NCBI GenBank assembly: GCA_041664365.1
Contig: JBAYKW010000007.1
Coordinates: 434-64,433, forward strand
Length of the DNA: 64,000 nucleotides
Direction of reading: 5' to 3'
DNA from: Patescibacteria group bacterium
GTDB lineage: Bacteria > Patescibacteriota > Patescibacteriia > UM-FILTER-42-10
Part shown: in pieces, positions 1 to 64,000 of the stretch
Numbering within the stretch: position 1 is the first letter of the stretch
How the letters are laid out: every line of letters begins with the position of its first letter
Program-made: the position numbers and the translations under genes
The notes under the pieces: generated by a model
Databases searched by the model: none
What the model was told of the DNA's origin: nothing
The model's input: the letters and a program-made list of their open reading frames with translations, nothing else

Positions 1-1124
1 TCCTTGCCGTAATTTAAATCTTTCATTAATTTTGTCGGTGCATTGCGCAGGACCAATGGCACACCCAGACTGCTGGTTTCTTGTGCGTCTCTCGCCGCTT
101 TCTCGTAGGCAGTATAGAGAGTATTAGATTTTTTTGCCTGGGCCAGATAAACCACCACCTGCGCCAGAGCAAGCTTGCCTTCGGGCATACCAATAAAGTG
201 CACGGCGTCTTTCGCGGCATTGGCATAAACCAAAGCTTTGTTATCCGCCAAGCCGATATCTTCCGAAGCAAAGCGTACCAGCCTCCTGGCAACATATAAT
301 GGATCCTCGCCGGCTTCCAGCATTCTGGCCAGCCAATAAAGGGCCGCGTCTGCATCCGAGTCTCTCAAACATTTATGCAAAGCGGAAATAATATTGTAAT
401 GCTCTTCACCATTTTTATCGTAGTATAAAATGGTATTCTGGATTGCTTCTTTTATATCTTTTTCATTCAATTCATAGTTCTTCTTTCCATTACTGGCGAT
501 CTCAATCGTAGTTAAAAGACTGCGCGCATCACCACCGGAAAATTTAATCAGAACATTCTTCCCTTTACGGTTTATTTTTAATTTTTGCTCGCCCAGTCCG
601 CGCGTTTTATCTTTCAGCGCCAGGTTAATAATTTTTTCCTGATCACTTCCGGATAATGGCTTAAAAGTCAGCACTCTGGATCTGGATAACAGCGCTGAGT
701 TAATAGTAAAAGACGGATTCTCTGTTGTAGCGCCGATCAGCGTCAAAATTCCCTTCTCTACATAAGGTAATAATACGTCCTGCTGAGCTTTATTAAATCT
801 GTGTATTTCATCCAGAAATAGAATTGTTTTCTGTTTCAAGAATTCCGCATCTTGTTTTGCATTTTCAGCGATCTTTTTTATTTCAGCCACTCCAATCAAG
901 ACGGCACTACTGGCGACAAACCGGCACTTAAATTCATTACTGAGTATCCTGGCTAGAGTTGTTTTACCGATCCCCGGCGGCCCCCAGAAGATCAAAGATG
1001 CAAGCGTCTGATTGGCAATCATCTGTTCCAATATCTTATCTTTGGCCAGAATATGTTCCTGCCCAAAAAATTCCGATAATTTTTGTGGCCTCAATCTCTC
1101 CGCTAATGGACTTAATTCTTTCAT
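1..1124 (-). CDS. rarA: Replication-associated recombination protein A (AAA+ ATPase RarA/MgsA); C-terminus runs off the window
   Basis: Own reverse-complement translation from the ATG at 1124-1122: MKELSPLAERLRPQKLSEFFGQEHILAKDK...WGPPGIGKTTLARIL...ATTENPSF...; Walker A present; the start overlaps the UDG stop as ATGA. Not in the ORF track because it has no stop inside the window. Confidence 0.85.
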   Translation of the reverse strand, partial: MKELSPLAERLRPQKLSEFFGQEHILAKDKILEQMIANQTLASLIFWGPPGIGKTTLARILSNEFKCRFVASSAVLIGVAEIKKIAENAKQDAEFLKQKTILFLDEIHRFNKAQQDVLLPYVEKGILTLIGATTENPSFTINSALLSRSRVLTFKPLSGSDQEKIINLALKDKTRGLGEQKLKINRKGKNVLIKFSGGDARSLLTTIEIASNGKKNYELNEKDIKEAIQNTILYYDKNGEEHYNIISALHKCLRDSDADAALYWLARMLEAGEDPLYVARRLVRFASEDIGLADNKALVYANAAKDAVHFIGMPEGKLALAQVVVYLAQAKKSNTLYTAYEKAARDAQETSSLGVPLVLRNAPTKLMKDLNYGK

Positions 1125-1699
1125 AGTGTATCTATTTTTTCCAAAATCTTCGGAATCTTTTTAAAATCCTTAATCAAAGTTTCGCGCAGACCGCCGTTAT
1201 ACAAAGCGGCCGCCGGATGATAGAGCGGGAGGTAAGTCTGTTTTTCTCCTGTTGATTCATTAATCAGTCTTTTTGGCTGGCCATGTATGTCAGATATAAA
1301 TCTCCCGGGAATAAAAAACTCCATCGCGTGCCGGCCGAGTGTGATGATTAATTTTGGTTTGATTATCTTTATTTGTGCGTATAAATAACTGCCCGAGCAA
1401 GTCTGCACTTCTTCTGGCAACGGATCACGATTTTCCGGCGGTCGGCACTTAACAACATTAGTGATAAATACATCCTCCCGTTTCATCCCGATCGTATTCA
1501 GCATTTCCTCCAGAAATTTCCCCGCCTGTCCGACAAAAGGAAGTCCTTGCTCATCTTCATTTTTACCGGGGCCTTCACCGACGAACATTAAATCAGCATT
1601 CGGATTGCCGGAACCGGGCACTGCATGCGTTCTTTTTTCGAACAATACACACTTCTGGCATATTTTGATTTGTTCAGCAATTTTTTCTAATTCGGTCAT
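1121..1699 (-). CDS. Uracil-DNA glycosylase, family 4/5 type
   Basis: 192 aa; motifs GEGPG...FVG, HPAAALY; Cys-rich N-terminus CQKC typical of family 4 UDG. Confidence 0.8.
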   Translation of the reverse strand: MTELEKIAEQIKICQKCVLFEKRTHAVPGSGNPNADLMFVGEGPGKNEDEQGLPFVGQAGKFLEEMLNTIGMKREDVFITNVVKCRPPENRDPLPEEVQTCSGSYLYAQIKIIKPKLIITLGRHAMEFFIPGRFISDIHGQPKRLINESTGEKQTYLPLYHPAAALYNGGLRETLIKDFKKIPKILEKIDTL

Positions 1700-1714
1700 A
1701 GGATTGTTGTTGAT

Positions 1715-2095
1715 CTATTTACCGGTTAATGTCGCCACCTTCTCCACAATTTGAGCTGGAACTACTTTTGACTTTATTATATAATCTACCGCGCCCAGTT
1801 TCAATGCCTCGTCAACAACTTCCTTTTTGTCCAGATTTGAAAACACAATCACCGGGATACTTTCAGTCTTTATATTCTGCTTTATTTCTCTAAGTACCTG
1901 CATACCGTCCTCATTGAAAAGAATTATATCCAAAAGAATTACATCCGGCTTTTGTTCCCGAGCCATTTTACAACCGGATTCACCGCCTTCGGCAGAGATG
2001 AAGTCATAACTTTCCAAGCGAAATTTTGCACCATACAACTGGGCCTGATTTACATCATCTTCTATCATCAAAATTTTATATTTCCTGGCAGTCAC
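1715..2095 (-). CDS. Single-domain response regulator (CheY-like receiver)
   Basis: 126 aa; KILMIEDD...DVILLDIILF; adjacent to the histidine kinase. Confidence 0.75.
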   Translation of the reverse strand: MTARKYKILMIEDDVNQAQLYGAKFRLESYDFISAEGGESGCKMAREQKPDVILLDIILFNEDGMQVLREIKQNIKTESIPVIVFSNLDKKEVVDEALKLGAVDYIIKSKVVPAQIVEKVATLTGK

Positions 2096-2100
2096 TTTGA

Positions 2101-3234
2101 TTATTTAGATTTTGCCAAAAGATTAAATTCCACACAAAATTTGGTCCCCTTATTTTCTGTACTCTCCATCCAAATTTTTGCTCCCGGATGTTTATCAATT
2201 ATCCCCTTCACAATAAACAGCCCCAATCCGGAACCATCAGTATAGGCGCTCCTGGCGTTACTCGCTCTGATAAATTTCTTAAAAACCTTATTCTGATCCT
2301 CCTCCGGAATGCCAATACCGGTATCCTGCACTGTCAAAATTGCTTTTGTTTTTTTCTTTACTAAAAATACTGAGATCGTACCCTTGTTTGTATATTTGAT
2401 TGCATTGTCCAAAATATTATTGATCGCCTCCTCAATATACCTTAAACTGCCACGCATCATCATTGGTTTCGCCGGTTTGCGCCAGACAAGCTTCAACTTC
2501 TTATTCTTAATATCCAGACTGTGCTGCACGACTATCTTTTCAATCAGTTCAGTTAAATCAAATTTATCACTTAAACTCATTGCCTTTTCACCGGCCGTAT
2601 CCATCTCTGAAGCCATTAAGATATCATTGATTATCTCCTCCAGTTTAATACTCTTCTGATACATCCCGTCAATGAACTTAGCTTTTTCTATTTGTTTCAT
2701 TTTGTCCAGATCACCATCTCTCAGCATGGCCAATGTACCCTTAATAACTGACGTGGGTGTTCTCAATTGATGTGAAGCGATGTCCAAAAATTCAGAACGC
2801 ATCTCAATAAGCTTCATCATGCGGTCGGCCTTTTTCTGGATTTCTCTGGTTTGTTCTTTAACCCTGTCTTCCAGTTCATTTGAAAGCTGCTTTAGACTTT
2901 CCTTCGTTTTCTTTTCAAAAAAATTAGATTTAATTATTTTCTCCGTGCTCTTATTGAAGAAATAGCCATAAACGATGACCAGGGAAAAAATTATAATGAT
3001 AGCTGAAACAGAAATATTTTTATCAACCAGATAAAATAACAGGAAAGAAAAACAAATCAGAACCATACTGATCACCTGATACTGCAAAAACAAGCATTTG
3101 CGGAATCTTAATTCACAATACTGGCAACGTTTATAGGGAAGAGAATTAAGATTATTTACCAACCAACAGTTTCTATTAAGATAACAACTCTTTCCAATTT
3201 CTTTTTCCCCGTTTTGTTTTTTTATTTTGCTCAT
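2101..3234 (-). CDS. Sensor histidine kinase with Cys-rich N-terminus and two TM helices
   Basis: 377 aa; H-box EFLDIASHQLRTP; HATPase_c G-boxes (DTGIGI, GSGLGL); N-terminal CYLNRNC...CQYC...C cluster. Confidence 0.8.
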   Translation of the reverse strand: MSKIKKQNGEKEIGKSCYLNRNCWLVNNLNSLPYKRCQYCELRFRKCLFLQYQVISMVLICFSFLLFYLVDKNISVSAIIIIFSLVIVYGYFFNKSTEKIIKSNFFEKKTKESLKQLSNELEDRVKEQTREIQKKADRMMKLIEMRSEFLDIASHQLRTPTSVIKGTLAMLRDGDLDKMKQIEKAKFIDGMYQKSIKLEEIINDILMASEMDTAGEKAMSLSDKFDLTELIEKIVVQHSLDIKNKKLKLVWRKPAKPMMMRGSLRYIEEAINNILDNAIKYTNKGTISVFLVKKKTKAILTVQDTGIGIPEEDQNKVFKKFIRASNARSAYTDGSGLGLFIVKGIIDKHPGAKIWMESTENKGTKFCVEFNLLAKSK

Positions 3235-3237
3235 TAA

Positions 3238-3678
3238 TTAAGAGCTGATTTTATTTTTGCTAAAAATCTTTTTTAAAACTATATACATCAGCGTCGCAAC
3301 GCAAAACCCGACCAGACAGGCCAGAAAGATCATTAGATCAACAACCAGTATGTAAATCCAGGCAAAATTAGTCAGCTCGGTGAAATGTAAAAGCAAAAAA
3401 CCGACCAACAGCAGCACCCCGGTAGCGGCGGCAACAAAATTCAACTCCCCCAATTCTTTCTGTATTGGTTCAACTTTTTTCTTAAAAATACCTTTAGAAA
3501 CCATGGCGTGAATTTGATATGGGATGTTCAGTTTTAAGGAAAAAGCACCAAAAATCGCCAAAAGCGCCACAATTAAAACCAACCATTTATTATGAATGAA
3601 AAAAGCGAGCAGAACCAGAACACCATAAGTAGCCCGGGAAAATTTCAGAGATTTATCATAAATTGAACATTGTTGCAT
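3238..3678 (-). CDS. Small polytopic membrane protein, unknown function
   Basis: 146 aa, about 4 hydrophobic segments. Confidence 0.5.
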   Translation of the reverse strand: MQQCSIYDKSLKFSRATYGVLVLLAFFIHNKWLVLIVALLAIFGAFSLKLNIPYQIHAMVSKGIFKKKVEPIQKELGELNFVAAATGVLLLVGFLLLHFTELTNFAWIYILVVDLMIFLACLVGFCVATLMYIVLKKIFSKNKISS

Positions 3679-3684
3679 ATTTTT

Positions 3685-5070
3685 TTATTTAACGGATAAT
3701 TTATTGTCCTCGATAATTTTACCAACAGCCAAACACGCCTTTCGCACATCTTTAATATTATTATATATATAGAAGCTTAATCTGCAGCTGGCCGGGGGAT
3801 TCAATTCATAAAAGTGATGAGCCAGAGTGGCACAATGGCATCCGGCTCTGGATTCAATATCCAGCTTGTTTAATTCTTCCGCTATCTTAAACGGGCTTAT
3901 GTCCGGATGGTTAAAAGCCACCAGACAGGTCCTGGCTCCCGGGTCCTTCGGTCCGTATATTTTTAACGAAGGGATTTGTGACAATATTGTCAGTGCTTCA
4001 CCAATTAATTCCTTCTCATGAACTTCAACAACATTCATCGTCTTTCTAATATCTGAGATATCCAATTTTTTTCCAGTCATAAAATACAAACTCTTCCCGT
4101 TATTCAAGGCAAAATCCATCAACAGCCTCAAAGTCTGAGCGGATAAAATCGTCCCTAAGATATTAGGGGTGCCCGCGGTGAACTTCCAGGGGAGCACATT
4201 GTATTCCACTTTCTCCGGCGCAACCTTCCCTTCCGCGATCATGTCACCGCCATAAAGAAATGGTTTCATTTGTTCTAATAGTTCTTCTCTGGCATACAGC
4301 GCGCCGACACCAAAGGGTGACATAATTTTATGAAAAGACCAAGCCAGAAAATCCACGCCCAATTCTTTCACATCCACAAAAACATTTGGGACCATCTGCG
4401 CACCGTCAATTAAAAGTAATGATTTTTTTTCTCCATTCGGCTGACTATATCCGCTGGTATCGGCAATCGCCCTGATTTCTTTGACCGGATTCTTAGTACC
4501 CAAAAAATTTGATGCCCCGGTACAGCAAATCAGTTTCGTTCTTTCATCCACAATTGATTTTAAATGCGCGAGGTCCAGCTGTCCAGTTTCTTTATCAAAT
4601 TTTGCTATCCTGCATTCAACATTCACCCCGAACTTTGGTAATATTTCTTTCGTCAATCCATACCATGGAACGTAATTTGAATTATGTTCCATAAATGTCG
4701 TGACTACATTATCTCCGTCTCTAAACTCGGTCATTAGAGAATACATGACTGAATTAATCGCTTCCGTTGTATTTCTGTATAAAATTATATTCCTTTTGGA
4801 TGGAGCGCCAATAAACTGAGCAATAGTATCATAAGATGATTCAAATAATTCCGTAGTTTCTATTGAGGACTGCGACTGACCCCGATGGACATTGTCATAT
4901 TTTACAATGAGTCTTTTCAGCAAATCCAATAACTGGACCGGGGCCTGCGTACTCGCTGCATTATTAGAAAGCACCCTCCCGTACTTTATCGCCGGAAAGG
5001 ATTTTCGTATTCTGTCAGTATTAATCATAAAATTATTATATTTTATATAATTGATCCTGCAAAAAAACAT
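3685..5070 (-). CDS. sufS: Cysteine desulfurase, SufS/class V aminotransferase family (true start possibly the internal ATG at 5028)
   Basis: PLP-lysine context SFHKIMSPFG, catalytic Cys in RAGCHCA; no Shine-Dalgarno before either candidate start. Confidence 0.75.
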   Translation of the reverse strand: MFFCRINYIKYNNFMINTDRIRKSFPAIKYGRVLSNNAASTQAPVQLLDLLKRLIVKYDNVHRGQSQSSIETTELFESSYDTIAQFIGAPSKRNIILYRNTTEAINSVMYSLMTEFRDGDNVVTTFMEHNSNYVPWYGLTKEILPKFGVNVECRIAKFDKETGQLDLAHLKSIVDERTKLICCTGASNFLGTKNPVKEIRAIADTSGYSQPNGEKKSLLLIDGAQMVPNVFVDVKELGVDFLAWSFHKIMSPFGVGALYAREELLEQMKPFLYGGDMIAEGKVAPEKVEYNVLPWKFTAGTPNILGTILSAQTLRLLMDFALNNGKSLYFMTGKKLDISDIRKTMNVVEVHEKELIGEALTILSQIPSLKIYGPKDPGARTCLVAFNHPDISPFKIAEELNKLDIESRAGCHCATLAHHFYELNPPASCRLSFYIYNNIKDVRKACLAVGKIIEDNKLSVK

Positions 5071-5231
5071 TAAACAACACTATCATTATAGCCACTTGGT
5101 CCGTTATAAGCAATATATTAGCCAAAACCAACAAGCCAGCCAATCGACTATACGATGTCTGGTTTTCGGCAAATTATAGGATTGCTACTTCTTTTATCAA
5201 CAAAAATGGTGGCCGATCTCGAATTTATCAA

Positions 5232-6014
5232 TCAGTACCTGCTAACTATCTTCAGTAAATTATTATGCACCTTACCGTTTGAGGCAAGCATATCTTTCGA
5301 GCTCAAGCTCCACTCATTACCCTTGAAGTCCGTCACCTTACCACCGGCCTCCCTGACTAATAAGACGCCCGCACCTACATCCCAAGGATGAGCGCCAGGG
5401 ATCACGATTGTTTCCGTCCGACCGTCCGCGACAAAACCGAGTTCGATTGACGCAGCGCCCAGTTGTCGGATATCTCGGCCATCATGTTTTAGTCTGCTGT
5501 AAATTGCGATTGCCCTTTTCCTGTCCTCTGTCCTGTGGCCATGACAATAAGTAAGCATTGATTCTCCGACGGTACTTAACTTGGACACCTTTAATTTCTT
5601 GCCGTTCAAAAATGCACCTTTACCTTTTTCCGCAACATAAAGTTCTTTCATGAACGGTGCGTAGACAACCCCGAGCACTACCTCGTCATTTTTAAAAACC
5701 GCGATTGAAACAGCGTACAACGGATTGCCCATAGAATAGTTTGTAGTGCCATCCAGCGGATCAACAACCCAAAGGTACTCTGATTTTCTTTTTTTGCCAC
5801 CACCTTCTTCGCTCAACACACTATGATCAGGATAATTCTTCTTTATATGTTTTAAAACAATTTTTTCCGCCCGATAATCTTCCGACGTCACTATTTCATG
5901 TTTATCTTTAAACTGCACATCTTTGGAAGAAATATTGTGAAATCTCTTTAATAAAGATGCACCGGCCTCTCTTGCCGCTCTTATGGCTACTTGCTTCATG
6001 ATATGTTGTCTCAA
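5232..6014 (-). CDS. suhB: Inositol monophosphatase family protein (SuhB-like)
   Basis: WVVDPLDGTTNY and VSEEGG motifs. Confidence 0.8.
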   Translation of the reverse strand: MRQHIMKQVAIRAAREAGASLLKRFHNISSKDVQFKDKHEIVTSEDYRAEKIVLKHIKKNYPDHSVLSEEGGGKKRKSEYLWVVDPLDGTTNYSMGNPLYAVSIAVFKNDEVVLGVVYAPFMKELYVAEKGKGAFLNGKKLKVSKLSTVGESMLTYCHGHRTEDRKRAIAIYSRLKHDGRDIRQLGAASIELGFVADGRTETIVIPGAHPWDVGAGVLLVREAGGKVTDFKGNEWSLSSKDMLASNGKVHNNLLKIVSRY

Positions 6015-6037
6015 TGTTAATTGGTTAACTGTAAATA

Positions 6038-6550
6038 TTAATTTCCGATTATGCCCTCAACAAATTGAATTTGTTCTTCTACAGGTTGGCCCATTTGAAG
6101 ATAGTGATAGTCCAGCCCTATTTTTTCGAGTGCCACTTCATGAACTTCCGGGAAATTGCGTTCGAATTTTTTCATCAAAGCTTCCTTATCAATTACTCTA
6201 TCCCTTTTTTCTTCTCTTAATAAACACTCCTCCTTTGATAATAGACAAAGAAAAATATTTAAATCTACAGTGTTATCGATTTTTTTCAGCTGCTCGGCAT
6301 TAAAATCATGATGATTAGTACCTAATTCCAGAATAACGTCTTGGTTAAGCTTTCCTAAGTCAGCATACATTTCCTCATATGCCTTGATTGCCAAACTTTC
6401 ATCCCTCAATTTACCACTCTCATCCTTATATTTCTTAATATATTCATAAACATCATGCAGTTTGAAATTCGGGTATTTTTTCATAAAAGCATTGGCAAAT
6501 GTCGTTTTGCCCGCTCCCGGATAGCCAATCAACACTATAATTTTTTTCAT
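6038..6550 (-). CDS. P-loop NTPase / AAA_33-like small kinase
   Basis: Walker A GYPGAGKTT at the N-terminus, 170 aa. Confidence 0.5.
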   Translation of the reverse strand: MKKIIVLIGYPGAGKTTFANAFMKKYPNFKLHDVYEYIKKYKDESGKLRDESLAIKAYEEMYADLGKLNQDVILELGTNHHDFNAEQLKKIDNTVDLNIFLCLLSKEECLLREEKRDRVIDKEALMKKFERNFPEVHEVALEKIGLDYHYLQMGQPVEEQIQFVEGIIGN

Positions 6551-6551
6551 A

Positions 6552-7274
6552 CTATTTGGGGTTAAACTTCTTTTGTACTCTCAGAGCCCACTCATCCAAA
6601 GGATTTTCTATTCCATATTTTTGGTTCTCCCGCAACCACTTCGAAATGTTCGTCCATGTTAAACCATGGAAACCAAATTGGTTTGTCCAATCGATACCAT
6701 CTTTCTCATTAGATTCAAAGGAAAACTGTTTAGCTAACTCAATTGGCGCAAACACTATGCCTTTCTTTTCTAGATAATCACGAATCTTAACAGAGATAAA
6801 CCAGTCTTCTGGGTCTTTATCTGGTATTTGGATAGAATCATCTTTTTGTAATAATTTGAGTAGTTTTTTACTTCGCAAACTAAACCCGCCATTCCCGACT
6901 GTATATTTTTTATTTTCCCACCATGGAGAGCCAATATAATCATAGCTCAGAAATTTATCAGACCACGCAGAAGGGTTAAGAATAAATCCATCATACTGTA
7001 TTACCAAAACAAAATCGGTATTTATATAGCTATTGATATCTTTGATCATAAAATGGTTATAAGCCTCAATACTATTTATTGGATCAATAGCAACAACATT
7101 TATATTATCACTGCGCAAAGAAGTGAGTAATTTTATCTTGCCGAAGTTAAAATCTTTCATGCAGATTTCCGCTGCTTGAATTAATCTATCTATGTTAATA
7201 CAATCTAGACCAAAAAGTGTTACAGTTGGAAGAAGTGTTTTCATCAGATCGCTCGAAGCAACCGTCCTTTTCAT
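6552..7274 (-). CDS. DUF5672-like (putative nucleotide-sugar transferase fold) protein
   Basis: 240 aa; GNGGFSLRS motif recalled from DUF5672 proteins; family assignment from memory only. Confidence 0.4.
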   Translation of the reverse strand: MKRTVASSDLMKTLLPTVTLFGLDCINIDRLIQAAEICMKDFNFGKIKLLTSLRSDNINVVAIDPINSIEAYNHFMIKDINSYINTDFVLVIQYDGFILNPSAWSDKFLSYDYIGSPWWENKKYTVGNGGFSLRSKKLLKLLQKDDSIQIPDKDPEDWFISVKIRDYLEKKGIVFAPIELAKQFSFESNEKDGIDWTNQFGFHGLTWTNISKWLRENQKYGIENPLDEWALRVQKKFNPK

Positions 7275-7366
7275 GTTATTACGATATATTTATCGGTTAT
7301 AAATAATAGTAGCCTCTCTATCCCTCATAATTTTAACACACTTTCAACAAAATATTAACCAGAAAC

Positions 7367-7395
7367 TTGACAACTTTGTGACAATGATATATCTT
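7367..7395 (+). promoter_or_regulatory. Putative sigma70 promoter (TTGACA -35; TATATC/TATCTT -10 candidates) driving high-GC island 1
   Basis: cTTGACAactttgtgacaatgaTATATCtt read directly from the sequence. Confidence 0.3.
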
Positions 7396-7530
7396 TACTT
7401 AATTAAAGTGCTTTATTACGATAAAGTACCAATCGTTCCTTGATAAGTGAATCATGCGGAATATACCCAAAAAACAAACGACTTTCGGTACAAACCACGA
7501 TCCTCAACCCAAAGACAGGGAGGTGTCATC

Positions 7531-7773
7531 ATGACGATTGACTCGACCAGTATTATTACAGCCCTCAACAACCTGAGCGGAGTCACTCACATTTCGGAAA
7601 ACGGAGGTCTGACGGTCCGAATTCCCGACAACAGCGGGAAAACTGTTCACGTTGCCGTGGACCGCCTTACCGGCATCTGCACCTCGGACGGTCAGGTGGT
7701 CGGAACCCTCCCCACCAGCGAGATCAGCCAGGCGCTTCCTAACTCCATCTTCCCCCACAACCAGAAACGGTGA
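7531..7773 (+). CDS. Small hypothetical protein (80 aa), high-GC; paralog of the next gene
   Basis: Shine-Dalgarno GGGAGG 7 nt before the ATG; shares the motif V.V.R(L/M)TG.CT with the 7845 gene. Confidence 0.5.
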   Translation: MTIDSTSIITALNNLSGVTHISENGGLTVRIPDNSGKTVHVAVDRLTGICTSDGQVVGTLPTSEISQALPNSIFPHNQKR

Positions 7774-7844
7774 GTCGTTCCCCACCAACACTCTCCTCGT
7801 CCGATGACGCGTTCATTCGGAACGCACAGCACAGGAGGGTTACC

Positions 7845-8114
7845 ATGACCAGGCAGCTCATCATCGCCGAGATCTATAGGTACATCCGGTCCATTCAGGA
7901 CCAGGAGCTCGGCGCATGCATCGACGTTACCATCCCTTGGGGTAGGCAAGGTGAGATTTCCGTCCGCGTCGAGCGGATGACCGGTAAGTGCACTAATCTG
8001 CACACCGACATGGAGATGCTGACCATCGACCCTAAAGCCCTCGACGCGGCATTTGCCGTCCGAGCAACGAAGCACGGCATCAATGGAACCGAATCCATGG
8101 GAGCACACGCATGA
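7845..8114 (+). CDS. Small hypothetical protein (89 aa), high-GC; paralog of the 7531 gene
   Basis: Shine-Dalgarno AGGAGGG before the ATG; IDVTIPWGRQGEISVRVERMTGKCTN aligns with LTVRIPDNSGKTVHVAVDRLTGICTS. Confidence 0.5.
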   Translation: MTRQLIIAEIYRYIRSIQDQELGACIDVTIPWGRQGEISVRVERMTGKCTNLHTDMEMLTIDPKALDAAFAVRATKHGINGTESMGAHA

Positions 8115-8154
8115 TTTGCATATCGTTCGTCCCCACCGGACGAAACACAAAAAA

Positions 8155-8207
8155 GGCGACCAACAACTTAAGATCGCAACATCTTCAGAGGTCGCCTCAT
8201 TTTTTTT
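8155..8207. terminator. Two-tier hairpin (GGCGACC...GGTCGCC) followed by T8; bidirectional, serves the island-1 genes and folC
   Basis: An A-run precedes and a T-run follows; the right arm abuts the folC stop at 8197. Confidence 0.6.
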
Positions 8208-9504
8208 CCTTCAAGATTTCACCGATAGTATAAAGTGAGCCGGTAACAATTACTGTTCCATTATTCCCCGCCAATCTCTTCGCCATCACGATACCATCAT
8301 CCAATGAAGCGGTAATTATCCCTTTTGGATAATATTTTTTTAATTTTGATGCACGATAAAAATCCCTAAGATCATCAATCTTCGTTACATCCGGAAAAAT
8401 CAGTTTATCAGAAAATTTTGCCAGCGTACGCAATATAGCCGGTACCTGTTTTTTCGTGTTCTTTATACTGACTAGAAAAACAGTATTATGCGGTTTAACA
8501 CCCACGTCATGCAGTGCCTTGACTAATGCCCTGATGCTGAATAGATTATGCGCACCGTCCAGGATCACCATGGGATTTTTCTGCCAGATCTGGAATCTTG
8601 CCTCGTGCGCGGTGTTTCCGGCAGCTTTAATAATAGCCTGTGGCGGTATCACAAAACCCTGATTACTAAGTTGCCTGGCGGAAGCAAAAGCACAGGCAAA
8701 GTTTTCCGCCTGATGCCTGCCGATCAAGGACAGTCTCAGATTTCGATATATATCACCCTGATAACTGATATTAATATAAGTACCGGTCAAATCGACTTTT
8801 TTGATTGAATATTTTAGATCCTTGTTAATATTAATCAATGAGGCTTTTTTAGCTTTCACTTTATTTTTTATTACTTTCAGCGCGTTACCCTTAGCTGCTG
8901 TTGAAACTGCGTCATTGTTTTGGATTATGCCGGCCTTTTCTCCCGCTATTTTGGTAATTGTATTACCCAGGGATTTTGTGTGATCAAAGCTAATATTGGT
9001 AATGATTTTATTTTTCAAACCAACCGCCGTTGTTGCATCTAGCCGACCGCCCATGCCCACTTCGATAACAACTACATCTGTTTTTTCTTCGGCGAAATAC
9101 TGGACCGCCAGAGCGGTAGTAAACTCAAAAAATGTAACGTGATCTCCGCGTTTGCCGATTTCTTTCAGTAAGGGGATCATCCGGTCGCCGATTTTTTTCA
9201 CTCTCCGAAGAGTAATCGGCCTACCGTTGATCATAATCCTTTCACTGGGCGATACTAAATACGGAGAATAAAATGATCCGGTCTTATACCCAGCTTCCCT
9301 CAGAATCTTTTCTAGAAATGCCACGGCAGAACCCTTTCCTTTTGTGCCAGCTACCTGCACACCGATCAGTTTTTTTTCGGGACTGCCCATTTTCTGAAGC
9401 AGTGATTTGACCCGGTGCAGTTGCAAAAAATCCTTACTGACAAAGCGCGGGTCGTAAGGTTTCAGATATTTTTGGTACTGATTGAATATTTCTTTTGCTC
9501 TCAC
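8197..9504 (-). CDS. folC: Folylpolyglutamate synthase / dihydrofolate synthase
   Basis: Mur-ligase P-loop VAGTKGKGS; 435 aa. Confidence 0.8.
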   Translation of the reverse strand: MRAKEIFNQYQKYLKPYDPRFVSKDFLQLHRVKSLLQKMGSPEKKLIGVQVAGTKGKGSAVAFLEKILREAGYKTGSFYSPYLVSPSERIMINGRPITLRRVKKIGDRMIPLLKEIGKRGDHVTFFEFTTALAVQYFAEEKTDVVVIEVGMGGRLDATTAVGLKNKIITNISFDHTKSLGNTITKIAGEKAGIIQNNDAVSTAAKGNALKVIKNKVKAKKASLININKDLKYSIKKVDLTGTYINISYQGDIYRNLRLSLIGRHQAENFACAFASARQLSNQGFVIPPQAIIKAAGNTAHEARFQIWQKNPMVILDGAHNLFSIRALVKALHDVGVKPHNTVFLVSIKNTKKQVPAILRTLAKFSDKLIFPDVTKIDDLRDFYRASKLKKYYPKGIITASLDDGIVMAKRLAGNNGTVIVTGSLYTIGEILKEKK

Positions 9505-10334
9505 TATTTTTTACGCAACTGTTTTAATAATTTAATATCATTTTCTCTGCCTTCGGCAGGAGTTTCCAGAATAAAATCTACATTTCTTAATTTCGGATGG
9601 TTGATTAACGCCTCAAATCCATCTTTGCCAATCTCTCCTTGGCCGATATGTTCATGCCGGTCAACCTTGGCGTTTAGTTCTACTTTAGAATCATTGGCGT
9701 GGATTAATTGCAACAAATCAATCCCGACAACCTCATCAAACTTCTTGAGTGTTTCATCAACATCTTTTTTAGTCCGCAAATCATAACCGGAAGCAAACGC
9801 GTGTGCCGTATCAAAACAAACTGCCACTTTTTTATGATTTACTTTTTTTATAATCCTGCCAATCTCCTCGAAACTGTCACCGATAACACTCCCGGAGCCA
9901 GCAGCAATCTCCAATAAAAAAGTCGCTTTACCAGTATATCCTTTCAGTAATTCTTTTATTCCGTCTATTACCATTTGCAGTGCTTTTGCTCGCGTAAAAT
10001 CCTTTGATGAGCCTAAGTGGGTCATTACTGCTACAACACCTAATTGCGAGGCGCGATCCAATTCCTCACGAATAATACTGATAGAACCGTTCCGAACCCG
10101 ATCCTGTTTTGAAGCTAAATTAATATAGTAAGGTGTGTGAATATACGCCTTACCTAGTCCGCTAGCTTTAATATTTTTCTGAAATTTTTTTACAACTTCA
10201 TCGTTGATTTCAGGTGCTTTGCCTCCGCGCGGTGAACGCGAAAACATCTGGAAACATTCACAGTTTTCAGTAAAGGCATTCAGCGGAGCATTTTCCATTC
10301 CGCCGGCTATGGATACATGGGCGCCAATATTCAT
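9504..10334 (-). CDS. nfo: Endonuclease IV (deoxyribonuclease IV)
   Basis: MNIGAHVSIAGG...HANDSK...HEHIGQGEIG; Nfo metal-binding motifs. Confidence 0.85.
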   Translation of the reverse strand: MNIGAHVSIAGGMENAPLNAFTENCECFQMFSRSPRGGKAPEINDEVVKKFQKNIKASGLGKAYIHTPYYINLASKQDRVRNGSISIIREELDRASQLGVVAVMTHLGSSKDFTRAKALQMVIDGIKELLKGYTGKATFLLEIAAGSGSVIGDSFEEIGRIIKKVNHKKVAVCFDTAHAFASGYDLRTKKDVDETLKKFDEVVGIDLLQLIHANDSKVELNAKVDRHEHIGQGEIGKDGFEALINHPKLRNVDFILETPAEGRENDIKLLKQLRKK

Positions 10335-10362
10335 AGCCTAATTATAGCAGATGCCGACAAAA

Positions 10363-10391
10363 TTGACATTGAACTATTTCATTGTTATTAT
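10363..10391 (+). promoter_or_regulatory. Near-consensus sigma70 promoter (TTGACA, 17 bp spacer, TATTAT)
   Basis: aaTTGACAttgaactatttcattgtTATTATgg, about 65 nt upstream of the GTG at 10461. Confidence 0.5.
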
Positions 10392-10460
10392 GGCGACTCA
10401 GGTTAGTGCAAATTAGCATGAACCTAAACCCGCACATTTTAATGGTGGAAGGAGCCAGTC

Positions 10461-10868
10461 GTGGCTGACGATGGAAAGAAGCGACACGCTTTTGAATACC
10501 TTGTGCACTGCCTCATGGGAGACGTAGCACATGCTAGGGTATTGCGTACCCTAATCCAAACAGGGTTCGTTACCCACGAGGAATTGGGCATCAAGCCCGA
10601 AGACGTGGACACATTCCAAGCACTGTCCCGTATCGCGGACCCCAAAGAACGTGCCATTACGGCATTCCGCGGTTGCCGTGAAGGCAACGTTCTTGCCAAC
10701 TTCGGCGTGATCCAATTTCTTTTCCGTTCCCGCCAGATCAGGCCCACCGATCTGCGCGAGGGTGACGACAGCATCCTAAAGGTAGGCTCCGACCTGAGTC
10801 ATTTTCACAAAGCGCACACCGCACATCTCGCCAGGATTCTCCCATCGGAAAAATCCGCGCAAGACTAA
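10461..10868 (+). CDS. Hypothetical protein (135 aa), high-GC, GTG start
   Basis: Shine-Dalgarno GGAAGGAG 7 nt before the GTG; clean ORF ending at a terminator. Confidence 0.5.
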   Translation: MADDGKKRHAFEYLVHCLMGDVAHARVLRTLIQTGFVTHEELGIKPEDVDTFQALSRIADPKERAITAFRGCREGNVLANFGVIQFLFRSRQIRPTDLREGDDSILKVGSDLSHFHKAHTAHLARILPSEKSAQD

Positions 10869-10885
10869 CCCCTTGCGTTTTTTTA
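10857..10885 (+). terminator. Rho-independent terminator CGCAAG...CTTGCG + T7 (copy 1 of a duplicated terminator)
   Basis: Hairpin then TTTTTTT; near-identical copy at 11924-11951. Confidence 0.6.
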
Positions 10886-10937
10886 TTCTGCATATACAAA
10901 ATAAATCCGCCTCTGGCGGGTACTATGTTTATATCCA

Positions 10938-10966
10938 TTGACACTATGATTCAATCATGATAAATT
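10938..10966 (+). promoter_or_regulatory. Sigma70-like promoter (TTGACA, 17 bp spacer, TAAATT) with a perfect palindrome ATGATTcAATCAT in the spacer
   Basis: ccaTTGACActatgattcaatcatgaTAAATTcc. Confidence 0.45.
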
Positions 10967-10991
10967 CCACAACCTCCTCCTAGACAGTCTT

Positions 10992-11018
10992 CAGTTGTGC
11001 TCACGGTGAGGACAACTG
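10992..11018 (+). promoter_or_regulatory. 13-bp-arm near-perfect inverted repeat in the 5'UTR (CAGTTGTGCTCAC g GTGAGGACAACTG); operator or RNA hairpin
   Basis: One mismatch across 13-bp arms; lies between the promoter and the Shine-Dalgarno of the 11048 gene. Confidence 0.4.
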
Positions 11019-11047
11019 AATCACCTGTTTGTTCAGGGAGGAAACTA

Positions 11048-11341
11048 ATGACGTTTATTGGCAACACTCAACTCCCGAAATTCGGAGACATAATCCAGAT
11101 CACCATTCCCGGCAACCCCGGTTTCGTGCTGAAGGTCACCGTGATCTCCGAATGGGCCATCGACCAGGAGGAAGAAGAACACATCAGCTTCGTGTTTTTC
11201 CTGCCCCGTGACTCGTTCCCTCTGGTGTTCGCCCGTCGGGTCGTAACCCTGGACAAGACCAATGAGAAGTGGACCGTCCGCATCAAGAACGGCGAGTCCA
11301 CCATTATCCAGGAAGTCACCGTGAACATCCTCCGCGACTGA
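11048..11341 (+). CDS. Hypothetical protein (97 aa), high-GC
   Basis: Shine-Dalgarno AGGGAGG before the ATG; ORF ends at a terminator. Confidence 0.5.
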   Translation: MTFIGNTQLPKFGDIIQITIPGNPGFVLKVTVISEWAIDQEEEEHISFVFFLPRDSFPLVFARRVVTLDKTNEKWTVRIKNGESTIIQEVTVNILRD

Positions 11342-11367
11342 CTTCATCCCGCTCTTTCCCGCCACTC

Positions 11368-11391
11368 CACCATTTGGAATGGCTTTTTTTA
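11368..11391 (+). terminator. Terminator CCATTtggAATGG + T7 (copy 1 of the second duplicated terminator type)
   Basis: Hairpin plus T-run; similar copy at 11574-11602. Confidence 0.55.
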
Positions 11392-11422
11392 TTCTCACCA
11401 AAACGTAACCAATTATAGAAAG

Positions 11423-11450
11423 TTGACTTTCCATTCATAAAATATATAAT
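11423..11450 (+). promoter_or_regulatory. Consensus-like sigma70 promoter TTGACT, 16 bp spacer, TATAAT
   Basis: agTTGACTttccattcataaaataTATAATtt. Confidence 0.5.
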
Positions 11451-11456
11451 TTCTTT

Positions 11457-11602
11457 AGTCATACGTGGAGCAGGGGGTCTTCGTTTTGGACAGCATCCTC
11501 CACGGAGGGTGTCTGGGGTTAAAATCCCAGCCGGAGATCCCCTCTCCACCAAATATCAACGCTCTTTCCTAATCCATTCCTCCCTTTGGGATGGTTTTTT
11601 TT
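11457..11602 (+). ncRNA. Candidate structured RNA (small RNA or cis-regulatory leader) ending in an intrinsic terminator
   Basis: Transcript from the consensus promoter; nested helices (CTGGGGuuaaaauCCCAG, GGAGGG...CCCTCTCC); terminator hairpin plus T8 at 11574-11602; no convincing ORF. Confidence 0.35.
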
Positions 11603-11634
11603 ATTTTGACAGATTTTTTGCACCGTGTTATGTT

Positions 11635-11925
11635 ATGCCAACTGCCTTTCAGCAGAGAACCGACACCCGCGACTCAAGGAGAATAATATTGCTCTCGAAA
11701 CGCAGAATCAGAAGGCTCGTACGGCGCACCATCGCGTCATTTGTCGGCATTATTTTCGGTCTGGTTCCTGCCTGGTTCCTTCTTTATGATCTACACACAA
11801 CTCAAGGTAACAAACTCTATTTTGCCAAATGGTTATGGCCAATACTTACTGTGCAGTTCTTTCTGATCATTTTCACCTTCGCCTGGATCTGGGCGATCTG
11901 GACCAATCGGATCCCAGAACTCTAA
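11635..11925 (+). CDS. Small two-TM membrane protein (96 aa), high-GC; no obvious Shine-Dalgarno
   Basis: Arg-rich N-terminus then two strongly hydrophobic helices; the ORF ends exactly at a terminator. Confidence 0.35.
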   Translation: MPTAFQQRTDTRDSRRIILLSKRRIRRLVRRTIASFVGIIFGLVPAWFLLYDLHTTQGNKLYFAKWLWPILTVQFFLIIFTFAWIWAIWTNRIPEL

Positions 11926-11951
11926 CGCAAGCTGACCCTTGCGTTTTTTTA
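11924..11951 (+). terminator. Terminator CGCAAG...CTTGCG + T7 (copy 2)
   Basis: Near-identical to 10857-10885. Confidence 0.6.
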
Positions 11952-12014
11952 TACAAAGAAAAAAGGCGACCCTGCAGAGGTATCGCCTAAAACTCTCATA
12001 AACAGCAACGATGC

Positions 12015-12521
12015 TTAACGCGGACGATGGTGAGGATTGTACTTGCGGAAAGGCTCCCGCAGTTCTTGTGCCCGATAGAGCACGAGGCTCAGTTCGAGCA
12101 TCTCGTCCAGGGAATCGACCAGAAACACATTGGCAAGCCGGAGCTTGCGAAGGTGTTCGCGCACGAGTGCGCGTGCGCGCAGACTCTCCTTGCGCGCAAC
12201 GGGATCGTTGAGCTCATCGTTCAGCTTGTCATCGATCATGATGACGAACTCCCGATGATCATCGAGCCGGATGGCGTTCAGGATGCTGAACCCGGTTTCA
12301 GCCAGCGACCCGGTCCCGTAGGACTCGTCGGTCACGGGGAAGAGGATGACTGCATCCTCAGCGAGATGCTGTGCTTCCTCCACGGCACATTCGGGGGTCC
12401 AGTCCTCGACTTGGGGATTGAAGAAAGCGACACCAAGATCCTGGTACAGCTTGATGAACTTCGCGCGCCAGGTACTTGATCCACAGGTCCCGAACAATCC
12501 GATTGTTAGCATTACGCTCAC
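12015..12521 (-). CDS. Nucleoside 2-deoxyribosyltransferase-like (Nuc_deoxyrib_tr superfamily) protein, high-GC
   Basis: IGLFGTCG...DESYGTGSLAETGFSILNAIRLDD resembles the D.GT..E.G.A core of PF05014, assigned from memory; 168 aa. Confidence 0.45.
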   Translation of the reverse strand: MSVMLTIGLFGTCGSSTWRAKFIKLYQDLGVAFFNPQVEDWTPECAVEEAQHLAEDAVILFPVTDESYGTGSLAETGFSILNAIRLDDHREFVIMIDDKLNDELNDPVARKESLRARALVREHLRKLRLANVFLVDSLDEMLELSLVLYRAQELREPFRKYNPHHRPR

Positions 12522-12597
12522 CCTTTCATCCTTTTGTCCACTGACACGAGTGAACAGTCATCACTAGTCGCCACGAATGACATTGTGACGACACGAT

Positions 12598-12626
12598 AGG
12601 ATATCATAAAATATGTTTCATGTCAA
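12598..12626 (-). promoter_or_regulatory. Sigma70-like promoter (minus strand: TTGACA, 17 bp spacer, TATCCT) for the 12015-12521 gene
   Basis: Reverse complement reads TTGACAtgaaacatattttatgaTATCCT. Confidence 0.4.
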
Positions 12627-12654
12627 GACTTAATCATATTGTATAAATAAAAAA

Positions 12655-12690
12655 GAGGCGGCAACGAAGATGAAGCCGCCCTGTGCCTGA
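12655..12690 (-). terminator. Intrinsic terminator (GGCGGCttcatcttcgttGCCGCC + T-run on the minus strand)
   Basis: Hairpin followed by TCTTTTTT when read on the minus strand. Confidence 0.55.
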
Positions 12691-12997
12691 CTGGGATCAT
12701 TTGTCCCTCTTCCTGGGCTAGCCAGGCGATAGCCGAAAATGCGTGATGCATTTCCCTACCATTCGCCTTTTCAGGCGGGGGAAAAGGAGCTCGAGCTCTC
12801 TCTGTGGAGAAAGAAATGATAGCGACCCTTCTCTCGCAAGGGGAGTGTTTGCCTCGGCGCAGTGTGGTCCGGCTCCGTATCCTTGCCTTTTCCCCGAAAC
12901 AGATCGGGGACGGAGAGACGCTCCTCTCGACGCTGACTTTCAGGCGATCTGGGCCGTCCAGTGAATCATACGTCACCTCCCTTCCGGTTTTGGACGC
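12691..12997 (-). ncRNA. Candidate independent ~340-nt GC-rich transcript (small RNA, or mRNA of a doubtful small ORF) between its own promoter and terminator
   Basis: Minus-strand promoter at 13004-13031 and terminator at 12655-12690; strong Shine-Dalgarno AAGGGAGG plus ATG at 12976, but that ORF reads through the terminator. Confidence 0.3.
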
Positions 12998-13003
12998 ATA
13001 TTT

Positions 13004-13031
13004 ATATTAACATGAAAACATGATTAATCAA
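13004..13031 (-). promoter_or_regulatory. Sigma70-like promoter (minus strand: TTGATT, 16 bp spacer, TAATAT)
   Basis: Reverse complement reads TTGATTaatcatgttttcatgtTAATAT. Confidence 0.4.
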
Positions 13032-13076
13032 TGTCGGCCTGATACAGACTGCATATTATATTCTGCTCGCATATAA

Positions 13077-13115
13077 AAAAAGAGTCGCATGCAGTATGAG
13101 CAATTGACTCTAGCG
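13077..13115 (-). terminator. Terminator for the OMP gene (GAGTC...GACTC hairpin + T7 on the minus strand)
   Basis: A7 on the plus strand immediately 5' of the hairpin. Confidence 0.45.
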
Positions 13116-13133
13116 AAAGAACATGCCCGATCT

Positions 13134-14036
13134 TCAGTTGAGATCGAACTGCACAGACCAGATAATTGTCGGGTGGCTGTGCTGCTGAAGCACCAGATTG
13201 GGTTGGAACTTCAGTGCCCCCTGTCGTAGCTCGGCACCGACAACAACCTCGACATCATCCGTCACCAGTTGTTCTTGTGCCATCGTCAGTAGTGCAAATT
13301 GAGTCCGCTGGGTACAGCGCGCGGTCAGTGCGAATGATTCGTTCAAATCCGCCACAGCAGTAACCAGCCAGCCCCGGCTGTGTTGGAAATCTCTCCGCCA
13401 CAGCATGGCGGATTCCACACTCAGTCCAGATGCCGGACAAACCGACAACTTGCCGTAATACAGTGTACGCTCACCCGGCGGCTGACGACCGGACTGAAAT
13501 GCTCCGGAGAGACGCAGTGGTCCAATCCAGGACGACGTAACAGATGCTGTGAAGTCGCGTGACTGGTTGTCGTCCGGGACATTATGTCCCGATCCGTTGA
13601 ATACGCACGACTGGAATGATCCGAGCCGATTCGCGAACAGGATCGATACGCCGATGTCATACTGGTCAGTAATGTAATAGTCCGTCAACGCATAGGCTAC
13701 GAACCGCTTTTTCCCCGGCGAGGATTCAACCTGCATCATCGGGTTGGTGAACTGACCCAGACGCAATTTGCTCCTGCCTAAGATAGGCAGAGTCATCCGG
13801 TATTCGAGATAGACCTGAAGTGGGATTGTGTTCTTCCCCACCTGCGCCTCACCGAACAGTGTGAGACTGTCCATACTCGCGGTAAGGAATGGCCGAAGCC
13901 GGCGTAGTTCGAAGCCCTGCCCCGCATCCTGAATCTGACCGTAACCGCCGGCATGCAGAACAGGAAAATATTCCCCCGTCTGAGCCATGGCGCTCGCTGT
14001 ACAGAACAGCATTACTACCAGAACCACGTTTCTCAT
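13134..14036 (-). CDS. Secreted putative outer-membrane beta-barrel (porin-like) protein, high-GC
   Basis: Signal peptide MRNVVLVVMLFCTASAMA/QT; amphipathic beta-strand periodicity; aromatic-rich C-terminus ...WSVQFDLN. Confidence 0.5.
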   Translation of the reverse strand: MRNVVLVVMLFCTASAMAQTGEYFPVLHAGGYGQIQDAGQGFELRRLRPFLTASMDSLTLFGEAQVGKNTIPLQVYLEYRMTLPILGRSKLRLGQFTNPMMQVESSPGKKRFVAYALTDYYITDQYDIGVSILFANRLGSFQSCVFNGSGHNVPDDNQSRDFTASVTSSWIGPLRLSGAFQSGRQPPGERTLYYGKLSVCPASGLSVESAMLWRRDFQHSRGWLVTAVADLNESFALTARCTQRTQFALLTMAQEQLVTDDVEVVVGAELRQGALKFQPNLVLQQHSHPTIIWSVQFDLN

Positions 14037-14087
14037 GCGCGTCCCTCTCTTTCTGGATGTACACACCCTCCTTAAGCAAAGTTGTGT

Positions 14088-14116
14088 ATCTTAAACAAAC
14101 TTGCAGAGGATGTCAA
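14088..14116 (-). promoter_or_regulatory. Sigma70-like promoter (minus strand: TTGACA, 17 bp spacer, TAAGAT) for the OMP gene
   Basis: Reverse complement reads TTGACAtcctctgcaagtttgttTAAGAT. Confidence 0.4.
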
Positions 14117-14135
14117 GGATCATTTTATAACCAAA

Positions 14136-14170
14136 AACCACCCTAACAAACGTAACCAGGGTGGTTTTTT
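14136..14170. terminator. Bidirectional terminator AACCACCCT...AGGGTGGTT flanked by A5 and T6 (tig terminator)
   Basis: Lies between the tig stop at 14173 and the island. Confidence 0.6.
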
Positions 14171-14172
14171 AA

Positions 14173-15465
14173 TTACTCTTGAGTAGCCAGCTTGTAAAGC
14201 ATATCAATCACTTTCTGATTGACCATCACATTTTTTACGAAACTGTGATAGTCAGGATAGTCTAGCTGTTTTAACATTTCATCATTACCCTGCTGTTCGT
14301 ACATTTTTTTGCTCTTATCTATTTCTTCATGAATCTCCGCTTCCGTCGCTTCGATTTTTTCCAGTTCAGAAACTTTCCGGATCAACAACGCTGTCCTAAC
14401 TCTCTTTTCCGCCCGCGGTTCAAAGGACGTTCTCAGTTCTGCTTCAGTTTTTTTGATACTCTGTAGATAGTCTTCGTATTTCAATCCCTGATTTTCAAAA
14501 TCGTGACGTAATTCGTGAATCATTTTGTCTATTTCGGAAGCCACCAGGTCTTCCGGAAATTCACCGAACTTGCTTTTGCCCGCAATGGACTCCAGCATTT
14601 CCAGCTCAACCCGCTGACGTTCTTTGTTTTCCAATTCCTGAAGCAAGTTTTTACTGATCTGGTCTTCCAGATCCTTAATCGACTTGAACGGACCGAATGA
14701 TTTCGCAAATTCATCATTGGCTTCCGGTTTTTCAATCTTGAAAACTCCATTCACTTTAATCCGGAACTCGGCCGGTTTACCGGCCAGGATTTTTTGGAAA
14801 TATTCCTTCGGAAACTTCAGTTCAAATTCCTTGGTTTCACCTTTTTTCATCCCAATCAATTTATCTTCAAACCCGGGGATGAAATTTCCCTCGCCGATGA
14901 TAATCGGCTGGTTCTTACCCTGTCCGCCTTCGATGGGAACTTTATTTTGAAATACTTCAATATCTACTTCCGCTTTATCACCTTTTTGTACTTCCCGGTC
15001 AACGAGAGCTTCTTTACTGCGCATCTTTCTTAAATCATCCACCGCTTTCCCCAATTCTTTCGGATCTACTACCACTTTCTTCTTTTTGACTTTTACTGAT
15101 TTATAATCTCCAATTTCTACAGTCGGCAGCAGTGACACGGTTGCTTTATAGATAAAGGGATTGCCTAAAGCCTGTTTGATTATATCAATCTTTGGTGTTG
15201 AAATGATAATTATTTTTTCCTGTTCAATCGCTTGACCAATACTCATCTGGATCGCAAAATCAGCGGCCTCGGCCATAATCTGGTCCGCTCCCACCTTTTT
15301 TATTACCACATCATCCGGCACCTTACCTGGCCTGAATCCGTCAATGCGGATACCGGCACCGATCTTTTTGAGTGCCGCCTGGTAATATTTCTCTAATTCT
15401 TCAGCCGGAAGCTCAATGGTTAATTCCATTTGACCTTTTGGCAGCTGGTTCTTTGTTATTTGCAT
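14173..15465 (-). CDS. tig: Trigger factor
   Basis: 430 aa; N-terminal ribosome-binding, FKBP-like and C-terminal domains; low-GC native composition. Confidence 0.85.
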   Translation of the reverse strand: MQITKNQLPKGQMELTIELPAEELEKYYQAALKKIGAGIRIDGFRPGKVPDDVVIKKVGADQIMAEAADFAIQMSIGQAIEQEKIIIISTPKIDIIKQALGNPFIYKATVSLLPTVEIGDYKSVKVKKKKVVVDPKELGKAVDDLRKMRSKEALVDREVQKGDKAEVDIEVFQNKVPIEGGQGKNQPIIIGEGNFIPGFEDKLIGMKKGETKEFELKFPKEYFQKILAGKPAEFRIKVNGVFKIEKPEANDEFAKSFGPFKSIKDLEDQISKNLLQELENKERQRVELEMLESIAGKSKFGEFPEDLVASEIDKMIHELRHDFENQGLKYEDYLQSIKKTEAELRTSFEPRAEKRVRTALLIRKVSELEKIEATEAEIHEEIDKSKKMYEQQGNDEMLKQLDYPDYHSFVKNVMVNQKVIDMLYKLATQE

Positions 15466-15579
15466 AAAAAAAATCCTTTATTCTTTAAGGAAGTTAAGTA
15501 AGGGCATTATAGCGGATTAGGGGTTTTTTGCAAATGCAAACAAAAAACGGGCCTTGATATAACCCGCTTTTAGGATATT

Positions 15580-17037
15580 TTAGTTTTTTGGCCGGTTATC
15601 TACTATTCTTTTTTCCTTTAATTCGGTTTCCATACCCAGCTGATCCAGGAGGGATTTCAGATCCCTTTTCTCAGTAAGAACCTGAATGAACATGTCGTTA
15701 TGGATTTTTTTCTTTATTTCCTCTGACAGATCTTCATATGACATCCCTTCTTTGGGACAAAGATAGACAACGATTTCGTCAATTTCATATGGATCATTAT
15801 TTTTCTTTCGAATCTCCACTTGCCATTCTTCAACCTCTTTCATACCGGACAATAGAGGATATAATATGTTCAGATTTACTAGCTCGCCTTTCAATTTAGT
15901 AAGATGAAATTCTTTAACATCCGAAGACCGCTGAATATCCATTTTAATTCTTGGTACAGTTTTACCGCAGAAGGCACATTGTCCGTATTCAATCCCCTGG
16001 ACCATATCGCCGGTCTTATAACGAAGTACCAGCGAGCCTCTCCAATCCAAGGCAGTATAAACCAATTCGCCCGACTGACCTTCCTCAACCCGCTTGCCGT
16101 CTTTGTCAATCACCTCAAAAAATTCCAGGTCCGGATAGGTATGATAGCCGGAATCTTCCGCACACTGGATCCAGGCGGTCTTACCTTCAGTTAAAGCATA
16201 AGTCGCAAAAATTTGCACATCCTTTGCGCCTACTTGCGTCAATAGCTCTTTAACTTTAATACGGAGTCCCGGACTGACACGCTCCCCCCCGAAAATAATA
16301 TATTTTAAGTTTGAAAAATCTCTTTTCTGTTTGACCGCTTCGCGCAGCAGATGATAACTATAGCCAGGAATAAACGCCACTAAGCCGGCTTTCATATTCT
16401 GGATCGCATCCATTATTTTTTGAGTCCCCATCACCTTACCACCGCCGGTGGCTAGTGATGTCATACCGATTGTTGTGAAACCATAGTAAGCCAACCAAAA
16501 CGCCAAATGCGGTGAATACGGGAAAGCATTGATAGCCACGTTATCTCGGCTGACATTAATCACATCAATCAGACGGTTTGCTGATTCTTTAAGATATGTG
16601 AGATCCCTTTCCGAATAACCAAAAGGTGTAGGAAGTGCCGTTCGTCCGGTAGTAAAATGCAAATGGATCGGTTTGTATTCCCTGCCCGATTCCCTTTTAA
16701 TATCTTTACCGGTAATTTTACCCCAGACGATTTTCAGCAAGGTTCCCTTGGAAGCATATTTTTTGATCATATGCTCATCCGGTTGGAGCATAAACCGCTT
16801 CGGTTTTGCCCTGTCATCTTCTGTTGGTGCGAGATCTTCTTTGGATGTAAAAGGCAGTTTAACCAGATCATCGGTCGTTTTAATATCATCAAAACTCAGT
16901 TTATTTTTTTCCAGCAATTCCCGATAATAAGGATGGAAGGGAATCTGGTACTTCATCAGCGCCCGTAGTTTTTTATTTTGGATCCTTCTTTGTTCATCTC
17001 TTGAACTATGGGCAAGTTTTTTCCAGTTTTCGTACAT
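15580..17037 (-). CDS. Phenylacetate-CoA ligase-like / F390 synthetase family adenylate-forming enzyme
   Basis: 485 aa; PaaK-like N-terminus (QNKKLRALMKYQIPFHPYYRE...), AMP-binding core. Confidence 0.65.
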   Translation of the reverse strand: MYENWKKLAHSSRDEQRRIQNKKLRALMKYQIPFHPYYRELLEKNKLSFDDIKTTDDLVKLPFTSKEDLAPTEDDRAKPKRFMLQPDEHMIKKYASKGTLLKIVWGKITGKDIKRESGREYKPIHLHFTTGRTALPTPFGYSERDLTYLKESANRLIDVINVSRDNVAINAFPYSPHLAFWLAYYGFTTIGMTSLATGGGKVMGTQKIMDAIQNMKAGLVAFIPGYSYHLLREAVKQKRDFSNLKYIIFGGERVSPGLRIKVKELLTQVGAKDVQIFATYALTEGKTAWIQCAEDSGYHTYPDLEFFEVIDKDGKRVEEGQSGELVYTALDWRGSLVLRYKTGDMVQGIEYGQCAFCGKTVPRIKMDIQRSSDVKEFHLTKLKGELVNLNILYPLLSGMKEVEEWQVEIRKKNNDPYEIDEIVVYLCPKEGMSYEDLSEEIKKKIHNDMFIQVLTEKRDLKSLLDQLGMETELKEKRIVDNRPKN

Positions 17038-17061
17038 GTTTTTTAATCAATATTTAATTTT

Positions 17062-18453
17062 TTAAAATTCTTTATTAACTGTAGCACGATCAGAGTTATC
17101 AGTCATCCCGATATATACAAAATCACATTTCTTTCCGCTTTTCACTACTTCGTCTTGGTTTATCCATGGTAAGTATCCAGCTTCAATAATTTGCCTGGAA
17201 AATTCTTCTGGTGGTAATTTAATGCCAGGTAGATATACGCTTACCGATTCAAATCCATCTGCCATCGTTAATGCTCGATCCAACAATTTTTCATCTCGCA
17301 TCCTCTGTTCTGACAAGGCATGTATCGCTCCGATTGTTTTTACACCTGTTTTAATAATTATATCCTTTACCGCATCATAAGACACATCTTCAGCCTCCCA
17401 GTGTGCTTCTTTTTTAACATTATCAGGATATGGCTCGGACCATTCTTTGATAAATGAATAAACAATGCATCGATGCGCCCCAAGCTGTTGAATAATTTTT
17501 TTAATTTTTGGTAACGCATTTTTATGTTTACAATCCAAAATCAATACAACGTCCGGAGCTTTATCCAGCATTTTCACGGCTGTGTCTATATCAATGTTTT
17601 GGGGTAGAGGCAAATTATTTTTAACATAATACTCTTTTGGGTGCCCAACATATATTTTACCGGTTTGATCATCATATGCTATATCCAATTCGATGCTCGT
17701 ACCTTTACTGATCGCTTCTCGTATTGTATCTTCATGCACCTCCCGCATATGCCAATAGATATAAGGTCTGTTTATTTTTTTTGCTTTTTCAATCGGATGA
17801 ATATTTTCTATCGGCTTGCCGGTCAGAAGAGAAATTTTTTCTAAAACCTGTCCGGTAATTTCGTGCAGTATATCTTTATTTAATTCCTGATCATAATATG
17901 AATCAAAGGTCATCGGTTGTCCAAAATTTATTCTGATTTCATGTTTTCTGCAAAAAATTAATGACAATAACTTCACATCTTTATCGTTCGGACCAATATA
18001 GCCGACGGGGATTACCGGGCACTTCGCCCATAGTGCCAGACGAGCCACCCCTGTTCTCCCTCTGCCGATCGTATCATCATAGTGCCTGTGCCCCTCCGGG
18101 AATATTCCGACTATTCCTCCCTGTTTCAGATGATCCGACGCTATTTCCAAACAGCGCCCCGGGTTTTCTTTATCAACATAAATCATCCCAAACCACCGTT
18201 CTCCAACCAGACTACCAAAAAACTTTTTTAATTCTATTTTACTGATAAATCTTGGTTTGGTTCTGCTATGACGCCCCGTAATAAAAGCGATTAACAGCGG
18301 GTCCATAAAACTTACATGGTTGGCAGCAATGATGTATGGCCCCTTTGTCGGTATATTTTCTATGCCGGTAATTTTTTTTATCCGCAACATAATAATCGGC
18401 GTCAACAAAATCCGCGTTAAATGAAAAAATATCGTATCTTTCTGTCTTTCTAC
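17062..18453 (-). CDS. Fusion protein: lysophospholipid acyltransferase (PlsC) domain plus glycerophosphodiester phosphodiesterase-like (GDPD) domain
   Basis: NHVSFMDP (HX4D) and FPEGHR acyltransferase motifs N-terminal; HMRE...ENT-like...IELDIAYDDQTGKIYVGHP GDPD signature C-terminal; start taken at MVERQ (ATGA overlap with the upstream gene). Confidence 0.6.
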   Translation of the reverse strand, partial: VERQKDTIFFHLTRILLTPIIMLRIKKITGIENIPTKGPYIIAANHVSFMDPLLIAFITGRHSRTKPRFISKIELKKFFGSLVGERWFGMIYVDKENPGRCLEIASDHLKQGGIVGIFPEGHRHYDDTIGRGRTGVARLALWAKCPVIPVGYIGPNDKDVKLLSLIFCRKHEIRINFGQPMTFDSYYDQELNKDILHEITGQVLEKISLLTGKPIENIHPIEKAKKINRPYIYWHMREVHEDTIREAISKGTSIELDIAYDDQTGKIYVGHPKEYYVKNNLPLPQNIDIDTAVKMLDKAPDVVLILDCKHKNALPKIKKIIQQLGAHRCIVYSFIKEWSEPYPDNVKKEAHWEAEDVSYDAVKDIIIKTGVKTIGAIHALSEQRMRDEKLLDRALTMADGFESVSVYLPGIKLPPEEFSRQIIEAGYLPWINQDEVVKSGKKCDFVYIGMTDNSDRATVNKEF

Positions 18454-18992
18454 CATCGCTTGTTGATTTTTAAATAGTAACCGATATTGCGCACCAGAAT
18501 ATGCAAAACAAAAGTGAATACAATCAGCGCCAAAGAGCGTACCCAACCGACCGGCCAAATAATTGATACTAAAGCGATCGCCCCAACAGCAGCATCTATC
18601 TGGTCCCAGGGCATAAACTTTTTTCCCGGCGCAATACCCACCCGCCTTTTGATAAAACTTTTGACCATATCACCGAACAGTGCGCCGAACCCGATTAAGA
18701 AACCTACAAGCCATACCGAATATTGATCATAAGGAAATATGCTGATCTTTTCAAATGTTTCAAACTGCATCAACCATTTTTGAATCGCAACAATTATTAT
18801 ACTAATAGAAGTCCCACTGATTAGACCTCGCCAAGTTTTATGATCACCGAGCAGGTTTTTGCCGTCAAACCATTTAAAATTAAAATCAACCGGATGCGCC
18901 AGCCACTTCCAGTGTTCTTTCATCAAAACCGGCATCATATTAGCAAAAATGCCGGGCAACATAAAATATAAATAGGCTAAAAGAATCATCAA
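18450..18992 (-). CDS. CDP-archaeol synthase-like (CarS/DUF46) integral membrane protein
   Basis: 180 aa polytopic membrane protein; KTWRG motif; CarS-like proteins are recurrent in CPR genomes. Confidence 0.55.
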   Translation of the reverse strand: MMILLAYLYFMLPGIFANMMPVLMKEHWKWLAHPVDFNFKWFDGKNLLGDHKTWRGLISGTSISIIIVAIQKWLMQFETFEKISIFPYDQYSVWLVGFLIGFGALFGDMVKSFIKRRVGIAPGKKFMPWDQIDAAVGAIALVSIIWPVGWVRSLALIVFTFVLHILVRNIGYYLKINKRW

Positions 18993-19056
18993 TTATCGTT
19001 TTACATATGATAAATCAGGGTTATTTTACCATTTTATCGACCTTTTTAAAAGTATC

Positions 19057-19085
19057 TTGACGTGTCTTGGATAATACTCTAGTAT
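19057..19085 (+). promoter_or_regulatory. Putative sigma70 promoter (TTGACG, 17 bp spacer, TAGTAT) for island 3
   Basis: aTCTTGACGtgtcttggataatactcTAGTATgg. Confidence 0.35.
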
Positions 19086-19201
19086 GGTAATTACATTGAC
19101 AATTTGTTCAAGTTATCAAGAGTGATTCAGATCCCGCCTTTGCGGGAATACGCAGGACCGGCCTGCTAAAAACTGAATCCAGCAACCCTCTCCAAGGAGG
19201 A

Positions 19202-19237
19202 ATGGGTGCTAACTCCGGCCCAATGCGGGGAAGATGA
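19202..19237 (+). CDS. Candidate 11-aa leader peptide (MGANSGPMRGR) with a strong Shine-Dalgarno in the long 5'UTR
   Basis: AAGGAGGA 1 nt before the ATG; followed by a weak hairpin plus T5 at about 19257-19276. Confidence 0.2.
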   Translation: MGANSGPMRGR

Positions 19238-19305
19238 TAGAAGTCAGATGCTTTCCTTAGGGGAAGTTTTTGTTTTAACAAGTCACTCCAGCCGGGAGGA
19301 ACCCC

Positions 19306-19653
19306 ATGGCCAGCCCAACTAGCAATCAGGTTTTTCACGCACTGTGCGTCCGCGCCGAAGCATCCGGTCACCATTCACATGGACATCCGCTCTGTGTCCT
19401 GATTCAGGGACGCGAGGCGTTCCTCTGCGAACGTCACGACACTCCCGAAGGTTGGGTTACGCGGACAGTCTGCATTCCACCGGAGGATATCCTCAACTAC
19501 GTCGGCGAAGAAGACGCTGACGCAATTCGGTCGAAATTCCCGATCTTCTCCGATCAGTTCACCGTCAACGGTGACAACTACCCCCAGCCGGAAGGATTCG
19601 GGGCTCCCGTGAGAATCGAACCGAAACCGGAGCCTGCACCGCAGGCAAGCTAA
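19306..19653 (+). CDS. Hypothetical protein (115 aa), high-GC, His/Cys-rich N-terminus (HHSHGHPLC...C)
   Basis: Shine-Dalgarno GGGAGG before the ATG. Confidence 0.5.
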   Translation: MASPTSNQVFHALCVRAEASGHHSHGHPLCVLIQGREAFLCERHDTPEGWVTRTVCIPPEDILNYVGEEDADAIRSKFPIFSDQFTVNGDNYPQPEGFGAPVRIEPKPEPAPQAS

Positions 19654-19664
19654 GGAGCGAAACC

Positions 19665-19865
19665 ATGTCACTGCGCGACGGGCTCACACTTGCTGAGGCG
19701 ACCGTTCGCCAACAGCACCTGGACCAGGTACACCAGTCCAATTCTCTGACTGAAGACGAATGCGTCATTCGGAGAGTTATCGCTCAGTACGAAGCGGGCG
19801 AAGACACTCCGGCTACCCGGGTACTCTCCGACTGGATCGCCAGTCGCACGGCACAATCCACCTAA
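19665..19865 (+). CDS. Hypothetical small protein (66 aa), high-GC
   Basis: Shine-Dalgarno AAGGAG 8 nt before the ATG; 11 nt after the previous stop (operon-like). Confidence 0.45.
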   Translation: MSLRDGLTLAEATVRQQHLDQVHQSNSLTEDECVIRRVIAQYEAGEDTPATRVLSDWIASRTAQST

Positions 19866-19887
19866 TCGTTCATTCACCCAAATCGAA

Positions 19888-19921
19888 AGGACCATGGTTC
19901 CCCACGGCCCTTTTTTTTATT
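19888..19921 (+). terminator. Putative terminator (GGACCATGGTTCC palindrome region + T8)
   Basis: T8 run after GC-rich dyad; stem is imperfect. Confidence 0.35.
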
Positions 19922-19935
19922 TCTACCAATCGATC

Positions 19936-21951
19936 CTAGATTAACAAACCAACAATCAGCAGTGCTACTACATTGATCACTTTGATCATCGGGTTGATCG
20001 CCGGACCGGCCGTATCTTTATACGGATCGCCGACTGTGTCGCCGGTAACCGCCGCCTGATGCGCCGGAGAATTTTTTCCGCCGTAATGCCCGTCTTCAAT
20101 ATATTTCTTGGCATTGTCCCAAGCCGCTCCGCCCGCTGTCATTGATAGTGCGACAAAGACACCGGTAATGATTGAACCGATCAACATTCCGCCCAGCGCG
20201 TCGATCCCTAATAAAAATCCAACGGCAATTGGCGCAACAACCGGGATTGCTGCCGGAAATATCATTTCTTTCAATGCCGCCTTAGTTACAATATCAACTG
20301 CTTTGCCGTATTCCGGTTTGGCAGTACCTTCCATAATCCCCTTAATCTCACGAAACTGTCTGCGCACTTCTTCAACCACACTGGTTGCAGCCCGGCCAAC
20401 AGAGCGCATCGCGACTGAACCGAATAAATATGGTAGGGAACCGCCGATGAACAGACCGATCAGAACATTATGATTACTCAAAGCAAATTGAGCATCAATT
20501 CCTTTATCCATAATTTCCTGTACATATGATGCAAACAACACCATCGCAGCCAAGCCGGCTGAGGCGATTGCATACCCCTTTGTAACTGCTTTAGTTGTGT
20601 TGCCCACTGAATCCAGTGGATCAGTTACCGCTCTGACCGATTCCGGCATGTCGGACATCTCGGCAATTCCGCCGGCGTTATCAGTAATCGGGCCAAAGGA
20701 ATCGATGGCAACAATAATTCCTGTTAAAGAAAGCATCGCCATGGTTGCAATGGAAATTCCATAGAGACCAAGATCATAATCGCCAAGTAACATATAGCTG
20801 GCCAATATTCCGCCGACAATCACCAGTACCGGCAAGAAAGTTGATTCCATGCTGACTGATATTCCTGTAATAATATTTGTTCCGTGACCACCCTCTGATG
20901 ATTTGGCGATACTCTTAACCGGACGGTATTCTTTTGATGTGTAATATTCTGTAATCACTACAATTAACCCGGTAATCACTAATCCTATTAAACTGGCATA
21001 AAATATACTCATGGCATAAGGTTTGTCGCCAAATGCATTATCAGTCGCAAAGTAAAAAAGAACTGCCGCGACTAAACCGCTGACAATTATTCCTTTATAC
21101 AGCGCGCCCATGATGTTGGGTTTGTTATTGTTTAGCCGGACAAAGAAACTGCCGATCACCGAAGCGATAATCGCCAGTCCGCCCAGAATCAACGGGAACT
21201 CAACTGCTGTCTGTTGTAACACACTGTCACTTTTGAATATCAGTGAGCCCAGTAACATCGCGGCAATTGTTGAAACTGCATAAGTCTCAAATAGGTCCGC
21301 GGCCATACCGGCGCAGTCACCGACATTATCACCGACATTATCCGCGATCACGGCCGGGTTGCGTGGATCATCTTCCGGAATACCGGCTTCAACCTTACCC
21401 ACTAAATCCGCTCCGACATCCGCACCCTTGGTAAAGATACCACCACCTAAACGGGCAAACACAGAAATCAGTGATCCGCCCAGACCCAAACCAACCAGAG
21501 CTTTAAGATCTGAAGTAATAAAATAAAAACCGGCGACAGACAGTAACCCGAGGCCAACTACCATGAACCCCGTTACTGCACCACCTTGAAAAGCAATATC
21601 AAAAGCTTTCTTAATTCCGGATCTGGCCGCTTCCGCTGTTCGGACGTTGGTACGCACCGAAACATTCATTCCGATGTACCCGGCGAGTGCCGAACTGATT
21701 GCGCCAATCAGAAATCCGAATGCAGTCAGTTTACCTAGTGCGAGCCAAAGGATTACGAAAAGAATTGCGGCAACAATTGCGACTGTTCTATATTCCCGTT
21801 TAATAAAAGCGGCGGAACCCTCGCGGATAGCCTTAGCAATATCTTTCTGTTTGCCTTCACCCTCTGGTTTTTTCATTATCGAAATAATAAGGAAAATACC
21901 ATATGCAAGCGCGATCAGCGCTGCTACGATAGACCAATGCACAAGTCTCAT
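19936..21951 (-). CDS. hppA: Membrane-bound proton/sodium-translocating pyrophosphatase
   Basis: 671 aa; [23 protein letters not shown] motifs. Confidence 0.9.
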
Positions 21952-22009
21952 TGCTTCACTCCTTGTTTATCTTCGGTCCGCAAATTAGCGGCATCGAAAT
22001 AGTTAATAA

Positions 22010-23314
22010 TTATTTGTCTTTTTTATCCTCTTTTTTTGCTGATGCTTTTTTCTTGGCTGTCTTTTTTTCTGGTTTATCTTCTGTTTCCTTTACTTCTTCT
22101 TTTCCTTCAACCTCATCATCAGATGATTCAGATTTTTCTTCTTTCGGTTTATCTTTTGCTTTATTCTTTTCTTCTACTGTTTCACCTTCTTTAATAATAT
22201 CTATCTTGAGGCCGGTTAGCTTGGCGGACAGGCGGACGTTCTGACCGCTTTTTCCGATTGCCAGAGATAGCTGATCTTCCTTCACTTCTGCGATCGCTCT
22301 CCCTTCCTTTTCATCCAGTTTGACGCTGATGACTTTCGCCGGTGATAGAGAATTGATAATAAACTTAATCGGATCCTCGTCATATTCGATAATATCAATT
22401 TTTTCTCCGCCGAGTTCCGCGATAATTGTCTGCACGCGGGTTCCGCGCTGGCCGACACACGAACCGACCGGATCAATATTTGACTCCTTTGACTGAACTG
22501 CTATTTTTGTCCGGGAACCGGCTTCTCGCGCTACTGCCTTTATCTCGATTGCGCCATTGGCAATTTCCGGCACTTCCATTGTAAACAGTTTCTTCACCAT
22601 TTCCGGATGAGATCTGGATACAACAATTTCCGGTCCTTTGGTGGTTTTGGTAACAGAGACAATATATACTTTAATTCTTTGACCAGAATTATAACGTTCC
22701 TGTTCAATCTGCTCCTGTGGAGGCATGACGGCTGTAGTCTGGCCGATATCAACTAAAACAACCCTTCCTTCAACCCTTTGGATAGTGGCATTGATGATTT
22801 CTCCTTCACGGTCTTTGTAATCACTGTACACAACATCCCGTTCCGCTTCGCGTAATTTCTGAATAATAACCTGCTTGGCAGTTTGCGCAGCCATTCTACC
22901 GTATGCTTCCGGCGGAAACATTTCGGTTCTGATTTCATCACCCAAAGAAACATCTTTTTTCAATTTCCTAGCCTCTGAAATCATAATGTCAGTTTTGGGG
23001 TTAAACAGTTCAACCCTCTCTTCTTCAGTTAATTCCCTTTTCTCTTCTTTGGCCTTTTCCCGCTTTTCTTTTTCTTCTTCCTTAGCCTTCTCAATTTCTT
23101 CTTCCGTCATATCCGCTACAACATGCTTTACATCAAAAATACGTGATGCGGCCGTTTCGATATTAAACTCCACTTTAATATTCTCGTCTTTTTCGCCAAA
23201 ATCTTTCCGGTAAGCCACGGCTAAAGCAGCCTCGATTGTCTCAATAACCGAACTCTCGGAAATATTTTTCTCGTCGCAAATTTGTTTGATCGCTTTTTGA
23301 ATTTCTGATGACAT
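22010..23314 (-). CDS. nusA: Transcription termination/antitermination factor NusA with Lys/Glu-rich C-terminal tail
   Basis: N-terminal domain, S1 and KH domains; acidic/basic low-complexity C-terminus. Confidence 0.85.
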   Translation of the reverse strand: MSSEIQKAIKQICDEKNISESSVIETIEAALAVAYRKDFGEKDENIKVEFNIETAASRIFDVKHVVADMTEEEIEKAKEEEKEKREKAKEEKRELTEEERVELFNPKTDIMISEARKLKKDVSLGDEIRTEMFPPEAYGRMAAQTAKQVIIQKLREAERDVVYSDYKDREGEIINATIQRVEGRVVLVDIGQTTAVMPPQEQIEQERYNSGQRIKVYIVSVTKTTKGPEIVVSRSHPEMVKKLFTMEVPEIANGAIEIKAVAREAGSRTKIAVQSKESNIDPVGSCVGQRGTRVQTIIAELGGEKIDIIEYDEDPIKFIINSLSPAKVISVKLDEKEGRAIAEVKEDQLSLAIGKSGQNVRLSAKLTGLKIDIIKEGETVEEKNKAKDKPKEEKSESSDDEVEGKEEVKETEDKPEKKTAKKKASAKKEDKKDK

Positions 23315-23412
23315 ATCTTTTATCCTTATCGTTAAACATAAATAAAACTAGTCTTCATAATGAACACTAGTCAACACCAGTATAACAAAGAGGCAAAATA
23401 ATGCAAGTCGAC

Positions 23413-23443
23413 AAATAAAAAAAGCTACCTTGGAAAGATAGCT
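23413..23443 (-). terminator. Terminator for prs (AGCTA...TAGCT + T8 on the minus strand)
   Basis: A8 on the plus strand precedes the hairpin. Confidence 0.5.
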
Positions 23444-24434
23444 AGCGCTGTTCGAAGCAGATTGCCGAGACGGAAGTCTCTGTGGTAATTGCCTCGATGG
23501 CGGGGGCAAAAACATCCGCGAATGAACAAACCTTGATATTCGAGCCGAAACCCGCCTTCATGCCGATAGGGATGGTGTCTCCCACAATCAGCGACTTCAG
23601 ACGAGACTGCCCGATCTTGCCGACAGCATCCCCGGAGAATACCGGATGTGCTGCGATCCCGTGAACAACCCTGGCACCGCTATCCAGCACGGCTTCCGCG
23701 GCACCGATCATCGTACCACCACCATCGACCATGTCATCCAGAATGATGCAGATGCACCCCTTCGGATCACCGTAGATCTCGTTGACCCGGGAATGTCCGT
23801 GTCCACTACGTTCCTTGTCGATGATCACGACACGATCTCCCGGGAAACGGTGTTTGCGGTAGTTACGGACCATTTTACCGCCATTGATATCCGAAGATAC
23901 CAGCGCAAACGGCGTATCCGGTCCGTATTCTTCCCGTTCACTCGCCACGATCCGCTTGATCTCCGGCACCATTACCGGATACATGTACAGGTGGTCACAA
24001 GGGATGTTGAAGAACCCTTGGATCTGCGCGGCGTGCAGTTCCGCCGTGACTACCCGGTTGGCACCGGCGGCAGCCAAAAGGTCCGCGACCAGTCTCGCGG
24101 TGATCGGCACCCTACCTTCCTTCTTGCGGTCCTGGCGCGCACAGCCGAAATACGGCATCACTGCCGTAACCGCGGCGGCCGAAGCTCGCTTGGCAGCATC
24201 AATCATCACGAGCAGCTGCATCAGATTGTCGGCGGGTGGCTGAGTGGACTGGATGATGAAGACGTGTCTTCCACGCACATTCGCATCCAGCTGAGCGAAA
24301 GGTTCTCCGTCAGCAAACGGAGTGGTTTTGGCCGGGCTCAGAGGAACGCCCAGTTTGGACGCAATCGCCTGAGCCAGCTCAGGGCACGATCCGCCGGAAA
24401 AAAGCACGATTCTGGAGAGATCCATTGTCGCCAC
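23442..24434 (-). CDS. prs: Ribose-phosphate pyrophosphokinase, high-GC
   Basis: 330 aa; PRPP-binding loop and full Prs architecture; composition far from flanking genes. Confidence 0.85.
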   Translation of the reverse strand: MATMDLSRIVLFSGGSCPELAQAIASKLGVPLSPAKTTPFADGEPFAQLDANVRGRHVFIIQSTQPPADNLMQLLVMIDAAKRASAAAVTAVMPYFGCARQDRKKEGRVPITARLVADLLAAAGANRVVTAELHAAQIQGFFNIPCDHLYMYPVMVPEIKRIVASEREEYGPDTPFALVSSDINGGKMVRNYRKHRFPGDRVVIIDKERSGHGHSRVNEIYGDPKGCICIILDDMVDGGGTMIGAAEAVLDSGARVVHGIAAHPVFSGDAVGKIGQSRLKSLIVGDTIPIGMKAGFGSNIKVCSFADVFAPAIEAITTETSVSAICFEQR

Positions 24435-24516
24435 CTCCTCACAGGCAAGTTACAGGGTCTTAGTTGTCAAAGGTTTATTACCTTAACATGCCTATTTGAA
24501 GAATTCAAGTAAATAA

Positions 24517-24547
24517 AACCACCCTACATTGTAGGGTGGTTTTATTA
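24517..24547 (-). terminator. Terminator ACCACCCTAC att GTAGGGTGGT + T-rich (for the surface protein gene)
   Basis: 10-bp stem; resembles the tig terminator. Confidence 0.5.
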
Positions 24548-24551
24548 CCTT

Positions 24552-25679
24552 CTATTTACTAGGAGGGGGAGGCGGCATATTATTACCACCTTCACTTTTT
24601 TCCGAATTCTCTTTATGTAGCAAGGTTTGTTGTCCCGAATGATCGGAAGGTTTATTTTCCAATCCGCCTAATTTCTCAAGTCCTTTGAGACCACCTTGGT
24701 CTCCTTTATCACCGCGACCGCGGAGATTTACTGCAATTATGATTACAATAATTGCCAGAATTACCCACCAAACTAATGCTGACTGATCACTATCAGAATT
24801 ACCATTCTCATCAGTTTCAGTGTTGGTGTTAGCATTGCTATCATTTTCATCCGAAGCTGTTGTTTCTTCATTATTCTCATCTGCAGTAATTTCTTGTTCT
24901 GCTTCAATTGAAGTAGCGACTGAAGCCTCACTTACGCCCATAACCTGGGGGTCAGTGTATTCTTCAGTTGACATATCGGGCGCCTTAACAAAAAACCCGA
25001 CGACATTTGAATAACTGCTTTCTTTGCTCTCGGCATTTACAGCTGTTACATACACCAGATGAGCTTTGTTTGGATCAAGATCGAGAAATGGTTGATAAGA
25101 AAAATTGGCAACGCCTGACTTATCATTTTCAACCATAAATTGTCCATTTAACTCTTTATCGATGAAAACTTTGATCAACGAATCATTCACAGCTAAGCCG
25201 GTAATAAACGGCTTTGTTGAAACTGTTTTATTGTTTACAACTAGTTGAAACAAAGTGGGGGCTGGAAACGGATCCTCTATTCTGAATAATGTCTCTTTTG
25301 ACATTAAACTTTTTAGATTGGATTCCTTTTCTATTGCCACCACAGAAACAGTATGTTCTCCGGATTTAAGCGATATAGACGGAACAAATGAAAAGCTTGC
25401 AGTCCCGCTTTTATCTTCTGAAACCTTCGCCATACCGTTTAACTGGCCATCGATAAATACTTCGACCTTGGTATCATTTTTTGTGAGGCCGGTAATCACC
25501 GGTTGCTCATAGATGGTGGAATCCTTCGCTTTAGGCCATATCAACGTTGGGGTTGAGACAGTCGAGCTGGCTGCCAGTAGACTCTGTGGAACAACCAACA
25601 GAGTGATGACACAGACAGACATAAAGATTCCGAAAACCTTGCTTAAAGAGGATTGCTTAAAATACTTTAACATATTCAT
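24552..25679 (-). CDS. Secreted and anchored surface protein with two tandem Ig-like repeats, acidic D/E/N-rich linker, C-terminal TM anchor and PPPPP tail
   Basis: Signal peptide; repeated P.ITGL..ND..V.VFID..LNG...V..DKSG.A.FS blocks. Confidence 0.6.
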   Translation of the reverse strand: MNMLKYFKQSSLSKVFGIFMSVCVITLLVVPQSLLAASSTVSTPTLIWPKAKDSTIYEQPVITGLTKNDTKVEVFIDGQLNGMAKVSEDKSGTASFSFVPSISLKSGEHTVSVVAIEKESNLKSLMSKETLFRIEDPFPAPTLFQLVVNNKTVSTKPFITGLAVNDSLIKVFIDKELNGQFMVENDKSGVANFSYQPFLDLDPNKAHLVYVTAVNAESKESSYSNVVGFFVKAPDMSTEEYTDPQVMGVSEASVATSIEAEQEITADENNEETTASDENDSNANTNTETDENGNSDSDQSALVWWVILAIIVIIIAVNLRGRGDKGDQGGLKGLEKLGGLENKPSDHSGQQTLLHKENSEKSEGGNNMPPPPPSK

Positions 25680-25765
25680 AATTTTTCCTCTTTTACTTTT
25701 TTAAGGGACACTTGTCTTATACAGACAGTGTTTCATCTTACTACAGCAATTCTAAAAGTGTCAAA

Positions 25766-26161
25766 TTAAAAAATATCAATCTCACGATTATTTACTTCCG
25801 AAATTCCAACTCCTTTAATATGTTTGATCAGGTGAGTAAAAAAATCCATACGAAACTGCACAACAATAACATCAATCCGATATTCTGACACTTCCGGGTA
25901 AGTTGCAAGAAAAACTTCAATTGTCTTAATTATTCTATTTATTTTAATATCAGTTATCGCTTCTTCCGGGGCACCGAACGAATTAGTGCAACGGCTCTTA
26001 ACCTCAATAAAGACGGTCTCACCCCCATCCTTGCCGATAATATCAATCTCCCCGAATCGGGAAGTATAGTGCCGATCAATAATAAAGTACCCGAGCCCCA
26101 TACAATACTCCACCGCAATATCTTCCCCAATTTTGCCGATATTTTGACGGTAATTCTGCAT
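25766..26161 (-). CDS. yraN: YraN family (UPF0102) endonuclease-like protein
   Basis: GEDIAVEY...GEIDIIGKDG...VFIEVKSR; start chosen at the internal MQNYRQ. Confidence 0.7.
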   Translation of the reverse strand: MQNYRQNIGKIGEDIAVEYCMGLGYFIIDRHYTSRFGEIDIIGKDGGETVFIEVKSRCTNSFGAPEEAITDIKINRIIKTIEVFLATYPEVSEYRIDVIVVQFRMDFFTHLIKHIKGVGISEVNNREIDIF

Positions 26162-26244
26162 AACAAAACGCCCTTTCAAGGCAGTGCGCTTTATAAAAAA
26201 GCGCCCTGCCAAGAGGGCGCCCAATAATCAATTTATTTATAGCA

Positions 26245-26802
26245 CTATTTCTTTATATATTCAAGTAAAAAATGATAGGGTCCGGTATCTAGTGTTTTTT
26301 CTAAACTATAGCCCAGTTTTTCCACAATTCCTTTGATTTCATCCTCTGAAACACGATCTTCTGTCTGTGGCCCGAATGGCGTGCTCATTTTTTTCCAGTC
26401 AACAATCACCAATTTACCACCCTTTTTTAGAAGACGGGTTGCTTCCGTAATAACCGCTTCGTGTTTTTTTGTCTGGAACAGCGTATTCACCAATAAGGCA
26501 AAATCTAGACTGCTCTCGCGGATTTTTGTCGCACCGAGAATTTCCAAATTAGACCAGACCATTCTAACGTTCGTCAGCCCTTCCAGCTTTACTTTCGTCC
26601 ACACGCTTTTCAAAACATTTTTCAGTACATCAACCGCGTATACCTGCCCTTTATCTCCAACCGCCTTTGCCGCCTGCAAAGTAAAATATCCCATACCTCC
26701 GCACCCCAAATCTCCCACCACGTCTCCATATCCAACACCGGCCTGATGAATAATCGCCTCCGGGTTTAACAATTCGTTTCCTCCCGCTGCTTTTCTTTCC
26801 AT
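26245..26802 (-). CDS. Class I SAM-dependent methyltransferase
   Basis: DLGCGGMGYF motif I. Confidence 0.7.
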   Translation of the reverse strand: MERKAAGGNELLNPEAIIHQAGVGYGDVVGDLGCGGMGYFTLQAAKAVGDKGQVYAVDVLKNVLKSVWTKVKLEGLTNVRMVWSNLEILGATKIRESSLDFALLVNTLFQTKKHEAVITEATRLLKKGGKLVIVDWKKMSTPFGPQTEDRVSEDEIKGIVEKLGYSLEKTLDTGPYHFLLEYIKK

Positions 26803-26849
26803 GTTCTTTGAGATTAGTGTCCTTTATTATTATACTTCATTTCTTGTTC

Positions 26850-27464
26850 TTATACCAAATCCTTCATCGGTGAAAATGAGATCCGATGGATTTTACAAAT
26901 TCCGTATTTTTCAATCTTCTTCTGATGATGTTCTGTACCATACCCTTTGTGAGCATGAAAATTATATTCCGGATAATCTTTGTGCGCCTCTACCATAATA
27001 AAATCCCTGGTGACCTTGGCGATAATTGACGCCGCTGCAATTGAGGCAACTTTTTGGTCGCCTTTGGTAATTGCATGGTGTTCAATCCCAACATGATCCA
27101 GAAGAAAATAATCCACAAGCAAATAATCCGGTCGCAGGATTAGTTTTTTCACCGCCTGTTCCATCGCGAGTGCGTTTGCGTCGTTAATACCGATGCGGTC
27201 AATTGTTTTTTCTGAAACGATCCCCACGCTCCAGTTTAATGCGTTTTTGACGATTTCAATATACAGCTGTTTGCGCCGTGTCGGAGATAGTTGTTTTGAA
27301 TCCCGCAAACCGTCTACGCGAATTCTGGGATTCAAAATAACACTGGCCGCTACAATCGGGCCGGCCCATGCTCCGCGCCCGGCTTCATCAAGTCCGGCAA
27401 CTTTTAAGTAGCCTTTCTTTTTTAATTTTTCCTCTTCTTGATATGTTGGTTCAACCATATTCAT
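26850..27464 (-). CDS. rnhB: Ribonuclease HII
   Basis: AGLDEAGRGAWAGPIVAASV. Confidence 0.85.
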   Translation of the reverse strand: MNMVEPTYQEEEKLKKKGYLKVAGLDEAGRGAWAGPIVAASVILNPRIRVDGLRDSKQLSPTRRKQLYIEIVKNALNWSVGIVSEKTIDRIGINDANALAMEQAVKKLILRPDYLLVDYFLLDHVGIEHHAITKGDQKVASIAAASIIAKVTRDFIMVEAHKDYPEYNFHAHKGYGTEHHQKKIEKYGICKIHRISFSPMKDLV

Positions 27465-27512
27465 CCCTTCTACAAACAGTATATCACTATTAATAGTAAC
27501 GGAAAATGGCTG

Positions 27513-28790
27513 TTAGTAACCCTTCGCGTGCAATGCCTCAGCCACTCTCTCGATAGCAAGAATATAAGCAGCGGTCCTCATATCAGTATTATATTTTTCT
27601 TTATTTTCCCATACTTTGTCAAAAGCGGAAGTAATCAGCAGTTTCAGTTTTTTATTTACCACTTCTTCGGTCCAGTATTCATTAGAGATATTTTGTAGCC
27701 ATTCAAAATAGGAAACCGTTACTCCGCCGGAATTCGCCAAGATATCCGGCACCACCATTATTCCCCTCTTCGCCAGTTTTTCATCCGCTTCCGATGTGAC
27801 CGGTCCATTAGCCAGCTCAAACACCACCTTCGCTTTTATCTTCCCTGCATTTGTTTTGGTAATCTGATTTTCTAATGCTGCCGGCACTAAAATATCACAC
27901 GGTAATTCAAGCAGTTTTTTATCGGACAATCTTGCGTAGTTCTTACAGTCACAAACTGCCCCAGTACAATAACAACCGCTTGCTAGTCCTTTTTCTTTTT
28001 TAGTATCCATTACGTGAACCGGATCCAACCCTTTGCCGCGTTTATCAAAAATACTTCCTTGCGAATCTGATATAGCGATTATTTTATATCCTGCCTGATG
28101 TGCAAACTGTGCAAAATGATACCCGACATTACCGAGCCCCTGTATTACAATCTTTGTGTTCTTTGGATTAAGTTTCAGTTTTTTAGCTACTTCTTGCAAT
28201 AAATAGAAACCACCCAGCCCTGTTGCCGGCCCCCTACCCTGTGACCCGCCCAACGCCAAAGGTTTACCGGTTATTACCGCAGGAGTAAAACGCCCAGTCA
28301 GTTTACTGTATTCATCCACCATCCATCCCATTATTTTCGGATTGGTATTTACATCTGGTGCGGGCACATCCTGATCCGGTCCGATAAAATCCCTTACGGC
28401 ATTAATATACCCTCTAGACAATCTTTCGAGCTCTCCTTCAGAAAGTTTTTTCGGATCAACTTTAATCCCTCCCTTACCCCCGCCGAAAGGAATATTGGCT
28501 ACGGCAGTTTTCCAGGTCATCAGAGCGGCCAGTGCTTTTACTTCGTGTAAATTAGCCTGGGGATGGAAACGGATACCCCCCTTATAAGGCCCTCGATCAT
28601 TATTATACTGGACGCGATATCCCTCAAATATTTTCCATGAGTGATCATCCATTTTCACTGGGATGGAAAATTGAAATGTTCTATAAGGAACTTTCAAAAT
28701 CTCATAGATATTCCGGTCTAAATCGATCAGTTCCGCCGCTTTCTTTAACTGCTCTAGTGTATTAGCAAAAGGATTTTTAGTTGTAGCCAT
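27513..28790 (-). CDS. gdhA: Glu/Leu/Phe/Val-family glutamate dehydrogenase
   Basis: GGGKGGIKVDP; Rossmann GLGNVG. Confidence 0.85.
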   Translation of the reverse strand: MATTKNPFANTLEQLKKAAELIDLDRNIYEILKVPYRTFQFSIPVKMDDHSWKIFEGYRVQYNNDRGPYKGGIRFHPQANLHEVKALAALMTWKTAVANIPFGGGKGGIKVDPKKLSEGELERLSRGYINAVRDFIGPDQDVPAPDVNTNPKIMGWMVDEYSKLTGRFTPAVITGKPLALGGSQGRGPATGLGGFYLLQEVAKKLKLNPKNTKIVIQGLGNVGYHFAQFAHQAGYKIIAISDSQGSIFDKRGKGLDPVHVMDTKKEKGLASGCYCTGAVCDCKNYARLSDKKLLELPCDILVPAALENQITKTNAGKIKAKVVFELANGPVTSEADEKLAKRGIMVVPDILANSGGVTVSYFEWLQNISNEYWTEEVVNKKLKLLITSAFDKVWENKEKYNTDMRTAAYILAIERVAEALHAKGY

Positions 28791-28807
28791 TGAATTATCT
28801 TTAATAA

Positions 28808-30007
28808 TTATTTGTACTCTTCTAATGCAATTTTTAATATTTCCATCGCCCGGGTAAGTTGTTTTACATCTAAAACAAACGCGATGCGTATTTCATTTTT
28901 CCCAGCCCCTTCCGTTTCGTAAAAACCGGCAGCCGGTGCGAACATAACTGTTTCATTCTGATCATTAAATTCTTCCAATAACCAACGGCAAAAATATTCC
29001 GCATTATCGATAGGCAATTTAACAATTAAATACAATGCACCCTGTGGTTTGTAATATTCTACGCCAGGGATTGTGTCCAGAGATTTTATTACGACATCCC
29101 TTCTCTGCTTATATTCTTTCACCATAGGATCGATATATCTATCGGGTTGCTTTAATAGAGGGATAACTGCAAGCTGTTCAATTGTTGGGGAAGAAAGACG
29201 GCCTTGAGCGAATTTTAAAACATTCTCCATGACTTTTTTATTTTTTGATGCGATACAACCGATACGCGCCCCACAAATATTAAAACGTTTTGAAATACTG
29301 TCCACGACAATTATCCGATCGTGAATCTCTGTAAAATCCATCATGCTGATTGCTTCACCTTCAAATACAATTTCTCTGTACACCTCATCAGCAATAATAA
29401 ATATATCATGCTTTTTTGCCAGCTCCGCGACTTTTTTTAATTCCTCACGGGAATAGACCGTACCGGTAGGATTAGAAGGGTTACAGATAATAATCGCTTT
29501 CGTTTTTTCAGTAATCTTTTTTTCTATTTCCTCGTCTGATGGCAGATGAAATCCGTTTGTTAAAAATGTTTGTACCGGTACCGGTTTAACTGAAGCCATC
29601 CGGGCAAACGTAATATAGTTAGCATAAAGCGGTTCAAAGATTATTACTTCATCTCCTGGGTCTGCCACAGTCATTAAGGCAAAAATGATTGCCTCACTCC
29701 CGCCGGTGGTGACAATTATATCCTCGCTGACAAAAGGAATATTGTTTTGCTGATAATAATCGCTCCACGCATTTACAACTTCCGCATAGCCCTCCGACGG
29801 AGCATACGCTACAGTCTTTTCTTGATACTTTCTTACTTCCGTGAAAAATCTTTTTGGGGTCTCCAAATCCGGCTGCCCGATATTTAATTGATAAACTTTT
29901 ACCCCCCGCTTTTTTGCCGCGCCGGCAAAAGAAGAAAGCTTTCGGATTGAAGAAGCGTGCATCCCATCTGCTCGAAAAGAAAGCGGAATAGAGTTATTTG
30001 ATGGCAT
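28808..30007 (-). CDS. Class I/II PLP-dependent aminotransferase (aspartate aminotransferase-like)
   Basis: SKRFNICGARIG PLP-lysine context. Confidence 0.75.
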   Translation of the reverse strand: MPSNNSIPLSFRADGMHASSIRKLSSFAGAAKKRGVKVYQLNIGQPDLETPKRFFTEVRKYQEKTVAYAPSEGYAEVVNAWSDYYQQNNIPFVSEDIIVTTGGSEAIIFALMTVADPGDEVIIFEPLYANYITFARMASVKPVPVQTFLTNGFHLPSDEEIEKKITEKTKAIIICNPSNPTGTVYSREELKKVAELAKKHDIFIIADEVYREIVFEGEAISMMDFTEIHDRIIVVDSISKRFNICGARIGCIASKNKKVMENVLKFAQGRLSSPTIEQLAVIPLLKQPDRYIDPMVKEYKQRRDVVIKSLDTIPGVEYYKPQGALYLIVKLPIDNAEYFCRWLLEEFNDQNETVMFAPAAGFYETEGAGKNEIRIAFVLDVKQLTRAMEILKIALEEYK

Positions 30008-30019
30008 AGTATTTTAATA

Positions 30020-30979
30020 TTATTTTTTTTCTCCCCAATCTACACCGCCTTGTCTTCCGGTTTTTCTCTGTAAATATTTGTAAGTCTGTAATGCTGCCTT
30101 TGCCCCTTCTCCGGCAGAGATCACAACTTGTTTATAAACAATATCAGTAACATCCCCCGCTGCAAATACACCGGGACAAGATGTCTCACAATTACTATTA
30201 ATTACAATTTGATTGCGGTCATTGCGATCCACTAAATCTTTTACAATATCAGTCTTTGCAATATAACCAACCTCCACAAAAACCCCGTCACAGTTGATTT
30301 TGTCTTCTTCTTCAGTCTGATTGTTTTTTATACTGACCGCTTCAACTTTATTACTCCCATGTATTTCAACTACTTCACTATTCAACAATATTTTAACGTT
30401 TTCTTTCTGCTTTATTTTATCTAAAATAATATTTTCCCCACGGAAAAAATCTTGCCTGTGGATCAGATACACTTCGTTGGCAATTTTTGACAACAGCTCA
30501 GCAGAATCCAAAGCGGAGTTGCCACCGCCGACCACTATTACAGTTTTATTTTTAAACAATGGGCCATCACATGTGGAACAATATGAAACGCCCCTGTTTT
30601 TTAAACCATTTTCACCTGGCACACCCAGATCTCTCGGCGTAAGCCCAAATGCCAAGATTACTGTTTTCCCAATAAATTCTTCTTTTGAAGTTGTTATTCT
30701 GAATTCACTATCTGTCTTTTCAATTTTATTTACTTCCTGATAAATAATTTCTGCACCGCTGTCTTCTGCTTGTTTTTTAAATTGCTCCATTATTTCCAGT
30801 CCGTTCGTTTTGCCCAAACCGGGATAATTCTCCACAATCCCGGCGATTGAAGCCTGCCCACCAAGATCCTTTGTGATTACCAACGTCTTCAGTGTTCTGC
30901 GTGCAGCATAAATAGCCGCGGTCAGTCCGGCAGCCCCAGCACCAATAATAATGCAGTCATATTCTCTTGCAGATGGCAT
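30020..30979 (-). CDS. trxB: Thioredoxin-disulfide reductase
   Basis: GAGAAGLTAA FAD motif; CSTC redox Cys pair; GGGNSA NADPH motif. Confidence 0.85.
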   Translation of the reverse strand: MPSAREYDCIIIGAGAAGLTAAIYAARRTLKTLVITKDLGGQASIAGIVENYPGLGKTNGLEIMEQFKKQAEDSGAEIIYQEVNKIEKTDSEFRITTSKEEFIGKTVILAFGLTPRDLGVPGENGLKNRGVSYCSTCDGPLFKNKTVIVVGGGNSALDSAELLSKIANEVYLIHRQDFFRGENIILDKIKQKENVKILLNSEVVEIHGSNKVEAVSIKNNQTEEEDKINCDGVFVEVGYIAKTDIVKDLVDRNDRNQIVINSNCETSCPGVFAAGDVTDIVYKQVVISAGEGAKAALQTYKYLQRKTGRQGGVDWGEKK

Positions 30980-30996
30980 TAAATTTGATTTAAAAA

Positions 30997-31320
30997 TTAT
31001 AGGTTTTCGTCGATGACTTTCTGCAGATCTTCTTTTGACTGTGCTCCGATCGATTGCTTAACAACTTCCCCATCCTTAAAAAATAAAAAGGTCGGGATAC
31101 TCATGACGTTATATTTCTGCGTTGTGGCCTGATTTTCATCAATATTCATTTTTGCAATTTTTACTGCCTTACCTTCATTGTCCTTCATTAATTCTTCCAT
31201 TACCGGTAACATGATTTTGCATGGTGTACACCATTCCGCCCAGATATCAACCAAAACTAGCTGGTCGTGCTTTAACACTTCCTGCTCAAAATTATTATCA
31301 TTTATTTCAACGCCTGCCAT
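30997..31320 (-). CDS. trxA: Thioredoxin
   Basis: WCTPC active site. Confidence 0.85.
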   Translation of the reverse strand: MAGVEINDNNFEQEVLKHDQLVLVDIWAEWCTPCKIMLPVMEELMKDNEGKAVKIAKMNIDENQATTQKYNVMSIPTFLFFKDGEVVKQSIGAQSKEDLQKVIDENL

Positions 31321-31342
31321 TGTATAATTCCTTTCCTATTAA

Positions 31343-31609
31343 TTAAGTTAATTTAAATAAATTAGTTGTAATCTTTTCCAAATCCTCTGATTTCTTTTTA
31401 ATACTTCCCTCCCCAGTTAGACACTCTCTTGATTCATTGCGCAACACACTTACGCCCAACGAATCCAGTGACGCTCTCGCGGCCATTAACTGTGTAATTA
31501 TTTCACCACAGTTACGCTTATCCTGTAACATTCTCTCAATGCCTTTTAGTTGGCCTATAATTCGCCGTAGATGTGCCTGATTCTTTGGTATTTTATCAGT
31601 ATTTGCCAT
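31343..31609 (-). CDS. CsoR/RcnR-family metal-sensing transcriptional repressor
   Basis: 88 aa; HLRRIIGQLKGIERML...C...helical DUF156 pattern with conserved Cys and His. Confidence 0.65.
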   Translation of the reverse strand: MANTDKIPKNQAHLRRIIGQLKGIERMLQDKRNCGEIITQLMAARASLDSLGVSVLRNESRECLTGEGSIKKKSEDLEKITTNLFKLT

Positions 31610-31719
31610 GATTGTGTAATTATAATATACCCCCCTAGGGTATATTATATTAATTCCAAAAAATTGTCAATAGACATAACTCATTTCAATTATATCCTCA
31701 ATATGACTTGGGTCTTAAA

Positions 31720-31750
31720 TAAAAAATGCCCCAGCCAATGATGGTGGGGC
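31720..31750 (-). terminator. Terminator for csrA (GCCCCA...TGGGGC + T6 on the minus strand)
   Basis: A6 on the plus strand precedes the hairpin. Confidence 0.5.
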
Positions 31751-31778
31751 GGGCGAGAAATGTACAGCGAATGAAGAG

Positions 31779-31988
31779 TTACCTGTTTTTGGTTTTGGTC
31801 CCTCGTTTGCGCGAGCCCTGAGGGATTTCGCTGGCGATCTCGATAGCGATCTCCTCGCGGTGAACAGGGATGCTCCTGGGAGCGTCGATCCCGATCTGAA
31901 CCTGGTCGCCCCTGATGTCGACGACCATGATCGAGATATCGTCCCCGATCATGATTTTTTCGTTGCGCTTGCGGCTGAGGATCAGCAT
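31779..31988 (-). CDS. csrA: Carbon storage regulator CsrA (RNA-binding), high-GC
   Basis: MLILSRKRNEKIMIGDDI...VHREEI; Shine-Dalgarno AAGGAGGA before the ATG; GGA motifs in the 5'UTR. Confidence 0.8.
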   Translation of the reverse strand: MLILSRKRNEKIMIGDDISIMVVDIRGDQVQIGIDAPRSIPVHREEIAIEIASEIPQGSRKRGTKTKNR

Positions 31989-32501
31989 GGGTCTTCCTCC
32001 TTGAATGGGCCGTTTTGCTCCCTGAGAATCCATGGAAGCCGGATTACAATAACAAATAATGAAATATTAATCAAGCCCCTACCTATTTATCTGATGTTCC
32101 ACGTAGAACAAAATCAAAAACCGCCCTATTCATATGGGGACGGATTTATCATTTGCCGTATAATTTTGTTTATTTAGTTCGACTCACACATTGATAAGGA
32201 TGAATTTGGTATTTTGATAATATGAATCACAACCTGCACACCATCTGCACTCGAGACATTCGGTTATTAATAGTTGAGTGGCCGAAACCCTAACAAAGTG
32301 AGAGATACCCTCCAGACATAATCGGGACACTCGACTCATTGTTGGATAAGATAATCCTTGTCGTTAGTAATGAGTGGTCGAAGACCACGTTAAGCCTCTC
32401 GACTTCGCTCGAGGCACTCGATTCTTCTTTTGATATTGTCGAAGGCGTTAGTAGCGCCATAGACCACGAGTGAGTCCCGAACTTGTGAGGGACGAATCGA
32501 G

Positions 32502-32577
32502 TGGTGGAGATGAGGGGACTCGAACCCCTAACCCCTTCCATGCCATGGAAGTGCTCTACCAATTGAGCCACATCCCC
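32502..32577 (-). tRNA. tRNA-Ala (anticodon GGC), CCA encoded
   Basis: Manual cloverleaf: 7-bp acceptor stem with the G3:U70 Ala identity pair, D-arm GCTC/GAGC, anticodon loop aTGGCat, T-loop TTCGAGT. Confidence 0.8.
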
Positions 32578-32946
32578 ATTTATATTTAATTCAACAATTT
32601 ATTACATAACTGAATTTGAAGTAATCAAATTATATTATGGTTGAGGCAATATGTCTAGAGAATTAATAAAGTAATTAAATATTTTGTAATGCTGTTGATT
32701 AACTGTTTATATTATGTAAACAAAGTAAGATATTATATTTGCTCATAGCATGACAAAAGCAAAGACTATAATTAATTTGTATTAACCATTTTAATATTTT
32801 CGATGGTTATAAAACAATATTTATCTCTCTTAATCAATATATGATAATGGACTCAATTAAAAAACAAAATGTTCCACGTGGAACATTTATCCTAATATAG
32901 TAACAATGGGGGATTGTCTTAAATATTCATACGTTTGACCCGTGTC

Positions 32947-33020
32947 TGGTGGAGATACTGGGAATCGAACCCAGGCCTCAGCAATGCGAATGCTGCGTAA
33001 TACCACTTTACTATATCCCC
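32947..33020 (-). tRNA. tRNA-Ala (anticodon CGC), CCA encoded
   Basis: Manual fold: G3:U70, anticodon loop tTCGCat, T-loop TTCGATT. Confidence 0.75.
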
Positions 33021-33076
33021 AGCAAACATGGATCAGTAAATCAAGAATTAATACTCAATTTACAAATAATACATGG

Positions 33077-33151
33077 TGGTGCCCCCGGCAGGAATCGAAC
33101 CTACATCTAAAGCTTAGGAGTCTCTCGTTCTATCCATTGAACTACGGGGGC
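33077..33151 (-). tRNA. tRNA-Arg (anticodon CCT) with a 31:39 A-G mismatch; CCA encoded
   Basis: Manual fold: acceptor GCCCCCG/CGGGGGC, D-arm GTTC/GAAC, anticodon loop cTCCTaa, T-loop TTCGATT. Confidence 0.55.
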
Positions 33152-33790
33152 AAAAATATAAATACTTTATTCACTATCAAGAGGTGTCCATTGTCAGCCC
33201 AAGGCTGATCCGCCTCGGGCGGAAACTACGAGGGCAGAACACTAAATATATAAATGAGATAACACAGTTACATACACATATCCTTTTATAACCGCAAAAC
33301 TCACTTTACCAATAAAGCCTGCTTTTTGCTACCACAAAACCTATATTTGGCTAATTTTAGTGCAATTTTAGATTATATTACTGAAATTGAAAATCATGCT
33401 TGCTTATGCGTCGCACAACTATTTTATAACTATTTCAGCTATTTTTTTACTGAGATCATTTATAATTTCAGTATTGGTATCCAAAACAACTAAACCTGCA
33501 AGAATTGCAGAAAATAGTAAAACTACCGCAAACAATATTTTCAAATCTGTTCTAAGAAATGATTTACTTTCTTCCATATAGTGTATATTCTAATGAAAAA
33601 TAAGTAATTACACAAGTAGTATTGACATTATACTAATAGTATGTTATATTCTGACATTTATCCACAGTTGCTTGATTTTTAATCATTTAAATAGTTTGAT
33701 CCCGGCAGCACCTGTAATTAGCAATTTTGAGATATTAGACTTTTCTATTAAGCATATAATTGTTTGCAGTTGCTTTAGCGAATTAAGATA

Positions 33791-33822
33791 CAAAAAAACC
33801 TCCCTTACTAGAGGGAGGTTTA
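33791..33822. terminator. Bidirectional terminator CCTCCC...GGGAGG flanked by an A-run and a T-run
   Basis: Downstream of the minus-strand gene ending at 33831. Confidence 0.5.
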
Positions 33823-33830
33823 AATATATT

Positions 33831-34133
33831 TTATAATGAGATTGGGGGAGCAGATTTATTTTTCCCCAGTTCCTTTGTGTTGAATAATTTTTCTTTGTCT
33901 TTACTAATTGAATCGTCCACAGTCATTCTATTTTGATCAATTGAAATTACCTGCGTTCTATTTACAATAAGGTCTTTGGAAAAAAACTCTTCAATTAAGT
34001 TACTGCCTCTTACGATATATTGATCCACTCCGTGCGTTTCAATATTAATTATCAGCTCAGAAATTTTTCCTAACTCTTCGCCTGATTCCGTAAAAACAGG
34101 GAGATGAAGAAGTTTTTTCGAAGAAATTTTCAT
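33831..34133 (-). CDS. PRC-barrel domain protein
   Basis: 100 aa; LLHLPVFTESGEELGKISELIINIETHGVDQYIV pattern. Confidence 0.5.
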   Translation of the reverse strand: MKISSKKLLHLPVFTESGEELGKISELIINIETHGVDQYIVRGSNLIEEFFSKDLIVNRTQVISIDQNRMTVDDSISKDKEKLFNTKELGKNKSAPPISL

Positions 34134-34135
34134 GA

Positions 34136-34921
34136 TTATTTTTGATCAATAACTTGAGGAATTACTTTTTTTGTATTTTTATCCCTAAAAAGCAAATACT
34201 GCTGCCCCACTTGAAACAGTGTGGACGTTGCCCAATATAAAGTCAAACCGGCGGGGAACTGGATGCCGAATATCACGGTTATTACCGGCATAAAATACAT
34301 CATTTGTCTGTTAATCGCGGCTGACTTACCCTCATCTTTACTTCCTTTTGTATCTATTTCCGGTTTCTTTCTCATCATCATCTTGCCTTGTAAAAACTGC
34401 AAACCGCCGGCGAGGAAAGCAAGTATATAATTTCCTTTTTCTGCTAAATCAACAAAACCTAAAAACATCAAATTCACCGGCGTTGTCGTGTAGGTATCTT
34501 TTAAATACCCATATAAATGTTTCACTTGATCTGCGACCAGCACCCCTGTTTCTGAGTCCGTTGTGAGACCACCAAAGAATACCCGGTATAAAGCAATCAG
34601 AATTGGCAGTTGGATCAGAAGGGGGAGACAGGAAGAAAAGGGGTTAACCTTATTTTGCTTATAAAAACTCATCAATTGTTTACCCATTTCCTCTCGATTA
34701 TCCTTATATTTGGCCTTAATTGCGTCTAATTTGGGCTGTGTCTCCTGTAGCGTCTTTTGCGATCTAATAGATGAACGAGAAGGAAGATATAGGACCAGTT
34801 TGATCAATAAAGTGAGGACAATTATTGCGATTCCTAAGTCCTTCCAGGGTAAAACATCATAAATATAAATCAGTCCGTTAAATAGCGGCTCGTAGAGTAC
34901 AGTGTTAAAAAATTCTGCCAT
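34136..34921 (-). CDS. yidC: Membrane protein insertase YidC (short form)
   Basis: 261 aa, 5 TM; position in the rpmH-rnpA-yidD-yidC cluster. Confidence 0.85.
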   Translation of the reverse strand: MAEFFNTVLYEPLFNGLIYIYDVLPWKDLGIAIIVLTLLIKLVLYLPSRSSIRSQKTLQETQPKLDAIKAKYKDNREEMGKQLMSFYKQNKVNPFSSCLPLLIQLPILIALYRVFFGGLTTDSETGVLVADQVKHLYGYLKDTYTTTPVNLMFLGFVDLAEKGNYILAFLAGGLQFLQGKMMMRKKPEIDTKGSKDEGKSAAINRQMMYFMPVITVIFGIQFPAGLTLYWATSTLFQVGQQYLLFRDKNTKKVIPQVIDQK

Positions 34922-34933
34922 TGTTTAGTATTT

Positions 34934-35212
34934 TTATTTAGTTAAATCTAACGGGTCATACCCGCCTTGGCTATAAGGATTACATTTTACAATCCTTGCC
35001 GCCGACTTAATACCGCCTTTTATCACCCCGTATTTTTCAACCGCCTGATACGAATATTCGGAACAGCTGGGAAAATGCTTGCAATAACCATGAGGATATT
35101 TATAAGAAAAAAATCCATGGTCGGGCGACAAGGTTTTTTGGTAGCTTTTAACCAAGAATAATACCGCCTTTCGCGGCATTAGCACCCATTTATTAATCTT
35201 TTTTTTCGGCAT
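34934..35212 (-). CDS. yidD: Membrane protein insertion efficiency factor YidD
   Basis: SYQKTLSPDHG...CKHFPSCSEY...KCNPYSQGGYDP. Confidence 0.8.
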   Translation of the reverse strand: MPKKKINKWVLMPRKAVLFLVKSYQKTLSPDHGFFSYKYPHGYCKHFPSCSEYSYQAVEKYGVIKGGIKSAARIVKCNPYSQGGYDPLDLTK

Positions 35213-35549
35213 ATAAGCGTGATTTTCTGAACAGTTTTTCTATATCTGCTTCAATTTCTTTAAATGACTTATTTTTTACCCCCGGTCTTGCGGAAATTAT
35301 AAAATCGTATCCGGAAAAGATATTGGGGAGTTGTTTCTTAATTATCGCCCTCATTCTTCTTTTCAGTAAATTACGATCAACACTATTTTTATAAATTTTT
35401 TTTGAAATTACAAACCCAAACCGGCTGTTAACTTTTTCTTTTTTCTGAAGATATCTTAAGGAAAGAGAGGGGAGAAAAATGGATTTCCTTTTTTCATAAA
35501 TTTTTTTATAGTCTCCCTCGTTCGTAAGTCGGTATTGCTTAGGAAGCAT
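35193..35549 (-). CDS. rnpA: RNase P protein component
   Basis: 118 aa basic protein; position after rpmH. Confidence 0.8.
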   Translation of the reverse strand: MLPKQYRLTNEGDYKKIYEKRKSIFLPSLSLRYLQKKEKVNSRFGFVISKKIYKNSVDRNLLKRRMRAIIKKQLPNIFSGYDFIISARPGVKNKSFKEIEADIEKLFRKSRLYAEKKD

Positions 35550-35572
35550 AAATAAAAAAATTAGACAGATAA

Positions 35573-35698
35573 TTTAGCTCTTTTTTTTGTTCTTCTTCTT
35601 TTAATAACTTTTTTTCCGGTTGGCGAACTCATTCTTTCCCGGAAACCGTGCGTTTTTTGTCTCTTTCTTTTTTTTGGCTGGTATGTTCTTTTGGGCAT
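35573..35698 (-). CDS. rpmH: 50S ribosomal protein L34
   Basis: Own translation [41 protein letters not shown]; not in the ORF track (under 60 aa). Confidence 0.85.
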
Positions 35699-35901
35699 CT
35701 TTTTTTTATAATTTTTCTATTACTCATTTATAAGTACATGTAGTCTAACAGACGATTGCTCGACGGTCAACGCCAAAATAGTTTATCCTCATTCTTTCCA
35801 CAGATTATAAACAAGTCAAACCATTTTTGACGATATCTGTCTTTCATGTTTTATGCTATAGTCAGTGATAGTCTATATTTAGCAATAAACTATATATTAT
35901 C

Positions 35902-37266
35902 ATGACGAAGGAGCAGCTTTGGCAAGCAGTTTTGGGGGAGTTAGAATTATCGCTGAGCAAAGCAAATTTTACCACTTGGTTTAATAATACCTTTGTTTCC
36001 GAATTCGATGATGAAAAGATTATAATAGCGGTTCCAAACACTTTCACCAAAACTTGGTTTGAAAATAAATATCATCAAACCATCACCCAAGCTCTCCAAA
36101 ATGTCACTGAAAACAAAATTAGAGAAGTAACTTATAAAGTGGAGTTTTCAAAGAACCCAAACAATTCCACTTTAAAACCTCAGATATCTGAAGCAGAAAA
36201 AAAGGTGGATTCTTTAAAGAAGAAAAGTGCGCAGGAAAATGATAACGGACTTAATCCTTCTTATACATTTGAAAATTTTGTTGTCGGCAAAGGAAATGAC
36301 CTAGCTAAGGCAGCCTGTATAGCAACCGCGGAAAAACCAGGGATTATTTATAATCCTCTTTTTATTTATGGCGGAGTGGGGTTAGGAAAAACCCATTTAC
36401 TACAGGCGGTCGGTCATAGAACAATGGAAATATATAAAAACAAGAAGGTTGTTTATGTTACTTGTGAAAGTTTTACTAATGATTTCATTCAGTCGGTAAG
36501 TAATGGAAAAACAGAAAAATTTAAAGACTATTATCGCTCTGTAGATGTTTTGTTAATTGATGATATACAATTTTTGGCAACAAAAGAGCGCACACAGGAA
36601 GAATTTTTCCACACCTTTAATACACTCCACCAAGCTCGGAAACAAATTGTTATCAGTTCCGACCGACCGCCAAAGGCAATCCCGGCATTAGAAAAAAGGC
36701 TTATTTCTCGTTTTGAATGGGGGATGATCGCGGATATTTCCAGTCCTGATTTAGAAACAAGGGCGGCTATTTTAGAAACAAAATGCAGAGAAAAGGGTTA
36801 TCAACTAAGCAACGAAATTCTCTCTTCTATTGCCGCTTCAGTACAAAACAATGTTAGAGAGCTTGAGGGTGCTTTAAACCGCATTATTGCCCATCACCAG
36901 CTCAATAACAGTACGCCAACGCTTGAATCAACGAAAGAAGTGTTATCTGCCCTTGCCAGCACACCAAGAAAAGGCGCATTAACTCCAAAACAGGTTATCG
37001 CAACTGTGGCCGAGTTCTATGAAATTAATATAAAAGATTTGATTGGTGAAAGCAGAAAAAAGGAATTGGTCGTGCCGAGACAGATTTCCATGTTTTTAAT
37101 GAGGGAGGAAATAAAAACTTCTTACCCGAGTATTGGACAGGAGGTTGGTGGTAGAGATCATACAACCGCAATGCATGCATATATGAAAATAACAAAAGAA
37201 GTGGAAGAAAATGAAAAAATAAAGCAGGAAATTGATTTAATCCTTCAGCGTCTTTATAATAATTAA
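35902..37266 (+). CDS. dnaA: Chromosomal replication initiator DnaA
   Basis: GGVGLGKTHLLQAVG Walker A; C-terminal DnaA-box binding domain. Confidence 0.9.
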   Translation: MTKEQLWQAVLGELELSLSKANFTTWFNNTFVSEFDDEKIIIAVPNTFTKTWFENKYHQTITQALQNVTENKIREVTYKVEFSKNPNNSTLKPQISEAEKKVDSLKKKSAQENDNGLNPSYTFENFVVGKGNDLAKAACIATAEKPGIIYNPLFIYGGVGLGKTHLLQAVGHRTMEIYKNKKVVYVTCESFTNDFIQSVSNGKTEKFKDYYRSVDVLLIDDIQFLATKERTQEEFFHTFNTLHQARKQIVISSDRPPKAIPALEKRLISRFEWGMIADISSPDLETRAAILETKCREKGYQLSNEILSSIAASVQNNVRELEGALNRIIAHHQLNNSTPTLESTKEVLSALASTPRKGALTPKQVIATVAEFYEINIKDLIGESRKKELVVPRQISMFLMREEIKTSYPSIGQEVGGRDHTTAMHAYMKITKEVEENEKIKQEIDLILQRLYNN

Positions 37267-37484
37267 CAATTAACTTTTTTGTGTAAAAATCTGTTGATAA
37301 AGGGTGTAGATAATTTGTAGAAAAACAGAAAGAATAATTCTCTTGAACTTTATACACAAAACAACCAACCACTTATCCAAAATAAAATGTTAATAAACAT
37401 TCCAAAAAATAAAAGGGAAAACAAAGAATTAAAATCTTTATCCACTTATTAACATTATTACTACTATAATTAATATAATATACT
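37267..37484. promoter_or_regulatory. Probable oriC: AT-rich dnaA-dnaN spacer with at least four DnaA-box-like 9-mers
   Basis: TTATCAACA (revcomp at 37292-37300), TTATCTACA (revcomp at 37305-37313), TTATCCAAA (37374-37382), TTATCCACT (37438-37446); strand orientation flips here. Confidence 0.55.
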
Positions 37485-38591
37485 ATGAAACTATATTGTA
37501 CCCAGGAAAATTTAAATAGGGGATTAAATATTGTAAGCCATCTGGCAGGTAAGAATACTACCCTTCCAATCCTTGATAATATTTTAGTAAGTATTGAAAA
37601 TGGTATAATTCAACTTTCTACCACAAATTTAGAAATGGGGATCAGTTGTAAAATTAGAGGTAAGGTGGAAAGTGAAGGAAAAACAACTATTCCAGCAAAA
37701 TTATTTTCTGACTATATCAGTCTTCTACCAAATGAGAAAATTTATATTGAAGAAACTGAAAAAAAGATATATATCAGCTGTACCGATCAGGAAACAACAA
37801 TTCAGGGGATGTCGGCTGAGGACTACCCTTTAATTCCTTCATTAGAAAAAAAGAATAAGATTGTGATTAAAACCGAGGATTTAAAAAATGTTGTCAAAGA
37901 AACACTATTTGCCGCTGCCTATGATGAAACAAGGCCGGAAATCAGCGGAATGTTAATAAAAATTGAAGGGAATAAGGCAAGATTTGTTGCAACTGACAGC
38001 TACCGACTCGCCGAAAAAACAATAATTATTGATTCAAAAGGAGTGGGTGATGTAGAAAGCATTTTACCATCCAGAACTATGCAGGAGCTTGTTAGGATTG
38101 TTGGCATGTCAGAGTCGGAAGAAATAGAAATGTATATAGCAGAAAATCAGGTTCTCTTTTGTGTTGATGATATTGAAATAATTTCCCGGGCAATCGAGGG
38201 GAATTATCCGGACTATCAGCAAATAATACCAAAAGAGAAAAAAACCGGCGTCCTGGCAAATAAAGAGGATTTGTTAAAAGTAATAAAAACAACAAGTCTT
38301 TTTTCAAAGAGTGGGATTAATGATGTAAACATCAAAGTGGTAAAAGAAAACAATGAATTAATTGTTTCCGCAATTAATTCACAACTGGGAGAAAACATAT
38401 CTAGGCTGAAAGTTGAGATCGAGGGGGAGGATAATCAAATTGTTTTTAACCACCGTTATCTTTTGGACGGACTGCAGTGTATTGATTCAGAAAAAGTGTT
38501 TTTAGAAATAATAAATAACACAAACCCTGGTGTGGTTCGACCGGAAAATGATGAAAATTACGTTTATATAATCATGCCGATTAAACAGTAG
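37485..38591 (+). CDS. dnaN: DNA polymerase III beta sliding clamp
   Basis: 368 aa, three-domain clamp. Confidence 0.85.
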   Translation: MKLYCTQENLNRGLNIVSHLAGKNTTLPILDNILVSIENGIIQLSTTNLEMGISCKIRGKVESEGKTTIPAKLFSDYISLLPNEKIYIEETEKKIYISCTDQETTIQGMSAEDYPLIPSLEKKNKIVIKTEDLKNVVKETLFAAAYDETRPEISGMLIKIEGNKARFVATDSYRLAEKTIIIDSKGVGDVESILPSRTMQELVRIVGMSESEEIEMYIAENQVLFCVDDIEIISRAIEGNYPDYQQIIPKEKKTGVLANKEDLLKVIKTTSLFSKSGINDVNIKVVKENNELIVSAINSQLGENISRLKVEIEGEDNQIVFNHRYLLDGLQCIDSEKVFLEIINNTNPGVVRPENDENYVYIIMPIKQ

Positions 38592-38597
38592 GAAGAA

Positions 38598-38891
38598 ATG
38601 AGAAAAATAGAAAATCTTCTGGAAGGCTCTTTGGTTCGTGCCGGTATAGAGCAAAGAGTAAATTCTTTGCGGGTAATTTATGAAGTTAAGAAAATATTTC
38701 TTAATATGTTCGGGGTAAACTCCCGCTTCACTGTCGTCCCCAAAGGGGTTAAAGAAAAAATTTTATTAATAGAGGTTAGGGACGAATCAGAAATCCAGGA
38801 GATTAAAAACAGGGAAGAAGAAATATTAGTTGAACTTGAAAATAAATTAAAAAAAACAGCAGTCAAAAGATTGCGATTCTTATTAAGGTAA
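38598..38891 (+). CDS. DUF721/DciA-like small protein downstream of dnaN
   Basis: 97 aa; conserved position after dnaN; weak pattern match. Confidence 0.4.
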   Translation: MRKIENLLEGSLVRAGIEQRVNSLRVIYEVKKIFLNMFGVNSRFTVVPKGVKEKILLIEVRDESEIQEIKNREEEILVELENKLKKTAVKRLRFLLR

Positions 38892-38896
38892 AATAT

Positions 38897-41749
38897 CTAC
38901 TCAATAGTTAAAGGCAACAGGTCACTCGTTGCCTTTTTGTTATTTCTGGTTGTTACAGAAAGATAAAGACTGTATAATCCTGCTTCTGGGTAGTTTTCCC
39001 AAACAAATGTGTTCGAGTTTGATTTGGGGTCTGAGATGGAATTAATTAAAGTCGGTGGTTCTGATGTGTTCGGTTTGGAATAGTATAAACTTATTTTTTC
39101 AACACCAGCTGGGCTGTATGAATAGCTTTGGATGGTTAAGGGAAAATCATCTTGGTTGAGGGTGGAGGAAGAGCTTGGAGAAACAAAATATACAGTTGCC
39201 GAAAGGTCGGAGTTATAAGAAAATGTTACACTTGCCTGAGAAAAATTTGAAACTTCATCATACGCTATAACAGTTAGGGTATGCGACCCGTTCGTCAGGT
39301 TAAATGGGGAATATGAAGTTTGAAATGGTTTTTTTGTTACTGATTCAACGAGTGTTTTATCAATAAAATATTCTACCTTATTAATTTTGTGATTTCCGCT
39401 TGCTGTAGATTTTGTTGATACTGAAAATGTCTCTTCATTTAACTCCGAATCTTTTATTGGTTTTGTTATTGTTACTGTCGGCTGTTCTTCTGTTGGTCTG
39501 AAACCACAATCTTCAAACACTTCTTTCCCCGGAGAAACATACCCGTTTCTTTCTGCCCATGCTCGTACAGGAGCTTCCCACTGGTTGAATTGAGGGTCGC
39601 TGGCAGGGTTTTTAGGGTTAGGTCCTTCTGGGTCGTTTTTATCAACATAATATAGGATACTATGAGTTTCTTTAAAATCAACTTCCTTTTTATATTTTTC
39701 CGGATACGTATCAATACAACTTTGCGGGATTGTTTTACCGGAATAAATATCGACTACCCTTTTTGTGATGGTATCAATTTCCCCTTTTAATATTGGCTTT
39801 TCAGAATTATTTGCTGGCGGTTGTTTGAATATTTCAACAGGTGATCCGACTAAAATTCTTTTCATAAACTGGTTCCAAATTGGAGCGGCAACGACAGATC
39901 CGTCTGCGCCACGGGACATCTCAGTGTTGTCATTATTCCCAACCCATACCCCAGTTGCGATAGAAGGGGTATATCCCATCGTCCAGCCATCTTTATAGTC
40001 ATTGGTAGTGCCGGTTTTAACCGCTACCGGTCTGTCCGGGAGAGTAAGAAAATTTGAAGAACCAAATATATAAGCGCGGGCATTATTATCCGTGAGTATG
40101 CTGTTTAGTTGCTGTACGGCCACCCGATCAATCACTTCTTCTCCTTCCGACTCGGTAAATTCTTCCAGAGTCTTACCATCCCGGTCCTCAACTTTAATAA
40201 TTGCAGTGTGGGGGTAACGTACGCCCTCACGGGCCAGTGTGGAAAAGGCGGAAACATGTTCCAGTAGTTTAACATCTCCTCCACCCAACACTAGGGAAAG
40301 ACCATAACGGTCTGGGTCGTTAAGTGTGGTATAACCAAGATCGTGAGCAGTATCAATTACATTGTTAACTCCGGCCAAATATAGGGTCTTTACTGCTGGG
40401 ATATTAAGCGATCCTGCCAGTGCTTTTTTCATTGATATGGGACCTCGTTCACCGCCGTCATAGTTAGATGGGGTGTAATCGCCGAAATCTGTTTTCAAAT
40501 CAAACAGCATGGTTTCCGGAGTATAACCTCTTTCAAAGGCAGTAACGTAGGCGATCGGTTTGAAGGATGATCCCGGTTGGTTGCCACGGATTGCTATGTT
40601 TACTTGTCCGTCGATTTCTTCATCAAAGTAATTTCTGGATCCGACCATGGTCAGTATCTGTCCTGTTTTAGTATCAATCGCTACCAAGGCGGCGTTCTCC
40701 GCGTTATAACGTTCCTCGTTCTTTGGTGCTTGTTCGGCAATCACTTCTTCGGCAATTTTTTGTTTGTCATAATCAAGAGTTGTAATGACTTTTAATCCCC
40801 CCTCTTCCACAACTCTTTCACCGTATTTTTCTGTGAGCAACTCTTTCACATACATCACAAAGTGGGGCGCTTCAATATCTGTAAATTGAACTGTAAAATC
40901 CAGCTCTGTTTTTTTTGCTTCTTCTGCCTCCGCCTCTGTTATATACTCCTGTTCAGCCATCATGTCTAAGATGTATTGTTGGCGACCAATCAACAAATCT
41001 TTGTTTGATCCATATGGAGAATAGCGGGTAGGGGCTTGCGGTAATGCTGCAAGAAGCGCAGATTCCGCAAGGTTAATGTCCTGAACTTTTTTACCAAAAT
41101 ATTTTTGACTTGCTGCCTGGACTCCATAAGCAGTAGAACCGTATGGGATTTCATTTAAATACATTTGTAGGATCTCATCCTTGGAGAATTTTTTTTCAAT
41201 CTGGTATGACAATATCCATTCTTTCACTTTTCTAGTTATAGTTCTTTCGTCTGTGAGGATCGAATTTTTAACAAATTGTTGGGTAAGAGTTGAGCCACCC
41301 TGGACGCTCCCACCTCTCAGTTTTTGCAGTACTACACCACGAAATATACCCCAAAGGCTTACGCCTCCGTGTTTGTAAAAAGTTTTATCTTCTATCGCAA
41401 TGGTCGCGTGCTCTAAGTAATCCGGGATTTCTTCCAAAGTTACCAAAGTTCTTTTTTTGTCGCCGTAAATTTCATATAAAAGGTGTTCACCAGTGCGGTC
41501 AAATATCTGCGTACTTTGAGCAATATTTCTTTCTAATATTTTGTCCGGATCCGGGAGGTCTTTTGATATCCAGGCAAACATTCCCACCATAATAATAACA
41601 CCTGCCAAAGAAACAATACCAAATAACTTCAAATAAAAAGCTTTCCCCCGGTGTCTCCACCCTTTTTTATTTTTTCCAGCTTGAGAGGTCCCAACCGGAT
41701 GGCTTTTCCAAGAACGACGGAATTCATTTGATAGTTGTGGTATAGGCAT
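38897..41749 (-). CDS. Class A penicillin-binding protein (PBP1A, transglycosylase + transpeptidase) with a long C-terminal beta-rich extension
   Basis: EDKTFYKHGG (GT51); SSFKP, KTGTT (TPase); N-terminal TM anchor. Confidence 0.85.
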   Translation of the reverse strand: MPIPQLSNEFRRSWKSHPVGTSQAGKNKKGWRHRGKAFYLKLFGIVSLAGVIIMVGMFAWISKDLPDPDKILERNIAQSTQIFDRTGEHLLYEIYGDKKRTLVTLEEIPDYLEHATIAIEDKTFYKHGGVSLWGIFRGVVLQKLRGGSVQGGSTLTQQFVKNSILTDERTITRKVKEWILSYQIEKKFSKDEILQMYLNEIPYGSTAYGVQAASQKYFGKKVQDINLAESALLAALPQAPTRYSPYGSNKDLLIGRQQYILDMMAEQEYITEAEAEEAKKTELDFTVQFTDIEAPHFVMYVKELLTEKYGERVVEEGGLKVITTLDYDKQKIAEEVIAEQAPKNEERYNAENAALVAIDTKTGQILTMVGSRNYFDEEIDGQVNIAIRGNQPGSSFKPIAYVTAFERGYTPETMLFDLKTDFGDYTPSNYDGGERGPISMKKALAGSLNIPAVKTLYLAGVNNVIDTAHDLGYTTLNDPDRYGLSLVLGGGDVKLLEHVSAFSTLAREGVRYPHTAIIKVEDRDGKTLEEFTESEGEEVIDRVAVQQLNSILTDNNARAYIFGSSNFLTLPDRPVAVKTGTTNDYKDGWTMGYTPSIATGVWVGNNDNTEMSRGADGSVVAAPIWNQFMKRILVGSPVEIFKQPPANNSEKPILKGEIDTITKRVVDIYSGKTIPQSCIDTYPEKYKKEVDFKETHSILYYVDKNDPEGPNPKNPASDPQFNQWEAPVRAWAERNGYVSPGKEVFEDCGFRPTEEQPTVTITKPIKDSELNEETFSVSTKSTASGNHKINKVEYFIDKTLVESVTKKPFQTSYSPFNLTNGSHTLTVIAYDEVSNFSQASVTFSYNSDLSATVYFVSPSSSSTLNQDDFPLTIQSYSYSPAGVEKISLYYSKPNTSEPPTLINSISDPKSNSNTFVWENYPEAGLYSLYLSVTTRNNKKATSDLLPLTIE
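38911..38940. terminator. Terminator GGCAAC...GTTGCC + T5 shared by convergent genes
   Basis: Hairpin overlaps the last codons of the minus-strand PBP gene. Confidence 0.55.
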
Positions 41750-41791
41750 TTTTTGGAATTTTAATTTCCACGAATGACAATAATAACTTAG

Positions 41792-42661
41792 TTATTGTTG
41801 CTTTGTCAAAGTTTGTTTAGCCAGCATCGCTGCGCCGATAATTGCACTGTTTTTTAGTGAAGAAATTCTGATTGAGCATGGCCTGATCAGTGATCTTCTG
41901 GTCATCTCTTTGCGCATGGAAAGAGAAAAAAACTTCCAAGCCTGGCTGATTTTTCCGCCGAGTACAATCACATCCGGATCGTAGACATTGATTGTATTAA
42001 CCAGACCGATCCCCAAATATTTTCCCATTTCACGCCAGGCACGGAGAGCTTTTATATTGCCGTGTTTAGCAAGTTTGTATAGGCCAAGGCCGTCGGCTGT
42101 TGGTAGGTCGTATTTTCTGGCCAGCCAGGCGATTCCTTTCTTGCCGACGTATTGTTCAAAACAGCCGGAATTTCCGCATTCACACTGTGGTCCGTTATAG
42201 TCCAGTGTCGTGTGTCCGATTTCTGAGGCTTCCTTTCTGCCGTGGTAAATCTTCTGGTCAATTACCAAGCCCCCGCCGATCCCTGTACCCAGGGTAATAC
42301 CGGTTACAATATTCTGGTGTTTTCCTTTCCCCACCATAGCTTCCGCCAATGCAAAACAGTTGGCATCATTATCTAGAAATACCGGCAGTCTGAAAGCACG
42401 TTCCAGTCGGCTTTTTATTAAAGATCCGCGAACGGGGATATTAACAGCCGCCGGCCAGCCTAAACCGATCCCAGCGCATTCTTCAGAAGACTGTAATAGT
42501 AGTTGGACATTTTCAATCACCTTTTTTATTATTAATCTTTGGCGATGACGGGTTGGTACCAAAGTGGTGAATGTTTCCAACACCTTACCTTTAGAAGAAA
42601 CAAGCCCACCCTCTAAAGTGGTCCCGCCCATATCGATCCCGATGTATGTTTTTTGTTTCAT
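41792..42661 (-). CDS. ROK-family glucokinase
   Basis: IGIDMGGT; CxCGxxGCxE zinc motif. Confidence 0.75.
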   Translation of the reverse strand: MKQKTYIGIDMGGTTLEGGLVSSKGKVLETFTTLVPTRHRQRLIIKKVIENVQLLLQSSEECAGIGLGWPAAVNIPVRGSLIKSRLERAFRLPVFLDNDANCFALAEAMVGKGKHQNIVTGITLGTGIGGGLVIDQKIYHGRKEASEIGHTTLDYNGPQCECGNSGCFEQYVGKKGIAWLARKYDLPTADGLGLYKLAKHGNIKALRAWREMGKYLGIGLVNTINVYDPDVIVLGGKISQAWKFFSLSMRKEMTRRSLIRPCSIRISSLKNSAIIGAAMLAKQTLTKQQ

Positions 42662-42728
42662 TTATGTCTTTCTATTATATCAGGAGTGGTGTATAATTTG
42701 AATATCTAAGCCTTATTTCCCAGTAAAA

Positions 42729-43913
42729 GTGAATAAAAAAGAGTTACAACTGGAATTATTATCCCGCGGTGTTGAAGAAATAATTGACCGGCAAAGTTTA
42801 GAAAAAAAACTGAATTCCGGAAAAAAATTACGGATTAAACTTGGTATTGACCCGACCAGCCCAAATCTACATATCGGCAGAACAATCCCGTTACTAAAAT
42901 TGCGTGATTTCCAGGAGCTGGGGCACAAGATAATATTTATTATCGGCGATTTTACTGGTGTGATTGGTGACACTTCAGATAAAGAAAGCGAACGTCCGAT
43001 GCTGGATGAAAAAACAGTCGCGCAGAACATGAAGAATTATGTTAAACAGGCAGAAAAAATTTTAGATATTGAAAAATGTGAGATCCATTACAATAGCGAG
43101 TGGCTTGAAAAACTGGATTATCATGATATCGGTAAACAGGCGGACATATTTTCTCTGAATGAATTCATCTCCCGGGAAAATATCGCAAAACGGCTGGATG
43201 CCGGCAAGCGGGTTTCTTTACGCGAGTTGCTTTACCCGCTGATGCAGGGTTATGATTCGGTTGCGGTAAAGGCGGACGTAGAAATCGGCGGAACCGACCA
43301 GCGGTTTAATTTGTTAGCCGGACGCGAATTACAAAGACATTATAACCAACCGGCGCAGGATATAATTACTAATCCGCTGATTGAAGGTTTGGACGGGCGC
43401 AAAATGAGTTCCAGCTGGGGTAATACTATTGATCTGCTGGATCCGGCGGAAGAGATTTACGGCAAAGTTATGTCACTCCGCGATGAATTAATTATCCGCT
43501 ATTTTGTATTGACGACCCGCGTTCCGCTCAAAGATATTGCGGTTTATGAAAAAGATTTGAAGGCTGGTAAAAACCCCCGCGACTATAAGATGAAACTGGC
43601 ATATGAGTTGGTAAGATTTTATCATTCGGAAAATAAAGCAAAGCAGGTGGCCGAGGAATTTACCAAAGTATTTGCAAAAAAAGAAAAACCGACTAATGTG
43701 CCGTCTGTAACAATTAAATATGATGATTATTTAATCCCGGATTTGCTCGTCGAGTTAAAATTGGCCAAGAGTAAAAGTGAAGCCCGCCGTTTAGTTGAAC
43801 AGGGTGGTGTGAGAATTGATACTAAAGTAAAAACTGATTGGAAGGAAAAGGTGAAGGTTCAGAAAGGTACATTGGTACAGGTGGGGAAGAAAAAGTTTGT
43901 TGAAATAAGATAG
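42729..43913 (+). CDS. tyrS: Tyrosine-tRNA ligase with C-terminal S4 domain
   Basis: GIDPTSPNLHIG (HIGH region), KMSSS, S4-like C-terminus. Confidence 0.85.
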   Translation: MNKKELQLELLSRGVEEIIDRQSLEKKLNSGKKLRIKLGIDPTSPNLHIGRTIPLLKLRDFQELGHKIIFIIGDFTGVIGDTSDKESERPMLDEKTVAQNMKNYVKQAEKILDIEKCEIHYNSEWLEKLDYHDIGKQADIFSLNEFISRENIAKRLDAGKRVSLRELLYPLMQGYDSVAVKADVEIGGTDQRFNLLAGRELQRHYNQPAQDIITNPLIEGLDGRKMSSSWGNTIDLLDPAEEIYGKVMSLRDELIIRYFVLTTRVPLKDIAVYEKDLKAGKNPRDYKMKLAYELVRFYHSENKAKQVAEEFTKVFAKKEKPTNVPSVTIKYDDYLIPDLLVELKLAKSKSEARRLVEQGGVRIDTKVKTDWKEKVKVQKGTLVQVGKKKFVEIR

Positions 43914-43936
43914 CATGAACATTAATAAATATAATA

Positions 43937-44287
43937 ATGAATGAACAAGGTTTTGAAAGCGATTTTGACATTGAGCAGTTTAGAACGATACTAGCTGCTA
44001 AAACTGAGGAATTTGCGACAGATAGCTATATTACTTATGGGAGTGAATCGAACCAGGAAGAGAATGAAAGAAAAAAAATGAATGCCGCCGAACTTCGTGG
44101 CAGGTTATTAGTGGATTGTGCCGAGGCACTCTTAAAATCGAATGATGCAGAGACAGTAATGTCAGTGATAAGAGAAGCTTTGGTATATTATAGATATGGC
44201 AATGGTTCTGAACTGTTTCCCGGTAGAGCAAAAGAAGATTTTTATTATGATCTTGCTTTAGCAATTGCCAAAGCAAAAAATGAATAG
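43937..44287 (+). CDS. Hypothetical protein
   Basis: 116 aa, no recognisable motif. Confidence 0.4.
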   Translation: MNEQGFESDFDIEQFRTILAAKTEEFATDSYITYGSESNQEENERKKMNAAELRGRLLVDCAEALLKSNDAETVMSVIREALVYYRYGNGSELFPGRAKEDFYYDLALAIAKAKNE

Positions 44288-44374
44288 CAACTATATTTTT
44301 AGTGATAGAAAGTAATGGAAGGATAAATTCTTTAAAAACACTGAGTAGTTTAAAGGAGGATTAAATCAAATAAT

Positions 44375-44686
44375 ATGGGTGAAATTGTTAAATTATTTCC
44401 ATCGGGGAGTGATGACTCTGAGAAAGGCGGGGGGCTTAAATTTGATCAGCGTTTGAACGCTGAAAATATTACTTTGATGTTGGAATTTCTTACTGCACTT
44501 ACCAGGGGTGATCGGTCAGCATTACACCAACCCAATATAGAAATTAGAAGAAGTTTAGTTGCCGTGGCGACAAATGAGGAATTACTTGCAATAGCTAATC
44601 AAAGTAACGAATCTGATTGGCAAGAGCATCCTTCTTATTATCACGCGTTGATTGCGGAGTTAAGAGAACGGCGCCTGATCGGGTAA
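44375..44686 (+). CDS. Hypothetical protein
   Basis: 103 aa; Shine-Dalgarno AAGGAGGA upstream. Confidence 0.45.
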   Translation: MGEIVKLFPSGSDDSEKGGGLKFDQRLNAENITLMLEFLTALTRGDRSALHQPNIEIRRSLVAVATNEELLAIANQSNESDWQEHPSYYHALIAELRERRLIG

Positions 44687-44696
44687 ATATAAATAG

Positions 44697-44726
44697 AGCC
44701 CCTTAATAAAACAAGGGGTTTTATTA
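44697..44726 (+). terminator. Terminator CCCCTT...AAGGGG + T-run
   Basis: Immediately after the 44686 stop. Confidence 0.55.
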
Positions 44727-44925
44727 TTATAATTATCTTGCTAGTCTCTAATATTTGCCAATATAAAAGAGAAGTAGTAGGCTAATCTTAGCATAATATC
44801 AAAATCAGTTGTTTTATCATTGATTTTGCCCCAAAACTTAGTATTAAACATAGTTTTGAGTAATCCCCAGTATTATTACAGGGGATATAAATCAAAGTAT
44901 TTGATATAAATTAATTAGTCGGTAA

Positions 44926-45744
44926 ATGTTAAATCTAGAAAAAGTAAACAAATCTTTCGGTAGGGATGATGATTTCGAAGTTATAAAAGATATAACCCTT
45001 TCAGCCAATGATGGTGAATTTATTTGTATCCTTGGTCCAAGTGGTTGTGGAAAGACAATTTTGCTTTATTTGATGGCGGGGTTTTTAAAACCAACTGGTG
45101 GAAAGATTTTGATGAATGGTGAAATGATTTCCGGTCCCAGTTGTGATCGCATGATGGTTTTTCAGGGCCATGTTCTTTTCCCTTGGAAGACGGTTTATGA
45201 AAATATTTATTATGCTTTGGATAAATCAACATTCAGTAAGGATGAGAAAGATAAACTGGTTATGAAATATTTGGACCTGATGGCACTGGCTTCCTTTAAA
45301 GATTGGTATCCTTATAAACTTTCCGGCGGAATGCAACAACGCGTTGCTTTGGCAAGGGCGTTGGTCACAAATCCGGAAGTTCTGTTGATGGACGAGCCTT
45401 TCTCTGCACTCGATTCTCAATACCGAAAATTTTTAAGGAAAAATCTGGAAATTATTTGGAGAAAGACAAAAAAAACCATAATTTTTGTTACGCATAGTGT
45501 GCACGAGGCAATAAATTTGGCCGACAAAATTTATCTCCTGTCTGCCAGGCCTGCGACTATAAAAAAAGTGTATACAGTAAATCTCCCCAGGCCAAGAGAT
45601 CAATCTAGTAAAGATTTCATACAGCTAAATAATGAAATTGAAGAGGACCTAACTGAGGAATTTGAAAAAATAATTAAAACACCGTCAATGGGAGAGTCTT
45701 TATCTCATATATTAAAATTAAACGGTAGAAGAGGTATTTTATGA
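44926..45744 (+). CDS. ABC transporter ATP-binding protein (NitT/TauT family)
   Basis: [23 protein letters not shown], Walker B LLMDEP. Confidence 0.85.
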
Positions 45745-46760
45745 ATAAAAAATATTTTTTTGGCACCCTGTTTGCATTATTTGCATTAGTATTTATTTAT
45801 TATTTCAATAATTCACTTAACGACAAAAATAACAAGGAAGAAAATAAAATCAAGATAGGGTATAGCATAGACAGCGTAAATCATGCCCCAATTATTATTG
45901 CTGACAATATGGGTATTTTTGATAAACACAAGCTCAATTTGGAACTTATTCCTTTCAAGGGTGGTAAAGAGGTGCAGCAGGCGCTAGCTATGGGCAGTAT
46001 AGATATCGGTTCGGCCGGCGCAACAAATTTTTTCATCCCGATAGCCAAAGGATCCCCGATAAAGATTATTGCTCCTTTAGCAGTTTCCCCGACATTAGTA
46101 TTTGTTGATCCTAGTAGCAATATTAAGACATTTGATGATTTAGTGGGAAAAACCATAGCATCACGAATAGGGCAAAGTTCCAACATCTCGTTAGGTTATG
46201 CTCTTAGGAAAGAGAATATCCCTATCAATACGATAACTTTTGAAGATATTGAGGGTAATCTGCGCCCCCTTGCCTTAATGGAGAAGAAGGTGGTTGATGT
46301 AGCGGTGGCAGGAGAATACAATGAAAAAATATATCTTGATTATGGAGCGGTTGTTTTCGAAGAGTGGATAACAAAAGGTTATGCAGACAAACCAATGCCC
46401 AGAACAGTTATTGCCGTTAATACAGATTCTTTGGAAAAAAATAAAGAAGAAATCAGCAGTTTTATTGATGCAATTATTGAAAGTCAAAGATATATTAAGG
46501 ATAACCCCGATGATGCAGCGGTAATCATTTCCAAACAAATAGAAGAAGCAACTGAAGGAGCGGTAGTCTTTTCTGTCGAAGAATTAAAAGAACAATGGAA
46601 AACAGTAAAATATGTTCTTTGGTATGAACCTTCGGATGTCGTGGAAATTTCGAAAGTAGCGCAAGAAATAGGAGATATACAAACAGCGCTGAGTGTGGAA
46701 CAGATCTTTGATCTGAGTTTTGAGGAAAAATTAAAAAATGCTCAAGATGAAATTTACTAA
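45741..46760 (+). CDS. ABC transporter substrate-binding protein (NMT1/SsuA-like)
   Basis: N-terminal signal anchor; operon position. Confidence 0.65.
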   Translation: MNKKYFFGTLFALFALVFIYYFNNSLNDKNNKEENKIKIGYSIDSVNHAPIIIADNMGIFDKHKLNLELIPFKGGKEVQQALAMGSIDIGSAGATNFFIPIAKGSPIKIIAPLAVSPTLVFVDPSSNIKTFDDLVGKTIASRIGQSSNISLGYALRKENIPINTITFEDIEGNLRPLALMEKKVVDVAVAGEYNEKIYLDYGAVVFEEWITKGYADKPMPRTVIAVNTDSLEKNKEEISSFIDAIIESQRYIKDNPDDAAVIISKQIEEATEGAVVFSVEELKEQWKTVKYVLWYEPSDVVEISKVAQEIGDIQTALSVEQIFDLSFEEKLKNAQDEIY

Positions 46761-47541
46761 GCGAAAAATAAGAAAAATTGCATTGGGGTCGATACCATTT
46801 TTGACTATTTTAGTTGTTTGGGATTTGTTTTACTATTTTAACCAAGACCTAAAATGGCTGATTCCTTCCCCGCTTCAGACTGTCTCATCTTTTTGGCAGA
46901 TGGTTACTGATGGAACGTTTTTAAAGTTGATATCAGTCAGTATATTCAATCTGATCCCGCCCTATATTTTTGCAATAATTTGTGCTGTAGTACTCGGCAC
47001 CTTGATGGGGGTTAATAAAACTGTCCATAAAATTTTCTTTCCATTCTTGTCTGCAATTTACCCGGTACCATCATTGGCTTGGCTTCCGTTTATGATACTG
47101 TTTTTAGGATTTACCAGAGAGGCAATTTGGTTTGTTATTTTTGTTTCCAGCTTCATGAAGATTATTTACAATGTTATCAGCGGGATTCAAAATGTTAATA
47201 TCGAATATGTTTTGGTGGCAAAGAATTTCGGTTTTAGTAAAACTAAGATTGTGTTTGATGTATTTCTGCCATCCGCTCTTCCTCAGATTATGACGGGGCT
47301 TAGAGTAGGTTTTGGTTCTGCTTGGAGATCTTTGATTGGAGCGGAAATGTTGGTTGCGACAATCGGGGGGTTAGGAAAATTTATATGGATGTCCCAATGG
47401 TTTTTTGATTTTGACAAGGTAATGGCCGGTATCGTAGTCATTTCTTTAGTAAGTATTTTTATAGAGCAAATAGTATTTAGGCGATTAGAAAAAAATACTT
47501 TGGTTAAGTGGGGGTTTATAAGTGATGAACAAAAAATTTGA
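46738..47541 (+). CDS. ABC transporter permease (BPD-transport family)
   Basis: 6 TM; EAA-like loop GAEMLVA. Confidence 0.75.
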   Translation: MLKMKFTKRKIRKIALGSIPFLTILVVWDLFYYFNQDLKWLIPSPLQTVSSFWQMVTDGTFLKLISVSIFNLIPPYIFAIICAVVLGTLMGVNKTVHKIFFPFLSAIYPVPSLAWLPFMILFLGFTREAIWFVIFVSSFMKIIYNVISGIQNVNIEYVLVAKNFGFSKTKIVFDVFLPSALPQIMTGLRVGFGSAWRSLIGAEMLVATIGGLGKFIWMSQWFFDFDKVMAGIVVISLVSIFIEQIVFRRLEKNTLVKWGFISDEQKI

Positions 47542-47584
47542 TTCACTTTATCAGCGGAGTTAATGTTAAAATAAATCCAAACAT

Positions 47585-47995
47585 ATGACCGAAATCCCAA
47601 ATAAGCTTTACAGGACCAGTGTTAAAGCTTTGATATTGGACGATAAAAAAAGATTTTTACTTTTATTGGAAGAAAATGGTTATTGGGACCTCCCTGGGGG
47701 TGGACTTGATTTCGGGGAAAATTCTCATGATTGTATTATAAGGGAGTTAAATGAAGAAACGGGATTGGAAGTTATCCATATTAAAAAGAATCCGTCCTAT
47801 TTTATAACGGCTTTGCATATGAACGGTCAGTGGAAAGCCAATATACTATATGAAACACAGGTAAAAGATCTAAATTTTACTTCTTCCAAAGAATGCGTGG
47901 AAATAAGATTTTTTACAAAGGAGGAAGCGTCCAAGGAAAAGATTTATCCTAATGTTAAAGAATTTTTAAAAGAGTACAATCCAAATAACCACTAG
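47585..47995 (+). CDS. NUDIX hydrolase
   Basis: Nudix box GG.LDFGENSHDCIIRELNEETGL. Confidence 0.8.
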   Translation: MTEIPNKLYRTSVKALILDDKKRFLLLLEENGYWDLPGGGLDFGENSHDCIIRELNEETGLEVIHIKKNPSYFITALHMNGQWKANILYETQVKDLNFTSSKECVEIRFFTKEEASKEKIYPNVKEFLKEYNPNNH

Positions 47996-48020
47996 CAAAA
48001 AAACAGAGGAATCGATTTTG

Positions 48021-48107
48021 TATGAATAGAATAATTAACAAATTTGCTAAGGAACTAAGTTTCCAAACCGGCCGTTACATGCTCTCGCCGGAGTTTTTAA
48101 GTTTGTG
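48021..48107 (+). pseudogene. Truncated duplicate of the 5' end of the radical SAM gene (28 codons then TGA), retaining the native Shine-Dalgarno
   Basis: MNRIINKFAKELSFQTGRYMLSPEFLSL* versus MNKILNKLAKELSFQTGRYMLSPEFLSLVITM... at 50124; 37-nt identical core. Confidence 0.7.
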
Positions 48108-48193
48108 AGGTAGTAAATTTATATTGGCATTGGTATATTTGGTGTATCACCATTGACTTCATGTTTCAGTTATGATACAATAATGTCATACAT

Positions 48194-48829
48194 ATGAAAC
48201 GTAAATCAAAAAGTAATCTCCTTGAAGAGCTAACATCTTTACCATATTTTACTAAAGATCTTATTTGTCAATTAGGTAAAGCCGAAAATAGCTATAGTCT
48301 AAAAGATAGCACTATTGATACATATATAAGCCGTTTTCTTAAGGAAAAAGAAATAATCTCTTTAAAAAGAGGTTTATATGTGTCGATGGACTTTTATAAT
48401 AGTAACAAGGATAATCTGTCATATTCATTTTTTCTTGCGAATATTATTAAGAAGCCTTCATATATAAGTTCTTGGGCCGCTCTTCAGTACTACAATCTTT
48501 CTACTGAAATAATACATACAATCACATCAATTACACCAAGAGTCACAAGAAATTATGAAACAAAAATTGGTACTTTTTCATATCAGTCTGTAAAGAAGAA
48601 CTTATTTTCTGACTTTTCTTTTGTAAAAGATAAGTTTGAATTTTTTATTGCCTCCCCCTCTAAGGCTTTATTTGATTTACTTTATTTCAAAACAAGACAA
48701 TTTAGAGGTATAAAGATTAACGATGTAGATTCAATAATTGAAGACTTACGCATTGATATTAGTGAATTGGGCGAAGAAGAGCGGAAGAGATTTTATTTTA
48801 TGATAAATAAAAATATACGTCATGGATAA
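48194..48829 (+). CDS. abiEi: AbiEi-family type IV toxin-antitoxin antitoxin (wHTH transcriptional regulator)
   Basis: 211 aa; N-terminal wHTH with ...ISLKRGLYV (the RG(L/V)Y AbiEi signature); 8-bp overlap with the toxin gene. Confidence 0.6.
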   Translation: MKRKSKSNLLEELTSLPYFTKDLICQLGKAENSYSLKDSTIDTYISRFLKEKEIISLKRGLYVSMDFYNSNKDNLSYSFFLANIIKKPSYISSWAALQYYNLSTEIIHTITSITPRVTRNYETKIGTFSYQSVKKNLFSDFSFVKDKFEFFIASPSKALFDLLYFKTRQFRGIKINDVDSIIEDLRIDISELGEEERKRFYFMINKNIRHG

Positions 48830-50114
48830 TCAAATCATTGTAGCACTTAAAAAAAAGATAGAAGAAATTTCTGCATATGAAGGGGTTGATGCGGAAACTC
48901 AACGCAACTCAATAAAGGAATACCTACAGTTTTATGTGCTTAATTTTATTTATCACCATCCAGAATACAGCAACTGGATTATGTATGGAGGTTCAGCGCT
49001 TCGCATTTGTCATGATCTTAATAGGATGTCGGTTGATTTAGATTTTGAGGTTAATCACGTAATCACAAACGATTTTCTGGAAAAACTGAAGGTAGAAATA
49101 GCCGTCCATTTTGAAAATATATATAATATCGATTCTAGTTCTCTTAGTATTGGGATTACAAATAATAGGGGTGTCACATTAAAATTTCATATAGGAGAAG
49201 AGCTCGGTTTGGGGTTTGCTTCTAAGCAGGTGCATATAAAAATCGATCTAAATCATTTTGTCGCACCAAAAACGGTAGTTGTAGAGCACATACCAAAGAA
49301 CGAGAATCAACTTTCGTTTGTAATTAAAACGTATAATTTATCCGCGCTCATGGCAAGTAAAATTGCCGCAATTTTTCTACGAGGGCCACGTGGAGTTGGT
49401 AGGGTGGTACATGAAGAAAAAGGACGTGATATATATGATCTGCTTTGGTATATGAATAAAAAAATTGTACCTGATTTGGATTACTTATCCGCCAAAGATA
49501 TTAAGTTTGCAGATCCAAAAGAACTATTCAATAATATTACCATTAAGATATTAAACAATCCAAAAACAGATGTAAATCTTAAACATGATTTAACCCCTCT
49601 TTTTATGGATCAAGCCTTTATAAATAATTGGCTCATTAATTGGAGGGATAGTTATCTACAATATCTCAAAGACTATAGAATTCATACCGTATCCACTCTC
49701 GAAAAAATAAGTATAACCCAAGAATTTCATACTGACATATTTTATTTTATATATTGGTATAATATTGAAGATGGAAATCAAGCGAGAATCATATTTCGTA
49801 TTAGTGATTATTGGATTGAATATGGGGAAGGGGATTTAGCAGTCAAGGTTAGTGAAAAAGTAAAGAGGCTGTGTGAATTTAATAGTAATGGATGGACAAG
49901 CCATCCTCCGTCGCAGGATAAATTAATGGAATATGCCGAGCTATTTTACCAAAAGATTGAGCGGTATCTTAAAAAAACAAACCACATAATGCTGGGTGAA
50001 ATTATTACTACTAAACTAATACGGATGACTACTGATCATTTAAACCAGCAAGAACAAATATTATTAAATAAGTCCGCTCTACTTTCTTGTGAATTAGATG
50101 ATTTATTAAAATAA
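48822..50114 (+). CDS. abiEii: AbiEii/AbiGii-family nucleotidyltransferase toxin (DUF1814) with about 130-aa C-terminal extension
   Basis: MYGGSALRICHDLNRMSVDLDFE (GG.AL...DLD NTase motif); 430 aa. Confidence 0.6.
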   Translation: MDNQIIVALKKKIEEISAYEGVDAETQRNSIKEYLQFYVLNFIYHHPEYSNWIMYGGSALRICHDLNRMSVDLDFEVNHVITNDFLEKLKVEIAVHFENIYNIDSSSLSIGITNNRGVTLKFHIGEELGLGFASKQVHIKIDLNHFVAPKTVVVEHIPKNENQLSFVIKTYNLSALMASKIAAIFLRGPRGVGRVVHEEKGRDIYDLLWYMNKKIVPDLDYLSAKDIKFADPKELFNNITIKILNNPKTDVNLKHDLTPLFMDQAFINNWLINWRDSYLQYLKDYRIHTVSTLEKISITQEFHTDIFYFIYWYNIEDGNQARIIFRISDYWIEYGEGDLAVKVSEKVKRLCEFNSNGWTSHPPSQDKLMEYAELFYQKIERYLKKTNHIMLGEIITTKLIRMTTDHLNQQEQILLNKSALLSCELDDLLK

Positions 50115-50123
50115 ATTATTATT

Positions 50124-50208
50124 GTGAATAAAATATTAAACAAACTAGCTAAGGAACTGAGTTTCCAAACCGGCCGTTACATGCTCTCGCCGGAGTTCTT
50201 AAGTTTGG
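50124..50208 (+). repeat. Direct repeat copy B (about 85 bp) of 48021-48105
   Basis: Shared core gtttccaaaccggccgttacatgctctcgccggagtt. Confidence 0.75.
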
Positions 50209-51137
50209 TGATCACCATGAAATGCAACTTCAAATGCCAATCCTGTTCGATCTGGCAGAAACCGTTTGAGAAAGAATTGGAGCAAGAAGATTGGGTAAAG
50301 ATTATTGAAAAATTGACTCACACATTAAAGCCGAATACTTTCGTAGAAATCAATGGCGGAGAGCCGTTAATCAGAAAAGACCTAGTAATATTTTTAATCA
50401 AGGAATTAAAGAAACATTTTAATAAAGTTGCATTGAACTCCAACGGATTACTGGTAAATGAAACAAACTTGGATGAATTGAAACAGGCCGGTTTAGATCT
50501 GATTAAGATATCACTCTACAGTTTAGAGGAAGAAGTACATAATAGTATGCGCGGGCACAGTCTGGCCTTTCAGCATGCTAAAAGAGCGGTAGAACTGATT
50601 ACCCAAAAGCAGATTCCACTTGAAATTGGTTTGTTAGTTACAACGAAAAATATTAAAACTGCTCCGGCACTTATTCAGTATCTTCAAAAATTACCGAACA
50701 CTTCAATCATTCTTCAACCTTTGGATGAAAAAATTGAATCAGCGGAATCAAAAGACCAGAAGGATAATAATCTGATTCCTGACCTTTGGCCGGAGAAAGA
50801 AGATGTGGTCAGTTTCTTCGACTGGGTGGAAAAACATAACCAGGGTATCAAGAATTCCTTGCCCAATATTAAAGCGATACGCCAGTATTATTTGAACCCA
50901 CCCGACATATTGAAATACCGTTGTTTTGCCGGGCAAAGGAATCTGGTGATATATCCAGGTGGAGATGTTGCGTTTTGTTTTAAAAGGAAAGCGATTGGCA
51001 ATATAAACAATCAAGACATAGAATTAATGTTAAAAAATGCCTCTGGTGAAAGAAAGCAGATAAAATATTGTCAGATCGTGGGTTGTAATTTTTCGCGCGG
51101 ATTAAAGGAAGCAATCCACGACAGAATTACGAAATAA
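50124..51137 (+). CDS. Radical SAM protein with C-terminal SPASM/twitch-like Cys cluster; GTG start without a Shine-Dalgarno
   Basis: CNFKCQSC (CX3CX2C), NGGEPL; C-terminal C..C..C..C pattern (RCFAG, AFCF, KYCQIVGCNF). Confidence 0.75.
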   Translation: MNKILNKLAKELSFQTGRYMLSPEFLSLVITMKCNFKCQSCSIWQKPFEKELEQEDWVKIIEKLTHTLKPNTFVEINGGEPLIRKDLVIFLIKELKKHFNKVALNSNGLLVNETNLDELKQAGLDLIKISLYSLEEEVHNSMRGHSLAFQHAKRAVELITQKQIPLEIGLLVTTKNIKTAPALIQYLQKLPNTSIILQPLDEKIESAESKDQKDNNLIPDLWPEKEDVVSFFDWVEKHNQGIKNSLPNIKAIRQYYLNPPDILKYRCFAGQRNLVIYPGGDVAFCFKRKAIGNINNQDIELMLKNASGERKQIKYCQIVGCNFSRGLKEAIHDRITK

Positions 51138-51154
51138 AATTAAATAAATAGCAT

Positions 51155-51183
51155 AAATCCCTCATTAGCGAGGGATTTTTTAG
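51155..51183. terminator. Bidirectional terminator ATCCCTC...GAGGGAT + T6
   Basis: Between convergent genes. Confidence 0.6.
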
Positions 51184-51205
51184 ATTAATATGTTAGTCTT
51201 AATAA

Positions 51206-52018
51206 CTAGTTGTCTGGATAGATAACTATCATGACTCTCCGACCATTTGTTGGGTCGCCGTTGTTCCAATCATGAGTGGCATTGATCAGAACATCCGGAT
51301 CATAGACATAGTCGTGTCCTTTGCGGGTGCCGGGGTCATTGGTAATAATCTGTGTTTCCGTCCAGCCTTTAACCACCAGCGCGTGATAGAGCGGACCCGG
51401 TTGTTTAAAATTCGGATTGCCAAGCTCGCGTCCTGCGGAGAGCAGAATCACTGGTTTTCCTTGAGCAACTTGTTGTTTAATGTCATTAATTGTGATGTCA
51501 TAAACTACATCCACTCTTTTGTAATGGTAAAAATCTTTGATCAACTGAGCGGTTTCTTCCGCGGAAGTACTTTTATAATCGCCATATTGGACATTTTGAA
51601 AATCTACCAGCGCGAGCAGCTCATTGTCGGCGGTTTGAGTGTCTTCAAACGGTTTGTTTTCGTAAAAACGATGTACCATCAAAAGCGCCGCTTCTTCGCA
51701 AGTGTCTTCGTGAATTTCATCCCAATTTGCAAGCGGGGCTTGTGAAGTAAAGGGTACATCGAGATTGAGTGTTTTTGGTATGTTAATTGCGACATTTGCA
51801 TTTACTTGATTCAAGTTGACATTAGCAGAATTGGTATTTCGGTTTTCGTTTGACGCCTTCGTGTTTGTATTGGCTGAAATATCATTATATGAAACAGCAT
51901 CAGGTACCGGTTCTTCAAACTGCTCTTTAACCCAATCAGAAACCGGCACGCGGTACCAGTAAAGTACGGCGAGTAATGCGGTGATGATAATTATGCTGAT
52001 GAATAATTTTTTCTTCAT
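51206..52018 (-). CDS. Membrane-anchored papain-fold C39-like peptidase domain protein
   Basis: DTCEEAALLMV (catalytic Cys context) and GHDYVYD; paralogous to the C-terminus of 53629-55569. Confidence 0.5.
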   Translation of the reverse strand: MKKKLFISIIIITALLAVLYWYRVPVSDWVKEQFEEPVPDAVSYNDISANTNTKASNENRNTNSANVNLNQVNANVAINIPKTLNLDVPFTSQAPLANWDEIHEDTCEEAALLMVHRFYENKPFEDTQTADNELLALVDFQNVQYGDYKSTSAEETAQLIKDFYHYKRVDVVYDITINDIKQQVAQGKPVILLSAGRELGNPNFKQPGPLYHALVVKGWTETQIITNDPGTRKGHDYVYDPDVLINATHDWNNGDPTNGRRVMIVIYPDN

Positions 52019-52050
52019 GGTTTTTTGATTGGATCAGGAAGGTTACTACA

Positions 52051-53619
52051 TCATGACCGCTTTGTCAAGCCACTAAGGCGCGTAAACCAGGAACGGACGA
52101 TAGTTGTGTTTTCATCACGCAGGGCATTGCTTACCAAAAAATAAACGAATGCACCGATTAAAACCCCGCTGATGATTTGGATAATCCCCGTCAATGTTCC
52201 GGCTGTGAAAGCGGAACGGAACCACCACAAATAAACGGAGAGAATAGCTGACATAGCCAGCGTGGCAATAATACTGGTACGGGTAGTTGTGATGAAAGAG
52301 GCAATATGGAATCCCTGTACGCGTTTATGGAGGATTAGTAATAGTAATGTTAATTGCAATGCATTCGCAATAGCAAATCCAAGTGGAAGTCCCGCAACGC
52401 CGATCCATTTTGTGAAGGCAAGCGCGCTGACGATATTAGTGGCGGTCATTGCCAGAGAAATTAAGAGCGGAGTCTTGGTATCAAGTTGAGCATAAAATGC
52501 GCGTAGCAGCAGATGGACGACGCTTTCTAAAGGTGTTACCAGGCAGAAGACGCCGAGCGTGAAAGCGGTGGCACGCATGTTGGCATCTGTGAATTGCCCA
52601 CCACTAAAAAGCACATCCGTTATCTCGAAGCGGAGTAGGAACATACCTACGCCAGCCGGCAAGGTAAAAAAAAGGATCCGGGAAAATGTACGGCGGATAT
52701 GTTCCACAAATTTTGGCCAGTCACGGGTACTGGCGGTATCGGTTAGTGTCGGTGAAACAGCGGTGGCCAGCGCAATCCCGAATAAACTGACGGGTAGACT
52801 TTGCAAATTTCTGGAAAGATTAAAAACGGCGATACTGCCGACTGCGAGTGTTGATGCAATGGCATTCCACGCCCAGAGATTTGCCTGAACCGCCATCAGA
52901 TTAATCATGCGCGGGACCATCAGCGTGCCGATCTTGCGGAGTGCCGGGTGTTTTAAATCCAGAATGGGAGTATAACGATATGGTGTGCGGATCAGTTCCA
53001 CAAATCTAAACAGCAGATGCAAAAAAGCACCCGCAATAGTGCCGATAACAGCGGCATGGATGCCGAATTTTTCACTGAATATTAATAGGCCACCAACAAT
53101 ACCGATATTATAAAAAACGGGGGAAAAAGCATAACTGGCAAACCGTTTCATGGAAACTAGGATTGAACCGAATGCATTGGAAAGTGAAAAAAGCAGTGGC
53201 GAGAGCAGCATCAGGCGGGACAGTTCGACGGTAAGCGTTCTTTGTTCACCGTCAAATCCTGGCGCCACCAGTCTGATCAGCACCGGCATCAAAAAGAAAA
53301 CGATTACTGAAAGTATGGTCAGGACAATCGCTGTAAGGTTGAGTACTGTGTTTGCAACACGAAATGCTTCAGAGTTTTGTTTGCGCGCAGTGATATCGGT
53401 CAGGACCGGCATCAGTACCGAAAGAGAAACACCGGCAAATAAGAGATTGGCAATAACATCCGGGATGATAAACGCGGTGTTATATGCATCAAGCGCGGCA
53501 CCGGCGCCGAATGTCGAAGCCAGAAGGCGGTCCCGAAACAAGCCAAGTAGATAACTCAGTAATGATGCTGCGCCCAAAACTAAAGCGCCTCGGGTAATGG
53601 ATTGTGATTTCAATTGCAT
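52051..53619 (-). CDS. murJ: Lipid II flippase MurJ
   Basis: 522 aa, 14 TM, MviN/MurJ family. Confidence 0.85.
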   Translation of the reverse strand: MQLKSQSITRGALVLGAASLLSYLLGLFRDRLLASTFGAGAALDAYNTAFIIPDVIANLLFAGVSLSVLMPVLTDITARKQNSEAFRVANTVLNLTAIVLTILSVIVFFLMPVLIRLVAPGFDGEQRTLTVELSRLMLLSPLLFSLSNAFGSILVSMKRFASYAFSPVFYNIGIVGGLLIFSEKFGIHAAVIGTIAGAFLHLLFRFVELIRTPYRYTPILDLKHPALRKIGTLMVPRMINLMAVQANLWAWNAIASTLAVGSIAVFNLSRNLQSLPVSLFGIALATAVSPTLTDTASTRDWPKFVEHIRRTFSRILFFTLPAGVGMFLLRFEITDVLFSGGQFTDANMRATAFTLGVFCLVTPLESVVHLLLRAFYAQLDTKTPLLISLAMTATNIVSALAFTKWIGVAGLPLGFAIANALQLTLLLLILHKRVQGFHIASFITTTRTSIIATLAMSAILSVYLWWFRSAFTAGTLTGIIQIISGVLIGAFVYFLVSNALRDENTTIVRSWFTRLSGLTKRS

Positions 53620-53628
53620 AAAAATTGG

Positions 53629-55569
53629 TTAGCGGACGACGACTCCGGCATTGCCGAAAATGCCCCAGTCCTGTTCGAAGCGGGCCTTGGTCCAATAAAT
53701 TTGCCCGGCATAAGTGTCATTTAAAATAATCTGAGTTGGGTTATCTTTATTACCGACGTAGCCGATGACGGTGCGGGCATGTTCGCCCTTCCAGGCATAG
53801 ATATATTTTCCGGCGGGTGTGTGCCAGGAATCTTCATAGCCGGAGCCATAAACTCCCCACACAACAACCGCGTTGCCTTTGCTGATTTCTTCCGTGATTT
53901 GTGTCACAGTCCAACCGGTAAAGGCCTCAGAGGGACGCCAGTGGTTGGCTGCGCGGGCAATTGGGTCCCAATAGACACCGTAGCCGGAGGTATTCTGTCT
54001 ACCGCGGATATCGCCGACAAAAGCTTCATATGGATCACCCCAAGTTGCGCCGGAGTGTGGTGTAGTATCGTAACCGACATAGGCCATAATGTCGCTTTCT
54101 GAGACAGAAACTCCTTTACCAGCCAGCGCCATTTTCAAGGCGGCGGCCTCGCAGGATAAAGGTAAATCCTGCAGGTCGCTTGCGATAGTAAGCTTCACTA
54201 CTTCCGGTTCTGTTGTGAAAGAATATGATAAATCTTTTGTTAGATCGAGCCCGTGCACACTTACTATGCCACTTTTTAAATTCAGTTTATAGGTTGAATT
54301 ATTCTGGAAAGCGTCTGATGGCTGGATAATCATCGTGTTCCCTTCCCAGCGAAAGGTAAGTGGTATACTTGGTTCAAGTGTAATATGTGCTTCGGCTGAC
54401 ACATGATCTACTTCCTGATTAAATGCGATTCGAATTCCGCTTTTACTCCCAACTCCGGTGGCATTGTTCCCCGGAGATGTACGGAGTACTTTAATTTCTC
54501 CAATGGTTGTAAATTTATATGAAAGAGGTTCTTCGAGATAGCCACCACCTTGAGTTTTTGTATCAGCTTTGATCATAACTTCATAATCGGTTCCGTAAGC
54601 TAATTTTGCAGCAGGGGTGACAGTTACAACTGTGGCATCTTCAGAAAGTGTGATGCTAGGGTTGATGTCCGGCGTGACTGATAAATTCGCGCGCAAGGAT
54701 TCCAAGTCCATTGCTTTGGTAAATGTAACAGAAATCGGTGTGTCAATAAAAACCGCTTTCCCAGTTGGAGTCGATTCAGCTATTAGTGGTGGCGCGATTG
54801 TCTTAAAAGCGCCGTCATACATTTTTTCTGGCTCACTGCGATGCACGATTTCGCGGGTTGAAATATCACGAGATACGCTAACCCTGAAAACAGTTAAATT
54901 ATATCTTGTTGATTGCTCAAGCGGTTCAGTCGGTGTGAGTGTATATAGATTTTTTGTTTCATTAATTGTTTCTAGAAAAGCAATTTCCGGATCGAACACA
55001 AACTCGAATTCAGCGATATCAGGGTTCGGTTCGGTCAGTTCAATGGTAATTGGGGTAGCTGGTGAAATGTTTTGTGAACGTATTTCAGGGAATACCGCAA
55101 AAATATCCGGCAGGGGTCTTGTTGTAAATTGAAAAGTGGATGAACTTGTTTTACCTACCGGAAGCGGGCTTTGAATATTTTTTAAATCAACTTGATAAGT
55201 AGTCCCCGCAAGTAGTGTGTGGTTTGGTACAAAACGGATGCGCCGGAAAAAACGTCGGTTGAATAAAGGCGCTTCAAAATGCCACTCACCTTCAATATCG
55301 GGTGAAAGGGAAACTGAAAGCGTCTGCCGATCTACCGGACGGCTGAAATCAATAACAATTGATGTAGAAAGGTCTATGTTTTCAGAAGCTTGCGGACTAA
55401 CCTGCGTAATTGTCGGGGTGAATAAAAAGTTTCTTGCCAGGAAAATAAAAAGTACCAGCACGACTGCAAGTACTCCAAAAATAATAATTGCTCGTGAACG
55501 TAAAAAATTTAGATATTTTTTATTGGCTATATATTTATTCTTTTTATCCTCGGTAAAATTCTGCAGCAT
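53629..55569 (-). CDS. Membrane-anchored protein with tandem Ig-like (Big/SbsA-type) repeats and a C-terminal C39-like peptidase domain
   Basis: N-terminal TM; repeated beta-rich modules; C-terminal LSCEAAALKMAL...GEHARTVIGY. Confidence 0.55.
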   Translation of the reverse strand: MLQNFTEDKKNKYIANKKYLNFLRSRAIIIFGVLAVVLVLFIFLARNFLFTPTITQVSPQASENIDLSTSIVIDFSRPVDRQTLSVSLSPDIEGEWHFEAPLFNRRFFRRIRFVPNHTLLAGTTYQVDLKNIQSPLPVGKTSSSTFQFTTRPLPDIFAVFPEIRSQNISPATPITIELTEPNPDIAEFEFVFDPEIAFLETINETKNLYTLTPTEPLEQSTRYNLTVFRVSVSRDISTREIVHRSEPEKMYDGAFKTIAPPLIAESTPTGKAVFIDTPISVTFTKAMDLESLRANLSVTPDINPSITLSEDATVVTVTPAAKLAYGTDYEVMIKADTKTQGGGYLEEPLSYKFTTIGEIKVLRTSPGNNATGVGSKSGIRIAFNQEVDHVSAEAHITLEPSIPLTFRWEGNTMIIQPSDAFQNNSTYKLNLKSGIVSVHGLDLTKDLSYSFTTEPEVVKLTIASDLQDLPLSCEAAALKMALAGKGVSVSESDIMAYVGYDTTPHSGATWGDPYEAFVGDIRGRQNTSGYGVYWDPIARAANHWRPSEAFTGWTVTQITEEISKGNAVVVWGVYGSGYEDSWHTPAGKYIYAWKGEHARTVIGYVGNKDNPTQIILNDTYAGQIYWTKARFEQDWGIFGNAGVVVR

Positions 55570-56479
55570 CTTCTGGTGAAACGGAATTAATAATTACACC
55601 TGATCCAATTTCCACACCCGCCCAGATTGACCCCCGCGGGGTTATTTTCAGATATAGATGCTGGTCTTCATCATTGATAACCTGATGGAAATAGTAGTTG
55701 TAAGGAAGCCCCAGTTCCGCAACTTTGAGTAAAACCTTTTTCAAGATCTTGGCAAATGACATTCTCTCCGCGCTGGTTAAAACTGTAATATTATCCAGAT
55801 GACGTTTGGGCATAATCCAGATTTCGTAGTTGTGGATGGAAGCATAAGGAGTAAAGGCAATTACGTTTTTATCTTCAAAGACAAAACGTGGTCCTTTGCG
55901 TTCTTCCTTTATTACATCACAATAGACACAAGTTCCTTTTTCCAGTTTATACTCCTGGGTTTTTTGCGATTTATCCATGAGGTGCGGGGGGAGAAATTCG
56001 GTGGCGAATACCTGTGAATGAGCGTGGGCGACTGACTGCCCCGCTTTTCCGCCGTCATTTTTGAAGATTAATATATATTTGATTTTATCCAGTTTTGAAA
56101 TTTCGTAAGTCCGTTCCGCATAAACGTCAAATAGTTTTTTAATGTGGCTTTCCGGCAGATATTCCAGTTCAGTCGCGTGATCCGGTGTTTCAATCACTAA
56201 TTCCTGAACGCCGTAGGCATTAGGATTGTCCAAAGTTACGGCCGGGAATTTATTTTTTAGTGTCAGGAGCGACCAGTTTTTCCCCTGTCCGTCATATTTT
56301 CTGATGATCAAATCCTTTTCAATATTTTCCGGGCAGAAAACACATTTTTTCTCCCTGGTTATTTTACTGACAATCTGTTCAAAATCATGCGGGCGATTTC
56401 CCCGGCGGGGTGCAATGATCACATATTTATCTTGGATGTAATCTTTTCTTATTTCAGATTTTTGGACGTTTTCGCTCAT
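55544..56479 (-). CDS. Galactose-1-phosphate uridylyltransferase-like (HIT superfamily) enzyme
   Basis: CVFCPEN zinc knuckle, HAHSQ (HXHXQ). Confidence 0.65.
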   Translation of the reverse strand: MSENVQKSEIRKDYIQDKYVIIAPRRGNRPHDFEQIVSKITREKKCVFCPENIEKDLIIRKYDGQGKNWSLLTLKNKFPAVTLDNPNAYGVQELVIETPDHATELEYLPESHIKKLFDVYAERTYEISKLDKIKYILIFKNDGGKAGQSVAHAHSQVFATEFLPPHLMDKSQKTQEYKLEKGTCVYCDVIKEERKGPRFVFEDKNVIAFTPYASIHNYEIWIMPKRHLDNITVLTSAERMSFAKILKKVLLKVAELGLPYNYYFHQVINDEDQHLYLKITPRGSIWAGVEIGSGVIINSVSPEDAAEFYRG

Positions 56480-56484
56480 GGTAA

Positions 56485-57960
56485 TTATTTTGAATTTAAT
56501 GATTTTTCGTATAGTTCAATATATTTTTGCGCCGACTGAGTCCAGGAGAAATCCTGATTCATGCAATTAACCACCAATCTTCGCCAGAGTTTTTTATCCT
56601 GATAAATTTGCAGAGACTTTTTGGTAACGGCCAACAGTTCGTCGCTTTGATAGTTCTGGAATACAAACCCGGTTCCGGTTCCTAACCCTGCATTGTAATT
56701 CTGGACGGAATCCTTTAACCCGCCGGTAGCTCTGACAATCGGTACAGTTCCGTAACGCATGGCGATCATTTGTCCGAGACCGCATGGTTCAAATCGGGAA
56801 GGCATGAAAAACAGGTCGGATGCGGCATAAATTTCCTGTGCCAGGTCAGCTTTAAATCCAATTACTACCGCCACCTTTTCCGAATGCTTTTCCGCTTCCG
56901 CTTTCAGTTTTTCTTCCAGCACCGCTTCGCCGGTTCCTAAAAAGACCATCTGTACTTCCAGTGTAGCAAGTTCATCAATGATTTCAAGAATCAGATCCAA
57001 TCCTTTTTGGTCAGTCAGCCTGGAAACCATGCCAATTACCGGAATTTCTTTATTCTCAGGCAAATTGACGGCTTTTTGCAGGATCAGCTTATTGTCATCC
57101 TTTTTCTCGATATCCTTAATAGAATAATTTATTTTAATTTGCGGATCCTTCGCCGGGTTGAAATGGTCCTGGTCAATGCCATTTAAAATTCCATATAAAT
57201 CTTCTTTTCTTTTCGCCAACGTCCCTTCCAATCCTTCGCCAAATTCTTCCGTGAGAATCTCTTTCGCGTAAGTTGGGCTGACGGTATTGATGATATTGCT
57301 GTTCAAAATCGCCTGTTGCAAAAAGTTTATGTCATTGTTTTTACCGAACCGTTCACTCAAAGTCGGCCAGTCTTTTTCGGTAACCCCCAGCTTATCAAAT
57401 ACTTTTTCCGGTGAGCACTTCCCCTGGAAGGCCAGATTGTGGATCGTAAGTACGGTAGGGAAGTCCGGTCGTTCCTTTTCTTTGCTGTGCAGTATTTTAA
57501 TCATCGGGATCATAATGCTGGCATGCCAGTCATGACAATGGATTACATCCGGCGTCCATTTCAGCGATCCGAACAGTTCTAAAACCGAACGAGCAAAAAA
57601 TGTGAAACGTCTGGTTTCCTTGCCGAAGTCTCCGCCGATGTCGCCGTAATAAATATCATTTTCCCCCAGAATCTCCGGATGGTCGACGAAATAAACTGGG
57701 ACAGAGCTGTTTGGTAAATTAGTCTTCCAGATGCTGACATTTTCTTCTTTGTTTTTGAAAGGGATGCTGACATTTTCCACAATTTTTTTAAGTCCATATT
57801 TTTTTTCATCAATTACGCCGTATTTTGGCATGATCACCCGGACGTCAATCCCCAGTTGCTTCAAAGCTTTTGGCAGTGCTCCCACCACATCGGCTAATCC
57901 GCCCACTTTGGCAAAAGGAGTAATTTCAGATGCGACGAACAGAACTTTTATTTTTTTCAT
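56485..57960 (-). CDS. glgA: Glycogen (starch) synthase
   Basis: KVGGLADVVGALPKAL N-terminus; GT5 + GT1 domains. Confidence 0.85.
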   Translation of the reverse strand: MKKIKVLFVASEITPFAKVGGLADVVGALPKALKQLGIDVRVIMPKYGVIDEKKYGLKKIVENVSIPFKNKEENVSIWKTNLPNSSVPVYFVDHPEILGENDIYYGDIGGDFGKETRRFTFFARSVLELFGSLKWTPDVIHCHDWHASIMIPMIKILHSKEKERPDFPTVLTIHNLAFQGKCSPEKVFDKLGVTEKDWPTLSERFGKNNDINFLQQAILNSNIINTVSPTYAKEILTEEFGEGLEGTLAKRKEDLYGILNGIDQDHFNPAKDPQIKINYSIKDIEKKDDNKLILQKAVNLPENKEIPVIGMVSRLTDQKGLDLILEIIDELATLEVQMVFLGTGEAVLEEKLKAEAEKHSEKVAVVIGFKADLAQEIYAASDLFFMPSRFEPCGLGQMIAMRYGTVPIVRATGGLKDSVQNYNAGLGTGTGFVFQNYQSDELLAVTKKSLQIYQDKKLWRRLVVNCMNQDFSWTQSAQKYIELYEKSLNSK

Positions 57961-57965
57961 AATTT

Positions 57966-58631
57966 TTATTCACCCCAATTAGGTAATTGTTTAGCGTCTT
58001 TGGCGAGAGTTTCAGTTTCTTCCCCGGTCTGCATATTTTTTATTTTATCACCAACCCATTTATTCCCGTCGAAATATTTCAGTTTTTGGGAGATCGGTCC
58101 TACTTCCGGCTTTTCAGGATTCTGTCCCTGTTCCAGGATTTCGGTTGCTTCAATCAGGATTCTTCTGCCGTCGCCGAAGTCTTTGTAAACATCTCTGGTT
58201 ATTTTCCAGGAATGTCCGGCGTCAACTCCAGATTCGATTTTTCCGGTCTGAGTTTTGCTGTCTCCTTCACCGTACTGTGTGTTAATACGCCACTGATTTT
58301 CGTGTTTAGGGTCACCTACCTGTGTTGAAAGTGTCTGACCTAATTCTTCTATTTGTCTTCCCTGATCATCATAGCCGAAGAATTGCTGACGATGACCCGC
58401 TAAAGTGTCCGGTGAAGGTTCTTGATCCTTTTGATACCAACGCTCTTCACGATGGAGTACATTGCCATTAGCATCAACCATCTCCTTTTTTAGGGGTTGC
58501 CCATTTTCAGTTTGCTTTACCCTCTCCTGCATTCCATCCGTTAATTCCGGTGGTTCAAATACATTAAAATTGATTTTTGATTCATCTGATTCTCCAGGGT
58601 CTCCTCCTGGAAGGAATTTACTATCATTCAT
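57966..58631 (-). CDS. Hypothetical hydrophilic protein
   Basis: 221 aa, no motif. Confidence 0.4.
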   Translation of the reverse strand: MNDSKFLPGGDPGESDESKINFNVFEPPELTDGMQERVKQTENGQPLKKEMVDANGNVLHREERWYQKDQEPSPDTLAGHRQQFFGYDDQGRQIEELGQTLSTQVGDPKHENQWRINTQYGEGDSKTQTGKIESGVDAGHSWKITRDVYKDFGDGRRILIEATEILEQGQNPEKPEVGPISQKLKYFDGNKWVGDKIKNMQTGEETETLAKDAKQLPNWGE

Positions 58632-58650
58632 ATATTTTAATTAAGATTTA

Positions 58651-59754
58651 TTATTCTCTTATGAGACCATGTTTCTCTTTAAGAAACATTAGGTTGCTGG
58701 TTGATTTGCCTCTAACCTCTGTCAAAAAATTAACTAAATTTTCCGGTGAGGAATTAATTACGCGATCCGGAAAAACTCCCAAAGATTCCAATTTTTTTAA
58801 TACTTTGACCAGTCGGACAATTATTCTGACACCCGGCCCGCTAGTCATCCGTTCGATCCGGTATTTGTTCAGAATTTCAATATCTCCATCGTTTGCATCA
58901 CCCGCTGCCCATTTCTTTTTCTCGCCGGTAACTTCTTTGCCACCTGATTTATACTGGTTGAAATCATGGGCATCTAGATCTAAACTGAAACGTACCCCAC
59001 TGTTTGCCGCCATTTCGAGCAGTTTGCGGGAAGGTTGGCAGTTTAAATTTATTTCAAATGCTTTATTTTGAGCTACCATTTCATCCAAGATTTCCTGCCA
59101 AACACTCCAGTATTCCTCCCAGTACTCCGGTGATTTTTCTTTGTCTTTTCTGGTGTAACGGTCAGGATGACCGATAACATCCACATGGCCGTTTCTAACA
59201 GTGGCTAGTAGTGACTCCTTGATAGCAGATGGTTCTTTTTCGTTGGCAATAACATGACGTGAAGCAACTACTAAATCCAGCTTGGCCAAAATCTCATCCG
59301 GAACATCCACGATTGCCTTTCCATTATCATCAAACATGATATTGGCCTCAACGCTGGAGAAGGCGATGATATCAAAGTTTCCTTCCCGGTTAATCTCTTC
59401 AATTTCTTTCGCGCCAGATACTAGTGATTGGGATATTGGATCTGCGGGTGAAAGTTTTTCGGGATTGCGTGGGTTGGAAGAGTGTTCGGAAAAAGCGACA
59501 AACCGAAGTCCGATTCTCTGGTAGTATTTCATAATTTCTTGTGGGTGGTACAATCCCTCGTAATCGCCGGTTTCTTCCCGAGTGCTTTTTGTCGAATGGG
59601 AGTGGGCATCGCCCTGCCACCACTTACTGATATATTTAGTTAATTCCCTCTGCTCACCAGCTTCGCTTTCTTTTGGTGGCAACCCCGCCTGATCACGTTT
59701 TTTACGCGCTTCCTCCTGCGGATCAATATAGGGTATCGATGGTAGTTCTCTCAT
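58651..59754 (-). CDS. PHP-family metal-dependent phosphoesterase
   Basis: GDAHSHST, FSEH, IGHPDR, LDLDAHD. Confidence 0.6.
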   Translation of the reverse strand: MRELPSIPYIDPQEEARKKRDQAGLPPKESEAGEQRELTKYISKWWQGDAHSHSTKSTREETGDYEGLYHPQEIMKYYQRIGLRFVAFSEHSSNPRNPEKLSPADPISQSLVSGAKEIEEINREGNFDIIAFSSVEANIMFDDNGKAIVDVPDEILAKLDLVVASRHVIANEKEPSAIKESLLATVRNGHVDVIGHPDRYTRKDKEKSPEYWEEYWSVWQEILDEMVAQNKAFEINLNCQPSRKLLEMAANSGVRFSLDLDAHDFNQYKSGGKEVTGEKKKWAAGDANDGDIEILNKYRIERMTSGPGVRIIVRLVKVLKKLESLGVFPDRVINSSPENLVNFLTEVRGKSTSNLMFLKEKHGLIRE

Positions 59755-60620
59755 AGATATTTTTTTAAATTATCATAAATAGTATAAGGCATTTTCATAT
59801 AGTCCTGCATACTGTTAACGATATTCCCTCTGGATCTGGTTTCACTGTGGAAATCCGATCCGCCGGTCATCAGCAAGCTGTGTTTTTTGGCAAAGTATTG
59901 ATAATGTTCTACCTGATGCCAGTTATGATAAGGGGAGATTGCTTCAATGCCAGACAGCCCCTCTTCTTTCAGTTCCAGAATTATCGTATCTTCTTCCCAG
60001 GTCAGTTTGTGTCCCGGGTGAGCCAGAACGGCTAATCCGCCGGCATTTTTTACCAGACTAATTGCGTCTGGAGTAAGTAAGCTGGTATGTATGATCGGGC
60101 AGAAGGATCTTTTAGAAAAATATTTATTAATAATTTCGAACAGGTCAGGGTCTGGTTTCCCGCAGTCTTTCCGGATTAACTCTTTGTTTTCCGGAAAACT
60201 GGAGAGCATGGCAATAATCTCCGCCACGCTCAGATATTTCGTGATCAGTGAATCAATTTTTCCCCTATCAACGGTAAACCCGTATTCTTCCAGGCGGTCG
60301 AGTGCTTTCCTAATATTCGCCAAATGTTGTTGTTGTAGTGTATTGAGCGTTCTGTTTAACTCTTGATTATCAAGATCAAAACCATAGCCCAGTAAATGCA
60401 ATCCTTTACCTTTATAGTCGGTATATATTTCTACTCCTGGTACAACCGCAACCCCTTTTTGCTTTCCAATCGTCATGATTTCTTTAACCCCGAAGATTGT
60501 GTTGTGGTCAGTCAGTGAAATCGCCATAATATTCCTCTCAACAACCCGATTGACCAATTCGTCACAACTTAAATCGCCTCCGGAGTAATGAGAATGAAAA
60601 TGCAGGTCGCAATATTTCAT
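59751..60620 (-). CDS. PHP domain protein
   Basis: DLHFHSHYSGGD, TDHN, LAHPG. Confidence 0.75.
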   Translation of the reverse strand: MKYCDLHFHSHYSGGDLSCDELVNRVVERNIMAISLTDHNTIFGVKEIMTIGKQKGVAVVPGVEIYTDYKGKGLHLLGYGFDLDNQELNRTLNTLQQQHLANIRKALDRLEEYGFTVDRGKIDSLITKYLSVAEIIAMLSSFPENKELIRKDCGKPDPDLFEIINKYFSKRSFCPIIHTSLLTPDAISLVKNAGGLAVLAHPGHKLTWEEDTIILELKEEGLSGIEAISPYHNWHQVEHYQYFAKKHSLLMTGGSDFHSETRSRGNIVNSMQDYMKMPYTIYDNLKKYL

Positions 60621-60631
60621 TTGCTTCTTGG

Positions 60632-61660
60632 TTATAAATTAAGCAGTCGCTTTGCTTCCGGGAATGTGTGGTCAATAATTGTTCTTTGGACAGCCGCTCT
60701 GTTTTTTTTGGTATCAACTAAAATAGAAACGCAGAACGCGGTAATCTGCATTACCCACCAGACTTTCCATAGATCTATCTGCTCTTTGGCCGCTTTGGTA
60801 TCTTGGTTGGTTTTTTTGAGATAATTTTTCAGAAATATATCGTGCAGTTTGTGGATAGTTTTTAATGAAGCTCTTTTCTGCCAGCCTAAAAGTTCCATCT
60901 GGACAAAATAGTTGGCGATATCACAGAATGGATCAAACTTCCAGGCGTTGCCGAAATCAATCACGCCGACATTATCCCCGTTAAATACAATATTATTGGA
61001 ATTCAAATCGCCATGGATTAAGCAGTGCCGGTTTGGTTGGTAATATTTTTTATATCTTTTCAGGAATGTCTCGAGGTATAATTTTCCTTCCGCTTCTAAC
61101 TCCGGAGAAAATTTCTTATAATCGTTGACAAAGAATCCTACCTCATCCTGGATCCGTTTTAGAGTTTTTGTTCTGCCGTTTTTGATTTTTAGATTATGGA
61201 ATTTGGCCACCCAGTTGGATGCGAGTAGCGCCTGTTTTTCCAAACCCGGCTTGCCGTCCAGAATCAAATCAGTGAAAATCTTACCCGGGTATTCTTCGTA
61301 AACCAGCATCCGCCATTTGGGGTAATTACCAAGCGGGCGTGTGATTTGATATCTGCCGCTGTCGAAACCCCTACTGTAGATTGCCTGCATCGCCTGGTCG
61401 GAATTTTTTATTTCCCAGGCCTGGTGAGCGCTCGGAACATTTGCCCTGATAATTCTTTGTTCTGTTTTGCCATCCGGATATTCTAGTTTCAAAGTATAGC
61501 GAACGGATTTTTTAAATTTGTAAGGACTTTGATCTTTCAATTCAAAACCGACCAGCTTCGCCCCCTTATAGAATTTTGGGATGATGGTTTCTTTAAAGAA
61601 TTTTTCCATGATGCGGATGCTGACTGCGTGGCGGAGAATTGAACGATCTTCTTTTTTCAT
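60632..61660 (-). CDS. APH/protein-kinase-fold phosphotransferase (maltokinase-like?)
   Basis: LIHGDLNSNN, DFGNA. Confidence 0.6.
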   Translation of the reverse strand: MKKEDRSILRHAVSIRIMEKFFKETIIPKFYKGAKLVGFELKDQSPYKFKKSVRYTLKLEYPDGKTEQRIIRANVPSAHQAWEIKNSDQAMQAIYSRGFDSGRYQITRPLGNYPKWRMLVYEEYPGKIFTDLILDGKPGLEKQALLASNWVAKFHNLKIKNGRTKTLKRIQDEVGFFVNDYKKFSPELEAEGKLYLETFLKRYKKYYQPNRHCLIHGDLNSNNIVFNGDNVGVIDFGNAWKFDPFCDIANYFVQMELLGWQKRASLKTIHKLHDIFLKNYLKKTNQDTKAAKEQIDLWKVWWVMQITAFCVSILVDTKKNRAAVQRTIIDHTFPEAKRLLNL

Positions 61661-61670
61661 AGTTCCTGTT

Positions 61671-63050
61671 TTATTTTTTAGTTAGTTCGCTTTCTTTTTC
61701 TTTCAATTCGGTAACGCGATCCCGAATTTGCGCCGCCCGCTCATATTCCTGTGATTTAGCCGCGGTGAGCATCTGGTTTTCCAGGTTGCCGACGATCTTA
61801 TCAAATTCCTCCTGCGGGATGTATGGCATTTCCGCGGTGATCCTCTGGGTGACATCTTCGTCCGCGAGTTTGCTCAACTCTTCTACCTTCCCGGTACGCT
61901 GCCATTCAAATGACTCTTGGATGATGTTTAAATACAGATCGCGTGCTTTGTCTTTTTTCTTCTGATCAATCGGCAAGGTCTGCAGGATATCTTTAAACTC
62001 TTTGGCACCGACCTCGATCATTTCAATACTCCACCAAGGTTGTGCGGAAGCCCACCAGTATTGGTCGGAATGCACAGCTTTATCCAAAGCGTTTCTTGCT
62101 TTTTCATACACCGGTGAACCCTGGTCCATGCCGTTTACTTCCTCAATCGCCATATTGGTCAATTCCCATTGCCAGGTATGGATCTGATTATCATCGCTCT
62201 TCCAGCGGGAATATGGAGTATTGCGTTCGATATCTTTTTTCATCAATGCCCAGCTGGAATCGAGCGGTTGCACCTCCGCCTTTTTGGTAAAAAACTGATC
62301 AACATCCGACAGGAAAACGCTTTCCAGCTCTTTGGTCTTGTATAGATCAAAGAGCAGATCTTCGAGTCCCGGTCGATGGTGACCGAAGGTTTCACCGTCC
62401 ATGGCGGTAATTAAATACTCTTTTTTGTTTACCCGGTCGCCCAGCAGTTTAACCAACATGTCGCTGGAAAAAACACTCATGCCGATTTCAGCGGACAAAA
62501 TCCGGAAACTGGTTTCCCGATCGCGGAAATAAACATTCAGATTATTATTGCCTTTAAGCTGATAAATTGTATCCGGCTTGATGGCGCCAGTAGTTCCGTT
62601 GAATGCCAATTCATCTAAAATGATCCATTTATATCCCAGTTTGGAAGCGATGTCACCAACCTTTTTGGCATAACCCATTTCCGTCGGGAAAAAGCCTTTC
62701 GGTTGGTAAGATTTACCGAAATACTTTTTATTGGTTTCGTGATTCAGTTTAATCTGCCGTTCTATTTCTTTTTCCGGCATTAATGGGAGAAAAGCATGAT
62801 ACTTGGCGGAGTCGGTAAAATCAATCTGCCCTCTTTCCGATAGCATTTTCAAATCGGCAACTACATCCATACATCCGTCCCTTTCGAACAACTCAACCAG
62901 CGCTGCGTTAATATTCAGCGTCACTTTTGCTTTGGGGTCCGCTTTCAAACCCTTAGTCAGGCGCCTATAACTTTCATTGGCGATTTTCTTAACCCAGTAA
63001 GATTTCTGGGTCGGCGGTTGGTAGATGTGTAAAAAATTTATCCAATACAT
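61671..63050 (-). CDS. GH57-family alpha-glucan enzyme with a C-terminal UVR (UvrB/C-like) helix
   Basis: INFLHIYQPP N-terminus; C-terminal EYERAAQIRDRVTELKE. Confidence 0.65.
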   Translation of the reverse strand: MYWINFLHIYQPPTQKSYWVKKIANESYRRLTKGLKADPKAKVTLNINAALVELFERDGCMDVVADLKMLSERGQIDFTDSAKYHAFLPLMPEKEIERQIKLNHETNKKYFGKSYQPKGFFPTEMGYAKKVGDIASKLGYKWIILDELAFNGTTGAIKPDTIYQLKGNNNLNVYFRDRETSFRILSAEIGMSVFSSDMLVKLLGDRVNKKEYLITAMDGETFGHHRPGLEDLLFDLYKTKELESVFLSDVDQFFTKKAEVQPLDSSWALMKKDIERNTPYSRWKSDDNQIHTWQWELTNMAIEEVNGMDQGSPVYEKARNALDKAVHSDQYWWASAQPWWSIEMIEVGAKEFKDILQTLPIDQKKKDKARDLYLNIIQESFEWQRTGKVEELSKLADEDVTQRITAEMPYIPQEEFDKIVGNLENQMLTAAKSQEYERAAQIRDRVTELKEKESELTKK

Positions 63051-63060
63051 TTTTTTTCGT

Positions 63061-64000
63061 TTAAGTTTCTTTTTTCCCAGCCATGTAAGGCTTATAATTA
63101 TAGCCTGCTAAAAACATCTTCTTTTCTTTTTTAGCACGGCCGGAATATTGCCACTGATGGGCTAGTTTTTTAATTTGCTCGGAAAGCAGTCTGGCATTTT
63201 TTAATTTACTGATCGGAGGATTTTTCAGTGTATTAATTAAATCCATTAATCTATTAGCTCCTTCTTCGATTATTTCTACGCTCCACCACGGATGGGCCGA
63301 TGCCCACCAGAAGAAATCACTGCTCATACTCCTGTCCAATAATTTACGAGCTGAATCAAAATTTTTATCCTTGGTTGATTCTTTGACCGTGGCAAGTACC
63401 AGGTCAAAGAGTTGCCATTGTAATTTGTGGATCGGATTTTTCGGATGATCCCACAGTTCAAAAGCAATCCCGTTTTTCAACTCCTTTTCAGAGGATGCCC
63501 AGCTGGAAGCGATGGGAGTGATGGATTTGAAAGAGCTGTATTGTTTTAAAGCATCGGAGTATGTCTCTGTCTGGATTTTTTTATCCAAGGTCAGTTCTTT
63601 AAATACCTTTTCCATCCCTGGTCGGTGGTGCCCGAGTGTTTCCCCATCAAAAGCAGTAAATAGTGGTTCTCCTGTGCAGCAGGTTTTTCTAAATTCCCTC
63701 TTTGTTTCCGCTTGCGGTTTAACAGTAAATAGGTCGGACATGTTGTGATTGCGAAATGCTACTTTCAGCGGGGTTCCTTCTATGTGGTATCCGTTTTTCC
63801 AGTTAACTAGCCCTCTCTTTTTTTGGTAGGCAATCTCATCCAGCGCAATCCAGGAAAATTTTTCTTTTACCAGTGCTTTAGCGACTTTATCGCTATAGCA
63901 CATTTCCGGCGGGAAGAACCCGGATGGTTGGTACGACTTACCAAAATATTTGGTATTAACTTTGGTATTAAGTTGAATCTGGCGCTGTATTTCTGAAATG
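63061..64000 (-). CDS. GH57 paralog; N-terminus beyond the window edge
   Basis: Own translation of 63904-64000 (...ISEIQRQIQLNTKVNTKYFGKSYQPSGFFPPEM) aligns to the upstream paralog (IERQIKLNHETNKKYFGKSYQPKGFFPTEM); the ORF continues past 64000. Confidence 0.65.
   Translation of the reverse strand, partial: ISEIQRQIQLNTKVNTKYFGKSYQPSGFFPPEMCYSDKVAKALVKEKFSWIALDEIAYQKKRGLVNWKNGYHIEGTPLKVAFRNHNMSDLFTVKPQAETKREFRKTCCTGEPLFTAFDGETLGHHRPGMEKVFKELTLDKKIQTETYSDALKQYSSFKSITPIASSWASSEKELKNGIAFELWDHPKNPIHKLQWQLFDLVLATVKESTKDKNFDSARKLLDRSMSSDFFWWASAHPWWSVEIIEEGANRLMDLINTLKNPPISKLKNARLLSEQIKKLAHQWQYSGRAKKEKKMFLAGYNYKPYMAGKKET

What the first reader, a model, noticed from the sequence alone, without database searches (positions are those of the whole stretch)
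13134..14036. Outer-membrane-type beta-barrel protein in a lineage expected to lack an outer membrane
The protein has a cleavable signal peptide (AMA/QT), alternating-hydrophobic beta-strand periodicity throughout and an aromatic C-terminal strand. The backbone gene content (CarS-like lipid gene, hppA, reduced metabolism) points to a monoderm CPR cell. An OMP implies either a diderm donor or a different localisation.
Basis: inference. Interest (0 to 1): 0.6.

Follow-up and report, generated by a model that had tools for sequence, protein, structure and literature searches.

The report
Porin-fold protein family in Patescibacteria
A bacterium from the Patescibacteria (CPR), a group thought to have no outer membrane, encodes a conserved, exported 16-stranded porin-type barrel from a small unannotated family found in CPR genomes, so it is unclear which membrane it sits in.

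Summary
Window 13134-14036 (minus strand) encodes a 300-aa protein with a Sec signal peptide (cleavage AMA|QT). With a 25-sequence alignment, AlphaFold2 models it confidently (pLDDT 86, pTM 0.78) as a 16-stranded beta-barrel. Its best structural matches are classical porins.

No Pfam or NCBIfam model detects it. Profile-profile comparison nevertheless shows homology to phosphate-selective porin O/P (PF07396) proteins along the whole barrel (E 1e-41).

It is neither a mis-binned gene nor a recent import from a double-membraned bacterium. It belongs to a family of about 24 clusters of roughly 300 aa. Six clusters sit in Patescibacteria-labelled MAGs or contexts, on contigs up to 960 kb, and two independent syntenic arrangements are conserved. 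It is under purifying selection (dN/dS 0.07-0.18).

Two thirds of the family lack the C-terminal aromatic residue, which all 16 Porin_O_P-type relatives keep. No outer-membrane biogenesis gene was seen in about 180 kb of CPR sequence.

The gene is also sporadic. It lies in variable, GC-rich spots, and one lineage carries a nonsense allele.

My inferred reading is an accessory exported channel that works in a membrane other than the cell's own cytoplasmic membrane, probably the host's. A remnant outer layer of the CPR cell is the main rival. Location is untested.

The parts
13134..14036 (-). Coding sequence of the 300-aa porin-like protein (stop codon at 13134-13136).
   Evidence: The ORF is listed. 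Homologues are. dN/dS is 0.07-0.18.
13983..14036 (-). Sec (type I) signal peptide, residues 1-18, with cleavage at AMA|QT.
   Evidence: Read from the sequence. Comparable N-terminal signal peptides occur across the family alignment. The AlphaFold2 model has an N-terminal helix at residues 2-16.
13140..13961 (-). 16-stranded beta-barrel domain, residues 26-299.
   Evidence: AlphaFold2 model with pLDDT 86.3 and pTM 0.78. Foldseek against PDB gives probability 1.00 to 16-stranded porins, TM 0.6-0.7. Strand faces show the alternating pattern expected of a membrane barrel.
13662..13745 (-). Long loop after strand 5 (residues 98-125) with two short helices. It resembles the constriction loop L3 of porins and follows the family motif GQFxNP.
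   Evidence: Secondary structure of the model. The motif is conserved in alignments A3 and A7. That the loop folds into the pore is inferred, not shown.
13554..13598 (-). Most conserved family motif, NGxGxNxxD(D/N)NxxxD (residues 147-161). It is shared with Porin_O_P proteins.
   Evidence: Invariant or near-invariant columns N147, G148, D155, N157 and D161. These align to FNGSGxNxxDxNxxKD of the Porin_O_P-type profile.
13137..13169 (-). Last strand and C-terminus, TIIWSVQFDLN. It is rich in aromatics but ends in Asn rather than Phe.
   Evidence: Read from the sequence. A C-terminal aromatic residue occurs in 8 of 24 family members against 16 of 16 Porin_O_P-type relatives, Fisher p = 1.2e-5.
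14088..14116 (-). Sigma-70-like promoter, TTGACA-17-TAAGAT, upstream of the gene.
   Evidence: Consensus scan, 10 of 12 matches. This is a consensus match only.
14042..14049 (-). Shine-Dalgarno-like GAGAGGGA, five bases upstream of the ATG.
   Evidence: Read from the sequence.
14136..14170 (-). Terminator-like hairpin after the trigger factor gene (CCACCCT ... AGGGTGG followed by TTTTT). It separates the trigger factor gene from the porin-like gene.
   Evidence: Read from the sequence. The automatic scan did not call it because the loop is 13 nt.
10400..14100 (.). GC-rich variable island between the AP endonuclease gene and the trigger factor gene. It carries the porin-like gene, a conserved non-coding block and lineage-specific ORFs.
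   Evidence: GC is 0.46-0.59 against about 0.40 in the backbone. The ORFs apart from the porin gene are not shared with the syntenic contig L001.

Best explanation
**Shown**
- The gene encodes a Sec-exported, monomeric 16-stranded porin-fold beta-barrel. It is a short, divergent branch of the phosphate-selective porin O/P (PF07396) superfamily.
- The branch is resident in Patescibacteria genomes and kept under purifying selection.

**Inferred**
- The barrel forms a water-filled passive channel with a charged lumen and an internal L3-like loop. Its hydrophobic belt needs a lipid layer.
- A 16-stranded pore in the cell's own cytoplasmic membrane would collapse ion gradients, and these genomes show no outer-membrane assembly genes.
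- I therefore think it most likely acts as an accessory, BAM-independent pore. After export it would insert into a foreign membrane at the contact site with the host cell, letting small metabolites reach the auxotrophic episymbiont.

**How sure I am**
- About 0.85 that it is a real porin-fold channel protein of a CPR-resident family.
- About 0.35 for the host-membrane location specifically.
For: **Fold and homology**
- AlphaFold2 with 25 sequences gives pLDDT 86.3 and 16 strands.
- Foldseek against PDB puts Rhodopseudomonas blastica porin, OmpU, OmpC/F and OmpM1 on top, at probability 1.00.
- hhalign against Porin_O_P-type proteins gives probability 100% and E 1.4e-41 over 262 columns.
- Individual Porin_O_P proteins hit the family profile at E down to 1e-34.
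- Strand faces are 67% versus 32% hydrophobic.

**Residence in CPR**
- Labelled MAG members are P0001, P0004, P0007, P0010 and P0044, on contigs of 76 kb to 960 kb.
- The arrangement trigger factor - porin - island - AP endonuclease - Mur ligase recurs in independent assemblies.
- The arrangement T4SS pilin - tRNA-Lys - porin - DnaB - YbaB - RecR recurs in two genomes whose porins are highly divergent (29% and 26% identical to the window protein).
- The context of P0009 is Patescibacteria by its alanyl-tRNA synthetase, 74% identical to a labelled MAG.
- In L007 and L012 no L30 gene lies between S5 and L15. Absence of L30 is a CPR hallmark from my own knowledge.

**Function is maintained**
- dN/dS is 0.18 at dS 0.44, and 0.07 where dS is saturated.

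**Independence from BAM**
- A C-terminal aromatic residue is present in 8 of 24 family members against 16 of 16 relatives, p = 1.2e-5.
- No Omp85/BamA, Lpt, Lol, TolC, OmpA or secretin family appears among about 45 window ORFs.
- None appears among the called genes of six CPR loci either.

**Accessory character**
- Only about 24 clusters turned up among 1.84 billion representative proteins.
- The gene sits in a GC-rich variable island, next to a tRNA, or near an integrase and relaxase.
- It diverges faster than most flanking housekeeping genes: 64% identity against 82-86% (Mur ligase 70%).
- There is an in-frame TAG at codon 25 in one lineage, seen in two samples.

**Background**
- The literature treats CPR as having lost the outer membrane and porins.
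Against: - Nothing here shows where the protein goes. No host is known.
- Whole genomes could not be scanned, so BamA or other outer-membrane genes may lie outside the roughly 180 kb examined.
- One third of the family still ends in Phe.
- Inserting a porin from outside into a lipopolysaccharide-covered membrane, or into a wall-covered host, has no established precedent among bacteria.
- No conserved partner gene (adhesin, secretion system) accompanies the gene.
- The structural model is a prediction, and pore properties were not computed.
Confidence: 0.4

Rival explanations
1. The porin sits in an outer layer of the CPR cell itself. That layer would be either a remnant outer membrane or a toga-like or S-layer-like protein array holding lipid patches. 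On this reading, these Patescibacteria lineages are not strictly single-membraned.
For: - The fold, hydrophobic belt and signal peptide are exactly those of a resident outer-membrane porin.
- One third of the family keeps the terminal Phe.
- Purifying selection and vertical synteny fit a structural role.
- Thermotoga shows that beta-barrel arrays can support small lipid patches without a classical outer membrane.
- Envelope architecture of most CPR is unobserved, and annotated as 'uncultured'.
Against: - The family is rare and patchy in CPR.
- It lies in variable islands.
- It is inactivated by a nonsense codon in one lineage.
- It has no anchoring domain such as SLH or OmpA-like.
- No outer-membrane biogenesis gene was seen in about 180 kb.
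- The literature places CPR in a clade that lost the outer membrane.
Confidence: 0.25
2. It is an exported beta-barrel that does not span a membrane. It could be a soluble or wall-associated binding or carrier protein that merely keeps the porin fold.
For: - Strands 1, 2, 5 and 10 show little hydrophobic contrast between faces.
- The terminal beta-signal is degenerate.
- No membrane for it is known in a single-membraned cell.
Against: - Twelve of 16 strands keep a clear lipid-facing/lumen-facing alternation across 25 diverged sequences.
- The weakly contrasting strands are where trimeric porins make subunit contacts. That point comes from my own knowledge of porin structures.
- All strong structural matches are integral membrane porins.
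Confidence: 0.12
3. It is a passenger from horizontal transfer with no role in the CPR cell. The GC-rich foreign island would have brought along a porin gene from a double-membraned bacterium.
For: - Gene GC is 0.548 (GC3 0.615) against 0.41 for the window, within a 3.7-kb GC-rich island.
- The gene is GC-richer than its surroundings in all CPR-type loci examined.
- One lineage carries a nonsense allele.
Against: - dN/dS of 0.07-0.18 shows the protein was maintained over divergence where synonymous sites are saturated.
- The nearest relatives are CPR proteins, not proteins of double-membraned bacteria.
- Position is conserved across genomes.
- The gene has its own promoter-like site and ribosome-binding site.
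Confidence: 0.05
4. It is an assembly or binning artefact, and the gene really belongs to a co-occurring Gram-negative bacterium.
For: - The compositional jump at the island borders.
- One family member (P0030) carries a doubtful 'Aenigmatarchaeota' MAG label.
Against: - The same junctions (trigger factor on one side, the conserved block and AP endonuclease on the other) occur in independent assemblies from Logan, ENA, JGI and NCBI.
- Other members lie deep inside 338-960 kb Patescibacteria contigs, next to DnaB, SecY and ribosomal genes.
Confidence: 0.02

Closest known systems
Phosphate-selective porin O/P family (Pfam PF07396; OprP/OprO of Pseudomonas aeruginosa, PDB 2o4v)
   Same: - Homologous along the whole barrel by profile-profile comparison: probability 100%, E 1.4e-41, 262 columns.
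- They share the motifs GQFxxP, (R)DIG and FNG(S/T)GxNxxDxNxxKD.
- Both have a signal peptide. That OprP, like this protein, has 16 strands comes from my own knowledge of its structure.
   Different: - The window protein gets no Pfam hit, even at E <= 0.1.
- The profile search against OprP itself is weak (E 0.26).
- Identity is about 21%. The mature protein is about 280 aa against 330-420 aa, with much shorter loops.
- The terminal Phe is lost in two thirds of members.
- The family is carried by Patescibacteria rather than double-membraned bacteria.
- Phosphate selectivity (arginine ladder) was not established.
General diffusion porins (Rhodopseudomonas blastica porin 1PRN; OmpF/OmpC/OmpU)
   Same: - These are the best structural matches. 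1PRN/7PRN score E 4e-8 with TM 0.61-0.64 and nearly the same length (289 aa).
- OmpF/OmpC-type porins reach TM up to 0.70.
- They share 16 strands and a long internal loop after strand 5.
   Different: - Sequence identity is about 10-12% and the window protein got no Pfam family hit at all.
- Trimer formation was not tested.
OmpM/SlpA porins of double-membraned Terrabacteria (Veillonella OmpM1, PDB 8byt) and the Thermotoga toga beta-barrels
   Same: - The barrel fold matches OmpM1 (E 3e-7, TM 0.62).
- These are the porins of the bacterial supergroup that includes CPR.
   Different: - There is no SLH domain or coiled-coil stalk. The mature protein starts directly at strand 1.
- The literature states that CPR lost this system.
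Porins that leave their producer and insert into another cell's membrane (Neisseria PorB into host-cell membranes). This comparison is recalled from my own knowledge and was not tested here.
   Same: It is a conceptual precedent for a porin working in a foreign membrane without the target's assembly machinery.
   Different: - PorB is first assembled by BAM in a normal outer membrane.
- No transfer has been shown for the CPR protein.
Roughly 600-aa proteins with a C-terminal Porin_O_P-like barrel (P0027, P0031, P0033; BFVD A0A8S5S2G8 from 'Siphoviridae sp. ctBLh2')
   Same: - The barrel part hits the family profile (E about 1e-5).
- The viral-collection member is the best BFVD structural match (E 1.4e-12, TMq 0.73).
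   Different: - They carry a roughly 380-aa N-terminal extension, which in P0027 and P0031 contains hydrophobic, membrane-like stretches.
- They keep the terminal Phe.
- They lie outside the roughly 300-aa clade.

Membership tests
Phosphate-selective porin O/P (Pfam PF07396) | The sequence matches the family HMM at or above the curated threshold. | tested here: not met
   The window protein gets no Pfam family at E <= 0.1, and none in the alignment-wide scan. NCBIfam also gives nothing.
Phosphate-selective porin O/P (Pfam PF07396) | Homology to family members over the whole barrel (superfamily level). | tested here: met
   hhalign of the 25-sequence family against 12 Porin_O_P-type proteins gives probability 100%, E 1.4e-41 and 262 aligned columns. 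PF07396-annotated proteins P0037-P0043 hit the family profile at E 1e-34 to 5e-6.
Phosphate-selective porin O/P (Pfam PF07396) | A 16-stranded transmembrane beta-barrel. | tested here: met
   The AlphaFold2 model has 16 strands with pLDDT 86.3. Foldseek matches 16-stranded porins. This rests on a prediction only.
Phosphate-selective porin O/P (Pfam PF07396) | An anion/phosphate-selective arginine ladder and lysine cluster lining the pore. | tested here: inconclusive
   Putative lumen-facing positions hold about 12 basic and about 9 acidic residues, with R92, R190 and R240 conserved. Without coordinates, no ladder could be mapped.
Classical outer-membrane beta-barrel proteins assembled by BAM | A C-terminal beta-signal ending in an aromatic residue (usually Phe). 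| tested here: not met
   The window protein ends ...VQFDLN. In the family 8 of 24 end in an aromatic residue, against 16 of 16 Porin_O_P-type relatives, p = 1.2e-5.
Classical outer-membrane beta-barrel proteins assembled by BAM | The producer has an outer membrane and an Omp85/BamA assembly machine. | tested here: inconclusive
   No such gene is present in the 64-kb window or in six CPR loci totalling about 115 kb. Whole genomes could not be scanned. The literature says CPR lost the outer membrane.
General bacterial porins (OmpF/OmpC type; Pfam Porin_1, Porin_4) | A sequence family match. | tested here: not met
   No Pfam hit. The resemblance is at fold level only, with 9-13% identity.
General bacterial porins (OmpF/OmpC type; Pfam Porin_1, Porin_4) | A homotrimer with loop L3 constricting the pore. 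| not testable with these tools
   No multimer prediction or coordinates were available. A 28-residue loop with short helices follows strand 5. Strands 1, 2 and 5 have low hydrophobic contrast, which is compatible with a subunit interface.
OmpM/SlpA tethering porins of Terrabacteria | An N-terminal SLH domain (with or without a coiled coil) before the barrel. | tested here: not met
   The mature protein begins at strand 1, and there is no SLH hit.
Patescibacteria (CPR) chromosomal gene (not a contaminant) | The gene is embedded in CPR housekeeping context in independent assemblies. | tested here: met

The most novel reading that the evidence does not exclude
Some Patescibacteria episymbionts export a porin that folds without the BAM machine and inserts into the surface membrane of the cell they live on. 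This would open a passive channel through which the metabolically reduced symbiont draws small metabolites, making it a 'borrowed-membrane' porin.
Probability: 0.3. Interest if true: 0.85.

Novelty: new variant of a known kind. Interest (0 to 1): 0.65.

Why it matters
- **Beta-barrel proteins are used as outer-membrane markers.** Beta-barrel outer-membrane proteins, BamA-family ones above all, are used as genomic markers for a second membrane. CPR is routinely scored as a lineage that lost the outer membrane and its porins.
- **Either outcome would be useful.**
  - If the protein sits in the CPR cell's own envelope, the cell plan of some CPR needs revisiting.
  - If it sits elsewhere, it gives a concrete candidate for how these ultra-small, auxotrophic episymbionts tap their hosts, which is unresolved.
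- **The family is invisible to standard annotation.** Pfam and NCBIfam do not detect it, so it has probably been overlooked in surveys of envelope genes.
- **The protein is experimentally tractable.** It is small, at about 280 mature residues, and suited to refolding and bilayer experiments.

Tried and rejected
**Searches that gave nothing for the window protein**
- Pfam and NCBIfam.
- phmmer against PDB sequences.
- PHROGs.
- tblastn against phage and plasmid collections: no phage match, and one weak Spirosoma plasmid hit at E 3e-3.

**Structure work**
- AlphaFold2 with only 4 close sequences failed (pLDDT 33). I discarded that model and re-ran with 25 sequences.
- The profile search against PDB sequences reached OprP only at E 0.26. 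It was not used as evidence.

**Searching public collections for relatives**
- The search for related loci failed with the broad alignments because no stretch was conserved enough.
- With the close alignment it found no relative in 185,579 GTDB species genomes or in IMG/VR viral contigs. The patterns used only reach close relatives, so this does not measure how widespread the family is.
- The word-indexed search with the family alignment returned only 11 proteins and missed most family members.

**Explanations rejected**
- A recent import from a double-membraned bacterium, rejected.
- Mis-binning, rejected.
- A prophage or defence origin for the island. The island ORFs (porin excluded from the PADLOC scan) have no PADLOC hit and only one marginal PHROG match (phrog_25674, E 0.0014, unknown function).
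- The conserved block downstream of the gene as a protein gene. Indels are not multiples of three, and amino-acid identity is 53% where nucleotide identity is about 74-80%.
- The same block as a known RNA family. Rfam gives nothing at gathering score and only chance-level hits otherwise.

**Label left open**
- I treat the 'Aenigmatarchaeota' label of P0030 as unreliable, not as evidence for an archaeal carrier.
Full report
**1. The observation**

The minus strand of the window carries an ORF at 13134..14066. The ATG at 14036 is the likely start. It follows a Shine-Dalgarno-like GAGAGGGA five bases upstream and matches the N-termini of the orthologues. NCBI's annotation of the identical protein (P0001, 292 aa) starts 8 codons later and cuts into the signal peptide.

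The N-terminus, MRNVVLVVMLFCTASAMA|QT, is a standard type I signal peptide with no lipobox. Sequence-only beta periodicity is modest (z = 1.7 against shuffles).

A sigma-70-like promoter (TTGACA-17-TAAGAT, 14116-14088) lies upstream. A terminator-like hairpin after the trigger factor gene suggests the gene is transcribed on its own.

**2. The fold**

Pfam, NCBIfam, PHROGs and PDB sequence searches find nothing for the single protein. A first AlphaFold2 run on 4 close sequences failed (pLDDT 33).

An exhaustive HMMER search of 1.84 billion representative proteins found 34 relatives. With 25 of them aligned (A3), the model became confident: pLDDT 86.3 and pTM 0.78. It has an N-terminal signal helix, 16 strands of 9-15 residues, and a 28-residue loop with short helices after strand 5.

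Foldseek against the PDB returns only porins at probability 1.00. These include the Rhodopseudomonas blastica porin (E 4e-8, TM 0.61-0.64, 289 aa), OmpU, OmpC/OmpF types (TM up to 0.70) and OmpM1 of Veillonella.

Across the family, one face of the strands is 67% hydrophobic and the other 32%. That is the pattern of a lipid-embedded barrel with a polar lumen.

**3. Family relationship**

The more distant hits and the PF07396-annotated hits are phosphate-selective porin O/P proteins. Six of 35 members scanned hit PF07396, with a best E of 1.3e-28.

Profile-profile comparison of the roughly 300-aa family with 12 Porin_O_P-type proteins gives probability 100% and E 1.4e-41, with 262 aligned columns at 21% identity. 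The signature motifs are shared: GQFxNP, DIG and NG(T/S)GxNxxD(D/N)NxxKD.

The comparison set was recruited by similarity to the query, so there is some circularity. However, its members are independently Pfam-annotated and individually significant in a database of 5.8 billion proteins.

The protein is therefore a member of the Porin_O_P superfamily. It fails the family's own HMM test, is shorter (about 280 mature residues), and forms a separate clade in a rough neighbour-joining tree.

**4. Who carries it**

- **Window lineage.**
  - The identical protein is in an NCBI 'Patescibacteria group bacterium' MAG.
  - The arrangement H+-PPase - CarS-like - acyltransferases - AMP ligase - trigger factor - porin - island - AP endonuclease - Mur ligase recurs in a Logan contig (L001). 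The trigger factor-porin junction recurs in ENA and JGI contigs.
  - The L001 trigger factor clusters with Patescibacteria MAG proteins.
- **Labelled relatives.** P0004 is from a Parcubacteria-group MAG. P0007, P0010 and P0044 are from Patescibacteria MAGs on contigs of 338-651 kb, and an unlabelled member of P0010's cluster (P0045) lies on a 960-kb contig.
- **A second conserved arrangement.**
  - P0007 and P0010 both lie in T4SS pilin - tRNA-Lys - porin - DnaB - YbaB - RecR ... SecY and ribosomal genes.
  - These two porins are 29% and 26% identical to the window protein, so they are highly divergent.
  - No L30 gene lies between S5 and L15 there, which I know as a CPR hallmark.
- **P0009.** It lies between ribosomal and tRNA-synthetase genes. 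Its alanyl-tRNA synthetase is 74% identical to a Patescibacteria MAG protein.
- **P0030.** It carries an 'Aenigmatarchaeota' label, but its neighbours look bacterial. Archaeal DPANN labels are also scattered among clearly CPR alanyl-tRNA synthetases, so I treat the label as unreliable.
- **P0025.** This is a true PF07396 protein in a context with a type IX secretion signal. It belongs to the outgroup.

Mis-binning and a recent import from a double-membraned bacterium are therefore rejected.

**5. Selection and dynamics**

- **Purifying selection.** dN/dS is 0.18 between the window and the L005 orthologue (dS 0.44). It is 0.07 against L001, where dS is saturated.
- **Loop-biased change.** In the close comparison, substitutions concentrate in loops (0.24 per site) rather than strands (0.07).
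- **Uneven divergence.** The protein is 64% identical between the window and L001, while most flanking housekeeping proteins are 82-86% identical (Mur ligase 70%). It is 85% identical to L005, whose trigger factor is equally distant. Two allele types therefore exist.
- **A nonsense allele.** The L005/L006 lineage carries an in-frame TAG at codon 25 in two independent JGI samples. The gene can evidently be lost.
- **GC-rich island.**
  - In the window the gene lies in a 3.7-kb GC-rich island (GC 0.46-0.59 against 0.40; gene GC3 0.615 against 0.448 for the trigger factor gene).
  - The other ORFs of that island differ between the window and L001 and match no known family with confidence.
- **General GC excess.** The gene is GC-richer than its surroundings in all CPR-type loci examined (+0.02 to +0.14). 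It is not in the outgroup locus.
- **Other mobile-looking contexts.** Elsewhere the gene sits next to a tRNA or near an integrase and relaxase.
- **Rarity.** About 24 clusters at 50% identity were found among 1.84 billion representatives. The profile came from close sequences, so this is a lower bound.

**6. Assembly signal and outer-membrane genes**

All 16 Porin_O_P-type relatives end in an aromatic residue (15 Phe, 1 Tyr). Only 8 of the 24 members of the roughly 300-aa family do (Fisher p = 1.2e-5). In the others the position is aliphatic, often followed by one to three polar residues; the window protein ends ...QFDLN. From my own knowledge of work on PhoE, the terminal Phe matters for BAM-dependent assembly. 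Its relaxation fits a protein no longer constrained by BAM.

No Omp85/BamA, Lpt, Lol, TolC, OmpA or secretin family occurs among about 45 window ORFs. None occurs among the called genes of six CPR loci. Together this covers only about 180 kb, so it is weak negative evidence.

The window does encode peptidoglycan functions (PBP1, MurJ, a Mur ligase) and YidC. The held literature treats CPR as part of a single-membraned clade that lost the outer membrane and porins, and notes that the envelopes of most CPR have never been observed.

**7. Mechanism**

*Shown:* this is an exported porin-fold barrel of a CPR-resident branch of the Porin_O_P superfamily, and it is under purifying selection.

*Inferred:* it forms a passive hydrophilic channel. 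Putative lumen-facing positions carry about 12 basic and 9 acidic residues, with R92, R190 and R240 conserved. Such a barrel needs a lipid layer, and in the producer's own cytoplasmic membrane it would be uncoupling.

I weigh the possible locations as follows.

| Reading | Main support | Probability |
|---|---|---|
| (a) Foreign or host membrane at the contact site | Accessory, patchy and fast-diverging character, degenerate beta-signal, no assembly genes seen | about 0.35 |
| (b) Remnant or toga-like outer layer of the CPR cell | Textbook porin features, the one third of members that keep Phe, the Thermotoga precedent of barrel arrays holding lipid patches | about 0.25 |
| (c) Exported barrel that does not span a membrane | Weak hydrophobic contrast in four strands | about 0.12 |
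| (d) Functionless passenger from horizontal transfer | GC-rich island, nonsense allele in one lineage | about 0.05 |
| (e) Assembly or binning artefact | Compositional jump at the island borders | about 0.02 |

None of the locations was tested.

**8. Novelty**

Four full-text searches pairing porin, beta-barrel or outer-membrane terms with Patescibacteria, Candidate Phyla Radiation or Parcubacteria found no description of such a family. The only CPR 'porin' mentions are automated porin-cytochrome calls. The library is incomplete, so prior description elsewhere cannot be excluded.

I rate this a new variant of a known kind. The fold and superfamily are known. The lineage is unexpected, the assembly signal is degenerate, and standard annotation does not see the family.

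**9. Side observation**

Directly downstream of the gene lies a block of about 360 nt (window 12637-12998, minus strand).

- **Conservation.** It matches L001 and L017 at about 74-80% nucleotide identity, which is better conserved than the porin coding sequence (68%).
- **Not coding.** Indels are not multiples of three, and the overlapping ORF is only 53% identical.
- **Transcription signals.** There is an AT-rich promoter-like stretch upstream, and the block ends in a GC-rich hairpin followed by a T-run.
- **Structure.** RNAalifold on the two variants predicts 89 pairs: 8 change on both sides, 18 on one side, and none break. Single-sequence folding gives z = -1.9.
- **No known family.** Rfam has no match.
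- **Limit.** With two sequence variants this remains a candidate structured RNA only.

Noticed in passing
window 12637-12998 (minus strand); L001 11020-11375; L017 about 500-905 (minus strand): A conserved GC-rich non-coding block of about 360 nt lies directly downstream of the porin-like gene.
- It is about 74-80% identical at nucleotide level, although the porin proteins are only 64% identical.
- Indels break any reading frame.
- It has its own promoter-like AT-rich stretch and an intrinsic terminator.
- RNAalifold predicts 89 pairs with 8 compensatory changes and none broken. Rfam has no match.
This is a candidate new structured RNA of about 345 nt, based on only two sequence variants.
   Followed up: partly
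L005 codon 25 of the orthologue (about nt 972-974); the same sequence occurs in L006: The 85%-identical orthologue carries an in-frame TAG just after the signal peptide, in two independent JGI metagenomes. Gene callers therefore start the protein at Met56 (P0002, 245 aa). It is probably a recent inactivation, since the rest of the gene still shows dN/dS of 0.15.
   Followed up: partly
window about 10400-14100; L001 about 10000-13300: A GC-rich island lies between the AP endonuclease and trigger factor genes in both genomes.
- Apart from the porin gene and the conserved non-coding block, its ORFs differ between the two genomes.
- These ORFs match no known family with confidence. One, at 12015-12521, weakly resembles a nucleoside 2-deoxyribosyltransferase (E 1.8e-6, below the Pfam cut-off).
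- It is unexplained why the GC excess persists although synonymous sites are saturated.
   Followed up: partly
L007 9774-9846 and L012 9351-9425: A tRNA-Lys(UUU) gene lies just upstream of the porin-like gene in two syntenic Patescibacteria contigs, inside an otherwise unannotated gap of about 1 kb. This may be an integration hot spot.
   Followed up: partly
all CPR-type loci (window, L001, L007, L011, L012, L013, L015, L016): The porin-like gene is GC-richer than the rest of its locus in every case (+0.02 to +0.14). This is not so in the outgroup locus L014. The cause could be amino-acid composition, codon selection or transfer within CPR, and it remains unknown.
   Followed up: partly
window 13134-14036 versus NCBI protein P0001: The public annotation starts the protein at Met9 (292 aa), which removes the charged n-region of the signal peptide. 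Homologues and the ribosome-binding site support the ATG at 14036.
   Followed up: yes
L010/L011 (P0030): One family member sits on a 153-kb contig labelled 'Candidatus Aenigmatarchaeota archaeon'.
- It lies among genes that look bacterial (N_methyl pilin-like, FHA, STAS, acyl-CoA dehydrogenase).
- Archaeal DPANN labels also appear among clearly CPR alanyl-tRNA synthetases, so CPR contigs seem to be mis-binned into DPANN MAGs fairly often.
   Followed up: partly
P0027, P0031, P0033 (about 600 aa); BFVD A0A8S5S2G8: These proteins have a roughly 380-aa N-terminal extension (with hydrophobic, membrane-like stretches in P0027 and P0031) followed by a C-terminal Porin_O_P-like barrel. A 612-aa protein of similar size in the viral structure collection is annotated from 'Siphoviridae sp. 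ctBLh2'.
   Followed up: no
window 35902-38591 and the GC-skew minimum near 36 kb: dnaA and dnaN lie next to rnpA and yidC, and cumulative GC skew turns here. The window therefore spans the chromosomal replication origin.
   Followed up: partly
window 48194-50114: An AbiEi/AbiEii toxin-antitoxin (abortive infection) gene pair.
   Followed up: yes
window 51206-52018 and 53629-55569: Two Peptidase_C39_2-like proteins, one with Big_5 Ig-like repeats, flank the MurJ gene.
   Followed up: no

Follow-up and report, generated by a model that had tools for sequence, protein, structure and literature searches.

For restriction-modification gene complexes, insertion of the module together with a long duplication of its target sequence is on record (Nobusato et al. 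2000, Gene 259:99; Furuta, Abe and Kobayashi 2010, NAR, PMC2853133), and in the accessible parts of these papers the phenomenon is given for restriction-modification systems only. According to the same parts, the mechanism is unknown, the hosts are mostly competent species, and the repeat-flanked units can amplify in tandem (PMC2853133).

In AbiE and MenA/MenT (DUF1814) systems, the antitoxin gene comes first and overlaps the gene of a nucleotidyltransferase toxin behind it. Cassettes that carry no mobility gene are also known to be exchanged by host recombination within flanking homology after DNA uptake, as with minimal mobile elements and homology-facilitated illegitimate recombination; the outcome is typically a replacement or a deletion, with no direct duplication of the anchor sequence. 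A literature search for AbiE genes flanked by repeats, or for toxin-antitoxin modules with a target duplication, returned nothing specific; flanking repeats are mentioned in a mycoplasma paper, for another toxin-antitoxin pair only.

Here we describe a contig of a Patescibacteria group bacterium in which the 5' end of a radical SAM gene has received an AbiE cassette. The whole 64,000-nt stretch of DNA that was analysed is called the window below. Insertion with long target duplication is the closest known phenomenon to this insert. When compared with the features by which Furuta et al. (2010) recognised such insertions, the insert is a complete module of 2,018 nt (their limit is 20 kb) without a mobility gene, and it is flanked by a direct repeat of target sequence of 83-84 nt at 92% identity (their limit is >30 bp); as for an empty site, the cassette-free relatives are distant ones (the closest, L170, at 68% aa identity). 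As far as the accessible text of these papers goes, the restriction-modification insertions and the AbiE cassette share the following properties: both are addiction-type modules lacking a mobility gene, both lie between long direct repeats of local sequence whose length varies (>30 bp), and in both a translation start or stop often falls within the repeats, so that the target gene survives. They differ in that the AbiE cargo is a type IV toxin-antitoxin or abortive-infection pair, which makes unavailable the double-strand breaks by a restriction enzyme to which those authors appeal, and in that its hosts are Patescibacteria and other uncultured lineages. Evidence that one repeat copy can originate in another lineage is added by the AbiE data; such an origin was not found in the accessible parts of the restriction-modification papers.

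Results

The features of the locus are listed in Table 1. As had been proposed in an earlier note on this DNA, the insert of about 2 kb carries overlapping abiEi and abiEii genes; the overlap is 8 nt, and the 2,018 nt between the repeats hold only these two ORFs. The product of abiEii belongs to the AbiEii/DUF1814 nucleotidyltransferase family, has the GS...DxD motif and is encoded immediately downstream of an AbiEi gene in one operon, which is the gene order of the AbiE and MenA/MenT systems. Residues G56, G57, S58, D72 and D74 (the Pol-beta GGS...DxD motif) were invariant in 25 AbiEii family members, and the structure model matched only MenT/AbiEii-type nucleotidyltransferases (MenT4, MenT3, MenT1, TglT and JHP933), with no recombinase fold in the model. 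Whereas the matched solved toxins are 195-292 aa long and have no C-terminal extension, the cassette toxin of 430 aa ends in a conserved extension of ~160 aa. The abiEi product, a predicted antitoxin and autoregulator, was recognised by PADLOC profiles only: it had no Pfam match and scored just 22.7 bits against the NCBIfam equivalog TAA_AbiEi (cut-off 150). An abiEi match nevertheless lay directly upstream of abiEii in 154/164 loci of the cassette family.

Table 1 Features of the AbiE insertion locus, with positions in the window
Feature	Position	Strand	Remarks
NUDIX hydrolase gene, left chromosomal flank	47585..47995	+	Pfam NUDIX 1.7e-16; same protein beside copy 1 in independent contig L086
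Copy 1, 5' fragment of radical SAM gene	48022..48108	+	ATG ORF of 28 codons; TGA at 48106-48108 created by the junction; GAGGA upstream, putative native Shine-Dalgarno
Identical stretch of 38 nt	48058..48095 (second copy 50160-50197)	+	likely crossover region, not att site; repeats of other loci unrelated
47-nt spacer between repeat and cassette promoter	48106..48152	+	not conserved among cassette loci (column conservation at background until 48153, 123 loci)
Cassette promoter	48153..48181	+	TTGACT-17-TACAAT with TG extension; best promoter-like site of the region, 10/12
abiEi, predicted antitoxin and autoregulator, 211 aa	48194..48829	+	PADLOC AbiEi 1e-35
abiEii, predicted DUF1814/MenT-type nucleotidyltransferase toxin, 430 aa	48822..50114	+	Pfam AbiEii PF08843, 81 bits (cut-off 22.5); PADLOC AbiEii match
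Intact radical SAM/SPASM gene	50124..51137	+	337 aa; Radical_SAM, Fer4_12 and SPASM domains; first 28 codons = copy 2 (50124-50207)
Bidirectional terminator-like hairpin	51155..51178	.	past radical SAM gene; no other such hairpin between it and the cassette promoter

The limits of the cassette were read from its conservation among loci. Conservation of at least 90% began at the -35 box (48153; 123 loci) and stopped at the abiEii stop codon (50114; 128 loci), and neither terminal repeats nor conserved ends were found across these 123 and 128 loci. Inverted repeats bounding the insert were likewise not found in a repeat search of the window. The insert is a minimal selfish AbiE unit, consisting of promoter, abiEi and abiEii (48153-50114), and is preceded on the left by 47 nt of carried-along DNA. 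TGACA/TGTCA half-sites flank the promoter and may be the operator of AbiEi. The protein P0160, on record in 140 blocks, was considered as a multi-context cassette for defining the ends and was set aside, as the 24 contigs read gave one left context and a variable right one (type I restriction-modification genes or IS).

On the right side, the radical SAM gene starts at a GTG 9 nt past the abiEii stop. Its N-terminus is conserved in 117 full-length homologues. The earlier note had described this restart as lacking a Shine-Dalgarno, and indeed no purine-rich stretch precedes it. No terminator was found between abiEii and the radical SAM gene, which is probably co-transcribed with the cassette.

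No mobility function was detected. A Pfam scan of ~40 larger ORFs of the window found no integrase or transposase domain (five ORFs had no match at all), and no tyrosine or serine recombinase gene was seen in or beside the element among the window ORFs scanned. The absence of an IS or integrase from the insert, as first read from the letters, therefore holds, with two ORFs only and an AbiEii model that is nucleotidyltransferase-like. Transposition was likewise correctly discounted: besides the missing transposase, there are no terminal inverted repeats and no conserved ends, and the duplication is 84 bp long and imperfect. From the conservation profile, an integron cassette is not indicated either, since conservation halts at the abiEii stop codon. 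Among known RNA families, the repeats and their flanks gave tRNAs only.

The direct repeat covers 48023-48105 and 50125-50207 (83 nt, 92% identity). Counted from the start codons (48022 and 50124), 76/84 positions match, and the mismatches fall at copy 1 positions 48022, 48029, 48034, 48036, 48043, 48045, 48057 and 48096. Copy 1 aligned to the radical SAM N-terminus over 28/28 codons (tblastn). The first 28 codons of the gene are indeed duplicated, and copy 1 ends at a TGA. A third, decayed copy was not found in the window, including the region after the TyrRS gene. The identical core with its inverted repeat also exists as claimed, except that it is 38 nt long and not 37. A 36-mer of the core occurred exactly twice in the window and in 0 of 100 shuffles. 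The inverted repeat CCGGC...GCCGG is genuine but of no significance: its fold z-score was -0.79, an equivalent 5-nt inverted repeat was held by 19% of random 38-mers from the window, and it follows from the conserved codons (TGRYMLSPE) of a core that encodes the conserved residues SFQTGRYMLSPEF. The relative L170 has CCGG at the same two places.

In seven radical SAM relatives (L167-L170 and L180-L182) the N-terminus is single and AbiE genes are absent, so that a duplication preceding the cassette, which the earlier note had named as the finding that would count against it, was not encountered. The closest of them, L170, is syntenic (TyrRS-rSAM-C39-MurJ). It shares R3, F8 (TTT) and F25 (TTT) with copy 1 and the GTG start with copy 2; from this single distant outgroup (68%), the codon sharing weakly suggests that copy 1 of the window is native. 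Look-ups through the NUDIX and radical SAM proteins yielded no conspecific empty site or donor in the collection: besides the contig of the window itself (L085), the NUDIX look-up returned only L086, whose sequence stops within the core, and the radical SAM cluster contained the same protein only, once with V instead of M as first residue. An N-terminally "truncated" radical SAM homologue (P0043) was examined as an insertion case and rejected, the truncation being a gene-calling effect with no insert upstream.

Flanking direct repeats recurred across the cassette family. They were present at 24/119 distinct cassette loci as compared with 5/132 pseudo-cassette controls (Fisher p = 4e-5), were 24-301 nt long and 75-100% identical, and at 16 of the 24 loci both lay no more than 150 nt from the cassette; about 80% of the cassette loci had no repeat. 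The repeat junctions were 36-135 nt from the cassette on the left and -2 to 135 nt on the right. The repeats are local sequences that differ at every locus, and most of them span the start or the stop of a neighbouring gene. Gene 5' ends are spanned in the window (radical SAM), in L015 (ychF) and in L077, L059, L151 and L130, and gene 3' ends in L079 (hsdM-like) and L082. Some repeats are near-identical (L023, 99%; L151, 98%; L040, 100%). The radical SAM 5' end is not a recurrent target, as none of 160 cassette loci adjoined a radical SAM orthologue (tblastn). With this scar in about one in five related cassettes, such modules look to be spread in a general, host-driven way. At one locus, L047, a tandem junction was seen that may hint at tandem amplification or a circular form; it is comparable to the tandem units of the restriction-modification systems.

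The differences between repeat copies were then informative about their origin. The polarity of the copies was assessed at one sister locus, L015, with one or two outgroups. Three relatives of its ychF gene (L183, L184 and L185; 89-93% aa identity) have no cassette, and the upstream copy of L015, together with the 35 nt before it, is colinear with the native upstream region of L183. In the functional copy, which adjoins the cassette, 5 derived synonymous changes fall within 57 nt, and L185 has 3 of these as well; the non-functional fragment has only 2 changes in 66 nt (p ~0.003 against in-situ duplication followed by neutral decay, by a binomial estimate). This pattern indicates that the upstream fragment of L015 is native and that the functional copy carries synonymous states of another lineage. 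Over the pooled repeats, pN/pS between copies was 0.27, which has the signature of purifying selection; the synonymous excess was significant against neutrality (p = 4e-6) and against a model with one neutral copy (p = 0.008). In L079, the downstream fragment has kept its reading frame and stop codon despite 26 differences.

Discussion

We propose that the cassette was imported together with a fragment of an orthologous gene and integrated by homologous recombination of the host, and for the window we assign this reading a probability of roughly 0.6. It is favoured because of the synonymous bias between copies and the native and foreign polarity at L015. For the same two reasons, the homology-driven half of the earlier note's "site-specific or homology-driven" integration is the better supported one, while its site-specific half is contradicted by repeats that are unrelated between loci.

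That the duplication is an assembly artefact, a chimeric contig joining strain variants through the shared core, is very improbable. The source is a short-read metagenome assembly, the left junction from copy 1 into the cassette was seen only in the window's own contig, and a contig from Logan (L086, SRR6484324), which matches at 100% from the NUDIX gene as far as copy 1, stops within the 38-nt core, all of which would fit a chimera. However, a chimera through the core cannot make the junction of radical SAM codon 28 with the spacer and cassette, which needs real reads; the right junction is 100% identical in an independent JGI assembly (L001, 3300037810); a JGI contig of 76,574 nt is also recorded for the same radical SAM protein; and the same architecture appears in 24 loci from different studies and assemblers. 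Still less credible is site-specific integration at the 38-nt core as an att-like site, catalysed in trans by an integrase or a recombinase of the Xer type. An identical core with diverged arms does resemble attL/attR, and elements without their own integrase are known among those that exploit Xer. Yet independent insertions do not share an att core: the repeats of the same cassette family elsewhere have no sequence in common with this core or with one another, and a search for the core as an att-like site, which the earlier note had asked for, found its 36-mer nowhere in the metagenome collection (exact scan) and only twice in the window. No recombinase domain was found among the scanned window ORFs, the inverted repeat is at chance level, and the core encodes the conserved residues SFQTGRYMLSPEF; it is likely a crossover region rather than an att site. 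The least probable of the readings is a tandem duplication of the gene start that is older than the cassette and later served as its landing pad. Nothing in its support was found, the loci of seven relatives have a single N-terminus, the window has no third copy, and the repeats hug the cassette in many unrelated loci.

A long target duplication made in situ is a more serious alternative, which we consider possible but on the whole unlikely. Here the cassette would have been joined illegitimately into an 84-bp staggered break at the gene start, and fill-in would have duplicated the host sequence; both copies would be native and identical at first, and the 8 differences would stem from later mutation or from allelic recombination replacing the functional copy. 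This is the reading given for restriction-modification units in the accessible part of PMC2853133. The variable repeat lengths and arbitrary junction distances are as expected from illegitimate joining, the near-identical repeats elsewhere speak for it, and every model needs some first event of this kind. On the other hand, differences skewed to synonymous sites (pN/pS 0.27) are hard to reconcile with it, the functional copy of L015 is far more diverged than the unconstrained fragment, and the L079 fragment resembles the tail of a working orthologous gene. Rescue by later allelic replacement is an extra step, and its tracts would have to end exactly at the cassette border. Import with a gene fragment has its own difficulties: the near-identical repeats of L023, L151 and L040 fit in-situ duplication equally well, the GTG start that the distant outgroup has in common with copy 2 speaks against a donor origin of this copy, the majority of loci (about 80%) carry no repeat, and how the first gene-end fragment joins a cassette at a new locus is left unexplained.

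If import and homologous recombination are correct, DNA from another lineage would have brought the cassette already joined to a short fragment of the donor's orthologous gene, and host recombination within that fragment, Campbell-like or "ends-in" and most likely in the 38-nt core, would have integrated it. The product would be the native 5' fragment (copy 1), the cassette, and the donor 5' end fused to the remainder of the native gene (copy 2). For the window, we infer a donor origin of copy 2, natural transformation as the route of uptake and the involvement of a circular intermediate. The empty site would then read NUDIX, the 5' part of copy 1, the core and TTAAGTTTGGTGATCACC, and the natural 5' end of the donor's radical SAM orthologue would read GTGAATAAAATATTAAACAAACTAGCTAAGGAACTG. 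The insertion survived because the radical SAM gene stays intact, although this gene would probably now depend on read-through from the cassette promoter and on its GTG start; toxin-antitoxin addiction would then retain the insert. Recombination between the copies could excise the cassette precisely as a circle with one repeat, restarting the cycle in a related cell, and the junction of such a circle would read abiEii stop, ATTATT, repeat and TGAGGTAGTAAATT. Saccharibacteria have been shown to be naturally competent, with ComEC-dependent homologous integration, and the conservation of com genes extends across CPR phyla (PMC10633639).

As in Campbell-type integration, two hybrid copies of a homology segment flank the insert and the target gene is restored by an end borne on the element, but a circular form of the AbiE cassette has not been observed. 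The cassette also differs from integrative elements that supply a replacement gene end, in having neither an integrase nor a fixed att and in using a homology segment specific to each locus. "Ends-in" integration of single-stranded transforming DNA is topologically awkward unless the substrate is double-stranded or replicating. Homology-facilitated illegitimate recombination with linear single-stranded DNA was considered as the full mechanism and rejected, as the join inside the anchor is hard to make on one chromatid; the same process at a replication fork is possible.

How toxin-antitoxin and restriction-modification modules move without a plasmid, phage or transposon is an old question, and long target duplication has been on record for restriction-modification systems since 2000 without a mechanism. 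In the window the scar is seen cleanly, with the host gene intact, around a single AbiE cassette of very wide dispersal it is common (~20% of 119 loci), and the differences between repeat copies inform on the mechanism, one copy at L015 being native and the other from another lineage. Saccharibacteria can be transformed in the laboratory, so that homology-driven integration is directly testable. For annotation, short "orphan" ORFs that repeat the start of a neighbouring gene and genes with a swapped terminus can be footprints of such cassettes.

The 430-aa AbiE family was found in Patescibacteria, Omnitrophota and contigs binned to a Woesearchaeota MAG. Only tentatively, and with less than even odds by a good distance, we suggest that the whole family is a mobile element, widespread and without a recombinase, which moves through DNA uptake and homologous recombination of the host, with captured gene ends as portable homology arms. 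If true, each hop would duplicate a gene end and swap the host N- or C-terminus for the donor's, the resulting unit could excise as a circle and reinsert at orthologous sites, and this mechanism would also account for the "long target duplications" seen with restriction-modification systems.

An AbiE cassette between two copies of a gene start

The source organism is a Patescibacteria MAG, and the insertion lies in its core chromosome, about 11 kb from yidC-dnaA-dnaN on the dnaN side; as these three genes are in the window, it spans the replication origin region. In the stretch before yidC, no Rfam family other than tRNAs was found.

As the earlier note had described, the first 28 codons of a radical SAM/SPASM gene (rSAM) end at a TGA, the gene restarts at a GTG, and abiEi and abiEii lie between. 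Aligned from their start codons, the two copies match at 76 of 84 positions, and a 36-mer of the identical core occurs exactly twice in the window and 0 times in 100 shuffles. The core claimed earlier is present, with a length of 38 nt instead of 37. The N-terminal pattern MNKIxNKxxKExSYQTGxYxxxPEFLSL is common to 117 Patescibacteria homologues of about 340 aa and, judged by this pattern, the duplicated codons are a real, conserved part of the rSAM protein family. Independent assemblies support the insertion in part: the JGI contig L001 covers the right junction with 100% identity, and the Logan contig L086 matches at 100% from the NUDIX gene up to copy 1, breaking off within the core, as k-mer assemblers do at a repeat.

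Coordinates of features in the window and, where a locus is named, in comparison loci
Feature	Coordinates	Description
tRNA stretch	30980-34135	about 3.1 kb; Ala-GGC, Ala-CGC, Arg-CCT; zero ORFs of at least 110 aa
yidC, dnaA, dnaN	34136-38591	
TyrRS to copy 1	43914-48021	4.1 kb; two small ORFs, NMT1-type ABC transporter, NUDIX gene
NUDIX gene	47585-47995	left flank
Copy 1	48022-48105	ATG ORF, 28 codons; GAGGA 5' of ORF; TGA closes it where similarity stops
Direct repeat	48023-48105, 50125-50207	83 nt, 92% identical
Identical core	48058-48095, 50160-50197	longest common run, 38 nt
Copy mismatches	48022, 48029, 48034, 48036, 48043, 48045, 48057, 48096	copy 1 positions
Spacer	48106-48152	47 nt, not conserved in other loci
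Conserved unit	48153-50114	promoter and two genes
abiEi	48194-48829	211-aa product
abiEii	48822-50114	430-aa product
Copy 2	50124-50207	GTG start of 337-aa ORF; Radical_SAM, Fer4_12, SPASM domains
rSAM gene	50124-51137	
C39-like peptidases, MurJ	51206-57960	adjoin rSAM
TyrRS/rSAM boundary	L170:2330-2340	rSAM GTG overlaps TyrRS stop codon (GTGA)
Tandem unit	L047:5201-9514	2,154 nt twice, 100% identity
Shared non-coding repeats	L150:113-413, 2803-3103	flank cassette
Shared non-coding repeats	L157:483-677, 2942-3135	flank cassette

The two ORFs between the copies overlap. The abiEi product matched PADLOC AbiEi profiles (1e-35), with no Pfam match and only a sub-threshold NCBIfam match, and the abiEii product matched Pfam AbiEii with 81 bits against a cut-off of 22.5, its catalytic GGS...DxD residues being invariant. 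When 123 non-identical loci were aligned, conservation 5' of abiEi was at background through the spacer, was at least 90% from the -35 hexamer via the -10 box to the ATG, and downstream did not extend past the stop codon of abiEii, which limits the conserved unit to the promoter and two genes. Among the promoter-like sites of the region, this promoter (TTGACT-17-TACAAT, TG-extended) ranks first. Because the sole terminator-like hairpin of the region comes after rSAM, the gene is probably co-transcribed with the cassette.

The same architecture at other loci

The AbiEii family comprises more than 1,700 proteins at E <=0.001, the best 120 of which are 61-100% identical to the window protein, and it occurs in Patescibacteria, Omnitrophota, contigs binned to other phyla and one Woesearchaeota MAG. 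We retrieved 160 cassette loci for comparison; an abiEi match stood directly 5' of abiEii in 154 of 164 cassette loci. Comparing the 600 nt before each cassette with the 600 nt after it revealed direct repeats (24-301 nt, 75-100% identical) that flank the cassette at 24 of 119 distinct loci; in 16 of these, both repeat copies lie 150 nt or less from the cassette. Pseudo-cassettes of equal size placed elsewhere in the same loci had a repeat in 5 of 132 cases (Fisher p = 4e-5). The repeats are local sequence and different at every locus: the 5' end of the downstream gene (L015, ychF, 19 codons; L077; L059; L130; L151, where the repeat is 98% identical and begins 4 nt 5' of the ATG), the 3' end of the upstream gene (L079, hsdM-like; L082), an intergenic sequence after a tRNA (L023) or terminator hairpins (L058, L047, L039, L106). 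The left junction falls 36-135 nt 5' of the abiEi start and the right junction -2 to 135 nt past the abiEii stop.

Some non-coding flanking repeats are common to different loci (L150; L157; L134 and L138; L019, L024 and L002), for example AACGCACGGAGAGTGCCTTTAAACGCAC..., GGCGTATTGGGCGAAAATG and CGCATACGCAAACGTTAGC. Rfam gave no match for these sequences; they may be small Patescibacteria repeat elements rather than target duplications. Another cassette, with the AbiEii protein P0160 (L171-L179), occurs in 140 blocks of the collection. Across 24 contigs the protein is identical and the left flank constant, and the right flank switches, about 5-110 nt past the stop: it is either a DUF7695/type I restriction-modification/RhuM block or an IS (rve transposase). 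This switching puts the cassette on the border of a variable defence island. On the contig assigned to the archaeal Woesearchaeota MAG (L059, L124-L126), the cassette has 61% aa identity to the window AbiEii and is flanked by a duplicated start of an AbrB-like gene (38-40 nt), which would mean cross-domain transfer if the binning is right.

Origin of the two copies

A duplication made in place predicts neutral decay of the truncated copy and mostly non-synonymous differences. Eight coding repeats pooled gave 27 synonymous and 27 non-synonymous differences over 103 and 377 sites (pN/pS = 0.27), a synonymous excess both against neutrality (p = 4e-6) and against a model of one neutral and one constrained copy (p = 0.008). 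The downstream fragment at the hsdM-like locus has 26 differing positions in 38 codons, yet keeps the reading frame, has conservative replacements and carries its stop codon at the homologous position. Near-identical repeats at L023, L151 and L040 may be fresh in-situ duplications.

The clearest test is the ychF locus L015, which has cassette-free relatives (L183/L184, 89% aa identity; L185, 93%). Its upstream truncated copy, with the preceding 35 nt, is colinear with the native upstream region of L183 and agrees with L183 at 5 of 7 diagnostic positions. The functional, cassette-adjacent copy carries 5 derived synonymous changes in 57 nt, 3 of them common to L185. The truncated copy carries only 2 changes of any kind in 66 nt, one of which damages the P-loop (GKSTLF to GKSALF). 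Assuming equal neutral rates, we put the chance that at least 5 of the 7 changes would hit the functional copy's 14.7 synonymous sites at about 0.003. By this comparison, the upstream fragment at L015 is native, and codons 1-19 of the functional gene derive from another lineage and are physically joined to the cassette.

For the window, no close relative exists, and the best rSAM homologue is 68% identical. This relative (L170), syntenic over ROK, TyrRS, rSAM, a C39-like peptidase and MurJ, has one N-terminus and no AbiE genes. Its N-terminus has R3, F8 (TTT) and F25 (TTT) in common with copy 1 and only the GTG start in common with copy 2; copy 1 also has its own Shine-Dalgarno sequence and is contiguous with the upstream flank. 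These features hint at the same polarity as in L015, copy 1 being native and copy 2 having come in with the cassette. Of the eight copy differences, seven lie 5' of the 38-nt stretch and one 3', which fits a crossover inside this longest identity run available to homologous recombination.

The boundary between TyrRS and rSAM has a second indel when the window is compared with L170. In both, rSAM adjoins C39-like peptidases and MurJ, and among its orthologues (L180-L182) those in L180 adjoin glycosyltransferases (GT4, GT2), hinting at a role of this uncharacterised Patescibacteria family in cell-envelope glycan synthesis.

Mode of integration

A Pfam scan of about 40 larger window ORFs found no integrase or transposase domain (five ORFs had no match), and the claims of an insertion that is not transposition and has no integrase held. 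Site-specific entry through an att-like core fared otherwise. The CCGGC/GCCGG inverted repeat has no folding advantage over shuffled sequence (z = -0.79), and 19% of 38-mers drawn at random from the window contain an equivalent inverted repeat of 5 nt. The core codes for the most conserved residues of the duplicated segment, and it was not found in the metagenome collection. We rejected the core as an att site; homology-driven integration, the other mode proposed, is plausible.

In such a homology-driven route, the cassette would travel with a short piece from the end of a host gene attached, be taken up by a related cell and integrate by host homologous recombination within that piece. DNA uptake is plausible: Saccharibacteria have been shown to be naturally competent, with ComEC-dependent homologous integration, and conserved com genes occur across the CPR phyla (PMC10633639). 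A Campbell-like or "ends-in" event would leave the native fragment, the cassette and the donor fragment fused to the native gene, and recombination between the repeats would release a circle with one repeat regenerated. At a new locus, an illegitimate event would still be required to join a gene end to the cassette for the first time.

We put a probability of about 0.85 on the window holding a recombinase-free AbiE cassette inserted with long target duplication. Homology-driven integration with a donor-derived copy 2 stands at even odds, and the statement combining both is somewhat favoured.

"Insertion with long target duplication" is the Kobayashi group's term for restriction-modification units; as described there (PMC2853133), these have long, variable target-sequence repeats, no mobility gene and mostly competent hosts, and the repeats frequently extend across the start or stop of a reading frame, which preserves the target gene. 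The available text of PMC3874152 gives such duplication as reported for restriction-modification systems only, and our literature search found no report for AbiE or other toxin-antitoxin systems. Tandem amplification is known for repeat-flanked restriction-modification units; in the comparable AbiE tandem in L047, each unit comprises the entire cassette together with the repeat, 72 nt of flank on its upstream side and 70 nt on its downstream side, and the junction has no homology. This tandem is either a very recent tandem duplication or amplification or a circle that the assembler threaded into the contig. The AbiE loci have the same architecture as these restriction-modification insertions: the feature in the window is an already known kind of insertion, and it is recurrent in this AbiE cassette family.
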